Under the pieces are notes generated by a model. It saw only the letters and a list, made by a program, of their open reading frames with translations, did not search any database and was not told the origin of the DNA. Positions 1-64,000 of a stretch of 64,000 bases of DNA are shown here, piece after piece (position 1 is the stretch's first letter; every line of letters begins with the position of its first letter). This stretch comes from Marsupella aquatica (taxonomy: Eukaryota > Plantae > Marchantiophyta). A program made the translations under genes and the position numbers. Where the stretch lies: contig OZ316898.1 of assembly GCA_973895155.1 (NCBI GenBank), positions 11,989,187 to 12,053,186 on the forward strand, read 5' to 3'.

Positions 1-307
1 CTCTAGCTGTAGCCTCGCTCGGTGGTGTGGTCTAGCTATAGGCGTTCTTGTATACTAGGCTGCCACGTGTCATCTAAACGTTTGTGAGGCATTTTTCAAT
101 GACCACTTCCTCTAGTTCTGATGATTCTACTAGCACTTCTAGTTCTGGGTAGTCCCTGAACTTTGATTCTAGTAAAATCTTTGAGTATGATTCTCAAGAC
201 ACTTTACTAAAGATGTCGGTGGAATCTGCTTTGGCCGCCTCAAAGGGATTTCATATCACAGTTCCACGTAAGTATGATTCAACAATTGATGCAAGTTAGT
301 CTTTGAA

Positions 308-630
308 GGGTCGCTCCAGGAGCGACCCAACTTTGTTGTTGGTTGGACGTTGATTTAAGTTTTCCTAGGGTCGCTCCAGGAGCGACCCAACTTTGTTGTT
401 GGTTGGACGTTGATTTAAGTTTTCCTAGGGTCGCTCCAGGAGCGACCCAACTTTGTTGTTGGTTGGACCTTGATTTAAGTTTTCCTAGGGTCGCTCCAGG
501 AGCGACCCAACTTTGTTGTTGGTTGGACCTTGATTTAAGTTTTCCTAGGGTCGCTCTAGGAGCGACCCAACTTTGTTGTTGGTTGGACCTTGATTTAAGT
601 TTTCCTAGGGTCGCTCCAGGAGCGACCCAA
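308..630. repeat. 60-bp tandem array (~5.4 units, six palindromic cores) in intron 1
   Basis: Cores GGGTCGCTCCAGGAGCGACCC start at 308, 368, 428, 488, 548 and 608. Units are nearly identical; the copy at 548 has C>T. Confidence 0.97.
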
Positions 631-1689
631 CCCACATGTTTGTTGATGCAGACCTTGTCTCCAGCTCGCTCTAGGGGCGAGGCAACACAGAAGATCTCTT
701 GCTTTAATGTTTGTCATTTCAATTTGTTTTGCCAGGAGAACAACTTGGATCCCCAGAGTTAAATATTATGGCCGAGGATGTCAAGGACTTTATTTTCCCT
801 GGACAAGATAAGGCAGGATTCTCGTGGGCACTTGAAGTAGGGATCATGGAGAATGACTTGTCGATGATTTGTATCAAGGCAATCACTGCTGAGACAATGA
901 ACGACAAGAAGATAGTTGCGTTGGGCCCTGTGGTCCTTGTAAATTGCAGTGATAACCGCAATGTTACAATCATTATTGAATCCAGAGAAAGATCTCAGTG
1001 GATGAGACTTTACTTGCCAATCAAGATGTACTCGTCAATTATCAACGTGGAGTGGATAGCACGCTCGGAGGCTAGTATTTGTTCAATGGGATTTCTTCCA
1101 GATGGGTTCACTATAGAGGATGTTCTTGAGAGGCATGGAAGATTCAAATTGAGTGGGGTTGATGTTGTCTTTGGATTCCTCTCTGTGAAGCGGTACATGC
1201 ATGATCATCCGGACCTTATAGATCTTCCTAACACATGGGTTGTCCAGAGGATGATTGAAAGAGCACGCTTTTCATATGAGCAAGCAATTGATAAGAGTTT
1301 TATTTTCTCTGATGAGTTTGACGAAGATGCTTGCATGAAGTGGATTTCAACTCAAAAGAAGAAGGAAGAAAAGCATCGAGGTAAGGGGAAGATGAAGATG
1401 AAGGCCAAAGAAATGACGTCGGCTGAAACACAGAAGAAGAGAAAACAAAGAGAGCCAAGGAGTGAAGGAAGTACTAGAGGAAAAAAGGCGGCGTTGAAGG
1501 ACTCCGACAAGAAGCCCAAGAAGAAGGCCAAGATTGGAAAATCAAAGCCCGTGTCAGCGTCAAAAGCAAGGTTGGTCTTGGATCCGGAGGATGATACATG
1601 CCCAACAGATGCACCAGAGGAACGAGATGTATTGGAGGGGCAGAAAGCTTTGCAGAACATCGAGCAATACTACACTTTTGGAATCAGGG

Positions 1690-2110
1690 AGGTTTTTGAA
1701 ATCCCGGTTAAAAGTATTCTTCCGCCTACTGCAGTTTTTGTGTATCGGATGTTCAACCAGGCTCATGCCTTAGAGATAGCAAAATCAATGATGAAAAACC
1801 CTGGCCAGGAACCACATGTTGCAGATTTGATTCCATTTCTAGAGCGCACTAAGCAGTTGTTATATTTTGACAATACCGCACGCGATCAGAAGCAATTTTT
1901 GTTTGGTGTTAAGAAGCAAGAGATACAATTTCTTGCAATCAGTGGGCAACATTCCGCAAAGGCTGCACAATGGATTCAAGGGTGGGCAGACAAGGATGCC
2001 AAGCTAACTGATCTTGCTAGCAAACTCCAATATTGGAAAGCGAGGATCTTATCAGACCTCACTCCAAGGGCAATTTTGGTCGAGCACTCGAGCCTTTCAA
2101 ATGCAGTAAA
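1690..2110 (+). CDS. ParB/Sulfiredoxin-like N-terminal (CTPase/nuclease-fold) domain
   Basis: EIPVKSILPP...VYRMFNQAHALEIAKSM...FLAISGQHSAKAA follows the ParB/Srx layout (ipl..I.p...pR......l.eL..Si......yeiidGxxR..Aa; DGQHR-like). It is preceded by a Lys-rich, NLS-like linker. Confidence 0.6.
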
Positions 2111-3139
2111 TCAGACCATGTTGTTTAAGTCTTGTTTTCTAGAGACAGTTGTTCATGCGAGAAGGCAATTTGATGAATGTGGAAAACCACCGCGTCCAGG
2201 AATTGGAACAAACCAAAGTACAGACAACCAGAAATACCAGGTAAACATTTTCATTAGTTGGAACTGTAGTTTAATTTTGCCTCGCTCTTGGAGCGACCCA
2301 AATGAAATTGAATGATGAATACAATGATTGCCCCAACCATTTTCATATGGCTTTGTCATTTTCTTCGCCTCGCTCTAGGGGCGAGGCAGAGAAGTTGAAG
2401 TTTCTAAGTTTAAACATCTAACATGTTTTTTGGTGGATGAATGTAAATGCAAGATTGGTTTGCCCTCGCAAAGATAACAATGGGAAAGTCGAGCTTGAAA
2501 GCCATTTTTTGGTTGCTCTTTGCTGAGGATAAGCTTTTCCATTTATGGCAAACTGTTTGTTGGGATTGGTTGGCAGGGAAGCTCCTTGGCGGGGCAGGAG
2601 AGTATGGTGGGCCGCGGCCACTAAAGCTGGTCACGCCAACTCTTTTTAGATGTTTTGAAGGGGAGATCAGTTCTAAGGATATCATTGATATATTGACCGC
2701 GGTTTATGAGAAGAAAGCACTTCTCAAGAAAGATGCCTCCAACAAGATGGATCTGGTGTCAATGCCAGATATGGCTCATACCATCAAGGTAATGACTAAA
2801 TTGAAGCAAGTCATTGTTGAGTACTTTGTTGAGAAGCACAAGGAGAAGTTTCCCGGGGGGACATCGTGGGCTTCGGTGGTCAACATCATGCCGGCCTTGG
2901 GATCTCAACTTGAGTTGACAAAATTGTGAAGAGCAGCTGGGGAGGTCTACCTTAGCAGTTTATTAAGGAAGAACATTGTGAAGGAGGCTTTCCCTCAAAG
3001 TCTAATGGTGAGATTAGACGGGTTGTACTGCAAACAATTTGGTGGAGTTGGGCGCACACAAACAGAGCCTTTCTTGACATTCTTCAGTGAGAATCTAATG
3101 AAGACAACCACGCCAGAGTTATTGGAAGAGGCGACACCA

Positions 3140-3860
3140 ATGTGTCCACTTGCAATTGTTGATTTTAGTAGGGCACGACAACATGAATGGACAGATTCGG
3201 AAATTTCTGTATTGCTCCAATATATTGTGGAGTTGCCAAGGAATACAACCATTGTAGTTGTCATGACTACTCATCCAGGGCCACTTCCAGCCAACATCTT
3301 AAGTGCCCTAAGGAAATTAGGACATGAAAAGCATTTGGCCATCCATGTTGAATACGGGAGTTATGATCGGGAAGATCGCCCAAATCCGCAGGGCTTAATT
3401 TTTACAGGAGCGATTGAGCAGGTCATTTTTGCTGGAATTACAGGTGAAGACAATTTTGATTGGAATCAATTGTTTAAGCCAGAGTTCAATTCAAAATTTA
3501 GTTTTCACCCCGATGTTGACTATGATTTCAATATTGAAGTGAAGGCTGACAAGCAAGAGAAAAGCAAGGGAAAAGAGAATGAGACAGAGGAGCAGTCTCC
3601 CGCATTTGATATGGCAGATTTATTGCGGCAAGCTCCAATGTTTGAGATGGTCGGAAGTCGAGGAGGATTTGTCAATCCGCATGCCAAGCCCCGACACATG
3701 CTCAAAAATATTATTGAATGTTTTTCCGGTGAGGGGGAGACTGTCCTCGATTTTTTTTCAGGAGGGCAGGTTTTGAAGGTGGCCTTGTTGGCATACCGAG
3801 ATTGTTTTGTCTATTCAGACACTTTGCAAGAACACCATTTCACCCAAGCATATGCAAGGG
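3140..3860 (+). CDS. Beta-class amino (N6-adenine/N4-cytosine) DNA methyltransferase-like domain
   Basis: NPHAKPRHMLKNIIECFSGEGETVLDFFSGGQVLKVAL matches the motif X/I block HPxxKP..L...I...S..Gd.VLDpFxGsG. Upstream LAIVDFSR sits at the motif IV position (canonical DPPY absent) and AIEQVIFAG resembles motif VIII, giving the beta order. Confidence 0.7.
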
Positions 3861-5054
3861 TTTTGTGCAACAGGATTCCCTCCCTTATGAAAGAGCGGAT
3901 GGGAGTACATGGTCCTAGTAGAGCTCATCTAAGTGTTCTTTGTGGGCCTATGGACAACCCCCAACCGGGCCCTCAGCGAGTTGACCTTGAGGATGGTGAG
4001 TTGCAGCATGATGATGGAGGTTCAAGTCCTATGGTAGAGGAGGATTTTGGCGGAAATTGGGATGCTCGAGCAACAGAAATGGTTGGCATTACTACCTACG
4101 GTGTTGAAGGGCTACCTCAACTCGACATAGTGATGTCGGGTCGCCCTGAGAGCGACCCTCCATCAAATCCTCTCAACCCTGAAGTATCAAAATTGCATCC
4201 CGAGAGACCGCAGGTATCGTGCACATTGGATGCAGGTTGGCAGAATATTGGGGCCACTACACCCACCACGGACCTACAAGTTGGTATTGCAGAAGCGATT
4301 GAAGACAACCTTCCACTTGGAGAGACAACAAATGTTGAAGCTGAAGAGGCAGGTGCTTCAACTTGTTCCGAGTCTCCTCAATTTTGTTCGTCAGGGAATA
4401 AATTGGTCTTCACAAGGATGTCAAGCGGAAGCCCCATAATATTACGCTTGTCTCAAAAGTCTGGATCTGAGATAGGTAGAACAGGATATATGAAGACAGT
4501 CCGTCATGCAACTCATTTCATTTGGAGAAATGGACCTAAAGTTGGATTGAAAGAAACGTTGGAGGATGCGCCTAAGTTAATGGTCAAACCTGATTACATA
4601 ATAGACAAATTGAGATTGAGTCCAGTGTTTGCGCCGCCAACGTTGGTGGAGCAGCTTCCTGTTGGCGTCAATTCTGATATCCAAAGTGATCTAGGTGATA
4701 AAATGATAGATGAATATGGGTCATTTAGTAGTGGAGGTTAATATTATGGTTTTGTTCTTCTATTTTTCACAATAATCTAAAATATTATGTTTGGAAATCA
4801 TATATGGACAGACCAAAGTTTTGTCATAGCATCTCTTCCATCGAAGGATATTATTGGTCTACCTTTAGCAAGCGGTACCCTGGTCCAAGACAAAGCATTT
4901 GAGCAAGGTACTTCTACATTGATATATCAAAATGCTTTGACATTCAAAAATGATATGTTTGTTTTCCCCATTAGGTCGGGTCGATCCAGGTTCGACCCTA
5001 AGTTCTTCTTTTATATCTTTTAGATATAATTTTGATTCATTTGGATCTTTGCAG

Positions 5055-6139
5055 ATTTCACTCCTAAATTGCACTCTGATATAAGAAGAAAACTCTTGAT
5101 TTTGGACCTGAACAAAATTTGTTGGGATTGCGTCAAAACAAAAAGCTCGGGGCCGTTAAGATCTACAACAACTGTGCGGGGTGTGCATTGGGGGAGACGG
5201 GGCCCGAGACGGGGTGGATTCAATTTCATGTACGTGGAAAGGCCGGGGTTGCACCAATTTTTGGAGGTGGCTTTCAAAGGTTTTGATGTCGCATTGTGGA
5301 CTTGTGCGGGGAGGCCAAGAACTAATGAAATGATGAATTTGATTTTCAAAGAAGAGGAGCGGAGGCAATTTAAATTTGTTTTCACACAAGAAGATGCTTT
5401 TGATACTGGCATAAAAAGACCGGACGTAGCAGATGGGAAAGCAAATATTATGTTGAAGGATTTGCGTGTGGTGTGGAGTCGTTTTGGAGACAAGTATGAT
5501 GATACAAACACTCTACTTATTGATGACTCTCCAGTGAAGGCTTTTGCAAATCCACAGTATAGTGGTTTGTTCCCAACTCCCTTCTCACACATTGCCGAGA
5601 GTGACACTTTTCTACCAGAGATACTTTGGCCATTCCTTAGAAAATTGTGGAAGGCTTATGACATCCGACAATATATATCTGTCAACAATCCACTTTGGTC
5701 ATTTGTTAATATAAATGATGACCGTGAAAGTAATGCTGCAATCTATGATTTACTTTCCCATAAGTGGGGAAGTAAGATTTGGCGTTCCAAGATTGAGTAT
5801 ACCATCTTGGATGTCACTGGAGATGAGATATGTTGGGAAGTGAGGGATATGGTACAATCCTACCCTACATTTGAGAACCTGACCGAAGATGATATGAAAG
5901 ATGTGGTCAACAACTGTTTGGGCGAGTCTTATGCAGGTCCCTTCAGAGAAAATCCTCGCCGATTTGTCTGGGAAGTTCTAAAGACTAGGGATCTCACCTC
6001 TAAGTTTAAAAACCGTTATCCCAAAGACACTTGCACTCGTGACAGACTATATGACCCAAATGGAGAGCGACTCACTTGTTCAAATCAGTCATGTAGACAT
6101 ATTCATGGAGGCATAGAATTTGAAATTTTAGATGATTAA
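5055..6139 (+). CDS. FCP1/SCP (NLI-interacting-factor-like) HAD phosphatase domain, last exon
   Basis: LLILDLN (motif I variant), RPGLHQFL, VALWT, KDL, TLLIDDSPVK..NP are all NIF-family motifs. A C-terminal C...CSNQSCRHIH may be CCCH-like. Confidence 0.85.
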
Positions 6140-7251
6140 TCATTATGTTTCTGTACATTGTAGGACACAAGATTGGAGTCATGCAATCATTTTTCTATTT
6201 CACAGGTCATAGAACTACTTTGGACTTTACACTAGCTTGACCATTGGAGTAGGATCGACATTATGGCTAGCTAACCTTGAATATATGTTATGATAAATGA
6301 GATGATTAATCTCACTTTGAATTTAATCATGAGTTTTTGACCAAATGATACATGTTTGTCACTTATCTATTTAATTTCAAATACAATTAATATTAATAAT
6401 TTCTGTATTATGATTAATTGATTAAAATCAAATTTGGAGTGCAAAAGTGTAATTTTAAACCAAAAAGAGTGTATATTTAGTCTTGAAAAATTGTTTATTT
6501 GGAGCAAAATTAATGGACTTTTTAGAGACAAGAATGTAAATTTGAGGATCACAATCTGGACTTTTAAATTTCCAGTTTTAATGAATACTGTGATCTAATT
6601 TGAAAGCGTTAATAACTTAAGTTTAATGAGAGGAAAGGCTCAGTCTTGCATTCCAATAACTAATTCTTAAGGTTTTCTCATTTTTTGCAGGAGTGCCAAC
6701 TGCCACCTGGCAGAGAGGAATTTTATGTGCAAAATTGGCCACCTTAGTAAAAGTCTTATGGGATTTTCTAGATTGCCACTGGTTTTTGGCATAATATCCT
6801 CCTTGCTAGTGAATTTTTCCTATATATCACAGTGGTTTGTGGGCGACAAAAATTAACCCAGGTTAGCTTCCTCACATCTTATGGCTGTCATTGCATCCAG
6901 TTTTGCAATCGGGGCTTGGGTGGCAAGGAATGTGCAAGGGCTACATGGGACTTGGGTCCCAACAATTCCTTTCAGAAAAAGGGTAATTATTGCAAGGGGT
7001 TTGTTTCCCAGTAGGGGCCTGATCAAGTCTACTAAACCCACGTACTAGATGTTGGTACTTAACTCTAGACTAGCATCTGGTTAGATTAACTAGGGCACAA
7101 ATTAACTATGGTTAAGGGTTGCTGGGTTAGACTAGTGGAGAGGGGGTATACCCTTGTGAGAGCACTTCATTGTGCTCATACTTAGATATCATTTTTAGGA
7201 GTTGAGATTGAGAGAGAGACTAAGATTGTCATAGAGCACTTCATTGTGCTC

Positions 7252-7253
<2 letters not shown>

Positions 7254-7292
<39 letters not shown>
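7254..7292. repeat. (GA)n microsatellite
   Basis: ~19 GA units. Confidence 0.95.
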
Positions 7293-7296
<4 letters not shown>

Positions 7297-7577
7297 CATA
7301 GAGCAACTTGTGAGCTTGCTAGGTTATGAGTGGTGGACCCTGGGGAATCACTTAGAGTAAAACCCCTAAAACACGTGAGAACAAACCAATGAAATTTGAA
7401 AAAATAAATTCAATTAAAAATACCCTTGTACCCTTAATTATATGGCTTTGACACATTTTTAAATACCTTGCTGAATATAAAAACTAATATTTTTTCCAAA
7501 ATTGGATTTTTAAACGCCTTTAGTACAAATTTTTGATTATAATTATTATGCCAACAAGATTAAAAAGAACCTTCATT

Positions 7578-9480
7578 TGTTCGCACCCCGTTCTAATAAT
7601 CCAACGAGTGATTCCCCAGGGGTGGTGGACCTTGCCACCCACCGCCCTCACCAATCCCAACACCCACGCCTAAGTGTCTCTGGTGCCCGAACACCTCGAG
7701 CAAGCATTCAACCTAGTGCCCCTTGCACTGCCAGGCCCCTCCCATATGAAATCGCACTTGCTTGGGGGTCTCACTATATGGATGTCTCCCCCATCACCTG
7801 CGACATTTTTAGGCCTCGGACCCCCTAAAATGCAAGAATTTTTTGGAATATTCTTGGAATATTCTCAAATTTTGGTTAGAAAGACCCTAATGTTCTTATA
7901 AGTCTTAAAATTGGATTTAAAAGACCCTATTATTCTTCTGAGAAAATTCTTAAGTCTTCCCTTTAAACCAATAAAATAACCCTATCCTTCGTCGCACATG
8001 ATATGTCATTTTTGTGGAAGTGAAACCCCCAAGCGCACTTGTTCTCCAACACGACCGTTACTCAACGGTCCTCACTATCTGCACATGCAACCAAACATCT
8101 TGGTAAGTAACCCTTCAAGATCTAGATCTCCAAGTCTAGCATCCTAACTCAAGCTCAATAGACATTGGTAAGTAGGTCAGCGATAGGTCCTCTCGATGCC
8201 CTAAGCCAGACCCCTTTCAATGTCTGTTGTTTATCCAGAACAACTCCTTCTTGGGCGCGGCCCGGGTTCCCCTCATACCTATCCATCACCAACTGACCGC
8301 CCTGCCCCAAGGACATGCTCATGGTCCAAATATCGTAGCTTGTCTTAAACCTTGTCCTAACACGTCGGGACCAGAATAGCCCTGACTCTAGCGACCAACT
8401 CCCGGTTCTCGCCCAACTGATGGTCTAGGGGGAAAGTGCCCTTGGAACTCAACCTCCATGCCTACTCGGCCTTGCCTCCCCAACGCAAGCTCACTTGAGA
8501 GACTGAACGCGGTGTGGCTGCTGTTTTGGCAGAATTTGGTAAACGGGCGAGATAGCCCCCGCAAACCCCAAGAACCTATGGTCACCCTAGACTCAGCTGA
8601 GCTCAGGAGGATGTAGCCCTCCTTGAGAGCTTTCCAACGACCCAAGAAGTCCCCCAACGGACTTCTCCTTGGGAAGTTATCGTAGTTTTTGTTTGACGTT
8701 TTCCCTTAGTATCATGACCGTCGCGGCTCACAATTTTGGCTTGCCCTTAGCCTCCAGGGAGACACCACTCCCCTCATATATGCTTCTATAGACCTGCCAC
8801 CCCCAGACCAAATTTGGTTCCCAAATTTTGGCCCCCCACTTGGACCCCAACCGGGACCCCAACCGACATGTCTGAGCACGCCACCAAGTGGCAATGCTCA
8901 TAACTTTCAGGTAGGCATCCGCAAGCGGAGTGCCTTAGCCCGTTGTGATCGGGCCGATCCAGTGCTCATGCGTAGGCCCTCAGATCCCATCGTCGCTTGG
9001 GACCCCCAATCGGCCAAACCCGGATTGGGCCATAACTCGTGCCCCAAGTATCCGTTGCCCATGAAGTCAACTCCATTCGCCTCGGGCCCAAGAAGAGTTC
9101 TCATTCAAGCCCTTAGAACTCAAAGTCTGTCCGGGGGTCCGGACGGTTGACCTTGAGCCTGGCCCTTTCCCTCTTGACCCGACCAACCCTCAGCTAGTCT
9201 AAGTCTTTAGTGTGTGTCACCACCTTAGCGCCTTGCCTTCCCCAGTGCCACGCCCCATTGCCCATAAGTCTCCCTATGCTAAGTCCCCCTTGGATGGCCT
9301 ATCTGGGCCTGGACCATAAGGGAGCTTGGCATCGGAGTCAGCGACGCTAGAGCTAAGTGTTAAGGTAGTCGAGTAAGTTCCCAACACTAAAGAACAAATA
9401 TGCTAAGTTCAAGTCCAACCCTTAAGCCAATGTTACCAAAACCCACTAAAGAAAGAAAATCAAGAATTCAAGTTCAACCC
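7578..9480 (+). mobile_element. Putative LTR/solo-LTR-like non-coding segment
   Basis: Starts TGTTCGCAC, is GC-richer than its flanks and has no credible ORF. It shares AGTGATTCCCCAGGG with an inverted TGTTCTCAC terminus ending at 7383. Right boundary and TSD not identified. Confidence 0.35.
7761..8033 (+). mobile_element. hAT-type MITE, copy 1
   Basis: TIRs CTTGGGGGTCTCACT / AGTGAAACCCCCAAG; 8-bp TSD CGCACTTG at 7753-7760 and 8034-8041. Confidence 0.92.
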
Positions 9481-10076
9481 ATTCACTATAACTTACTCTT
9501 CTGGTTTATTTGTAACTAATCTTGATTTCACGTAGTGAGTTCTCTGGTTAGTGGATCTGTATATGGAAAATATTATACACTAGTTGACTCTCTAGTAGGT
9601 TGATTGGTTGCTTTTCAAGATTTTAAACTATGTTCACCAGTTGTTGAACTTGACTGTTTAGGAAATTATCCAGTGAGAGTTGAGGTTACATACAAATTAT
9701 CTTGGGAGGGTTGGGGCTATATATATACACTCAACTCGAAGGAGGACATTGTTAGGTTGGATATTTAGTGTATCAATAATCATCCAACCCAATGCTGAAG
9801 CCTACATGGGTGAGTGATAGCTCACTTGAGTAGAGACTCATAGATATTGGGTTCAAATGTCATAACTGGGTTCTATTGCCTCCCTTTTTGTGGAATTTCA
9901 CTGATTTTGAAAACACAATAGGGTTTACAATGCCCTAAGTCTAATAATGTATAATAAATTAATGTTCATTCAAGAGCTCAACAAATTTCTGTATTTGGGT
10001 GGCGTAGAGATGATTCTACAGTCGACCACTTACTTGTACTTAGTAACCCATACAGACCCGGATATACAGTAAGCTC

Positions 10077-10357
10077 GGGGGGTTGACTATCAAAATTTTA
10101 GGAACCACGTGCGATCTAAAATATATATTTTTGATAGAAATTAAATAAATTTTTCAAAAAGCATAGGAGGCAAAAGAAGGTATTATAAACTCATGTTCAT
10201 AGAATATTTTATAATATATACTTTTTATAAAGTAAAATAAATTATTAATATTAAAAATGGAGAATATTCTTGAGATATTTTATTTATAAAATAGATCTAT
10301 TTACATTAGGTTAGGATTACACGTGGTACCCCAAAATATACACTTAGCTAACTCCCC
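10077..10357. mobile_element. Degenerate MITE-like element, with part of it duplicated downstream (to ~10610)
   Basis: Imperfect inverted ends GGGG.TTGACTA...GGAACCACGTG / CACGTGGTACC...TAGCTAACTCCCC around an AT-rich interior; 10240-10430 is repeated at 10430-10610. Confidence 0.45.
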
Positions 10358-11009
10358 ACGGAGACAATAAGATAGTCAGTCATGAGTCCTCCTTGTTCCC
10401 ATGTTACACAACAAGCAACTGATACAGACCATATTATTAATATTAAAATGGAAAATATTTTTGGATATTTTATTTATTAAATTGATCTATTTACATTAAA
10501 CTAGGATCACACTTGATACCCCAAAATATATGTTTAAGTACACCCAAGATAATAAGAGAGTCAATCATGAGTCCTCCCATATTACCAAACGAGCAACTAA
10601 AACAGACCATATTATACATATTATACACTGCTACAATCAGGTCCAAAACTGTGGGAGACACCACCAACCAGCACTTACGCACACAAGACTAAAAGACACG
10701 TAACATCATTAATGGAGTTCTCTCTAATAAGTGTACTACAGGAAATCACTGATGCACTTCCCTGTTGTGTAGTTGGGTCACAAACATCAGATTTCTCCCA
10801 TGTCAAGCCCTCATATTGCACATTTGGATCTCATGAAATGAAAGAAAAAATGGGCAATCTTTTTTTTTTCAACCACATAGAAATGATAGAAAAAATATTT
10901 TGGAAGTACATGAAACTACTTTATGTAGTTATTTGTTACACTTATCAATACCTACTTTTGAGGTATAAATTGCAGTAAAATTTATAAATACATGTGTACA
11001 CTTGTAAAG

Positions 11010-11200
11010 GGAAATGCACTTATGAATCTTCTTTTAGTGAAGATTAACCTCCGCTGATGCAACATACACTTCTAAACCGAAATGCACTTATGTATCGTCG
11101 TTCAGTGAAGATTAACCTCCACCTGAGCAAAATACTCTTCTAAACCGAAAAATGCACTTATGTATAGTCCTTTATTGAAGATTGACCTCCACTTATGCAA
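11010..11200. repeat. ~70-bp tandem repeat x3
   Basis: AAATGCACTTATG...TGAAGATTAACCTCC recurs three times. Confidence 0.8.
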
Positions 11201-13543
11201 AACTGCACTTTTTTGTGTATTTACAAAGAGAATAATTGTAATATTAGGGGACCACTTGCTAATGCACTTATCCACTTGTCCTGTACGGTACGATAGGTGC
11301 CGTGCGGCCCGAAATCATGACAAAGAATGACGTAATAATGTAAGAGGTGCGGTCGTCGCTTCGCACCACCGCCTGGGCAATATTCAATTTAGCGATGGTG
11401 GCCAAGAATTCAACTAGACTTTGAGACTTTGAGACTTTCCGTCGTTCCTGACCTTTTGCGGTGGCACAATGTTCTGTCCGTAGTCGACGCTGAAAATCAT
11501 AAATCTGTAGAGTACTAACTTGCTGTATTTGACACGGAGTTGACGAGAACTGCTTTTAGGGGAATTGAGAAAGAATTTGAGATGGCTTGCAACGAGAGTA
11601 CGAGATGGCCTTTTCGGGGAAATCACGGGGCTGTTTCTTGGTTTGAGGCGAATCTGGTCCGAATCGACTGAAGGACTCTTTTGGCCTTTTGGGTTTGGAT
11701 TATTTAACAGTTTTGTAGATGTAAATGGCGAAAGGAGCAAAGGAGTACCGCGGATCTGAGGATCTGCCGAGCATTTGTTGCACACGTACCATCTGCCCGA
11801 GACCGCATTCTGTGAATCCGTGTGGAGTGGATCGCCTTCACTGTCTCCGGCGACCAGACGATTGTTGGAAAAGGTAATGGTGCTTGACCCTTGAGTCTAG
11901 CTTGGAGTTGTTTGTCCTCAGATGGCAAGATGCCGAATATATAGGGAGAATATGTCTACGGGCCCGCCGCACGATTAGCCTTTTCCCTATGCCTTTATTG
12001 AAAAGCTCTACACAAGCACTGTAGCCATTCAGAATCTGGACCATGGCTTCTTTGGGATGCAGTAGCAAGATATCGTTGTTGTTCCAGGGTTTTGAGCTGA
12101 CGTTATGAGGCCGAGGCCCCTTCAGCTGAACCACACTGCGGACTAGCCAGGTCTGGTATGATACATTGAACAGGGTGTCCAATTGATGTCGATGGCTCCA
12201 GGTTTAATCTTTTGCAGGAGCTAGACAGAAAGTGAGCGAGTGAGCTATAAGTCACAAGAATCACGACGATTACAGGGACCATAGAGGTTGCACTCGTGTA
12301 TCATATCTAGTGGTCAGCTTTTTTGAGATCTGGTTATCGAACTACGAGACCGTCGTGGACACGGGTGTTTATTATAGTGGAGAGCATTCGACAGGTATGT
12401 GCTGGTAAGTAGAAATGTGGAAGTCAGCAAGCAGCATCATCGGCAGCAAAATTGGTATCAGCGGCGGGGACAGGAGTGGGAGCTTCGGGCAGGAGATTAA
12501 AAATGTAAGTATGCTATCACAGGTCGTCAAGATTCCGGTGCACTGCGTCACTTCCATTGTTGGATCCACGTATCCGCTCATGTTCAGTATCTCCATTCAG
12601 AACGAACTGGCTTGGCTGGAGCTATGAACAATTAGGTTGAAAGATCATCGCACTGAAGATTAGTTCAGTAGGACTACTCCTTAGATAAATATGAGTTGAT
12701 TACACAAATTGCAGTCAAGTGGCTGCATCGATGGATATATAGCACGATATCGTTTTATCTCCCACAGATTGACCGATTGAACTTCTAGTCATCTAGAATT
12801 ATTGTCACCTCGTCACTCCAGTAAGTTCGAACTTTCGTCGAAATCTGCCCGACGATTCTGACATACTTCCCGAGTTGTCAGATGAAACCTCGCCAATGCT
12901 ATCTGTGTGTTAAATGCAATTGTCTCACAACGGGATTTATCATTTTGCGTAGCAGTCCAAGTTACTTTCTACAATTATTTGACTCTAAAGGTCGAGTCAA
13001 CAGCCGCGGGCAAGTTTCCTAGTTCACAATTTTCTTTGTACCGTACCCATGGCTGGGGCAAGACTATCCGTATTCGAAACATTAGCGGCAACTGGACCGC
13101 TCGGGAAGACCCGGGGGTTGCACAAGACAATCTTCTGCGCCAGGGGTATTGACAACGGCAAGTTCAGCGGTACAGATTCATGTTTTGGCGGTCAGGTTCA
13201 TCGAGAGGCTTGTACATAGTAGAGATGGGGCAAGTTGACTTTAGTATAGGTTTGTGGAAATGAAGAGCTTAAACAGATATCGGGTTGCAATCTGTATGCT
13301 ACAGCCTCCAGGGTCCATTGCGAGCACCGTCTGGAAATGTGCGGACGTTATAGCTCTCGGACGGTAGGACTAGGCACATTGTTCCATCTTCGCAAAAACC
13401 ATCGGTTGATCTGAAATTTGATCAGTCTGGGAGAACAGTACGTGGCTTTAGTTAGATAAGCTAATCGTGTCATCTGCTTTATTCCCGTGAAACTTACGTC
13501 AGTTTCGGAATTCCTGCAGGGCCGTAGCGACCTTACCGGGCAG

Positions 13544-16500
13544 ATGCAACAGGACTCGGATTCGATCCGACAGCTTTGGAAAACCGCAATGGACGGCGTT
13601 GAGTCTTCAGCATGGGAAGGTAAATCGCTTAAAAGATTAGGTTTCCTTACACTTGTACTGTAGTCTTTGAATCCGCTCTCAATTGGAATCCATCGTAATG
13701 ATCAGATTAATTTGCTCTCATTGAATTTGTGCAGTTGGTCTACTTCTTTCCTCCTCGCACTAGTTAGTTACTAGACACAATCCTACTCGAGGGATTCGTG
13801 AGTGGTCAATCCAATACAATCATACCATACTGCTATCCATCATGAATGGTACAACTTTGGGTGGACTCCGAACGGCTATGAATTCTTCAATTCTCTATCA
13901 CATCCGCAATTCCGCACCTACATCTTATCTTGTTCGTTCACGAGTCGATAATCTACCGGAGAACATATTGCTCGTTAGTAGAGCCTGGGATTGAAACTCT
14001 CATCAGCAACATATCAGGGACAGAAATTTACTTTCTTTGTTTACTCATCTACTTCAGATAGGGGAAAATATTGTTACTTCCTCTGTTTTCTGATCAAACC
14101 GTCCTTGTGGTCTCTATAGATATCAACGAGGAACAGTTGCTTACGCCCCGCACGAGCATTACCAGCAATACCAGTTCCTCGAGTTCGTTTAGTTCACCGA
14201 TAGCACGGCAGGGTGGGAAGCTCCTCCAGGTGGTCAAGAGCAAAGTAAACTTTTCAAGGGGCGCCAGGAAAGCATCTCAAAGGGATCATGTTTCGGTCAC
14301 TGATGCCAAGGATTCTAGCCATAGTAGAAACAGCAGGACACAAGATGGGGAGATTGTCTCTGATAAGCTTATGGAGGAGCTCGAAACGCTCCAACGGAAA
14401 TTAGAGACGAAGGAAAAGGAGATGCAGAAACTCAACAATGAGGTATGGAAATCTTACAGACGGCTATTACAGTTATTAAAGTTGAGCCCTACTAGGTCAC
14501 TAGGCTTTAAATGTAGGTGAGCAAATCTTTGAGAAAAGAAATCGCTGTCAGCCTCAGCTAGCCTCTAATTAGGAACGTTAAACGCAGGTGTCCACATTGC
14601 GAATAATAACAGCCATCCGGAGCGTCCAGCCAGAATCTCAGTCGGAGGCACAGATAAGTCCTCAGGATGACAGCAGCCGCCGTTATTCCGCCGATTCGGA
14701 CTCCTCCCAGTTGTCATGTCTGGATTTTTCATTTGCCCCCTCCACTGGCGATCTCAAGTTCGAAGGCAAGATCAAGTATGCTCCTTCATAACTCTCGCCG
14801 TTATTCCGCAAGTATGATTTTTAAAAAGTTTTCGCAGTGCTACGGTAACTGACTTGCGGCATTGAGGGTTACAATGTCATTATCCGACGAATCAACTGGA
14901 GTAAATTTACACCTCACACTCTCAGAATCATACTTAGCTTCGAATGATGCTATAATTGTCACAAGCGATTGGTGATGTCTATCACTTTGACCATGTCTCT
15001 TTTAGACGACGTGGACAGTTCAATATAAATTCCCAAGGGAGAAAATGCTACACTCCAGAACCGGGAGCATAGTTAACTTAACTAGACAAACATGAGAACA
15101 ACAAACATGATTTCGAACGTTTGGGGTTTAAGGTGCTACCACTACATCCGGTCAAATGTTTGTTCCTCACACTAGCTGTTCTGCTCGAGGAATACAGGGC
15201 ACTAGGGCAGTTTCCGGACTATTGTCCTGCACTTGGGACTATTGTGGCGCTTGATGAGGCTTCTATTTCAGGGAGTGAGCGGATAGCATTGTGTTCCTAA
15301 CCTCAGGCTGTAATTTACCATAGAATCCTGGCTCTGCATTGTAGCATTCCTTTTCCAAGTCTTTCAGAGTGGGCTGTGTCGGTTGCAATGGATAAACGCT
15401 CGAAGTTCTGGTGACGGAGAATCTATGAAGTGTCGTTGTAATAAAATTAAATAATTAACAGTTCACCCTCGTTTTGTGCTATCGCTCAGGACGAAAATTA
15501 TTTCTTCTACACCTGAGATGGAGAGTGGAGATCAGCCGGACTCAATCCTTTCAGATAGTGCAGCACTTGGCGCTCCTCGTCTTGAAAAGCTGTCTCCTAT
15601 CAACGAAGTTTCTGCACCAGAGGAGGTACGGAGTACAACGAAAGGTAGTGCATCGTCACGAGTGCACGAGCTGGACGTTGTTCACAAGGATGTCGAGGAA
15701 TTGCCTGAAAAAACCGTAGAGGAGCTTCATATTTCCACTCAAAGCTATGTTTATAAAACTAAAGAAGAGTTCTTCGATATGAACCCCAATGAATCACGGT
15801 CCCCACCAAAGAGTACCAGCAGCACCGAAGAGGAGGACGAATTCGAATTTCCGGTATTGTTTCCAGACTCAAATAACTCGCTCACCCTGCAGAGGGCCAT
15901 TCCATCGAAGGTGGGCGAGTGCGTCTTAGCCGCGGGATTCTCTTGTGATCTTTCCGATGTCGAGGTTGACGACAAATCCCGCCCCACAATGATGAAGGAT
16001 TGTGAGGAGGTGGGTGAGAACGTTCTGACAGTCCCATTCGGCAATAGTTCACCAGCGAAAGAGGATCCATTAAAGATGCTCATGAATTCATGTGTGATGC
16101 TCGAAGTTGACAAGCTTTCAAAGACCACGACGAGTTTACGAAAAGAGGAGTCCTTAACAAGGGCAAAACATCCTGATCTCATCACTAAGCCCACACCTGT
16201 AATTTCACCTCGACGAAGGAGAGAGGAGTCACTAACGACCACAAAACATTCTGATCTCATCTCGAGGTCAACATCTGTGCTTTCACCCGCACGCTCACGA
16301 CCAGTGGCAGCTCAGGCTTATTCTAATCGTGGAGTGCGCGTCTCTCGGGAACCTTTTGACTTGCAGGTGAAAGCAGGGGATTCCGTGGGACAGACTGAAA
16401 CAGAGGAATTCTCATCCAATAGGACAGAGATCGACCTGGGATCGAAAATCTTGTCGATATCGACGTCTACGACTGAGGCGTCAATAGAGCCGATTGCCGG

Positions 16501-17326
16501 TTTAAATGGCTTAAATTTTGATAAACTGCCACGGCCAAAAAGCCACAGGACGAGCGGCTATCGTTCAAAGAGTCCCCAGTCCAGCGAATCCACCTCAACG
16601 ATCGCAGATCGCCGCGAAGGTTGGTCACTTGTCTTGCCATCTACATCTCGAAGAGCCACGACGACCGGTGATCGAAACGGAGGTCCGTCCCCTATTTCGC
16701 CATCTACATCTCCGAGGGTCCGAGAGCTTCCACTGTCCACGTATGCTGCTGGATCCCAACAACATGAAGAGTTTGGGTGGAAACCGAATCCTGGCAGGTT
16801 ACAGGAAATAGATCTGGAAGAGGAAGTGCGACAGATTCTTGAGCAATCAAGGCTGCTTCTGATGTCTGACGAGACCTTCAGCGAGGATGGACGTAGTGCT
16901 CCAGGGCCTGTGTCTAGAGATAAACCATTTAGTGTCTTGGCTCTTTCTCGTCATAGGAGAAGCATCGAGAAAAGCAGAACCGCATTTCGACATACTCCAG
17001 AGAAAAATCAGCAGCAGGATCGGCCTGGGCAGGAACAGGAGGAGGCGATGGTGCTCTATGGTGACGCTGACGCATGGAACATTCAATCTAGCAAAGTCGA
17101 TCATTTCCGCGAAGTAGATGCGGGAAAGGATAACGGAAATCATTCTCTCAGCCACCCTCCTGAGCTGCCTAATGCTGTGGAAGCATCCAACAGGAAGGAT
17201 GATCTCCAGCTAGTTTGGGAACTGGAGGTTCAAAACAGTAAAAATCAAATATTGTCTGAGTCCGTTCCTCGCAGATCCAGATTTTTCTTTGAGGCCAGTA
17301 TCGGAAAGGCCCAGGAACTGGTATGA
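13544..17326 (+). CDS. Spliced plant gene, uncharacterised Ser-rich/disordered protein with a short coiled coil
   Basis: Phase-compatible exons 13544-13619, 14120-14442, 14588-14775, 15490-17326 with GT-AG introns; coiled coil LMEELETLQRKLETKEKEMQKLNNEV; 612-codon last exon. Start and exon 3 boundary are uncertain. Confidence 0.7.
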
Positions 17327-18384
17327 GTGCTTCAACAAGCTCTTTGAGGAAACGCCTTCATTTGCAAGGGACTGGTTTCTACAAATTTCAACTAGTTGAC
17401 ATATTACGGTCTTCCAGGTACGAGGCTTTCGGTGTGGGTGCTTTGAAATCATTATCAGATTTGCAGAGTAGTTGAATTTATAATCCATCTCTTAAGATCT
17501 GGAGAACTTCCTGTCCACAGAGAGAGAGAGATAGATCTATCGGCTTACAGAAAGAATGGACAGTTCCTCGCTAGAGAGTTCGCGAAAAGTTCTAGTTCTT
17601 CACATGTCAATGTCAATGTCCAGCATTAATCCTTTGTACATTAGGGGAGTCTTGAGCGATTGAGACTCAGCACAAATCCTTTAAACATTTAAGCAATAGG
17701 GAGTGGCTTGAAGCATTTTTAACTTCTGTTGTACACAAGATCATAGCAACTGGTTAGTTGTCAAAGGTGCAGAAACAGATAGCTATTTGGTTTGACATCG
17801 AACTGTAGCTAAGCGCTAGTTTTTGATCCACGACGGTATCGTATACTTTAGTGAACACTGATATGTCACGGATCGTGTAATCTCCAAATGGTTATCCGTA
17901 TCGGAAAGACCGTGTCCTGGTGACCATACCACTCACCAATTTTTTTGGACAAGAAAAGTCGATGCCCCCATCAAGTCTCGTTGTGAGCTTCCATTTTTTC
18001 TTTGGACAAGAAAAGTCATTGGTGCCCAAATGTTGTTGTGAACTTGCCCTAAGATTCAATTACAAACTGCTCCCTATAATTGTCATGTTGGAGAGGCTGG
18101 CTTAACTTATCTTTTGGACAAATCGACGCATGACCGCAGTGGCCTAGCTTGAATCTCTGTGTCCAGAGAATGAACTTGTCTCGATTGGCTTCAAAGGATG
18201 TTTCTAGTGCAGTAGTAGTGTACTAACCGTCTCCAAATCTTATGCCGACCAGAAGACCCTCAGGCGGAGGACTGGATTCTAGCTTGAAACAGATAACTTT
18301 GACTCTCTGCACATCCCCAGGAAACCATTTCATTTTGGTCATCTCCTCAACTTCGTGCTAGAGAGTCACAGCTAGCTAAACCCT

Positions 18385-18580
18385 AAACCTATCCTCTTCC
18401 TAGCTACATCTTCGAGTACTTCGGACAAACTTTCGTGATCAAATCCAGTTCCCAAGATCCGTGTATCCTCCAGTCGACGGGTCCTTCTGTCTTATGTATC
18501 CTCTTCCTAGCCTCATCTTCGAGTATTTCAGACAAACTTCGTGATCAAACCCTGTTCCCAAGATCCGTGTATCCTTTTTG
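18385..18580. repeat. ~110-bp direct tandem duplication
   Basis: TATCCTCTTCCTAGC..CATCTTCGAGTA..TC.GACAAACTT.CGTGATCAAA...GTTCCCAAGATCCGTGTATCCT occurs twice. Confidence 0.8.
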
Positions 18581-21035
18581 ACCGTCTTGCAGGAATTTGA
18601 TTCCTTCCCAGTTTCTGTGGAGATACATTTCCCATATCCTGTGAATGATGTATAGTACTTCACATACCGTTTAATTAATTTGCATCCTCAACTTCTGGTT
18701 CCAAACGAGTGCCTGAGATCTCCGATTGATGTAATCTTCGGAAAGTCTTGCAACCGTGGAACTTGTGATCTACAACCTCAAATGTCCTACTGACTCGCGC
18801 GACATGCGATAAAGGAGGAACTACACTTGAAGAACTTTCCAACAATTTCAATCCCAAGCTCGAGAGTAATTGTCACACACGATAATCTAACAGGGTGTCA
18901 ATTGTAAACGTACGACGGACAAACTCGATCAATCACTAGGTCCATCTCATCAAAATGTCCCAAGATAGTCTTTGATTGAAGGACACAAATGTCTGAATCT
19001 GATAATTCAGGTAAAAGCATTCGGTGCTTGCAAACGACGGGTTATTAAAAAGAAAACCTGATAAAGCCTTGAAACGCACTCTACGATGCTTATGTTCCAA
19101 ACTTTTCGCGCCTCACCGTCTCTAAAGAGCAGGCTTCCTGTTAGGAAAACCCCTCATCTTAAGCTCGGAACGAAGGCACTCAATGCAGACCAAAAGTTAA
19201 AGAAATAATCATAAAACTGAATACCAGTCCAAACCAACGATGTCGTCAAAGGGCCAGTCGAATGGAAACCTCAGACACCGTATCTTCTAAGAAATGCGAA
19301 ACTTCTCAATCAACTTGCTTCGCATGCCAGTTTGCAAGTTCACCAGTTTAAGACAATTTTCTGGCAGCGGCCGTCGACAAGAATGTTTTCAATACTCCTG
19401 CCGTGACTTGGAGCAGTATGTTTGGCTACAGAAATATTGTACAAGGTCTTTCAAGATTCAAGATTGTACAGCCGTACGAGAAAGCACATTGTCTTGAATG
19501 ACGTCGGTGTCGTGAAGAATGTCTCCCATTCTGCCTTGGCTGTTGACTGTGATCCATGAAGGTCATTACGTCCACTGTGAAGGTAATGATTCTCTAAACT
19601 TCTCCCTCAGGTCGACGTCCACTGTGAGGGTCGTGATTCTCTGAACTTCTGCAGCGAGTCCACGCAGTCGGAAAAATAGATGACAGCAGTATCCGAGTAA
19701 GCACCTGCTGTATTGCCCTAAACACTTCCACGTACAACCTTCAATTCACGTCAATTTATTGCACATGTCAGCATGATTTGGTTTTGAGAACTTCTGCATG
19801 ATGTGGAGACCTTGTCAGGAACAGATCCGGCTTACTCTACTAGGGGGTGTCAAACAATTCCCGGCAACCTACTAAGGATGTCCCATTGTAGGTTCGGGCG
19901 GGAAGAGGTGATGATCCTTAAGCATCGGTATAATTCAGAATGGGATTTCATACACAGTAGTAATTGAAAACTCGAGGACTGGTATCAAGGACATGCGCGC
20001 ACGTTCCACCATGCTCATCGCTAAAAATGTTCCATACGATCTCTAGCTATGTCTCTTTGACATGTGGGAGGGACGTGTGTGCTTGTGGCTTGGATGATGT
20101 GGAAGCAAGGCACACAAGTATAATTGAACCAAACACTCTTCTCTGAGCCAGTAATTTTCTCGAACTGCAAGTCTTCAGAACCATCTACAAGCAGAACAAA
20201 TGCTTGCGTCCGATAGTAAAGTCGATCTTCAGTTTTCATAGCAAAATCGTAATCGTTTACAATAATCAAGTGACGTTGCCTGCATGGCTAACTGGTCCAT
20301 CTCCTTTCCCTGTCAATTGTCGAGAGCCTGCTCTTCTCCGGATCCTCAACAGCGCGCCATTACGGTAATTGAAAGTCACCAACGACTTAATGTATATAGC
20401 TACAGAGTTTTGTCTTTAGCGCGCGACCTGTGAAAATCTTGGCTGCTGCCTTCTTGATCTCGGAATTCAGAAGTCGTGTCGCTGCCGAGGCCAGCAGCAG
20501 CGTCTCTTGAGGCTGAGGAAGTCTCCTCATCAGACTCGCAAATTGTGATCGATTCTTTGACTGCGTACCACAGTTTGCGGACGTAAAGACGCGTGTATAT
20601 CTCCAGATCTAACAGCACGAGAGAAATGCAATGCAGCCTCGGCGCTGGTAAACTCACGATACTCAACCTAGTCGCATCATATTGCTCTGCTGCTCCAAGG
20701 CTCCACTTCTTCTCTGAAGCTCGACGTATTCGACCGCAGCTGGTCCAACTTTCTGATCGCAGCAGAAGCTCGCCGGCAGTTCTTGATCCGCTATTTCCAA
20801 ACAAGATGCCCGCACCGGTGACGAAATCCACGCAATCTCGAGCCTTCTTCGTCCTCATCTCTCAACAGATTTCTGCGTTAATATTCTGCCTCCCTCGCTC
20901 CGGACCGATCGCACGAGCTGCAAGAAATTGCAATCCCTTCCTGTCTGTTGGATGACAATACAGGAGTACAGGACCATTTCTTTACCATACACGATGACAA
21001 TACAGCAGTACAGGACCATTTCTTTACCATACAAG

Positions 21036-22768
21036 GGGGTAAATCAACAGACCATTAAGGCTCCCCAGTTTTCTTGGGGGCAGTACCCTGTCCGTCACAA
21101 ATCCCATGACTGTCAATCATCGTTCTGGTGGACTCTAAATGTATCAGCCCTTGATCCATCGACGTACGGAAATGTTTCATTCGTTTCGAATTTGATGCCC
21201 TTTAGGGCACGGGACATACCTAGCCTTGAATGCCCATGTCTCTATTTTCCGGGCTGTTTTTGTCCCTTGATGTAATGCTCAGTTTTTGTCATTGTGGTTT
21301 GTTGCTTGCATTCGTGTGACTCTTCTGGCAGCCCCGAGTTTGCATAACTATAAAGGTTGTCGTGTTCGTGTGATTGTTCTGGCAGCCTTGCAATTGTCCA
21401 TCTATAAGGGTTGTCGCAATTGTGCACCTATATTTATTGTTTGCATTCATGTGACTATTTTGGCAGCCCCGCGTTTGCACAGCTGTAAGGGTTGTCATGT
21501 TCGAGTGACTGTTCTGGCAACCCCGCGTTTACGCAGCTATAAGGGTTATCGTGTTTGTGTGATTGTTCTCGCAGCCTTGTATAGCGAAGGTATGAAAGTT
21601 GTCGCATTTTTTACTATTCTGGCAGCCCCACGTTTGTGAGCTATGATCTGTTTCTCGGCTTTGTGTGGTTGTTCTAGCATATCAGGATTTGCATAGTTTG
21701 ACGACCATTGTACTCCTCACATTCAACCAATCAGAAATACACTTGCATTTGTGCAACTATTCTAATATCCACTTATTTGCGCACAAAGGAGGTGAAGTAT
21801 GCTTCAGATGAGTTAGTCAATAGCTAGGTAACTTGTAATATTTACTTCTAAAAGAATCTTAATAAAAAGTGTTGTGTGTAGTCATTGTGCACCAAATTTC
21901 ATTATCATGAAGCCTCCTCATCAAGGGATACATTGAGGTCAATGTTGGTGTTTATGACATGAGCAGGTAGTGGTGGAGTGAATTGATTTGCTGTCCTACG
22001 TGATCGCCTAGCTACCTTCCTTATATTCCCTGCCTAACCTACTCAGATGCTGCCTGATAGATTCCCAAACCACTTTGCGCTTGGATAGTAGTGCACATGG
22101 TGTTGTGCCATCCTCCTCCTACCATTCAAGAAAGTTGCTAAGTTACCGCTTCTTCAATTGGTTTTTTCATATAGGATAGTACAGAAATTGGAACAAACAA
22201 AAAATATAGAACTTCCCATATTGGTAATTTGAGACTAAGCTGCTTGTTCTTTTGCTTTTGTTGTCCTCAAAGCCATCGTCCTCCTTCCTCTCTTCCCGCC
22301 GTGGTCCACCCGTATAGTTGTGCAAAACGCGGGGCTGCCAGAACAGTCACACAAATGCAAGCAACAAACATAGGTGCACAACTACGACAACCCTTATAGT
22401 TGGGCGATTGCAGGGTTGCCAGATCAGTCACACGAATGCGACGACCCTTACAGTTGCACAATCGCGGGGCTGCCAGAACAGTCACACAAATGCAAGCAAC
22501 AAACCACAATGACAAAAATTGAGAACTACAACAAGGGACGAGAACAGAGGGAGACATGGGTATTAAGGGCTAGGAATGCCCCACGCCGTAAAGGGCATCA
22601 AATTCAAAAAGAATGGAACTTTTCCGTCCGTCAATGGATCAGGGGCTAATACAGTTAGAGTTCGCCAGAACGGTGATTGACAGTCAAACAGGCTTGCGGG
22701 CAACAGCTTTGGGCTTTGTGACAGGCCCAAGAAGACTGGGGAGCCTTAATGCAGTGTTGATTTAACCC
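21036..22768. mobile_element. Foldback/Mutator-like element with long imperfect inverted arms containing internal ~54-60-bp tandem repeats
   Basis: 21036-~21490 is the reverse complement of ~22320-22768 (GGGTAAATCAAC..ATTAAGGCTCCCCAG / CTGGGGAGCCTTAAT..GTTGATTTAACCC). No TSD seen. Confidence 0.7.
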
Positions 22769-24846
22769 GGTGTTTTACCATGTTGCATTATATTACACAA
22801 CTTGTGGGTTTACCATGTTTATTTTGTTACTTGAAAGGTTCATCGACTTGATTAGAAAAGAGCATGGAACTGGCATAGGGGGCGGGGGAGGAGGGCCACC
22901 AATATGGTTTCCAATGTGGAGGTTTTTGGGACCCTACACCCGACCTTCAACCACTTACCATTGGTCTTTATGTTGAGCAGAGGTCTTATCCACCTTTGTC
23001 TGTCATCATGGCCATTTTTTGACAATGGATGTCAGTTGCATTTCAGCCGACTCAAAGCACTTTCTTAACTACTATTCTTCATAGGGGTGAGGCGGTTGAT
23101 TCTAGGGCAACTGGTCAGGTTCCTTTGTTAGCTCACCCTATGCAGTTCACTGTTGGTGTGGTTGGCTTCTGCTCTGGGTTTGAGGGCTTTTCTGAGCCCC
23201 TTGGTTTACTCCCGTTCTTTGGGTCTTAGTCTGTAAGATCATGTCGCTTATTTGGGCACCCCTTGTTCTTTTAATTAAATATATAATTCACTTGATTTCT
23301 GAAAAGTCTTTGCCACTTTTGGCTCAAATTTGCTAGGGTGTTTTGCTCAGCAATTTTACTCAGGTGCTTGTGATAGCCGCATCTCTTAATAAAGTATACA
23401 ATTAATTCGAGTACCTGGCCTCAATCCATGAATGAGAAGTTGACCATTAGTTTTAGGTGGAAATTAGTTCTCTTTGCACAAAGAATAGGTCTGGATCTAT
23501 AATTTTATTTGAATCTAGAATCAGAGTGTCATCTTCTTAGTCTCTATTACCTTGGTCACTTTTTGAATGAATATAAAGTTAAGAATGAAAACAAAGTTCT
23601 TTCATCATCCTTTTTTCTTTTGTCACACCCTAAAAGCATATAGAGTAGGGCTAGCCAGGGCTTAAATTCACCGCTCCATTCATTTGTTTACTATTCACTT
23701 TTCATAGAAATAATTTTCAAATTTCACTCTAATTCTACCTTACCTAGTGACAACACAGTCTTTTCAACTCAAATCCCTGCAAAATTGTACTCATAGTTTG
23801 CGTATTTTTGAGCTTTATGGTAGACAATGCCCATCACATGCGTATTTTGAGATTTGTGGTCTACTTGCCTCTTGGTAAGAAACTAACCAAAATGCAAACC
23901 AGTTGATGAAATTTTAGGTTGTCTTTGAGTGAAGAAAGGCAAAAGGGAGTAAAGATTATAAAGTCCCTATTGTTGTGTTATGGGCAATTAATGCCCCTCC
24001 ATACTGGATTAAAGCACTCATTTGGGGTGGGGGGGGGGGGGCGCGGGAGCATTATAGCCCACAATGTCCTGGAAACAAGGCTTCCCTTACATGAGTACAA
24101 ACTTATGTGCTTTTTTGTATTTTGGAGACCATTCATGTTTTACAATACACAACTTGTTTAGAGAAGTGAATTATGGAGTGAGCCATTGACCTGTCAATCT
24201 TGGCATTGCAGAAGTCGTACTATATAAAATGAAAAATGACCTGTCCAACGAGGCATGACTTTGTGGTAGCTCACTTGAATAGAGACTGATAGATCTTGGG
24301 TTCAACTGTTGTGACTGTCTCTTGCCAACTATTGTGGATGACTCTTCATTTTCTGTCAGTGGGGTTTCACAGATGTCCCCCATACTTTTTTTAAAAATAA
24401 AAAATAAAAAATGAACTGAAATCCTGGCATTTAACTTTTTCTTCTTTCTTTAAACGTACAGTACTGCGTGACATTAATTCCAATGATTTAACAAATCTTT
24501 TGGTTACAAGCACTGTGGGGCACAACGTCTCCTCAAACTTGCTCTAAAGCACTCATTCAGGGACATTATCCCCTTCAAATGACGGAGTATCTGCCCTTGC
24601 AAAGCTGATCTCACATTACCATGCTCGCAACTTGTCGTGTATTGTGCCATGTACAGAAAACTTCACAGGGTGGCATAAGTTCTGCCCCTACTAACAGGAG
24701 ATTCATTCAACTCTCTTGGGAGGCATGTGATGGACCTCTGAAAATGAAGTGTTATTTGGTAAGACCTCTAAATGACCCCTTGAATGATCTAGACTGTTGA
24801 TAGACCTTGAATCAAGTAATCAAAACCTCAGTGGTCCCATCAACTA

Positions 24847-26406
24847 CACTCTTTACAATATTTAGTGTCACGAAACAATTAGTGTCACCAACAATTAGTG
24901 TCACACACACTAATTAGGGGTAGCCCTTGATTTTCAGTACGTGACACTATTTACCGCCACCCCCAATTTTGAAAATTAAATTAACATATTGAAAAATATT
25001 GATAATTAGAGGTGACTATGTTATTGGTGGTAAACCTAAATTGGACCCACTCCAAAATTATCCAGACTAGCACTCGGGGGTTTCACTTCCACAAAAATGG
25101 CATATCACGTGCGACGAAGGATAGGGTCATTTTATTGGTTCTAAGGTAAGACTTAAGAATTTTTGTAGAAGAACAATAGGGTCTTTTAAATTCAATTTTG
25201 AGACTTATAAGAACATTAGTGTCTTTTTAATCCAATTTTTAGAATATTCCAAGAATATTCCAACTTTATAGGGGTTAAAAAATTAAAAAAAATTCTTACA
25301 TTTTAGGGGGTCCGAGGCCTAAATACGTCGCAGGCGATGGGGAGGTCCCCATATAGTGAGACCCCCCAGGACTAGCAACAACATCTTTTTGTGTGTATGT
25401 TCTTAGAAAGCTTCTTTGTGTTTTAGCTTGTTAGTCTTTGTGTTGACAAATTGATAACATGGCAGGAATGGATTGATCATCATAGCTGGATTTGCTAGAG
25501 CAAGGGAATTCAAAAAGAATCAAGACTATGTCAAAAAGTCACTGGTAATTTGGCTTATCCTCGCTTCACTTCAAAAAGTGAAAGACCCAAAAAATGTGGG
25601 GACTGGAACATTGATAAATCCACACAAACATTGTTTTTGACATTGGCAAGGGACTCTCTAGCTAAGGGGAACAATTCTATTGACAGACATGACATGTCTT
25701 ATGCACAAAATTCAATGATAAACATCGGTTTGTCTCTAAATGTCAATGGCGTATAGTATGAAAATCAACTTCACCTGAGCTTCAAAATAGTATAGCAAAG
25801 TATCGAGTGAATTTTGAAGGGAGTCAAGTTGGCCTTGACATTGATGCTATTGTTGAAGTGGCTCTTGATGTTGGTGAACCAGGTGAAGAGCCAGCTCAAC
25901 CCACTTCTATTGGGGCTGTATGCCGTTTGACTTGCAAGGATGAGACACAAGGGACAGGTTATGAGAGAGTAAAAATGATGTTAGTTTGTAACTTATGTGA
26001 GATAGCATGTGTTATTCGTAGTTGATAGAAGTGAATCAAACAAATCTTGTTTGCTCACTGTGGTTGAATACCCCAACTGCAATTTTGTGTTATGTGAGAA
26101 AGAGTTATAAATTTTTGAAGTTTGCTCAATGTTTGAGTAGTATATATGGAAGGAGTCATAAGTTTCAGAAGTTTTCTCAATGTTTGAGTAGTAAATTTTG
26201 TAAACTGTAATTAAATATTGTGCATATTTTTTACTAGAATTGTCCATTCTATTTTTTTAACTTAAGTGTATGTGACACTATTGACTTGTGACCATAATTA
26301 GTGTCATACTATATTAGTGTCACACACCCTAATTACCATCACTTATCTCAAATATAACCTCACAATAATTGGAGTGTGTGAGACTAAATACTATTAATAG
26401 AGAGTG
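24847..26406. mobile_element. Non-autonomous TIR element with TA flanks (Tc1/mariner-like)
   Basis: TA|CACTCT.....ATTTAGTGTCAC ... GTGAGACTAAAT.....AGAGTG|TA; TAGTGTCAC subterminal repeats at both ends. Confidence 0.55.
25073..25369 (-). mobile_element. hAT-type MITE, copy 2
   Basis: Reverse-orientation copy of the same family; 8-bp TSD GACTAGCA at 25065-25072 and 25370-25377. Confidence 0.92.
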
Positions 26407-29181
26407 TACCTAACAGTGTTGATTTAGGGGGTCCATCAAGCAAATGCCTCTCTCTCTCTCTCTTGCCCTGCCTTTCACAATTTGCAAGTTAGCAGCTTGG
26501 CGGAAAAACAAGTCACCTTGCATATTGGCGCATACTACAACTCACCCATTTAACCTGCCCTGTATTGTGTCACGTACAGAAAACTTGTTTCAGAGTGATT
26601 TTTGGCTCCTCCCAGCATAGTTTTCCAAATTCACTTGTCAGATTTATGGAGTACACATCCCTTTGAGGGGGTTATGGGCTGTAATGCCCAAGGGCTACGT
26701 ACCTTGTGATCCAGGAAGTACAGCCATACCCCCATTGAGGAGATGATTTACCCTAAACACTTACTCGGTTGGCCATGTGCAGTTGTGCACTATGCTTGAT
26801 TGAACGGTTGGAAAGACAATCTGTCCCAAACAAATAAAAAACATTTGACCTATTCCTCATATGTTCCTCATATGTTTATGAATTATACATATTTTAATAA
26901 ACTGAATAGGGTTTGTTAAAAGCTTGAAAAAACTTGCACCAAAAGGTACACTGAACTCTTAGAATGGGTCCACAATATTTTCTACAGAATTGTACGTTAT
27001 TAGAGCAGTACTTGAGCTTGGCATGAGCACCTCTCGCCAGCTAAGGCCTGTCAGATCGTACCGTCCTAATTGTTCATCGGATCTCATATGAGACAATCGT
27101 TCATCTTATCTCATATGAGACAAACTTGTGTCGGTGGGAGGAACAGAAATTTTCCTGAATATACACTTAAAAAGTTTTACCAAGAATCACAAACTTTGTC
27201 AAAGGGAAAGAAATGTTCAAAAACTCATTAATTTTATTATTATTCGAGCCAAATTATTTGTCTCCGGTCAGATTCCTCTTTATGACCTTCCAAAATAATT
27301 TACTCATGAGCTCCACCTGGTGTTTAAGTTTGTTTCTAAATAGTACTCTACACCTTGTTCTTTGGCTGTCATTTGAGACTATTGGGCTTGTTGGCTTTTA
27401 GATCTTCCTGGTTGTTTTCCTTTGCTCTCCGTTCATTAGGTTTGTCGCCTTTCTGGACCCTGTCTTTTGTCCTTTTCAATATTATATATATACTATGGTG
27501 AAACTGAAACTCTTAATCATGGACCACCCAATCCCAGATGGATTGGAGAAAAACTGTTTTGATTTCGCACGCATCAATAGTAAGCTGGTCCATATGGGTT
27601 GCAAGGTTCATGAGAGTGGTCCATTCCCAATTACTTCCCCCCAAAAATAGTAGGCCTTTTGGATCCTGTCTTTTGTTCTTTGCAATAACAGGGTGCCTCA
27701 AACCTTCCAAGTAAGCAGAATGTTTTTGGTCCTGAAACTACTGTACCAGTTTTGATCAGCTATCATTAGTATGCAGAAAAAAAGTTTTGTGTCCACCACT
27801 TATTTTCCGGAAAATCTCCCTTGACCACAGCCAGAGGCAAAACCAAAAAGATGGGGACACCCTAATATATATATATACGCAATGGTGAAACTGAAACTCT
27901 CATGACCTAAAAGTTTAACACACTTTTGTGGATAGACCAACCCATCCCAAATGGATGATAATGGCATAAGACCAATACTTATGGCAAAAAAAACTATCAA
28001 TTTGGTATTACTTAACTTTTTGTATCCAAAACCTGCAACTATGGAGTTAAGGTCCATCAATTTGAACATTGAGACGAATGATGAAACTGAACCTCTCATG
28101 ACCTAAACATTTAACACAATTCGTGGATGGGCCAACCCATCCCCAATGGACTGGAGAAAAACCTAGTTTCGCACTCATCAACAGTGAACTGGTCCATCCG
28201 GAATTACCTTCCGTCACTGGCTCGCAGCGATGATCCAGCTCCCCGTCCCCCTTCGTTTCCCTTGTTTATGCTTGCTAGTTAGGTAGCTCTCAATCGCTCA
28301 ATCCAGCACCTCCAGCTTTCCATCTTCCTCGTTACTTGTGCTGTTGCTCTCCATCTCATCGCGTTCTGGATTCCTGACACCGTCCAACTCGTTTCTCACG
28401 ATGGATTCGTAGCGGGAATTGTCGGCGATGGCTAGAGCGCCAGACCGTGTAAAGAACAGTCGTCGAAGACTTTTGACGAGATTGACAAGAGATTCTACGA
28501 ATTGACCGACAGGATGCTCGCTTGAATGTCGAGATCGCTTCGTCAGTAGGATGCAGGCGAGGTGAGAGCAGCTACGTTTCGATCGTCCAGATAGCTTTAG
28601 GAGTTCGGTGAACTCCCGGCTGTCAGATGCCGCCGCTCCGAGTGTTCACAACTGAAGTCTTGTCGAGAGTAGGAGGGGACTAGCTCAAATACGCGTGCCT
28701 ATGCACTGGAAGCGACTCCCGTACCCAGATTCCTCATACCGTTCTTAGGCACTTCGATAGCGAATTATAGGAGACATAGATAGAGATGGACTTGTGCAAG
28801 AAGAGAGCACCAGAGAATCGGTCAAGTAGACTTCGATCGCGAATTACAGTATAGATAGATGGACATGGTGGGCAAGGAGAGAGCAGTGCGAAGAATCGGT
28901 CCGATAGAGTTTGATAGCAAATTGTAGTCAGATATAGAGACAGTCAGATGGACGTGTGCAAGAACGGAGAAGTGGAAAGAATCTGTCAGATGAGAATACT
29001 TTTGAAGGAAGTTCGTGCGCATTTCTACGAGGACGGTTACAGTGGGGTGATGCCGCGACGATTGGATCTACAGGCTGGCTGTGGGGATCATTTCGTTCGA
29101 CTTGCCTCTAAAACGCTTGAGCCCGAGTGACAAACGTGCTCCAATCGATCCAAAGCAGTGTGGCTTTCAGCGCTAGACGAG

Positions 29182-29619
29182 ATGGGATCTGCAGAACGGT
29201 CGGTATTGGGACAGCGTCGGGAGCACTCCAAATTTGAATGTGCGAGGGATGGAAATATTGAGCAGGGACCGGACTCTCGTGGTGGACGTACGATTCGGGT
29301 GGTGATCTCCAGACAGCAGTTGGCAAGGCTTTTGGCGGAAGGAGCCATCAAGAAATCATCATCCGGTTGCAAGGTGTTATTGCCACCATCTGCGCTTCAA
29401 AATGACGTATCACCGCTTGTAGGCGACCTGGGGCGAATAATCAGAAACGCAATGAAAATCACACGACGTCCTGCTTCTCGATGGTCACCCAGGCTTGACA
29501 CCATAACCGAGGCTCCTCGTCAGTTAACGAGATCGCCTGTCATTACCAGAAATTGTGAAGCAGTGCAGGATTTCTTGCAAACAAAGATGGCGAACCTACC
29601 GATCGAAGTTACTGATTAG
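29182..29619 (+). CDS. Small plant protein, DUF4228/PADRE-like C-terminal motifs
   Basis: TIRVVISRQQLARLL and WSPRLDTITE match the V(K/R)xxI(S/T)xxQLxxLL and WxPxLxxIxE motifs of this plant family. Start is uncertain. Confidence 0.65.
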   Translation: MGSAERSVLGQRREHSKFECARDGNIEQGPDSRGGRTIRVVISRQQLARLLAEGAIKKSSSGCKVLLPPSALQNDVSPLVGDLGRIIRNAMKITRRPASRWSPRLDTITEAPRQLTRSPVITRNCEAVQDFLQTKMANLPIEVTD

Positions 29620-30769
29620 CTGAATGTAGAGACTTCCCGTAGAGGTTGTATATTCATAATTATTTGGTGATCGTGTTAGGGACGGTCACCGGATCCCCGA
29701 GGGTAATGAACTTGAAAGCATGTGAATGGACGTGTCTTGCAAGGAGTATTGTTCGATCAGTTGAGATGCCTTAATCCGAGATTGAATCCAGTGCCTCTGA
29801 ATGCTGAATGTATAGAGTACACCGTTTCCCAAGGAGCAAGTCAAATTTCGGGTGGCGTAGGATTATCAGCTCGCGATTTGGGAGGAAAATGTAGTGATAT
29901 TGGAGGCGGCATCAGTGCATGTACGGGCTTGCTAGCTTCTTGGCCTTTTGGTGTTTATGCTGTGCTTACGGTCCCGTTATTACGGTCCAGTTAGAGACTT
30001 CTGTAAATCTGAAAATTCTGTCAAAATTCCATGTCATCCTATAAATATTCAACCATTAGATGGTTTGAATCCAATCATCTACATCCATTTTGTGTGTGAA
30101 GACTCGTGTGAAAGCTTGTGTGGTCTCTCAACTGAAAATGAACTTTCCTACCATTAGATGTTATAAATTCAACCATCCAGATTCATTTTGTGTGTGAATA
30201 TCGTGTGGTCTCTTAGCTCAAAAATAACTTTTACATCATTAGATGTTTTGAATCCAATGATCTATTTTGCTTTTGTGTGTGAAACCTCGTGTGAAGAGTA
30301 ATGTCACTTCTCTACACAAACAACTCTATTAAACTAAACCTATCCATGCTTAGATGTTGACATAACTAGATTATGACCTTTATGGTGCCTAAGGAATAAG
30401 AAGAACTTGGGGAGTAGGTCGGCTTTGAAAAAAATCAATATTTGATAAATCTCCAACTTGGGTATTAATATTTTAAAGGGCAATTTAATTGCAATAAAAT
30501 AAAATAAATAAGCTTGGTAAGCAACATATAAAGCATTCTCTCAACCTCTTGATGTCATACAAGTAAAATGGGAAAGAATATTAGAAATATAAATAGTGGT
30601 GAAAAATCATGAGGAAGGTGGGGTGAATAAGCGAGGGTTTGGTCATGGGAAACTTACATTGAAGTTTAATGCAAGGATTATTACAATGTTAACATGTGAA
30701 AGGGTCTAGTTATGAAAATATTGTTTTGAAGTGGTATTGAATGTTAGATTTTTGGAATATAAACTCTAG

Positions 30770-31480
30770 AGTATTATAACCTTGTTTTTAAGTTACAACT
30801 TGACAAACAATACTCAAACCCTTGAATATATGTGTACCAATTGCTTTAACTTATGACCTTATTGATTTTGAAGTTACAAATGGGATCAAACCCTAAGTTG
30901 ACAGAACCCTTGTAGATGTGTGTACCAAAATGCCTTGACTTGTAACTTTCCTGGATAACCTAATTTTGATTTTGAAGTTACAACTAGGGTCAAGCAGTAC
31001 ACTAACCCTTGTAGATGTGTGTACCATAATGTCTTAACTTGTAGTTACCTTCATGAATTTTATAAGTTAAAACTGGGGTCAAACAGTACACCGACCCTTG
31101 TAGATGTGTGTACCAGAATGCCTTAACTTGTAACTTTATATTGATTTTAAAGTTACAAATGGGGTCAAACAATACACTGACCCTTGCGGATGTGTGTATC
31201 AGAATGCCTTAACTTGTAACCTTATATTGATTTTATAAGTTACAGTTGGGGTCAAACAGTACACTGACCCTTGCAGATGTGTGTACCAAAATGACTTAAC
31301 TTGTAACTTTATATTTATTTTGAAGTTACAATTGGGGTCAAACAATACACCGACCCTTGCGGATGTGTGTACTAGAATGCCTTAACTTGTAACCTTATAT
31401 TGATTTTGAAGTTACAATTAGGGTCAAACATTACACCGACCTCTGGATATGTGTGTACTAGAGTTTATTGCCTTAACTTG
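30770..31480. repeat. ~86-87-bp minisatellite, ~8 units, each with an internal inverted repeat
   Basis: AAACA.TACAC.GACCCTTG..GATGTGTGTACC...TTGTAACTT...AAGTTACAA.TGGGGTC; unit starts e.g. 31081, 31167, 31254. Confidence 0.92.
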
Positions 31481-33624
31481 AATAATATGATATGGACCTT
31501 ATAATTATAGTACCCGATTGATAATAAACTTAAGTGAATAATTTTAGGTACAAAGAGCTAACTTCTCCATTTTTGGAATCCAACAAAAGGCAAATTTCAC
31601 TTTCTTAATATGTAATGCCCTAAGATAACCATAACAATATGAAACAAGATTACAAAAGACTCATCTACCTACCAAGAGCATTGTTTTCTACAAATAAATT
31701 GCAAATTACAATTACTTATAATTTTTTTAAGATTGCATAAATATATTGTGTTGATTCAAATAAAAGCTCTAAGTGTTGTGACAAATAATTAATATACTAA
31801 TATTTGCACATCCATATATGATAATGTTACAAATTTTTAGCTAATCTGATAATTTTTTTGAAAATAAACACTATTATGATCAATATTACATAAATGAAAA
31901 TTGGATTTTAAAGTATAGATAGATTCCATGCTTGATTTAGCTTTATGAGTGAACAACTTTAGCAATCACATTTATTCAACGAGGAATAAAGAGAGAAACA
32001 AACCTCTATTTCAAGCTTAGATGATAGCTTGGGGTTGTTTCTTAGTGATGCCAAAATTTGTCTACAAATTCACACAAAATTGCTCATGTCAATTGAATGG
32101 ACAAAATATCAAGTTACTTCACAAATAACAAATAAATACAAATTCTAGTCATAAAAAACATGCACTGATATAAACATTTACCTTGATGGTAGTCACCATG
32201 AGAAATCTTAAAAAAATATCTTGTATGCCACTTGAGTGTAGCTCCCCTAGGCCTTATTCAAACATATTCCTTGAATACACACCAAACAAGTCATAAACAT
32301 AATGTCAAAACTCACTTGCACATTCAAGACTAATCAACTATTCTCAAAACATTAAACTATTCTATTATTATAAAATCTCTACAAAAATAAGCCTATGACT
32401 TTCTATTGATTAGTAAAACATACATTTAAAAAACAGAAATTAAGTTAGTATGTTTCTTCTCTCATGAAGGTGCCTGTGTATAAAGTTATTCTTTTCCCAA
32501 CATGATCATTATGATTCTACACTTATGGGTTTTTTCTTTGTTTCCATTTGCCATTAAAATTGATGAGAATTTTGTTTTTGTCATTACTAGACAAATCATG
32601 ATGAATAAATTACACTTTCCAAACAAAAAGTATATTTGTCTCCCCACAAAACAATTAAAAAACCAATGCTATAAATAGTTTTTGAGTTTATGAATTTGTT
32701 TGTTAGCGATGTCAACTTTTATTATGCAAACTTCAAATACTTTTAAAAACATCTCATAATTTTATAGACAAGTCCAATGCATAATTATCCATTGCACAAA
32801 AATATTGCAAGACAATGAAATGCAGGTGATTGCCTAGCTCCTTGCCTCCAAGATAGTTTGTTGCTCACCCTTGTGATGAATAATTTGTCACTCGAAAAAG
32901 CAAGGTGATTGCTACAGTGAGGAGTTGCAATGTGAAATACATAGAGAGGTGAAAAGAACATGAGAGAAATGGAGACAAACAAAGGATGACAACATTATGT
33001 AGCACGCTAAAAGCTCCTTCCAAATTCTTGGCACTGTATTTGGGCACATCATAGAGTATTGGCAAACTTGATAACCAGGAAAGACCAGGAAAGAGAATTA
33101 GTAAAACAAACAAATACAATATTATCAATGTGTTAAAAAAATTGAGTTGGACCCACATACTAGTTCTGGATATCCTTGATGTAGTGTCGTTTCTCGAGAT
33201 CTGATGGTCTGGCCGGAGTCATTGCATATCATTTCCATCAGCGACAGACGGTAAAACCTGAAGTGGAGCATCGTGCATTAAAAATCTCTCTTGTGACATC
33301 ATTATCCGCATCACATCAAGGGAACTGCATGGGTCCAACCGCACGCGCAATGAATTATTAATTATGAATGACAATGCCATTACTCAATTTGACTCCTCGA
33401 AGATTTCTTTTAGAGAATTGGACACTCCCCAAGACAATGTGTCTGTAGATAGCCCTCTCCCATTCAATAGCCCACATCCTTATTGCATCAATTCGCATCT
33501 CCTCGTAAGGGTTGAATAATTGAGGTGACCTGGCTCCTAGGCCCTTTCTTGATACTCCCTTAATATGAGACCAATATCAATTAGTACTTCCAGTCCACAT
33601 AATTATGATTACTTGGTTGCCCAT

Positions 33625-34022
33625 CGATCACATTGGGAGAATGTGATACTAAAGAACGAGAACACATCGTAAAACACAAACAAACAGTGTGGGCATGAAC
33701 GAAATTGGTTGAAAGACAATTGTGACTATCGATCACATTGCATCACATTGGGAGAATGTGATACTAAAGGAACGAGAACACATAGTAATACACAAACAGA
33801 CACTGTGGGCATGAACGAAATTGGTTGAAAGACAATTGTGACTATCGATCACATTGCATCACATTGGGAGAATGTGATACTAAAGGAACGAGAACACATA
33901 GTAATACACAAACAGACACTGTGGGCATGAACGAAATTGGTTGAAAGACAATTGTGACTGTATTTCCACAAAGTGTATTCCAGTTACAATTGTGACTGTA
34001 TTTCCACAAAGTGTATTCCAGT
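33625..34022. repeat. ~116-bp tandem repeat x3 followed by a ~36-bp duplication
   Basis: ATCACATTGGGAGAATGTGATACTAAAG...GAAAGACAATTGTGACT three times; ACAATTGTGACTGTATTTCCACAAAGTGTATTCCAGTT twice. Confidence 0.9.
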
Positions 34023-36559
34023 TTTTTCCCCTAAGGGTACATAAAGGCCACGGACAGTCCTGTCCAGCACAGAGCTAGGACGAGGGGTCTGAAATTCAAA
34101 CAAACCAAGACACGTAAACCTTGCATGACATTTACAGTGTAAGCGAAACTGAGAAGCTTAACACAAAAGTGAACGAAACAACAGCCGTAGATCAAGACAG
34201 AGATCCAACGGTCGATCAAAGACGAGACAGAGAATTTCCTGTCAAAGAGAATGATGTCAATCAATGGCAAAGAATGCACAGACAATGCCCCCTACCTTAG
34301 TGGGTACAGTGTGCCTACTATTCCTTTGACTCCAGTATAGTATATTGACTCCATTTAGCCTACTCTATGCTTTAGGAGGTTGCTTGCTCTTGGATCTGAC
34401 AAGTTGAGACAACACCTTCGAAGGCAAGTGAATCCGGCAGCAGTGGCAGCGCAACTAGCCGCTTGGGCTGACCTGGTCGTCTTCACAAGTTTCTCCACGA
34501 AGCCATTTCACCGGATCGAGGACAATTCCAGTTCTTGCTGCATTTGTCCTGGCTTCTGAAGTTCTGTCAAGCGCGCGCGAGATTTTATCTGTCACAAGTC
34601 AAATGCGTCGTACAGGTACTATTAGAAGGATGGGGGGAAGATTTGGTGAAGACTCCCTGTAGATCACGATACTTTAAGAAGAAGCTGTTAGTGTTCATCA
34701 CCGAGATGACCTGTTTGTACATGAGGCCTCATCTTATCCAGGATGGAAGGTAAGTATAATAACATACATGATTGTCATGGGAGAGGACGCTTTCACAGTT
34801 TTAGCGGAGATTTCACCTTCCAATGAAACATGAAGGAATCAGTTAGTATATGCTGATACACGAATCACTTCATGAATGAGGCTGTCTGGTGACTCAAATC
34901 TTTGGTGATTGATGTTTTGCTTGACAGTACATGAAAGTCTCACATGATTGTATCGCCCAAGGGATAGTACTTCACATTATATACCGAACAACCTTGTGGT
35001 GAGAGATCGTTAACTTCACTGCAGTTAACCTCTCACATGATTAAATGCTGTATCCTACACCGTCAGCCTGCACAGTCAACTTGAAGATTGAAAGACAACT
35101 TCACATTCGGAAATTTGGATAACAGTCTCCCAGCATTGTCATGTATCGTCGTCCACCGTTCTGCACAATTATACTCAGCCTAAAGAGGAAATTCACGGCA
35201 TTCTCTGTTTTAGTTCACATCGACTTTCCCTACCGAGAGACTACTCTTAAGCTAAATTCGTTGTTAAGGTACATCAAGCTTCTCGCTTACAGAGGATTCA
35301 CGAGAACGGTTTGCAGGGAGGAAACTTCAATACCAAATTCAACGCCGTCAGTGCAGTGAGAATCTCAGACCAACTGGCATTTCATGTCAGCGAGACAATG
35401 AGTCAATTTCAAAAAGTAGCGGCAGGGAGACTTCCAATGCGGGGAGTCTTCAAATTAAGCTTAATGGCGCAGCATCGTTCAGGATTTTTCCTTGATCTAA
35501 GCTTTTGAATACTCGTCCCAGTTCGTTATGGTGTTTTTGGTTCGTGAATGAAAGCGTTCCAGAACTTATTTTTCAAGTTGATCAACTTCGATAGAAAAAT
35601 GCTTCGATGGTTCGTACGGGCGTTTGAGAAACCGGACCCACCTATCACGCAGCATTCAGTCCTGGACCGTATCAACGTCACCCCCAGCAGCAGCCGCCCT
35701 GCCGCCGGGACTTGTCTCGAACCACGTGGGGCTCAGAAATGCAAGACAAGTCGACGACCTTTCTCTGCCTTTATTGCTCTTCTACATTATTATCATTCTG
35801 TCCCTTCTCCTCTAAGATTCCAATGCAGTAATCCCCCTTCTTGCTCATTACTAGCTCCGCTCTCTCGCCGAGCCGGAGCTGTTGCAGGAGCAGGGAGGCG
35901 GAAGAGATTCGTTCAGGATTTTTACTAGGGGACAGAGGGAGATGGCCGTCCAGATTCTCCCAAAGATGACTCATTCAGGAGCAGGAGATTTTGAATAATG
36001 AGGACAATTCTTGACTTTGAAGAGCAGCGAGGGTTGGAGACTCATACTAGGAGCAATGCGGGCAGAGGAAATTCTAATGTGGAGCGCCTCCTATGGCGAC
36101 GTTCAAGGTCTTGGAACTTTTCCACCAACATGGAACAGATCATGAATCTAGGAGAAATGAGAAAATCATACCCTTGACTGGAGATTCCGGGGGCTATTAG
36201 GAATTTAGCTTGGAAAATCATTGTGTACACTTATGAAGGGAAAAAGAGAACATTTAGAGTGTATCCAGTTTTTAAATGGTTCCTTTCCCTGGCCCGCACT
36301 AATTTCCGTGCACCCTTCAATATTTCAACACCTTACGAGACAGATGACATCCAAGATAAGAATGAAAATGTTAAACTACAGTAACTGAAAGCTCTCCTTC
36401 CTTCAAAACAGTCACCCTAAACTTTAGTTAAAATAAAAAATAATAATAATAATTTTATTTTTTTTCCTTTAGTTTTCTAAATCCTACCTACTGCAAAATG
36501 TGACAAAATCATAAGTGTACGGTACAATCATCAGATTTGATCTTGCGTCATTCAAAGTG

Positions 36560-36890
36560 AAATGTGCAGCTAACTAAATTGCCTCTTTAAGTGCCTCACT
36601 ATTGTGTTCACTTTCGGTGCGTGAACACTGCAGCTAACAAATTTGCCTCTCTAAAGTGCCTCGAAATTGTGTCCTCCTTTGCGTACACTATGCAACTAAC
36701 AAAATTGCCTCCCTACAGCACCTCGAAATTGTTCTCCTCTGTGCGTGAACTCTGCAGCTGACATAATTGCCTCTCTACAGCACCTCGTTTTTTTCTTTCC
36801 TCTGGGTGTGAACTCTGCAGCTAAGAAAATTGCCTGTCTGAAGTAACTCGAGATTGTATCGTTTCTCCTCTGTCTCCTCTGTGCGTTAAC
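36560..36890. repeat. Degenerate ~58-62-bp tandem repeat (~5 units) downstream of the F-box gene
   Basis: TGCAGCTAA...TTGCCTCTCTA.AG..CCTCG recurs. Confidence 0.75.
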
Positions 36891-37232
36891 TCTAAAGAAA
36901 AATAAATTTGTTTTTCTAAAGCGTCTCTTGTCAGATGCGCGACAAAACTAAGCTCTAAGTGTATAATAGTCTTTCTAATCCCTCGCAAGATTCGAAATCT
37001 GCAACCAGAGCTCTTGCCAACAATTGATCAGTTTAGACTGCCATTCCAAAATACTACGTTACTACCAGTCACTGTGATGGTTCCTGAACTGACGTACTTT
37101 TAGTATGACATTCTGAGCTATCGTCTTAGACTGCGTCACAGTCTCGCTGGAAATATCCCTCTGCTCACTCCATCCGCCTTCCCGGCCAGTTGAGGAGGAG
37201 GCAAATGGCTCGTGTAATGAAGATTTGCCAAA

Positions 37233-38408
37233 TTAAACGCGGGATCGCAGCGACGGCTTGAAGACGAAAAATTGGTCCACAGATGATAGCCCATTAGCTA
37301 GGAAACGGCACTCGGGAAGCGCGCTCCAAAAGTTCTTAGAAGAATTGTAGACGAGTACAACCGACCCATCATAGGTAGAAACATAAATAGCGTCCCCATG
37401 AGCAGCACATTTTAGAGAATCATATGCACCACACTTGTAGCTCAAGTACTTCTCACACAGCTCTTGTGGGACAGTGGAGATCTCCTTCCAGCTCACCACC
37501 GACTCGTCTAGCTTCCATATCTTGAGCGCCGTTGGTTCAGGCGTCTCTCCTTCTTTCCAGCATGGATCGAACCCAGCCACCATCGCAAGAGTACCCATAC
37601 TATCAACCAAATGCGGATACACAGCAAAGCTGGGCAGGCCAGCTGAGAATTCACTCCACTCACAGCCACCCTCGACCAGCTCCAGCTTCAGAACCTTCGA
37701 GGGCAAGCAGGTGATAGCGTATAGACACTCATTTATGATCACTCCGTCGGACTCAAATCCGGTCACTTCTGATGGGACCCTTCCGCTCGTATACCACGAT
37801 CTTGTGAACGAATCAAAAACCTTTGTGCTCAAGTCAGTCAAGCCATTGAAGCCAGCCTCGATGATCTTATACCTGCCTCCTTGCTGAAAGCCTGGATTTC
37901 GAGAAATAGCCATGGAAGTTAAAGTCCCAGCTGACACCATCTTCATACTCTTCTCTACGTCGATAATAGGAGGCAATTCCCTCCAGGTCTTGGTCAAGGG
38001 ATTGCAAGTGAGATAGATTGTGGTGCTGGCGACTGTGGCGTGGAGATATAGTAGACCTCCGGCGCACGCAATGACGGAGATGTCGACCATTTCTGAAGGC
38101 AAGAAGCGCAGCGACAATTCATTCCACTTGCTCAGTCCCACATTGAAGACATGGACAGTGGGACTCGGGTGAGACCCGACTGTGGTGAGGCAGAGAAGAC
38201 ACGACTCAGGCCGAGAGGAAGAAAAACCCGGAAGTACTTCCGGCGATCCCCGAGCAGCAGATAGCCATGAGTTCCATCGCTTGCAAACACAACGAAATCG
38301 CAGAAGATCTGGAATGGGCAAGAATGCAAGGAGCTTTTCGATGATGTCTTCTGGTAGTCCGCTCCAGAGCCTCTCATCCATCCCTCTGTAACCTCGCTGA
38401 AAACTCAT
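37233..38408 (-). CDS. Intronless F-box protein, F-box/kelch-repeat (SKIP-like) type
   Basis: N-terminal F-box LWSGLPEDIIEKLLAFLPIPDLLRFRCVCKRWN; GGLL...CNPLTKTWRELPP and VFDS.TRSW propeller motifs; C-terminal FVFKPSL typical of plant F-box/kelch proteins. Confidence 0.92.
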   Translation of the reverse strand: MSFQRGYRGMDERLWSGLPEDIIEKLLAFLPIPDLLRFRCVCKRWNSWLSAARGSPEVLPGFSSSRPESCLLCLTTVGSHPSPTVHVFNVGLSKWNELSLRFLPSEMVDISVIACAGGLLYLHATVASTTIYLTCNPLTKTWRELPPIIDVEKSMKMVSAGTLTSMAISRNPGFQQGGRYKIIEAGFNGLTDLSTKVFDSFTRSWYTSGRVPSEVTGFESDGVIINECLYAITCLPSKVLKLELVEGGCEWSEFSAGLPSFAVYPHLVDSMGTLAMVAGFDPCWKEGETPEPTALKIWKLDESVVSWKEISTVPQELCEKYLSYKCGAYDSLKCAAHGDAIYVSTYDGSVVLVYNSSKNFWSALPECRFLANGLSSVDQFFVFKPSLRSRV

Positions 38409-40183
38409 TCTGTCTTAAGCCTCCAAACTTAGCTCGCTGCTGAAATTCACTCAGTCACTAATCTAGCACTCACAAAAATCCCAGAATAAAGCTTTCAAGC
38501 TGTAAGTTCGAAAGCATGGGACGAGAAGAATGCGTTGACAATTCTTATATTAATTGCCTGTAATGGACAGTCAGGTTTGTGGTTCTCTAGTTTTGCTGTC
38601 CAAATTCTGGAATTTTGGGATTCTCTCTTCTACGAGTTCCTGGCTCGTAAGCAGTCTTGATTCGAAAGCATACTCATTCAGTCGGCCAGACCCCCAAATC
38701 CTCTACAATCTCTCTCTCGGTTGATCAGACAATTCAATTCCGACCGTGGAGTCTAACAGCTCTACCCCCTACCCCACCGCTGTAAATTGAAAGACAAAGT
38801 CCCAGAGTGGAGTGCCGTATAGCACCTCCTTTCGAATTGTGGGTACTGAGCAGGATGATAAACCTTACATGGCCACTTCCCTTCACTATTTACTCCGTAT
38901 CTTGATAGGAAGGATTCTCACAAAACCAACCCGCTTATTATACCCTTCCAACAAACGGTATGAGAGTCAGGCTGCTGCTGCTCAGTTAGGGTCAGAGGCG
39001 TCGTCACAAGCAGCATTATAGTGTCTAGCTAGACTTCTCGAGTGTTGCAGCTCACCCCTAGCTTACAGACAGTTTCTAATTTAGCCAAATGCTCATGACG
39101 TGGTGTACCAAAATTACCAACAGACGATCTGAGATTATGAGAAGAGAATGAAGGGACGGACTGTCCCCAGCTGCAAGAGCAAAGCGACAATGGAGCCAAA
39201 GAAGTCAGTCAGGAGCGCGCGGGAAAGGAGAAAAGAACCATGGAGCGGGAAATAAAGAAGCTACATAAGCAAGGAGGAAAAGTTTCATGATGAGCTACAG
39301 GAGAGTTGGCGGGTTGCACCAAATCGAGGAAGGAGGAGGAGAGAGTGGAGGTGGCTGTTGCTACTCATTGCCTAACAAAGCTTTATAGTTGGACAGTACG
39401 AATGGAGAGAGAGAGAGAGAGAGGAGTTGTTGCCACGCTAGTCGTTGACAAAAAAGAGGCTACAGTAGTGGTGTAATAGGAGGAACATCGGGTACAGCCT
39501 TATGTCGTGAACATTACAGTCTCAAAATAGAGCACGATGCCATAACTAATGTCTTTAGATTTAGTAATGTCTAACTGATACATGAAAGTGAAGCGTGGAT
39601 TGACTACTACGTTGAACACAATGCTCCCCTGAACCACATTTTGGTGGTGTACATTTTGGTGGCCATTGAGAGTTTTGGGCTCATAATTTGATGATTATAA
39701 ATCTTAAAATAATTTTTAATTTTTCACCTGAAAGACAATTAGAGAAGGAAGAGACACAAAGAAAACACAAGCCCTAATAAATCTACACTCTATAATATGC
39801 AAGCCAGCCAAATCTTAACTTTAGTTTGCTTACAAACCATGAAAAAGGCTGCCTAGAATGATTTGTATCCATTAGATATACAATATATATATAACTATGA
39901 TCATTGGATTTATAGATTTTTTAGGTTGACGGTTTGGTGCGGAGCGGAGGCGGAGCGGAAGCAGCGGAGCGGAGGCGGAAGCAGCGCGAACCGGGGTCGG
40001 GAGGAGCGGGGGAGCGAGTGAGTGGCGGGAGGATCGGGCGAGCAAGGTCGAGCGCGGCGGGGGTGGGCCGGGTTGCGCGCGGCTGGGCGCTGACGCGCTG
40101 TGGTGGCTGATGCGTGGCGAAGCCAGGGAGGGGCATGCGCAGGGGCCCTTTTATGGGGGGCCTCATTATGAGGGACCCCCTGC

Positions 40184-41866
40184 CACTAGTACATTTTACC
40201 TCCTTTTTCCGATTCTCTCCACATCGGACGCCTTTGTAAAATAAAATTTGAAAAACCATATATCCGATACTACTAGCATCGCAACATGCCATTTTAATAG
40301 TATCGGATATCGACAATCGGACTTCTATCGGAAAGTCCGATGGTGGGAGAATGGGAAAGTTCGATGGTGGGAGAATGGGAAAGTCCGATGCTAGGAGAAT
40401 AGGAAAGTCCGATGGTGAGAGAATGGGAAAGTCCGATGCTAGGAGAATGGGAAAGTCCAATGGTGAGAGAATGGGAAAGTCCGATGGTGAGAGAATGGGA
40501 AAGTCCGATGCTAGGAGAATGGGAAAGTCCGAAGCAATCAAAATGGGATATGCATTTCAGCGGACGCGACATGCTCAGGTCACCCATCTCTTCCTTTAAT
40601 TGGGTTTCTACTTTCATTTGGAACTATGAGCTAGGTGCCCATCTCCCTTGACATGTGAACTCTTCAAATTTTCTCAACTAATTGGTCACCCATCCCAATT
40701 GCTATTCCTCCAACATGAGCTTAACTTTGTGGTTCTTATTCCTTACATTGTACATGCAAGCTTAGCACTTTTGTTGTTTGACTTAGAGTGTTTGGGGATT
40801 TTATACACTTGTGAGTTTACTAAGACCCATAATTTGGACCCATTCTTGATCCATTTTTCTCTATCATGAGATTAGATCTTTGCATCAAGTGACCTATTCT
40901 AGTTACCCTATTACATTCCCCTAGGAGAAACCAATAGAAATCTGGCAGGGGTCATTCATCGATAGTAAAGCCCTCCTTCATTAGATTTGATATGGGATAA
41001 TTATGGCTTATTAGTTATGGATGATATTTTGGTCCTTCCAAAGCCTCAGCGTCAATGGCTCCTGATTGTCTCATCTTTTATCAACTATGTTGTTGTTGGA
41101 CTTGCAACAAAGACTACATGGGACAAGCAACCTCCTTCTAGATGATGTATTTTGGACTTGGCATGTTGAGCACATATTTCCGTAAGGGAACAATATGTTG
41201 GGTCTTGGAATGAGGCAAAAACAACACTCAAGTCCATTTGCCTCAAGTATGAAGTTATTCATGCATGCAAGAATGATTGCATCTTTTGGGAAGAGTATGT
41301 CGATGCAACCACATACCCCATCTAACACATCAAAACTTTTCATTCTAACACAATCAAAAAATTTCTTTTTGTCATAACCAGAATTTCCCATACTCCCAGC
41401 ATCGGACTTTCCCATTCTTCTAGCATCGGACTTTCCCATACTCCCAGCATCGGACTTTCCCATTCTTCTAGCATCGGACTTTCCCATACTCCCAGCATCG
41501 GACTTTCCCATTCTCCCAACATCGGACTTTGCCATGTTAGCACAATCGGATATAATATCCGTTATTATTAACTACGGAAAGTTTCCGATCAATATTGTAA
41601 CGCACATCATTTTTGTTACAAAAAACATCGGACATATCAATCAAAGTTTTTGTTGAGGGATCCGATGTGTTTTCTAACGGATATGATCCGTTTTTTAACG
41701 CATCGGAAAGGTTCCGTTGTCAATTATATCGGAAATGAAGATATCCAAAGCCGAGAGTATGGCATATTGCCATTTTTTGATAATCGGAATTTCCGATGCT
41801 AAAAGAATCGGACGCCGATTGTTCGCAAAAATTGAGCATCGGAAATCAGCTTAATATGTACTAGTG
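40184..41866. mobile_element. Non-autonomous CACTA (En/Spm) element
   Basis: TIRs CACTAGTACAT / ATGTACTAGTG; 3-bp TSD TGC at 40181-40183 and 41867-41869; 24-bp subterminal repeats (ATGGGAAAGTCCGATG...) in opposite orientation at ~40329-40531 and ~41385-41531. Confidence 0.93.
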
Positions 41867-42446
41867 TGCCGCTAGGAGAGGGGCTCCTTCCGCCGGGGTG
41901 ACCCTCAGATCCCCCCCCCCCTTTCCCCCTTAACGGGATTTTCGTGTGGGTTGTTGGCCCCGGGCTCTTCATCCTTGGTTCTCCTCTTTCGGTGCTCCTC
42001 GTACTGCTGGCTTTGGCCCTTTGGGGGCTGTTTTCCGGGCCCCTCGGTTCTGTTTGGGGGGGAGGTCTTGGTGCTTGGGAGCCTTCTCTGCTGGTTGGAT
42101 TTCTGCTCCAGCCTGGTGACTGGCCCTGGCCTGGCCCGGGGTCTGGCGCTTTTTGTCCTGGCTCTGTGCCGGGGTTGGTTCGTGACCTGGGGGAGCACGT
42201 TGTGGTGTGGCTTCTTGGTGTTCTATCCGGAGGGGGTGCCTCCGCGACAGCTTCCTTTGCGCGGGGCTGCGGCGGTCCTTTACGACATGCGGTTGTTGTC
42301 ACTACCGGGTCGAGGTTCTTTGCTTTGGTCATCCATCCTTTGCTTTTGTTTTTGTTGTCGCTTTCGTAATATTTTCTGTTTGTTTTTGTTTGACTTGCCT
42401 ACTTTATATGTTTCTTCGTTATCCTTGTTTTATATTTTCATTTCTC

Positions 42447-45400
42447 ATGGAGCCTCTTCCCATTCTGAGTTCCCCTCCCCCCACTCCGCGCCCTCCGGCT
42501 TCCCCCTACTCCACCCCTCTTTCCGTCCGTCACCATCGTCCCTCCTCACCTCCCACTTCCCCTTCTGATCCCCGTGTCCAGTGCGATGCTTGTCATAGTT
42601 GGTACCGGCCGTCAGGTTTGACGTGCCACCGTCGTTCCTGTCCTGCCCTTCGTGCTTCCTCCTCCACCTTGCCTCCACCCCCCGTCCTCCCCCCACCTCC
42701 ATCTGGGCCCCCTCCCTCCTCTTGGGATTGGTTGGCTCACCTTGACGTCCTCGCTGCCCTCTATCCCGGTTTTCGGCATCCCCGTTTGTTTACTAGGATT
42801 CCCGTGCCCGTGCGGCCTCTCCTTCGGAGAGCCTTTCGTCTTCCCTTCGACCGCTTGGCTCGCAACCCCTCAGATGTTGGGGCTTGGTCCTTGCTCCTGC
42901 TGCTCCCTCATTGGGTGCTGGTCCTTCCTCCACGGGGGGGGGCCATCCGGGCATAGGGAGACCTTGGTCCGGTTGCAGCGGTTCCTTTCTGGGGATTGGG
43001 CTTCGCTTCATGAGGAGTATTACCATAGGTTGTTAGCGATGGCCTCTCGGACCTCTGAGCCTGTCGAGGAGCCATCTGTCCCTCCTGTGCAGCGCTGGCT
43101 TCGCCAGTGCCTTCTATTGGGGCAGGCGGGGGAGTTTTCTCGGGCCGCCTGCTCCTTGGTCCCCCTCTCCCCCTCTCCTCCTTCAACCGAGACCGTTCTT
43201 GCCTTACGGTCTCTTCATCCCCCAGCTGCATCCGAGGTTCCTTGTTTTCTCGGGAGCTTTACCCCTGAGACCGAGTTCTCCCTATCCCGTGAGGTGTTCT
43301 CCTCTGTCTTCCTTCAGCTACCCCGCCTATCCACGGGCGGGATTTCTAGGATGAGGTTTGAGCACCTACGCGATTGCTTTTGTCCTGACGACTCGGCATC
43401 TGGTTTTTCTGAGTTGTTCCAAGTCTGTGCCCATGTAGCGGGGGGCCGTATTCCTCCTGTGGTCGCTCGGCTTTTGGGGGCCTGTCGGCTTCTGGCTATG
43501 GCCAAAGAGACTGGGGGTGTCAGGCCCTTGGCCATCGGGGAGGTCTTGTTCCGCTTGGTGAGCCGTTGTGTTTGTCTGCAAACTCGGGCTCCCTTTTCAT
43601 CACACTTTTTTCCTCACCAGTTTGGAGTGGCCACCCCCGGCGGTTGCAAGAGTGTGGTGCATGGCCTTCGTGCCATCTTGGATATCCACCCCGACTGGGC
43701 TGTCATTCAGGTGGATGTGGCTAACGCATTCAACTCTGTATCCCGTCGGGTCATGTTTGAGGAGTTGCGAGCCGTTGGAGGGGAGATCGCATCCGTCATC
43801 CCCTTTGCCCGGGCCTTCTATGGGGCCCCCTGGTTTACCCTGACCATCTTGTTCCTGGGTCCTATGTGACCATATCTCATCCGAGTCCGGGACTAGGCAG
43901 GGTGATCCCCTGGGTGGAGCGTTGTTTGCTATGGCGCACCTTTGTGCTATTCGTGCCTCTTCGGCTGCCTTCCCGGGTTGCATGTTTCCTTCTGTTGCGG
44001 ATGACACTCACATTGTTGCCCCGGTCTCACTTGTTGGGGACGCCTATTCCCACTTTGTGGACCAGCTTGCCCTCATTGGTCTTTCAGTTCAGCCTTGGAA
44101 GTGTGGGGTTTGGTCTCGTCTCCCCCTCCCCCACTCTTTCACCCCACCTCTTGGTATACCCATTCGGCTCGAGGGCATTAGAGTCCTTGGGGTGCCTTTT
44201 GGGGGAGCGGCCTTTGAGCAGGATTTTCTTCTAGTGGCCCTGTCCCAGGACGTTTTGCATATTGACCAGTTGGCGTCCTTGGGGGGATGTCCAGATCTCC
44301 TTTTTGATCCTGGTCCTATGTTTTGTTCGGCGTCCTTCCTATCTTCTCCGAAGAGTCCCTCCTACCGCGATGTTCCTGTCCTTACTCTCTTCATTTGACA
44401 CCACTGTGATGAGAGTCTTTGGTCACCTCATTGGTCCGGGAGCCCTTGATGGAGAGGATGGTTCTTTTGCGGCTAGGCAGGCTGCGTTATCCCCATTAGG
44501 AGGTGGTATGGGGGTGGCCTCGGCAGTGGACATTGTGCCTTGCGCGTTTCTTGGTAGTTGGGCGCAGGTGGCCCCTACCCTGGCCTCGCATTTCATTGTG
44601 GACCTTCGGCCTATCCTCTCTGACTCGGTCATGGGAGTGGAGAACGGAGCTCTCCCTTTTCAGGTCTAGCTTCGTCATGCACGGTCATTATTGCCGGAGG
44701 ACGTGCAGAGCGTCGTCCCTGCTTTCGAGGGAGTTGTTTTGGACAGCCCAGATCGAGTCCAACAGGTGATTTCTGATCGCATGCATCGACACACCCTTTC
44801 CAGCATGCTTTCTAAGGCACCCTCGGATTTGGTACGGGCACATCTTTTATCTGGTTCGGGCGCTGCTTTGGGGGCTTGGCTATCGGCGAGTCCTCTTTGG
44901 GCCCCCTTTTGTATGAGTTCTTTTATTTTTACCACATCCACGCGCCTTCGGTTGGGTCTTCCTCACCCTTGCCTCTTGGGTCAGCCCACTTGCGTCTGTG
45001 GAGCGCCCCTTGATGGGCAAGGCATTCACATTCTCAGGTGCGGTCATGGTAGTGAGAGGACTGCGACCCACGACGACATTTGGGACGTGGTGGCGGCCAT
45101 TGCCCGGGATTCTGGTTACCATGTCATGATGGAGCATAGACATGTGTTACCTCCACGGGATGGGGTTTCTGATCGTCGTCGGGCTGATCTGGTATTCTCT
45201 CGCGCTGGTGTTCGTGCCCTTGGGGACGTCATTGTTGCTGATCCGACTAGTGGGGCCAACGTGGCTTCGGCGGCTCATGTACCAGGCCATGCCGCCGCGA
45301 GGGCAGCTCGGCTGAAGGAGGAGGCCTATGCTGTGCGGTACCCCTGGGACCTCTTCTATCCGTTTGCCGTGGAGGTCTTTGGGGCACTACACCCATCCTT

Positions 45401-45644
45401 TGACCGTTTTCTTCGCTCTTGCGCAGTTCAGTACGTTGAGCGGAGGCCCTATCCCCCCGTGTCGGTCATCACTGCATTCTTTAGACATAGGGTGTCTGTT
45501 GCGCTTCAGCGGGCACAGGCGTTCACTATTCTTCGTAGGGGGGAGGCTGTTGGTCTTAGGGCCGCTAGTAGGATTCCTTTTCTTGACCCCCCCATGCAGT
45601 TCACACCGGAGCTTTACCAGGCTCTCCAGTTTGCTGATCGGTAG
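42447..45644 (+). pseudogene. CRE-like ORF: Zn finger - reverse transcriptase - CCHC - RLE endonuclease; frameshifted
   Basis: CDAC..HRRSC Zn finger; RT motifs GVRPLAIGE, QFGV, DVANAFNSV, GTRQGDPLG, SVADDT; CVCG..H..RC..RTATHD; RADL..GDV, KEEAY, FYPFAVEVFG. Frameshifts near 42940, 43830 and 44285, plus TAG at 44667. Confidence 0.9.
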
Positions 45645-48205
45645 GCGTTTGGGTTCCTGTCTTTGGGTTTGCTTTTCTTGGCCCCTTGGTGGTCTCCCCC
45701 CTTGATTGGGTCTTTTGCCTGAGGGATCATGTCTCCCGGTTCGGCGCCCTCTGTTTTTTGGCAATTTGATATACTATATTTATAAAAGAAAGAGATAAAA
45801 ATACCATAGAACAATGTGATTAGAAAGGCACATAGGAAGGAGTCACATTGGAAAGTGTGTCTCCATCTCCAAATTTTTAGTAAAAGAACACCTCATTAAA
45901 ATATTATTTTTTGAGGACCATATTAGATCCGGAAACTCACACAAGAGGAGAAGTGCATGTACGGTAGCTTTAAGAGGGATGGCCAGTAAAAATTTTCCAC
46001 AAGTTTTAATTACAGTGGCATGAATTTCATCCCGGGTGATTATTGAAATTAATTTTTAATAACATATTATTTAAGCAGAACTTTGAAGGTTATATTTTGA
46101 CTCTGTATAATTTTTAATAGTTTTGTGCATTCTGAAAATGGGTGCCTGGGGAGCACACAGTGCTCCCGTGTGTTTTTATTTCTGTTTTTTAATTAGAAGA
46201 ATTGGGTGTTCTCACTACGAATGGTTAGGCAAGTTCTAAAAAAATGGAGTTTTTTACTCTTCATTCTATTGTGTTGGAACAATGTTATAATTTTCTTTTT
46301 GCATGATTGTTTTAATGTTGTTTTCCAGGTTTTGCAATGTATAGTGTTAGAGAAAGCTATTTTTGGGTGGGGGATGGGGACAAGAGCGGAAACCTCCATT
46401 GCCTCACAACTTTTACCTCTCCTCCCCACTCACAACCTCACTTTTTCACAGTTTTCACCAGTTTCTTACTTCAACGAGTACATAAAGTCTGGTTGGTAGC
46501 ACTGTTTTATGCTTATCACTTTTAATGCAAATCATGTTCTTCTTGAATAACACTTCTCTTGGTGCAATGCATGAGAATCCAACTTTTATGTTTTCTTATC
46601 ACACTCTTTTTAGACCGCATTTAGTTCATTTCTGCATTCAACTTCTACCTTGCTTCCCTCCCCTGCAACTCATGCTTTAATTTCTATTGATAAATGAATC
46701 CTTCCGACATCCACTCTTTTCCCTAATGCTAACACCACTTTGCTACTACCAACATTTCATAAATGTTAACACTCTTCCAAAAATGACATATCTTTCTTTC
46801 TTGCTGACGTACCGCATTAAAACAATTTTGTCCAATAGCACTTCCGTACCAAATTAGTTATGCTCAAGACTACCTTTACTTGAGAACTCTGTTGTAGAAC
46901 AATACTTTAATTTGCTTATCAACAAGTATGCTTGATATGTTTTGAGAATCGCCTAAAATTTTGCTTGACACTATTATGCAACATAAATGTTTTGAGAATA
47001 ATCTGCTTACAAATTCAGAAATTGGCAGGAGCAAATTGTGTCCATTGGATTAGGGAATGTCCAGGGCCATTCAATGACAAAATGAGGCCTCTCCAAGTTA
47101 GTACTGTTTCACAGGACTATCCTTACTGACACCCTTCCTCCTCGCCCGACAGGCCTTATCATGCCCTCGATGCCAATGCCCAAAAAGCACTTTTGGGATG
47201 CCACATCATCCTTGCTCGAAACCCTTTGGTCCAGGTGCACGCCCTCCCCTCGGTCCTGATGTCTGGCTTGGGCCTTGATGCCCTCCCAGGGCCTGATGCC
47301 ACACAACGCCAAACCCTCCCATGCTAGACACCCCGCGTCTCCCAGGGTGGACGACCCTCCCGCCCCTCCCTACCTTGCCTCCCTCACGAGTCCCACCGTC
47401 CCGACTTGCTTGCTTCCTCCCTCCCTAGCTCCCGGCCAACTTGCTCACTCCCTCCCTCCATCGAGACTTGCTCACTAGCTCTTCTCCCTTGCGACTCCAC
47501 CCTCCCTCCTGGCTTGCTTGCTCCCTCTCCCACCCTTGCAACTGCTACCCAATCGAATCCCTCCCGAGTCTCCCTACCTTGCCTCCCTCACAACTCCCAC
47601 CCGAGTCACTCCCTGCCATTTGACTGACTCCCTCCCTCACGACTCCCAGTCACCCTCCTCCCTCTAATATTTGGGGGAGAATCCTATAGGGCATGGATGT
47701 GATTGGCATGGGCTTGGGGTGGGACCAGCAAGGGATGGGATATGTGAATGACTTAAATTTTGTGAACCATCTTTGTTCAAGTGACAAGGTAGTAGATTTG
47801 TTGGCACATGGGGTATCTTTAGTGTGCTTGCATTAGCCCATGCAATTAAGAGGATATCATAGGGGCAAGAGACATCCTGGAAGTAGGAGAATCGCCTTGA
47901 AGGTTAAGAGGGTGAGACAAGGGGTCCCGGTAAGCAGTATCCTCAATGGATATTGGGTCCCCATCAAAGTCTCAAGTCTCTTTCAATGGTGTGGCCCAGC
48001 CGACGTTCAATATAATTAGGGTTATACCTAGAAGTATTCAAGTTTTTCTTCCAAATTCTGACGAGGGTCCTGCAAGGTTGACCAAAAATGTTGCATATGA
48101 TGAAACTCTTTATTGAACATGAATAAAGTTTGCATGAGTGTGGTATTAATGTCTTCAACATGACCTCATATAATTTGTATTTAAGCATCTTATGTATTTC
48201 ATCTT

Positions 48206-48465
48206 TCCCCCATCACCTACGATGCTTTTGGCCTCAGACCCCCTAAAATGTAAGTAAAAAATATTATTTTTAACCCCTATAAAGTTAGAATATTCCAAAA
48301 ATCTGGTTATAAGGACCCTAATGTTCTTATAAGTCTCAAAAATTGGATTTAAAAGACCCTATTGTCCTTCTCAGAAAATTCTTAAGTCTTCCCTTCGAAC
48401 CAATAAAATGACTCTATACTTCGTTGCATATGATATGTCATTTTTGTGGAAGTGAAACCCCCAAG
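48206..48465 (+). mobile_element. hAT-type MITE, copy 3 (left TIR missing)
   Basis: Same internal sequence as the other copies and right TIR AGTGAAACCCCCAAG; no left TIR or TSD. Confidence 0.85.
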
Positions 48466-51400
48466 ATCCTTTTATCACCTCAACATCTTTTTATCACTCC
48501 ACAACTTCCGTGCAACGCACGGGCATCAGGCTAGTATATTTCATATTAATGCAATGAAAATTAATCTAATAAAAGTGGATGAATAATTCAACCAAATGAA
48601 CAAAAAATCATGGTCATATTCAAATTTTGGAAAATGTGGTCCATTGGGGTTTAAAAAACCAACATTGTGGTCCATGGGAGCATCATTTTCCTGATACATC
48701 AATATTTTACATCAACATATCTAGAATATTCCTAGCATATGCATTGTAAAACATTTCCCAAGTTTCCAGAAGGACTACTTGAGTGAACTTTTGTATGGAC
48801 AAAATTATATAATATCATTTATTTTTTGAGTAAATGTGATTTAATTTCTCTCCAAAGTAATTTTTATCTACATGTAATTAAAATGCAAAGCATAAAGACA
48901 AGAGGTCTAAGCCTAGATATGTGGACCAGGCGCCTTCCTTCAGTTGGCAATCACCATGGACTCACTCTATAAGGCAGTCTTCCACATTACACCCTATCTC
49001 CCTCTATCTCAAGAGGAAACCTGCTGCTCTTGCTCTAAAATGGATGGACACTGTGGTGCAGGTTCTTGTTGGCAGTTACACATCAAGTGGTGGGAATTCT
49101 AACATGTTTTGCAGGGAAGCACTCTCACTACCCTATAAACCACTACTAATAAGCAGATTCTTGTGCCCCACATGAGAAGGAAATTATCCTTCATAAGAAC
49201 CCTATGGATCTGGGATGCTCAGCTATCAATTGTGGGTCCTTGAGGCCCAGCTGACCTAGCGTCACTTCAGGTCCCCTCGATCCACTTATGTCACCGGTCA
49301 GTGTGATGTCTTGCACTACATCATCAACGTGATTTTGAGTTATTGATAGTCAAGTGAGGCTACTTCCCTCATATATCTTTACGGACCCCACTAGAGGTCC
49401 CTTCCAAAATTCCTGGCACCACAGCGTGCCACGTCAACAACAACCGCAACAAACAGGAACGAATTGGTCTCCACAATGAAAATATGCCCAAATTCGTGTT
49501 TGCAACAGGATTTTGGTAAAACTGGGGACGCCATGCCGTAAATATTCATGTAAACTTGTTTTACAATTAACCGTATTATTTACCTTTAGATAACAAATTA
49601 TTGAAGTTGAGATAGACAATAACTGTTTTTTAACCCCTAAATAATGGAATGCACAACATTAAGTAATAACAATAACCATTAAATAATAATTAAAAAGAGA
49701 AAAGTAAAAAAATTAAATGTGTAATCGAAAGTAAGCACTTGTCACTAGAAACAGTTAAGTAATTAACATCCACTACAATCCATCCCGCCCACAATCCAAA
49801 CTGTAACGAGCACTCCTCCACGCCACAACCTCTGCACGAATTCTCGTTGTTGATTTTGATGGTGAGGTGAATGTGTGCACACGCAATGTTGATAGAAACG
49901 AGAAGGTGAGAAAGAAGCTGCCCAATCGAAGACTCGATAACAAAGAAACCAGAAAAGAGATCATTTCATAAGGACCAAAAGCAGGAAAAACAACGATCGC
50001 AAACAGGATTGATAAGAAGAAACTGAAGAACAAAACGATCAAATCAGGAAGAGAAGGACTGCGATTTGAACTTGAAATGAAAACAAAGATCAAAAGAGGC
50101 CATGGTGAAGTGAAAGCGTAAGCCAGGAGAAGTGAAGAAGAAGATATAAAACGCTGCAGAAACACGATCGGGGCAGAGAAGAGCGGAAAGGCAGCAACCT
50201 GAGCAGAAGAAAAAGGCAAAAGCAGATCGATCGAGACAGAAAGAAAAGTGAAACTGAACCCCGATCTAAGGCCGAAAACTCACAAGCAAAAGAGAGAATT
50301 GAAGTAGCAGAAGCATCGGGAGGCACTGGCGAAAGAGAATTGACAAGGAGATTTGAAAAGCACAGAAAGAAACATCGAGAAACAAAATTGAAAAGAAATA
50401 ACAGAATCGAACAGACTGAAGAAGAACCGATAAGGACTTGAGCATAGAACGACTGAGAACGACTGAGAACGACTGAGAAAAGGCATGACTAACTAAGGCA
50501 AAAATCAAAAATTGAAGAACGAGAAATAGAAGCGCCGGCCCCGGAAGGAACTCAAAACTGAAATCGAACAAGGTCAATTTTCATTGTTGAATCCTTCTCT
50601 TGATTCTGACTTGTCGTTGTATTCCCAGTTTCCAGAGCTTCCTTTCTCTGGGGAAAATTTCTGTTTTCATTCAAGGGCGAGTGATCAGATAATGATGAAA
50701 ACAATTTATCGTCCATGAAAGAGAGCTATATATTTGGAAAACTCCCCCATTCATTCTGCTTTTAGAGCCACTTGATTTGGCTCGTACGTAACGGAAGGGG
50801 CTCTCAAGGACCTACTTGGTTCCGGCTTCTGGCTATTCTCTACGTAGCAATCCCTCTCGTTCCCTCTCGTTCTCGCTCGTGCTGCACTACTTGTGTGTTT
50901 CTTGTTCTATTTCTGTCACAATTGAACTCTTTGAGACGAAATGAAATATGAATAGTAGGAGTAGAGTGGTGCAATAGCTCTCGTTCTGGCTCGTGCTGCA
51001 GGTGGTTTGCCTGCTTTCTTGTTTCTTCGAAAATGAACTTCATGCTTCAAGAGATGAACAGTGGGGCTATCGTTCTCGTTCTCATTCTCATTCTCGCTCG
51101 TGCTGCAGGTTGTTTGCTGCTCTGATCAGAATGAGTGCGTTTGGCTGCTTCCTTGTTTGTTTCCTCGAAATTCAACTGCATACTTCGAAAGATGAACAGT
51201 GATGAGTAATGCAAAGGGAGGGAGCCAGAGAGGGTGGTCCGCATGGGGGACGGAACCTTTGGGAATGAGGCAGGCAAGCGGTGAGTTTGCCTGCCTTCTT
51301 GTCGGAGCGAGCTCCAACGTTGTTGTTGTTTGATCGCATGCATTCTCTTGAGCTCTCGATGCTGTTCGAGGCGCTGCTTGGTTTCCTTGACATTTGATCG

Positions 51401-53316
51401 TTGGTGCCCGGGAGATGTGGGGATCACGCGAGCAGGGCAGCTCTAGATAGTGTCGTAGGCTCTACTTCCTTTTTGATGGTACCCCGCAGACACGGATGAT
51501 GGAGCGTTATGCTCTATCTAGCTGAGCTCCCAGGCCCCGTCGTAGCTTATTGTTGCTCCTGCGGCTCACATTGGAGTAAAGTTTGCGCGAGAGGCTAAAC
51601 AATACTTTTGTGTTTCGTTCGAGAGCATAGCACGCGCGGGTGCTGATATTCTGGAATCCAATTTCATTTACTTGGCGAGGACCGCAGCGACCTTTATTCC
51701 CTTGAGCAGTAGCTTTAGATACTAGTGTCCCAGGCTTTCCTTCCTTTCTTCGTATTAGAACTCCGTCGTCGCTCTGCATGGAGAAATGGAGCTCAGCAGC
51801 GCGCGCACAGGGGTGATGAAGCAGTGGGATCCCTCTCTCGTCAGCTCCTTCCTAGCACCTGTTCTCTTGCGGCTGTCTATGTTCTCAAACGTGAGTCCCA
51901 TCATCCGCCAGGCTAAATAGAATTCAGGTTCTGCCCTGCGTTCATATCTGTGCTTGGTTAACATGCAGATACTTTCTCACTATCCCGGCCAACCCGAGAG
52001 GATTTTGTTGTCCATCTCAAACCCTCACTAGAAGGTGAGATGGTAACCCTGCCTGGTAGTGTCGAAGAGTTCAACAAAGGCTTGAAAGGATTTCCCTCAA
52101 GATTTTCACGGACCTTAGAGCTCTTTCGGATGCCCTCTCATCTCATGTGCCAGGACTCATTACTCTTAATGGATATGGCAAAGACTTTAGTAATGCAGAT
52201 TTCCTGTGCTAGTTTCTCCAGTGGAAGGTGGCTTTTGTTGGGTATGGTGTCTGAGTAAACTCGTGCTGCTCCAATGAAGAATTGGAAGTACGGATTTGAA
52301 TTAGATTATGAACTTGAAGATGACTGTCGTGGAGACAGATGCAATTGTTTGCCAAATTTTAACGTTGTGAGCTCACTTCTCGTCGTTCAGCTAAACAAAA
52401 AAATGTGATCGCAAAACACAACTGAGAGGAATCTCTGGCTGAGACATCACAAACATCTTGCACAGATCACCCACATCACCCACATCTTGAGACAGATGTG
52501 ACCCACATCGGTGCCAGCCTCACCATGCACTTCAGCTCTTCCACGTGATGGACTGAACACAGACTCCATGAATTTAACCTGGATTTTAAGATCTGGCCTT
52601 CGTTTCCATACGAATTGCACCAATCCTGCGATACCGCAATGGCCGCTTTATCAAAGAAAGGATGAAATTTGCTGTCTGATTAAGTAAGTCAAGCAGGATA
52701 TGCAAAGCTTCAATGTGTAGTACATCCAAGATTTAAATCGATTGTTCGTAGGTGGGGAACAGATTCGTGCGCGGTGACATGTGTTTATCATAAATTCATA
52801 AGGACAAGTGCTACCCTATGATGCGAGGTTTTCAGAAGTAAAGTAGAGGAACCTGTACGTCTAGATATAAACGTGAAAAGTTTAAAACACTAAGGAAAGG
52901 AAAGGAAATCACGTCCTGTGGTAGACATCCTGTGGCGTTCAGCTGGTAGACATTCTTGGTTCCGCTTCAGACAGGGAAACATGTTTAAGACACCATATTA
53001 CAGTGCGGAATCAGTCAGATACTGGTGTCCCTTCTTGCTTGTCATAACTAAATTAGAGAGACACCTTAAATATAGTGAGTCATGCGACCTATGCTTAGAG
53101 CCTATTACTAGACTGAAATTTATAATTAGGTTGACACCTGAAATAAACTTAAGTGAGTCACAATTTTATGTGAGATGTATTTTATAGGCTAAGCTATCTT
53201 ACTAATAATTTGCAAAGCTACTTAAGGCCTATTTTCTAGAGTTGGCAACTCCCAATAAAGACAAAACTGATAATGAGTCTTTAATAATCACACAACTTAA
53301 AAAATGAAGATAAACT

Positions 53317-54020
53317 AAAAAAACAGTATGGGGGAGGGTGGACAAAGAACTAGATGGGCAAAGATGAACTCAAATTAAAGCATACTTAGAATTGTTTCCG
53401 TGCAAGCTTTTTCTTTCTTCATATCTCTACTTTCAAGGACTCTTGGGTAAGAGGCCTAGTTAGTGTAACTTACTAGAGATGGACACTTTATCTAATGGAA
53501 CGTTTGTTTGGTACTCACACAATTTTTGCAGAAAGGGCATGGTGTGTCGGCGGACTTACTAAATGGTGATCGGGAAGTTGGACGTGAGTTTTCAAGTTAC
53601 CTAGAGAAGAGAAGCTCCGAATAAGTTAAACAGCGCTTCTACATACAGGTTTGATGTCTGCTGACTTTCAAAAAAACAGTATGGGGGAGGGTGAACAAAG
53701 AAGTTCTAGATGGGCAAAGATGAACCCAAATTAAAGCATACTTAGAATTGTTTCCGTGCAAGCTTTTTCTTTCTTCATATCTCTACTTTCAAGGACTCTT
53801 GGGTAAGAGGCCTAGTTAGTGTAACTTACTAGAGGTGGACACTTTATCTAATGGAACGTTTGTTTGGTACTCACACAATTTTTGCAGAAAGGGCGTGGTG
53901 TGTGGGCCGACTTACTAAATGGTGTTCGGGAAGTTGGACGTGAGTTTTCAAGTTACCTAGAGTAGAGAAGCTCCGAATAAGTTAAACAGCGCTTCTACAT
54001 ACAGGTGTGCTGTCTCCTGA
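53317..54020. repeat. ~353-bp direct tandem duplication
   Basis: AAAAAAACAGTATGGGGGAGGGTG...GCGCTTCTACATACAGGT at ~53317 and ~53670, nearly identical. Confidence 0.92.
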
Positions 54021-54383
54021 CTTCAAGTTCTTCCTGCTTTTTGTGTGGTCCCTAACATGATTATTGAACCCTAAACTCCTTGCTATTTTCTAATATAACT
54101 TTTGGTTATTTAATTTGGCATTTACTCTGTTGCGATCCTTTAAGACGGTTTAGTGTGCTTCGAATCCGGACCAACTCCAAATCAAAGCCATGTCTGAATT
54201 GCTTATTGTCATTACAATTTTGAATTGCAACAAATATCCTCACTTTGTAAAGAACATGAAGAAAAAAATTTAATATATACATATATATATACAAATATAT
54301 CTTTATATTGACTGAGTATTAAACCTATATAATTCAGTAGATTAGATTACAAGGTTCTATAGTTGCCTGTACCAATTCACAAA

Positions 54384-54790
54384 CTAAGGCGGTAGGCCGC
54401 TTCGCTTACGATAGCTTCCAAAGATCTCTGAGGCATTACCCAAATTTGCTTCCGGTTGCCAATTATTCTCGGCCTGGTCATAACCAGTCCACTTCACCAA
54501 ATACTCTAAGATTTTCCTTCCCAACTTGCGTTTGTAACGAACGTATAGAATTGCCTCCACCTCAAACTCCTCAGCGTCCTCCACCAGCATAGCGTCCAAA
54601 CGCAAGACTTGATCCCGGTTGGGATCATCGTCTTGGACAAATTTCTTGATTCGGCTAACATGGTAGCTTTTGCCCATGCCCATTTACTTGCGGGTTTACT
54701 TGGGTGTCTCCAACACCACCTAAACCATATTATCTTTGTGGGCCTATTGTGTGAATGATGCGATAGGGTTTCGCATACCTAGGAGAACTA
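54384..54790 (-). pseudogene. Ty3/gypsy chromovirus integrase C-terminus (GPY/F region + chromodomain) remnant
   Basis: PRYAKPYRII..IGP, YHVSRIKKF and chromodomain FEVEAIL...EYLVKWTGYDQAENNWQPEANL. Confidence 0.85.
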
Positions 54791-55960
54791 TACCTTGATT
54801 GGTAACTATACCTTAATGTAAGTATTGCTCTAACCGAAATACCTGGGAGAACTATGCCTTGACTTGGTACAAGTCTTGGAAGAAGTTGCAAGAGGACTCC
54901 TCCTTGCCGTTAACTTGGGAAAGCCTAGTTGAGGGTCTTCGTGCTCATGTCACCACTAAGTACCTAGAGCGGCACACTTAGAGATGTGTAACGTAAATGA
55001 GCTTTAGGGGTGATACCCAAAACTGGGAGAACTATGCCTTGACTTGGTACAAGTCTTGGAAGAAGTCGCAAAAGGACTCCTCCCTCGGGGGTCTCACTAC
55101 ATGGGGACCTCCCCATCACCTGCGACGTTTTTAGGCCTTGGACCCCCTAAAATGTAAGAAAAAAATATTATTTTTTAACCCCTATAAAGTTGGAATATTC
55201 TTAGAATATTCCAAAAATTGGATTAAAAAGACCCTAATGTTCTTATAAGTCTCAAAATTGAATTTAAAAGACCCTATTGTTCTTCTACAAAAATTCTTAA
55301 GTCTTCCCTTACAACCAATAAAATGACCCTATCCTTCGTTGCACGTGATATGCCATTTTTGTGGAAGTGAAACCCCCGAGACTCCTCCTTGCCGTTAACT
55401 TGGGAAACCTAGTTGAGGGTCTTCGTGCTCATGTCACCACTAAGTACCTAGAGTGGCACGGTTAGAGATGTGTAACGTAAATGAGCTTTAGGGGTGATAT
55501 CCAAATGATCATCACTTATTATCAAAACCAGTTGGTGTGTATCTCGACGGGGCAAGAGACACTACATACACAACTGCACAACTTTCTAGTGATTCACGTG
55601 TGGCGCCATGGATCATCAAAGTAAGGATTGTTCCACCAAAGGTGGCAAGCCGAGCGGAGATGGAGGGCAGAAGGGCATTAAGTAAAGCTCTAACCAAAAT
55701 ACCTAGGAGAACTATGCCTTGACTTGGTACAAGTCTTGGTAAATGAGCTATAGGGGTGATATCCAAAAGCTCATCACTTATTATCAAAACCAGTTGGTGT
55801 GTATCCCGACCGGCAAGAGACCCTACATACACAACTGAACAACTTTATAGTGATTCACATGTGGTGCCATGGGTCATCATTGTAGTAAGGATTGTTCCAC
55901 CAAAGGTGGCAAGCCGAGCGGAGATGGAGGGCAGCAGGGCAATAATAAAAGTATTGCTCT
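54778..55960. repeat. Complex tandem repeats (~180-250-bp units built on GGAGAACTATGCCTTGACTTGGTACAAGTCTTGG)
   Basis: Core at ~54846, ~55026 and ~55706; block 55511-55680 is repeated at 55773-55940; interrupted by MITE copy 4. Confidence 0.8.
55084..55380 (+). mobile_element. hAT-type MITE, copy 4
   Basis: TIRs CTCGGGGGTCTCACT / AGTGAAACCCCCGAG; 8-bp TSD ACTCCTCC at 55076-55083 and 55381-55388. Confidence 0.93.
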
Positions 55961-56250
55961 GACCGAACCCTTAGTAGTTGATGAGGTCCCTGTAGGGGAT
56001 ATGCCTGTCGGAGAGAAGGTGTTGTTGCGAGAGAAATTACGTAAGGTTATGACAATAAATCCTGACAAGCCAGTTTTTGTGAATGTCACAAGTTCTAACG
56101 GTAATCTGGGTGTTGCGTTGGTGGATACAGGCGCGGCCGCTTGCTTCATGAGTGGCATCACCTTCGAGTATATAGTGTTTATGGCATGACTTTGAAGAGG
56201 TGTTTGGCGCTCTACTAACTTGGGTTGGAGCCAAGCAACCAACTCTTCTT
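55960..56250 (+). pseudogene. Retropepsin (LTR-retrotransposon aspartic protease) remnant
   Basis: VALVDTGAAACFMS catalytic motif. Confidence 0.7.
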
Positions 56251-56370
56251 GGTAACTACAAGATCGTGATAAGCAAGTCTCGTTTCTGGAATTTCATTGA
56301 GCGAATTTTGGATGGACCCTAGCTAAGAAAATTCACGAGTTCATAATCCTTTGCATAGGTCTCCCCAAAA

Positions 56371-59300
56371 ATGTCACGGCGTACAATGTCCGAGAAGAGA
56401 CATGCCGCACGAAGGCGTGCAATAAACACCTATGCCGAGTCACTGAGTCCGTTATGTCAAGGATGGGCCTCAGCCCCATTGTATCTCCAAGAATGGAGAG
56501 CCGTCTGCCAAAAGACAATCCAAGGCATGAAGGTGTGCGGGATGTGCGGACTAGTTTGATACGGAAACACTCTGAGGATCGACAAAACATTCACCACCGT
56601 ACCAAAGGTGAACATGACGCCGTACGGCATATGCAACGCATTTGTCAACCAATACATTGAGAACCAAGATGGAACAATCAACGTGTGCGTGACTTGCATG
56701 CGAAACCCCGCCCGTATCCAGATAAACTCCTTCATATCTCCGCAATATGCGATCGACATCCTAGCCGCGAAGCCATTGTACATGCAATTGCTCTCGCTAA
56801 TCAATTGTCGACTAGGCATCATACAAAAGTACAATGGCTTCCACTCTGGCTTCTACAAAAAGGAAATCCTCCTTGACAACCCGCTCATATCCTAGAATCT
56901 CGACACGCTAGAGTGCAATAATCAAGAGGAGATCATGCAACAGATATACAAGGTCATGGAACTCAATTTGACAACCGACCAACTTTTCAGAAGATACGTT
57001 TCATTGGTCGATTGCCAGACCCATCACTGGGACTGTGCATCCTAAGTTCCGACGGAGTAGAGAACATCATCAAAGACAAGAGGGCAAAGGGAATCACCAC
57101 AAGATCCATGAACTTTGACCCATTCGACCCCGACCTGCACATCCTCTAAGATGTGCAGTACAGGATCCCGACTTCACGCAAGCGCAAGTACCAGGTCTTT
57201 CGTTCCGGCACTGTGTACGACCGTAAGAGAATGTGCTCCGAAGAGAGCATCAACACCGACGCGGAAGGACTATCGAACGATCCACAATTGACATTGGAAA
57301 ATGCAATGTTCCCGTTCTTGTTTGTCCACTCAAGGGGTTTCCATTGAGGATAACTCAACTTGATCGACTATATGAAACGGAGGACACAACAATTGTTCAG
57401 CATATTCACTTTGTACAAGCCGTACATGCTTATCATGTACCAATTGCGACAGGCCAGCCAAGTAGCAAGCATGAGCAGGACGATAGTAATCGACAAGGAA
57501 TACATGCAAATTAAGGAGAAGTGCCCCCACTTTAGCGAGAAGGAAATATACAAAATGCTGATAAAAAAGACAATCACGCAGGCCGTTCCTGGGAGCCCGG
57601 CATGGCACGGAAGACACCTCGACGACCTCACGTGCATGGTGAGAAAATGGGGACTGCCCCACTTCTTCCTCACGCTCACTTGCGACAAGCTCAGCGACAC
57701 CCGTTGGCTTGAGATTGCCGACCTCGAGAACCTCGTGAAGAGGATGAATCCGACCTTCTCATGGAAAGATTGTCCTGTCGAATGCGCCGTGCTCGTCCAC
57801 GAACGAATCCAACGTTTTTTCAAGGATTACATTTTGTTGAAACGCGCCATAATCAGAAATGTGATCCACTACATCATCAGGTACGAGTTGCAGGGCTGCG
57901 GATCACTCCACGCCCACACGGTGCTATGGGTCAAGGATTGCAACGTCGATCAAGTCACGAATGAAATTGCAACATTCATCCCTGGCAGATTCGACTCGAC
58001 ATCCGGCAGATTCGAAGAGCCGAATGGACATGAAGAAAAGACCCTGTATCGCAACGTGGTGACGTAACAACTTCACTACTGCAAGGAGGGCTTGTGCTTG
58101 CAAAGGCACTCCCAAACCGGCCTCAAGTACTACAAGTTGGGTTTCCCCCAAGAAACTCACCTCGACAAAGATGCGGCCATCGACCCCGCCACGGGGAAAT
58201 GGAGGTACCACAGGCCAAGCGACCACCACCAAAACGTTGTGCCATACCACCTAGTGCTCGTGTTGCTCTTGTGGGGCGCGCACATGAACCTGCAGCGCGT
58301 CACAAACGCGGCCTGGTCATTCTATTTGTTGAAGTACGTGATCAAATGCGAGCCACTGGGATCACTCCAGCTCAATGCGAACGATGCGCGCACTCTAGGA
58401 CTCAAGGACCTGTCTGAAGTCCAACTCAAGCTCGTCAGTGGAGCCGTCCTGTCTCGGAGCGTGTGCGCCATGGAGGCGGCCTTGACGTGCCTCAAAATCA
58501 GCATCATCCATCGCTCGGAGACAATGGCGTTCATGGACTCGCCGCCTCCAGAACTGAGGTCCGCCATCTATCGTAAGTCCTCGGGGATATGTTTGCATCC
58601 CACCAGACTCTACGCACAGAGGCCCGAGGACATGTTTGCAATGTCCTTCTACGACTACTTCACCAACCACGAGGTCCTCACCAATAAGAAAAGCACCACC
58701 AAACACTACGTCGACAAGGATTTGCAAGGCAATTTCGTGTATCGGATGGATCGGCTCGTGCGATTTTCGGAGTATCATCCAGTATACAAGATGAACGGCT
58801 TCTTCTACAACTACCTCCTGAAGGTCATGAGATTCTGTGCAGAAGGCGAGATTCTCCTCAGGCCCATAAGCGAGACGTGGAGCTACTTGCACGAGTGCAT
58901 ACACCGCAAGTTGATAACCAACGTCGACGACGTACACAAGTTGGTGCTTGAGTATTGCGCATCGCACCTCTACTCCCCCCACCACACATCCCACCTGCTA
59001 CAGGAGCTAAACGAAAAGCTTCCCCACCAAATTTTCAACGACGCGGCCACATTCCAAGCGGTTCCCACCGTCGCCGTAGAGAAACCGATCGGCACAGTGC
59101 TCAACGACAAAACTCTCCCGACCGTCAACTTGACTCCGGACCAAATCAGAGTGTTTGAGGCACTCAAGGATGTCAAGAGCGGTCTGTTCATGATCGATGG
59201 AAATCCGGGATCCGGCAAGACTTTCTTCATCTCTTTCATGAACAAATACTGGACATATAAAGGGAGGAAGGTGAAGATGTGTGCCACCACGGGCGCGGCT

Positions 59301-61292
59301 GCCATAAACCTTCATGCGGACGCGGTGACAATGCATTCCTTGTTCAGCATTCCAATACACGGAGAGCTCAGGCCTCTACACATCACCAGTCCCCAATACC
59401 GCATCTTGAGGAACAATGACGTGTTCATCATAGACGAGGCGAGCATGCTGACACCCAAACTGTTGCGTTGCATCTCCACAAGACTACACGAGACACTCCA
59501 AGACGAGGATCGCTCATCCGACCCGTTCCAAAATAAGACAGTCATCCTGGTCGGAGACATGTGCCAATTGCCTCCGGTTTGCACCCACCACACCAACGAC
59601 ATATGCAGGTCATGCCACCTCTTGTCGTCGCCATATTTTGAGACCATGCGGAAATTTCACCTTAGCATTGTGCTCAGACAGAGCACAGATCGGGAGTTCA
59701 TGGAGTTCCTTAACAACATCCGCACAGGCCTCCCTACCCAAGAATCGATCGATGAGTGCCTGGGACGATGTTACGTGTCCAAACAAGAAGCCCATGATTT
59801 CATCGACGCCTCAACGACCGTGATATGCACACATAGAGAAACAGTCGACAACTACAACGAACGGGCATTACGGAGATATTTTCCACGCCAAGAGATCGTG
59901 CCCGTCCCAATACTCACCAACGCCCCTTCAGACGAATCCACCCGGTCTTGGATACAAGATCCCTCCTTCCACACACTGACGAACGTTGCAATCGGATGCA
60001 AGGTGATTCTCACACACAACATCGACCTCTCCAAGTAGGCCGCGAACGGCAACGGAGGAATCATGGAGAAAATCACTACAGAAGCCGAAGGCAAAATGTC
60101 AATTTTTGTGAGAATGTCTTCCAACCACTGCCTCGTAAAGATCAACCGCACGGTTCATGAGAACAAGTTCATCTCGGGACAACAAACCCATCGGAAATCC
60201 ACTTTCCCTCTCATGCTCGGATACGCCATAACAGGTCACAAGAGCCAAGGTTGCACACTAGCGGGCAAGGTCGTGCTAGAAATAAACAGTGCATTCACAC
60301 CGGGACTGGTGTACGTTATGTTGAGTAGGGTCACAAATAGAGCATTCATGCGCATTGTTGGAGATCTTACGCCACCGGACTTCAAAGTGTTCCACTTACC
60401 AATTCGTCGTGTTCAACAAGCAGATGTCGACCACCAAGGCAACAAGGCAGCGAAGGCATCACAACAACAACGAGAAACGATGACAGGCGCAAATAGCAAT
60501 ACGACGAGCACTACTCCTACAACAGTTCAGGTAAACAGTGTCCACTTCATACTTCACATTGTTGATGCAAACGATATATAATGAAATGATGATACGAAAG
60601 TTGCAAGATTCATTAACATTGACGGGCACTATTGTTCTAACACATTGTTCACGTCTTTCCTGTGCAGCCCATGACAGCCGTGGAGATGGCAAGGATGATC
60701 ATGAGAGAGTTGTCGTCGGATGACTTCCGGACTGACGAGGAGGTAACGGCTAAACAAATTGCTTTCGGCAACGGTCTCGGAATCGAGACAACTGAGATGG
60801 TGAACGGGATCAAGAGGAGAGAACTGTCGAAGATGATCGAGGAGAGGAAAGTGTTCAAGGCCGACTTCTACGATCATTACGGAGATAAACCGGCGACTGG
60901 TAAGCACAAAGAGAAAACCCCCAATAAAAAATGAATTAAACCATCTCATGCACACATTAAGCACTAACTCCGTGTTGAAAACAAATGCAGGTGTCATGAA
61001 GGAGATTCTTAGGTACATGGCAGTTCCGTTCGAGGAAGACCAGCTCACTTACAAGGACGGGATGCGTGAGTACATCCAGGTCACAAAGGGAGCTCGTCTA
61101 GAGCAACTGACCAGATTGAGGCATGATTTCAAGATGCCACTTGATATGTTGGTAGGGCTGACACATCAGCAATCCCAGTCCCTGATCGACAGGCTGAGGA
61201 GGAGCAGCGACCAGGGGCTGCTATCTGACATCCCTGCCCAAACAACAACAGAACAACCCACCACATCCAAGCGGAAATTCAACGCGATGTGA
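56371..61292 (+). mobile_element. Helitron-superfamily Rep/PIF1 helicase gene, decayed (Helitron2/Helentron-like)
   Basis: N-terminal CxxC..CxxC; HUH Rep motifs PHFFLTLTCD, YELQGCGSLHAH, YLLKYVIK; PIF1 motifs GNPGSGKT, IIDEASML, GDMCQLPPV, FPLMLGYAITGHKSQG, YVMLSRV. ORFs 57153, 57360, 58092 and 60063 share one frame broken by single stops; spliced 3' exons 60668-60899 and 60991-61292. Confidence 0.92.
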
Positions 61293-64000
61293 CAGTTTTT
61301 TCCATGATGTAGTACAAGTTTCATTTTTCAGAACAATGTGGTGTATCATGCAAAAACAAATGACAAGTCCCAATAAAGATACCCATTGTCGGAAACATAT
61401 TTATCTATATTAATAACTATCTACTTTTTAACACATTTTTATTTGTATCAATAACTATCCACTTTTCAATCTCAATCGAATAAAAACAGGTGGGGGTCCA
61501 CGAACTAATTTTGGAGACCTATCACCCATGGACTTGAACCAGACCGGCTTGGGTGGGATTGGCTTAGGTATATTATGTTGTGACCCCCAACCTAGAGATC
61601 AAGATCCAATTGACCTACACTCACAGGTGTGAGAATGCTGATTGCAATGTGGTCTCTGAACTGAATTAGGGCCAATGTCAGATGTTTGGGCAGCTCTAAA
61701 CCCTTACAGTTAAAAAGAAATCATGCCAAAGGGGGGGGGGGGGGTGTCACTGTGTAATTCAATAATAAGAAGTTGTTATTGGTTGAACTTAGTTCAGCTT
61801 GTGATGGGGGCCCTAAAATGCCTCCAATTTTTTTGTCTGCGCATACAATTTCTATGCATAAAATTTTGCGCATACGATTCTGAAACATACAGTGTATAAT
61901 ACTAGAGAGAGTACATTTGTAACGGTTAAGCTTTCGTGACCAAACCTTCGTTGGTGTAAGATAACTTTGGTAGTCCAAAAATATAATGGCCATTTTGCCT
62001 AAGCTTCTGGGATTTGCACAACTCTAGTAGGTGACCTGTATTTTGTGCTAGCTCTTGGAGTCTTGCGTCCTTGTGATCCTGGCGAATGAACAATCAGCTT
62101 CTTGTGGCTAGCATTTCTCATCACAGAATGCATTACAGCAATGATATGTACTGTCAAAGTTGGTGGAGCGTCTATGTAGAACCTAAGAGTGCCGTTCGGA
62201 TCTGCTGTGACGTCGATCAGTAAGTTGCCCGCCGCATTCAATCAATCGCGCATCATCATACATTCATTCAAGACAGTGAATGTCCTGAAGATCCAATTCG
62301 GCAATTCCCCTATCATAAGTCTGTTGGGATTGTGATGGCGATGGTCACGTACACTGCCACCAAGCTACCTGGCAGCTGCTGCTCAGCTGCTCCACTACAG
62401 ATGTAGATGCAACACAGACAATTCAGAATTGAATAGCCATGAGCGGGTACGTAATGTACTTGCTCACACCTCATTTAACGATCACCCCTGCTCCAGGTGT
62501 GGCCGACTTGCCGGCCACCAAGAGATAGAAAAGTCATCATCGATGTACTGAATCGAAGTATCTCTGGTCCAAGCTGGTGATTGGTTTACAGCTTCAGGTA
62601 CGGCAGAAATGCAGTAGTGCTGAAGCTCATGTGCATGCTCTTCTCCAGCAAGCAGCCAGCGCCTGCGCGTAAAACAGTACGCACTTTGATCGAGGCTGTC
62701 TGTCCTGAATTGGTTTCATCGATGAAGCACGGATTCCTTTTCAGCGATATTACGACTCCCCGTGCCCGTGCATCTCAGCAGGAATGCATGGTATGCCCGC
62801 AATCACACATATACGGTACAATCGTCTTCGATCAAACAGACCTGGAGGTCAAGGGTTGGAAGTAGCCCTCTTCCGTTGTGCCACAAGACCACACACAATT
62901 GAAGTCGGGGTGAGCTAGAATCAACCGGAGTCTTCCACTTGGGATCGTTAAATTTGGCGATAAACAGCTCGGTCATGGTCGAAACAGTGTTCGCTAAATC
63001 TGCTGTGTGTTTGAAGATACATGGCATTACGATTATGTTGTTGTCTGCAGTACCTGCTCTCAAACCCAAGACGATCGTCTAAAGCAAGTCGTTGCGCCTG
63101 GACGCATGATGGGATCTCAAATCTTCGGCCGTGAAGTCGGTTTTCATAGAAACTGAACGGTTTTCTTCTCCTCTTCTGGAATCACTGATCATGCAACAAC
63201 GTGAAATTACCTAATTCGTCTGATCTGATCGACAAGTCGATCAGAGGATTTTACCTTCTCAGGCGTACAGCATAAGAAAGGGGAGTTTACTACTGTCCAT
63301 CATAAATCGACTCCGAAAAAACGGTGAATTTACTGGCGAATCATCAGGTCCGGTAGGGAATTGTGCACTACTAGTATTGGAGACACTGCCAAGCTCAATT
63401 TGCGAGCTACAGGACTCTTGAAAACTGGACCTTCCTCTTTTTTCGCTGATTGACGGATGGGTTGAGCCTGGAAACTTATAACTTGTAAATACTCGCCGAT
63501 ATTCAGAACGGGAATCGATCGAGCATGAGGGTGAGGAAGGATGAATTCGCCAAATTGTCAGGTCCGGCGCTACTCTGCAGTGCACTGCGAAGCTTTTACT
63601 TTACAAGCAACTGTAGCTACAGAAATCTTGAAAACTGGACCTCCTTTCCTTCCGTCGGCAGACAGATCGATTTTGCCTGGGAAATTGAAAACTTGCCAGC
63701 CAAGCAGATGGTCTGTCCATTTGTAACGGACGCTCATTGGTGTTACGTTTCCAAAATAGTATGCTTATTTTTGACCCGCCATCTCTGGCTAGCTCACTCA
63801 ACCCAGATCAGCCTGCCAGTGTGTGATACGTTACGTTCGCCGTGCATGCTTTAGCGACGTAAGTCAACGGTGATCAGAAGAATGTGGGACGTTAGGTTTC
63901 TCCACTCTCTGGCCAATACTGTACCTTGAAGGAAGTCCTCGCCAATAGGCTACTGTAGTGCCGTCATGAGCAAATAGAATACAGTAGAGAGGCAAGTACA

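Follow-up and report, generated by a model that had tools for sequence, protein, structure and literature searches.

At the start of the window (the whole 64,000-nt stretch of Marsupella aquatica DNA that was analysed), the forward strand carries two neighbouring coding units, namely gene A, with a ParB-like and a methylase-like part, and a phosphatase-like unit bearing a NIF domain (Table 1). A sequence-only reading had joined five open reading frames (ORFs) and a short first exon into one frame; its arithmetic of about 1,713 codons holds, the stops lie where it placed them, and the domain order ParB-like, methylase-like, NIF is borne out, the ParB identity itself being without profile support.

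Table 1. Features at the start of the window (a caret marks an exon–intron border)
Feature	Position	Strand	Details
ORFs	711-2315, 2447-2929, 2978-4741, 4787-5023, 5069-6139	+	last four in a single frame
Gene A exon 1	99-267	+	ATG 99; Ser-rich; 56 codons + 1 base; phase-1 donor CAC^GTAAGT
Intron 1	268-735	+	CAC^GTAAGT ... ttttgccag^G; phases match
Gene A exon 2	736-2240	+	N-terminal beta-barrel + helices domain, Lys-rich linker, ParB-like region
ParB-like region	~1611-2240	+	invariant FLAISGQHSAxAA
Intron 2	2241-2452	+	phase 0; CAG^GTAAAC ... tgcaA; acceptor CAA here
Degenerate palindromes	2279-2299, 2367-2388		in intron 2
Gene A exon 3	2453-4741	+	helical segment, methyltransferase-like core, acidic disordered linker, C-terminal domain; stop TAA 4739-4741
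Small upstream exon, NIF unit	4787-4907	+	in-frame ATG 4787; proposed acceptor 4811/4812; strong phase-1 donor CAAG^GTACTT at 4907/4908
Intron before NIF exon	4908-5054	+	147 nt, contains stops; acceptor ggatctttgcag^AT, phase 1
Degenerate palindrome	4978-4998		in intron before NIF exon
NIF/FCP1-like HAD main exon	5055-6139	+	Cys-rich tail C..RD...G..LTCSN..C; stop TAA 6137-6139
3' flank	6140-6600	+	presumably still repeat

Gene A reads as three exons that together comprise 1,320 codons and end at a real stop, an exon/intron model that rests on sequence comparison, all four runs compared being DNA contigs. Introns 1 and 2 are phase-matched GT-AG introns, as had been proposed. An acceptor-like FV(L/F)A string opens homologous ORFs and supports the intron 1 acceptor, while similarity among 11 homologues breaks off exactly at K(Y/F)Q^V, that is, at the CAG^GT that ends exon 2. 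The Calypogeia protein model P0016 repeats the intron 2 joint with an identical Q^D junction (...SKFQ^DWQVLAKIT), and in contig L010 intron 2 is absent, so that the intron-free, 1009-aa ORF P0185 spans both the ParB-like and the methylase-like parts. On the evidence of this junction and of P0185, the two parts are one gene.

The methyltransferase-like core of exon 3 (~nt 3128-3880) was modelled at a pLDDT of 60-84. In a Foldseek search against the PDB, this model gave 68 matches at E<=0.001, and the top ones were all beta-class enzymes (M.MboIIA, CcrM, M.RsrI, rotifer N4CMT, and M.PvuII; E 7.5e-7 to 1e-5, probability 1.0, 250-285 columns); the family profile likewise matched M.RsrI (E 1.4e-5). 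The predicted structure is thus that of a beta-class DNA amino-methyltransferase, which bears out the bacterial-type fold proposed earlier. With bacterial and phage enzymes of this class (M.RsrI, CcrM, M.MboIIA), among which ParB-methylase fusions occur, the liverwort gene shares the fold, the permuted IV-before-I order, and the (H/N)P..KP and DFF.G motifs; SAM-binding motif I is kept family-wide, NPHAKP...VLDFFSGG aligning to HPTQKP...VLDFFAGS of M.RsrI. Unlike these enzymes, it has introns, extra N- and C-terminal domains, a sub-threshold score on Pfam N6_N4_Mtase (25.8 bits against a cut-off of 26.7, covering profile positions 113-205 only; relatives score 17-25 bits), and a replaced DPPY. 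The motif IV tetrapeptide, (D/N/S)PP(Y/F/W), holds the target base; here it is absent, the strand LAIVD62 being followed by FSR to give DFSR for DPPY, and the members compared read DFSR, DFGR, DFTR, or DLAR. Active DNA modification is doubtful because of this replacement in the family.

The first domain of exon 2 (aa 16-225 of ORF 711-2315) was modelled confidently, and the region downstream of it is probably ParB-like and DNA-binding, judging from motifs. Its invariant string is reminiscent of yeLIaGeRRxrAA or DGQHR, and a likeness to ParB boxes is also seen in IPVxxI..YR..N and LxIAxSM..NPGxEPxVADLIP. The ParB/Srx-like (SGQHS) domain assigned earlier was not confirmed by any profile match or usable structure: Pfam, PHROGs, NCBIfam, and PADLOC gave no ParB_N/ParBc-type match to the window protein, DndB was matched by a single relative out of 11 (E 0.052), and hhalign against E. 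coli YbdM returned a probability of 0.3%. Fold searches were uninformative on this part, since the AF2 model of aa 300-510, built from an alignment of 11 sequences, has a pLDDT of only 30-59. ESM features, which serve as leads only, pointed to a ParB_N cluster (0.91, rank 13) and to DUF3723 (0.95).

The identification of an NIF/FCP1-type HAD domain in the downstream unit stands, with a Pfam NIF match of 59.4 bits (E 4.6e-16, cut-off 21.8) over profile positions 1-160 of 160. The family profile matched UBLCP1, the best solved relative, at E 5e-14, and also CTDNEP1; motif I, LILDLNKI, aligns to LVLDIDYT of UBLCP1 and LVLDLDET of CTDNEP1. Across copies motif I is mostly DLNK(I/V), with DCNG in two, so that throughout the transposon copies the first Asp of DxDxT is kept, the second reads as Asn, and Ile or Val stands for the Thr. 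The liverwort unit has the NIF domain and motifs III and IV in common with the FCP1/SCP/UBLCP1/CTDNEP1 phosphatases, K130 (lKDL) and D152-D153 (LIDDSP) being nearly invariant, but differs from them in its DLNKI motif I, its Cys-rich C-terminal tail, its location in a transposon, and its lack of a BRCT or ubiquitin-like domain. Dephosphorylation of the RNA polymerase II CTD is doubtful because DxDxT reads DLNKI. The peptide of the small upstream exon is not conserved among loci, and look-alike donors (AAG^GTA, phase 1) lie 5' of the NIF exon in L001, L005, L006, and L010.

The copy in the window carries three lesions, located exactly where the earlier reading had found them: TAG at 150-152 in exon 1, the CAA acceptor at 2452, and TGA at 2927-2929. 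In contigs of the four DNA runs, the majority of copies read C150, G2452, and C2927 (C at 150 in runs X1, X2, and X4, from loose ends ...GGGC), and T150, A2452, and T2927 are therefore transitions private to the window copy. These contigs span 150-6140 at a word depth of 300-3000 and are colinear through the introns; the window copy diverges from them by ~0.45%, with C:G>T:A changes in the window copy making up 18 of the 27 differences. The copy is read as young, mutationally dead, and incomplete. One X1 contig extends 432 nt beyond 6140, and 6368-6595 shows weak similarity to a Calypogeia locus. The value of this copy is that of a well-resolved example, with exact exon borders and private mutations, on which the fusion claim can be tested.

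The order of ORF1-like, methylase-like, and NIF parts is kept in eight other loci at 25-51% protein identity and is shared with Calypogeia, Riccia, and metagenome contigs; many copies are spread over different Calypogeia and Riccia chromosomes. DUF7869 and Transposase_23 ORFs adjoin the module in L001 and L008, and the DUF7869 ORFs would fit a Sola1-type element. The high word depth, the multi-copy relatives, and these neighbouring transposase-type genes point to the module being cargo of a high-copy liverwort DNA transposon, an idea already put forward from the sequence and now supported by copy number and by the neighbours of relatives. Within the window, no transposase, TIR, or TSD was found, nor any transposase-like ORF beside the module. 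The window begins inside or just beside the element.

The earlier reading also held that gene A and the NIF unit form one constitutive triple fusion. This is not supported, since the methylase-like gene terminates at a conserved stop: DEYGSF is a conserved motif near the gene A C-terminus, the window copy ends DEYGSFSSGG-stop, and the methylase-like ORF stops 2-10 codons past DEYGSF in all copies compared (the window, L001, L002/L005, which read alike in this comparison, L003, and L004, and also L006 and L010). No shared GT donor exists at the end of this ORF among the window, L001-L006, and L010. More probably, the phosphatase unit (4787/4812-4907 plus 5055-6139) gives rise to a separate product, expressed from its own ATG, or to an alternatively spliced one. 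An in-frame ATG 5' of the NIF exon is absent in L005, L007, and L010, which speaks against the phosphatase unit being simply a gene of its own.

A single constitutive gene of ~1,713 codons, in which introns at 4737-4811 and 4908-5054 would fuse the three parts, is unlikely. Every phase matches, both introns are multiples of 3, the boundaries of the small upstream exons and of the NIF exon are always phase 1, the missing ATGs would suit such a gene, a possible phase-1 donor lies close to the methylase-like ORF end in L007 and L010, and the Riccia annotations P0087 and P0134 join both domains. However, the donor GTTAAT and the purine-rich acceptor ggacag are weak, TAA 4739 is the majority reading with no variant there in the run contigs, the 32-codon mini-exon has no similarity-detectable counterpart in other loci, the Calypogeia model P0003 ends at the stop, and the Riccia models are unreliable, one of them putting phosphatase motif I inside an 'intron'. 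Low odds are also given to one transcription unit with two alternatively spliced products from a shared exon 1, in the manner of TnpA/TnpD of En/Spm, in which exon 1 would be joined to exon 2 for the ParB-like/methylase-like protein and to 4812 or 5055 for the phosphatase-like one. Phase 1 is shared by the donor 267/268, by the acceptors 736, 4812, and 5055, and by the NIF exon acceptor in every locus examined, only 45-290 nt separate the gene A stop from the NIF unit, and several copies lack the ATG of that unit; against this, phase is the whole argument, with a chance match of 1/3 per site, and no trace of exon 1 was found in the other loci compared.

Intron 1 carries, at 307-631, 5.4 tandem copies of a 60-bp unit, in which a 21-bp palindrome of the form GGGTCGCTCC-A-GGAGCGACCC occurs six times. 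Across the window this palindrome has 9 matches, against 0 expected by chance, and all lie inside 308-4998; within the window, the palindromes are confined to the element. Calypogeia has a different palindrome, arrayed at matching places, including before the NIF exon.

We favour, with a probability of about 0.7, a reading in which positions 1 to ~6600 are a dead cargo-half copy whose gene A and NIF unit are not constitutively fused and have binding or regulatory roles. The ParB-like part would recognise the element's own 21-bp palindromes, amplified in its introns, while the methylase-shaped module, with its SAM-binding motif kept, and the phosphatase-like partner would act as binding or regulatory modules rather than as working enzymes and would aid the transposition or expression of the element itself. 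The absence of canonical catalytic residues from both 'enzymes' argues for such roles over self-methylation. A more elaborate combination appears unlikely: in an exon-1-sharing unit, the ParB-like protein would load onto the intron palindromes and the D-x-N phosphatase-like protein would clamp a phospho-protein, speculatively the Pol II CTD, and so drive or protect transcription of the element, and the ParB-like part might moreover be kin to DUF3723. DUF3723 is the conserved accessory gene of fungal Starships, and if this kinship were true, ParB-type accessory proteins would be a feature common to giant eukaryotic transposons.

Active self-marking, in which the ParB domain would bind the palindromes and 6mA or 4mC would be put on the element, is improbable: the fold and motif I (DFFSGG) are kept, and such activity has been predicted for a homologue-like Ectocarpus protein (PMC12477816), but every member compared has D-F-(S/G/T)-R or D-L-A-R as motif IV, and the N6_N4_Mtase match is partial and below the gathering cut-off. 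That the module is a host gene, domesticated or native, can be virtually dismissed despite its real introns and protein-level conservation across liverworts, given word depths that reach the hundreds in small DNA runs, an abundance of near-identical copies, inactivating mutations private to this one, flanks that are not conserved, and copies dispersed over the chromosomes of two other species.

Accessory proteins of a DNA-recognition or chromatin type are a recent theme in algal Sola1 and Plavaka elements, fungal KDZ/TET elements, and Starships. The VANC anti-silencing proteins of Arabidopsis VANDAL (Mutator) elements are transposon accessory proteins that recognise short motifs amplified in their own element; they resemble the liverwort module in concept only, the proteins being unrelated, with neither a sequence nor a fold link found. 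A closer parallel is the accessory gene of Ectocarpus Sola1-1_Ec32, a ParB-methylase cargo that has been suggested to bind the element carrying it and to mark that element (Genome Biol 2025, PMC12477816). It is likened to the liverwort family by description, not by sequence; neither a phosphatase partner nor a land plant is reported there, and the liverwort family differs in lacking motif IV, which makes methylation doubtful. In PAG2/PAG3 of Bostrychia and Chondrus Plavaka elements, a ParB-like part is fused to a nucleic-acid-modifying fold with tandem inverted repeats adjoining, and self-binding has been proposed (10.1101/2025.02.11.637652). This combination of a ParB-like part, a modifying fold, and repeats beside the gene resembles the liverwort module, but Plavaka pairs ParB with a 2OG oxygenase, carries an N6-methylase with SET on another gene, and belongs to another transposon superfamily. 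The earlier statement that the triple fusion was not recognised is therefore outdated for its ParB-methylase part, which is published for Ectocarpus Sola1 and has related forms in red-algal transposons. We regard the family as a land-plant variant of an already known kind of cargo, one that extends the accessory-protein theme to land plants and adds to it a phosphatase-like partner and lineage-specific palindromes.

The ParB-like and methylase-like parts constitute one gene, hereafter gene A, with three exons and 1,320 codons, as deduced from its intron borders and from the arrangement in related loci. Intron 1, in phase 1, is bounded by strong signals (CAC|GTAAGT and ttttgccag|G), and intron 2, in phase 0, runs from a donor at 2240/2241 to the acceptor tgcaA|GATTGG at 2452/2453. 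Similarity among eleven homologues of ORF 711-2315 stops precisely at K(Y/F)Q|V, encoded as CAG|GT, and an annotated Calypogeia fissa protein (P0016) reads ...SKFQ|DWQVLAKIT, with its junction at a point identical to that of intron 2. Moreover, the metagenome contig L010 carries an uninterrupted ORF of 1009 aa (P0185) that spans the ParB-like region, the equivalent of 2447-2929 and the methylase-like part, and in Calypogeia and Logan contigs what the window splits into ORFs 2447-2929 and 2978-4741 is read as one ORF of 826-914 aa. A counterpart of exon 1 was sought in L001 (Calypogeia fissa) and L003, another related locus, and was not traced. In the window itself, the last four ORFs share a frame, the breaks between them being lone stop codons or short segments rich in stops. 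Profile and similarity searches took the exons individually rather than as one joined spliced model.

Features of the window, with coordinates, strand and principal matches
Feature	Position	Strand	Details
Gene A exons	99-267, 736-2240, 2453-4741	+	
Intron 1 of gene A	268-735	+	
ORF	711-2315	+	534 aa; no Pfam match
ORF	2447-2929	+	frame common to the three ORFs downstream
ORF	2978-4741	+	587 aa; Pfam N6_N4_Mtase, 25.8 bits (cut-off 26.7), profile positions 113-205 only
ORF	4787-5023	+	same frame as 2447-2929, 2978-4741 and 5069-6139
ORF	5069-6139	+	356 aa; Pfam NIF, 59.4 bits, E 4.6e-16
Proposed mini-exon	4812-4907	+	32 codons
Defect	150		window copy T (stop TAG); most copies C (CAG)
Defect	2452		window copy A (acceptor CAA); most copies G (acceptor CAG)
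Defect	2927		window copy T (stop TGA); most copies C (CGA)
Tandem repeat	10997-11210		68 bp, 3.1 copies, 83% matches
ORF	15476-17326	+	616 aa; no Pfam match; unlike flanks of related loci
F-box + KIB1-4/Kelch-type beta-propeller ORF	37233-38408	-	391 aa; intact-looking
GC-rich stretch	42000-46000		GC 0.53-0.59; strong AT skew (-0.29 to -0.51); overlapping ORFs
RVT_1 match	42652-43869		weak
Helitron remnant	57360-60581	+	Helitron_like_N (E 1.7e-20), then PIF1-type helicase ORF (E 3e-23), then a further 172-aa ORF

The defects that interrupt this frame are real, as the sequence-only reading had reported, and the contigs of public sequencing runs reveal them to be private to the window copy. The stretch is present in four such runs, whose contigs align colinearly to the genome across every proposed intron at a word depth over the element of 300-3000; these contigs thus represent DNA of a repeated element, not RNA. 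Of the 27 differences from run X1, 18 are C:G>T:A changes on the side of the window copy; this, together with an overall divergence from the run contigs of ~0.45%, fits a young insertion in which cytosine methylation drives the decay. The window copy is a dead, incomplete member of its family. Two joints in the run contigs (3013>3731 and 4691>5044) were considered as splice junctions and rejected, since their ends are not intron-like and they look like deletion derivatives; the first, found in runs X1 and X4, skips 717 nt with ends TT..GT and probably marks an internally deleted sub-family.

We put the probability that the second exon encodes a ParB-like region at roughly 0.7, judging from its sequence. 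Boxes reminiscent of ParB (IPVxxI..YR..N, LxIAxSM..NPGxEPxVADLIP and FLAISGQHSAxAA) are present in this region of ORF 711-2315, and the protein-language features of its residues 300-511 (1611-2240) lie near DUF3723 (0.94-0.95) and a ParB_N cluster (0.91, rank 13). The region had no match in four profile libraries (Pfam, PHROGs, NCBIfam and PADLOC), and usable support for the ParB domain named in the sequence-only reading came neither from a PDB profile search, Foldseek, a VIA-wide search and tblastn against phages nor from an hhalign comparison with E. coli YbdM, which detected no match; a second Atlas query, with the protein P0011, returned nothing. Its AF2 model is poor (pLDDT 30-59). The preceding N-terminal domain of ~200 aa (736-1400; residues 16-225 of the ORF) is conserved and modeled with confidence as a beta-barrel with helices (pLDDT about 85), matching only weakly PH/PTB/SANTA-like barrels (Z about 5). 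Phage methylases, examined as possible ParB-methylase fusions, proved to be short, stand-alone methylases. The nearest named feature clusters of 1611-2240 are those of fungal DUF3723, for which sequence-profile searches gave no support; DUF3723 is the accessory gene that Starships, a group of giant transposons, have in common. As a lead from protein-language features, accessory proteins of ParB type may be a link between the giant transposons of plants, algae and fungi.

Intron 1 holds six copies of a 21-bp palindrome, GGGTCGCTCC-A-GGAGCGACCC; another three, degenerate in sequence, are found deeper in the unit, and the remainder of the 64 kb has none; GGGTCGCTCCAGGAGCGACCC would be a candidate site for the ParB-like domain. 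L001 (7106-16765) has, in the matching introns, arrays of another palindrome, GCCTCGAGA..TCTCGAGGC: they precede the ORF1-like exon, recur in intron 2 and again where the methylase-like part gives way to the NIF part, and extend up to a Transposase_23/DUF7869 ORF at 16983-19924. One small L001 exon reads through palindromes.

The proposed origins of the other two domains were borne out, while the enzymatic activities that their names imply are wrong or unproven. In the AF2 model of ORF 2978-4741 the core is usable (pLDDT 60-84), and Foldseek matched it to beta-class amino-methyltransferases only (M.MboIIA, CcrM, M.BceJIV, M.RsrI, rotifer N4CMT and M.PvuII; E 7.5e-7 to 1e-5, probability 1.0, 250-285 columns aligned); the family profile matched M.RsrI with E 1.4e-5. 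The core retains motif I (VLDFFSGG) and NPxAKP. Its DPPY site, after the strand LAIVD62, reads F-S-R (DFGR, DFTR or DLAR in relatives), and canonical amino-methylation is unlikely. The phosphatase-like NIF unit, whose best solved relative is UBLCP1, aligns its LILDLNKI with LVLDIDYT of UBLCP1 and LVLDLDET of CTDNEP1. It keeps the Lys and DD motifs; in all aligned transposon copies the acid/base Asp is replaced by Asn and the Thr by Ile or Val, and Riccia copies have D-V-E-G at motif I.

The NIF unit is probably not fused to gene A. One arrangement that remains is a separate phosphatase-like gene of 402 codons starting at the ATG at 4787: an in-frame ATG lies upstream of the NIF exon in the window, L001, L004 and L006, although it is absent in L005, L007 and L010. 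A second such arrangement has exon 1 spliced alternatively from its phase-1 donor, given that phase 1 is also that of the acceptors at 736, 4812 and 5055. A single constitutive gene across 99-6139, as the sequence-only reading proposed, is unlikely and at best unproven. It would suit the phase-1 acceptor (cag|AT or cag|GT) at the main NIF exon in all loci examined and the one to three small exons, ending AAG|GTA in phase 1, that precede it in L001, L005, L006 and L010; however, in eight loci, counting the window, a stop codon closes the methylase-like ORF 2-10 codons beyond the motif (D/N)E(Y/F)G(S/T)F, which is conserved, with differing tails and no GT in common (the tail in L007, exceptionally, is without the motif). 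Both splice sites that it requires, GGAG|GTTAAT as donor and atatatggacag|AC as acceptor, are weak, in contrast to those of the other introns, and the mini-exon peptide showed no similarity in other loci by local tblastn, in which the split-codon base 4736 was prefixed to hold its frame. Two Riccia sorocarpa models that join the methylase-like and NIF domains are poor evidence for fusion: P0087 jumps over 2.5 kb, and P0134 loses the motif RKLLILDVEG to an "intron". In L009 of this species (~12330-12500), the public model KAL3694600.1 places this phosphatase motif in an intron.

Several lines point to the module being cargo of a mobile element, as had been suggested: its high copy number, its copies on several chromosomes in Calypogeia and in Riccia, the DUF7869 and Transposase_23 ORFs adjoining it in L001 and L008, and flanks that are not conserved between loci. 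None of the ORFs flanking the module in L001, L008 and L009 has a counterpart in the window, where no transposase, TIR or TSD was found; the left part of the element would lie upstream of position 1.

The core architecture, ParB-like plus methylase, is already published. Sola1-1_Ec32 of Ectocarpus carries a 1104-aa ParB-like and N4C/N6A-methyltransferase gene opposite its transposase (PMC12477816), and in red algae, Plavaka elements have genes for ParB-oxygenase and N6-methylase-SET fusions beside inverted-repeat arrays (bioRxiv 10.1101/2025.02.11.637652); a NIF partner and land plants are absent from both reports. A literature search on ParB, transposon and liverwort gave nothing relevant. 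The sequence features first observed here were largely right and carefully described. Elsewhere in the window, the F-box ORF is probably a host gene, and the overlapping ORFs and weak RVT_1 match at 42000-46000 indicate a probable retroelement fragment.
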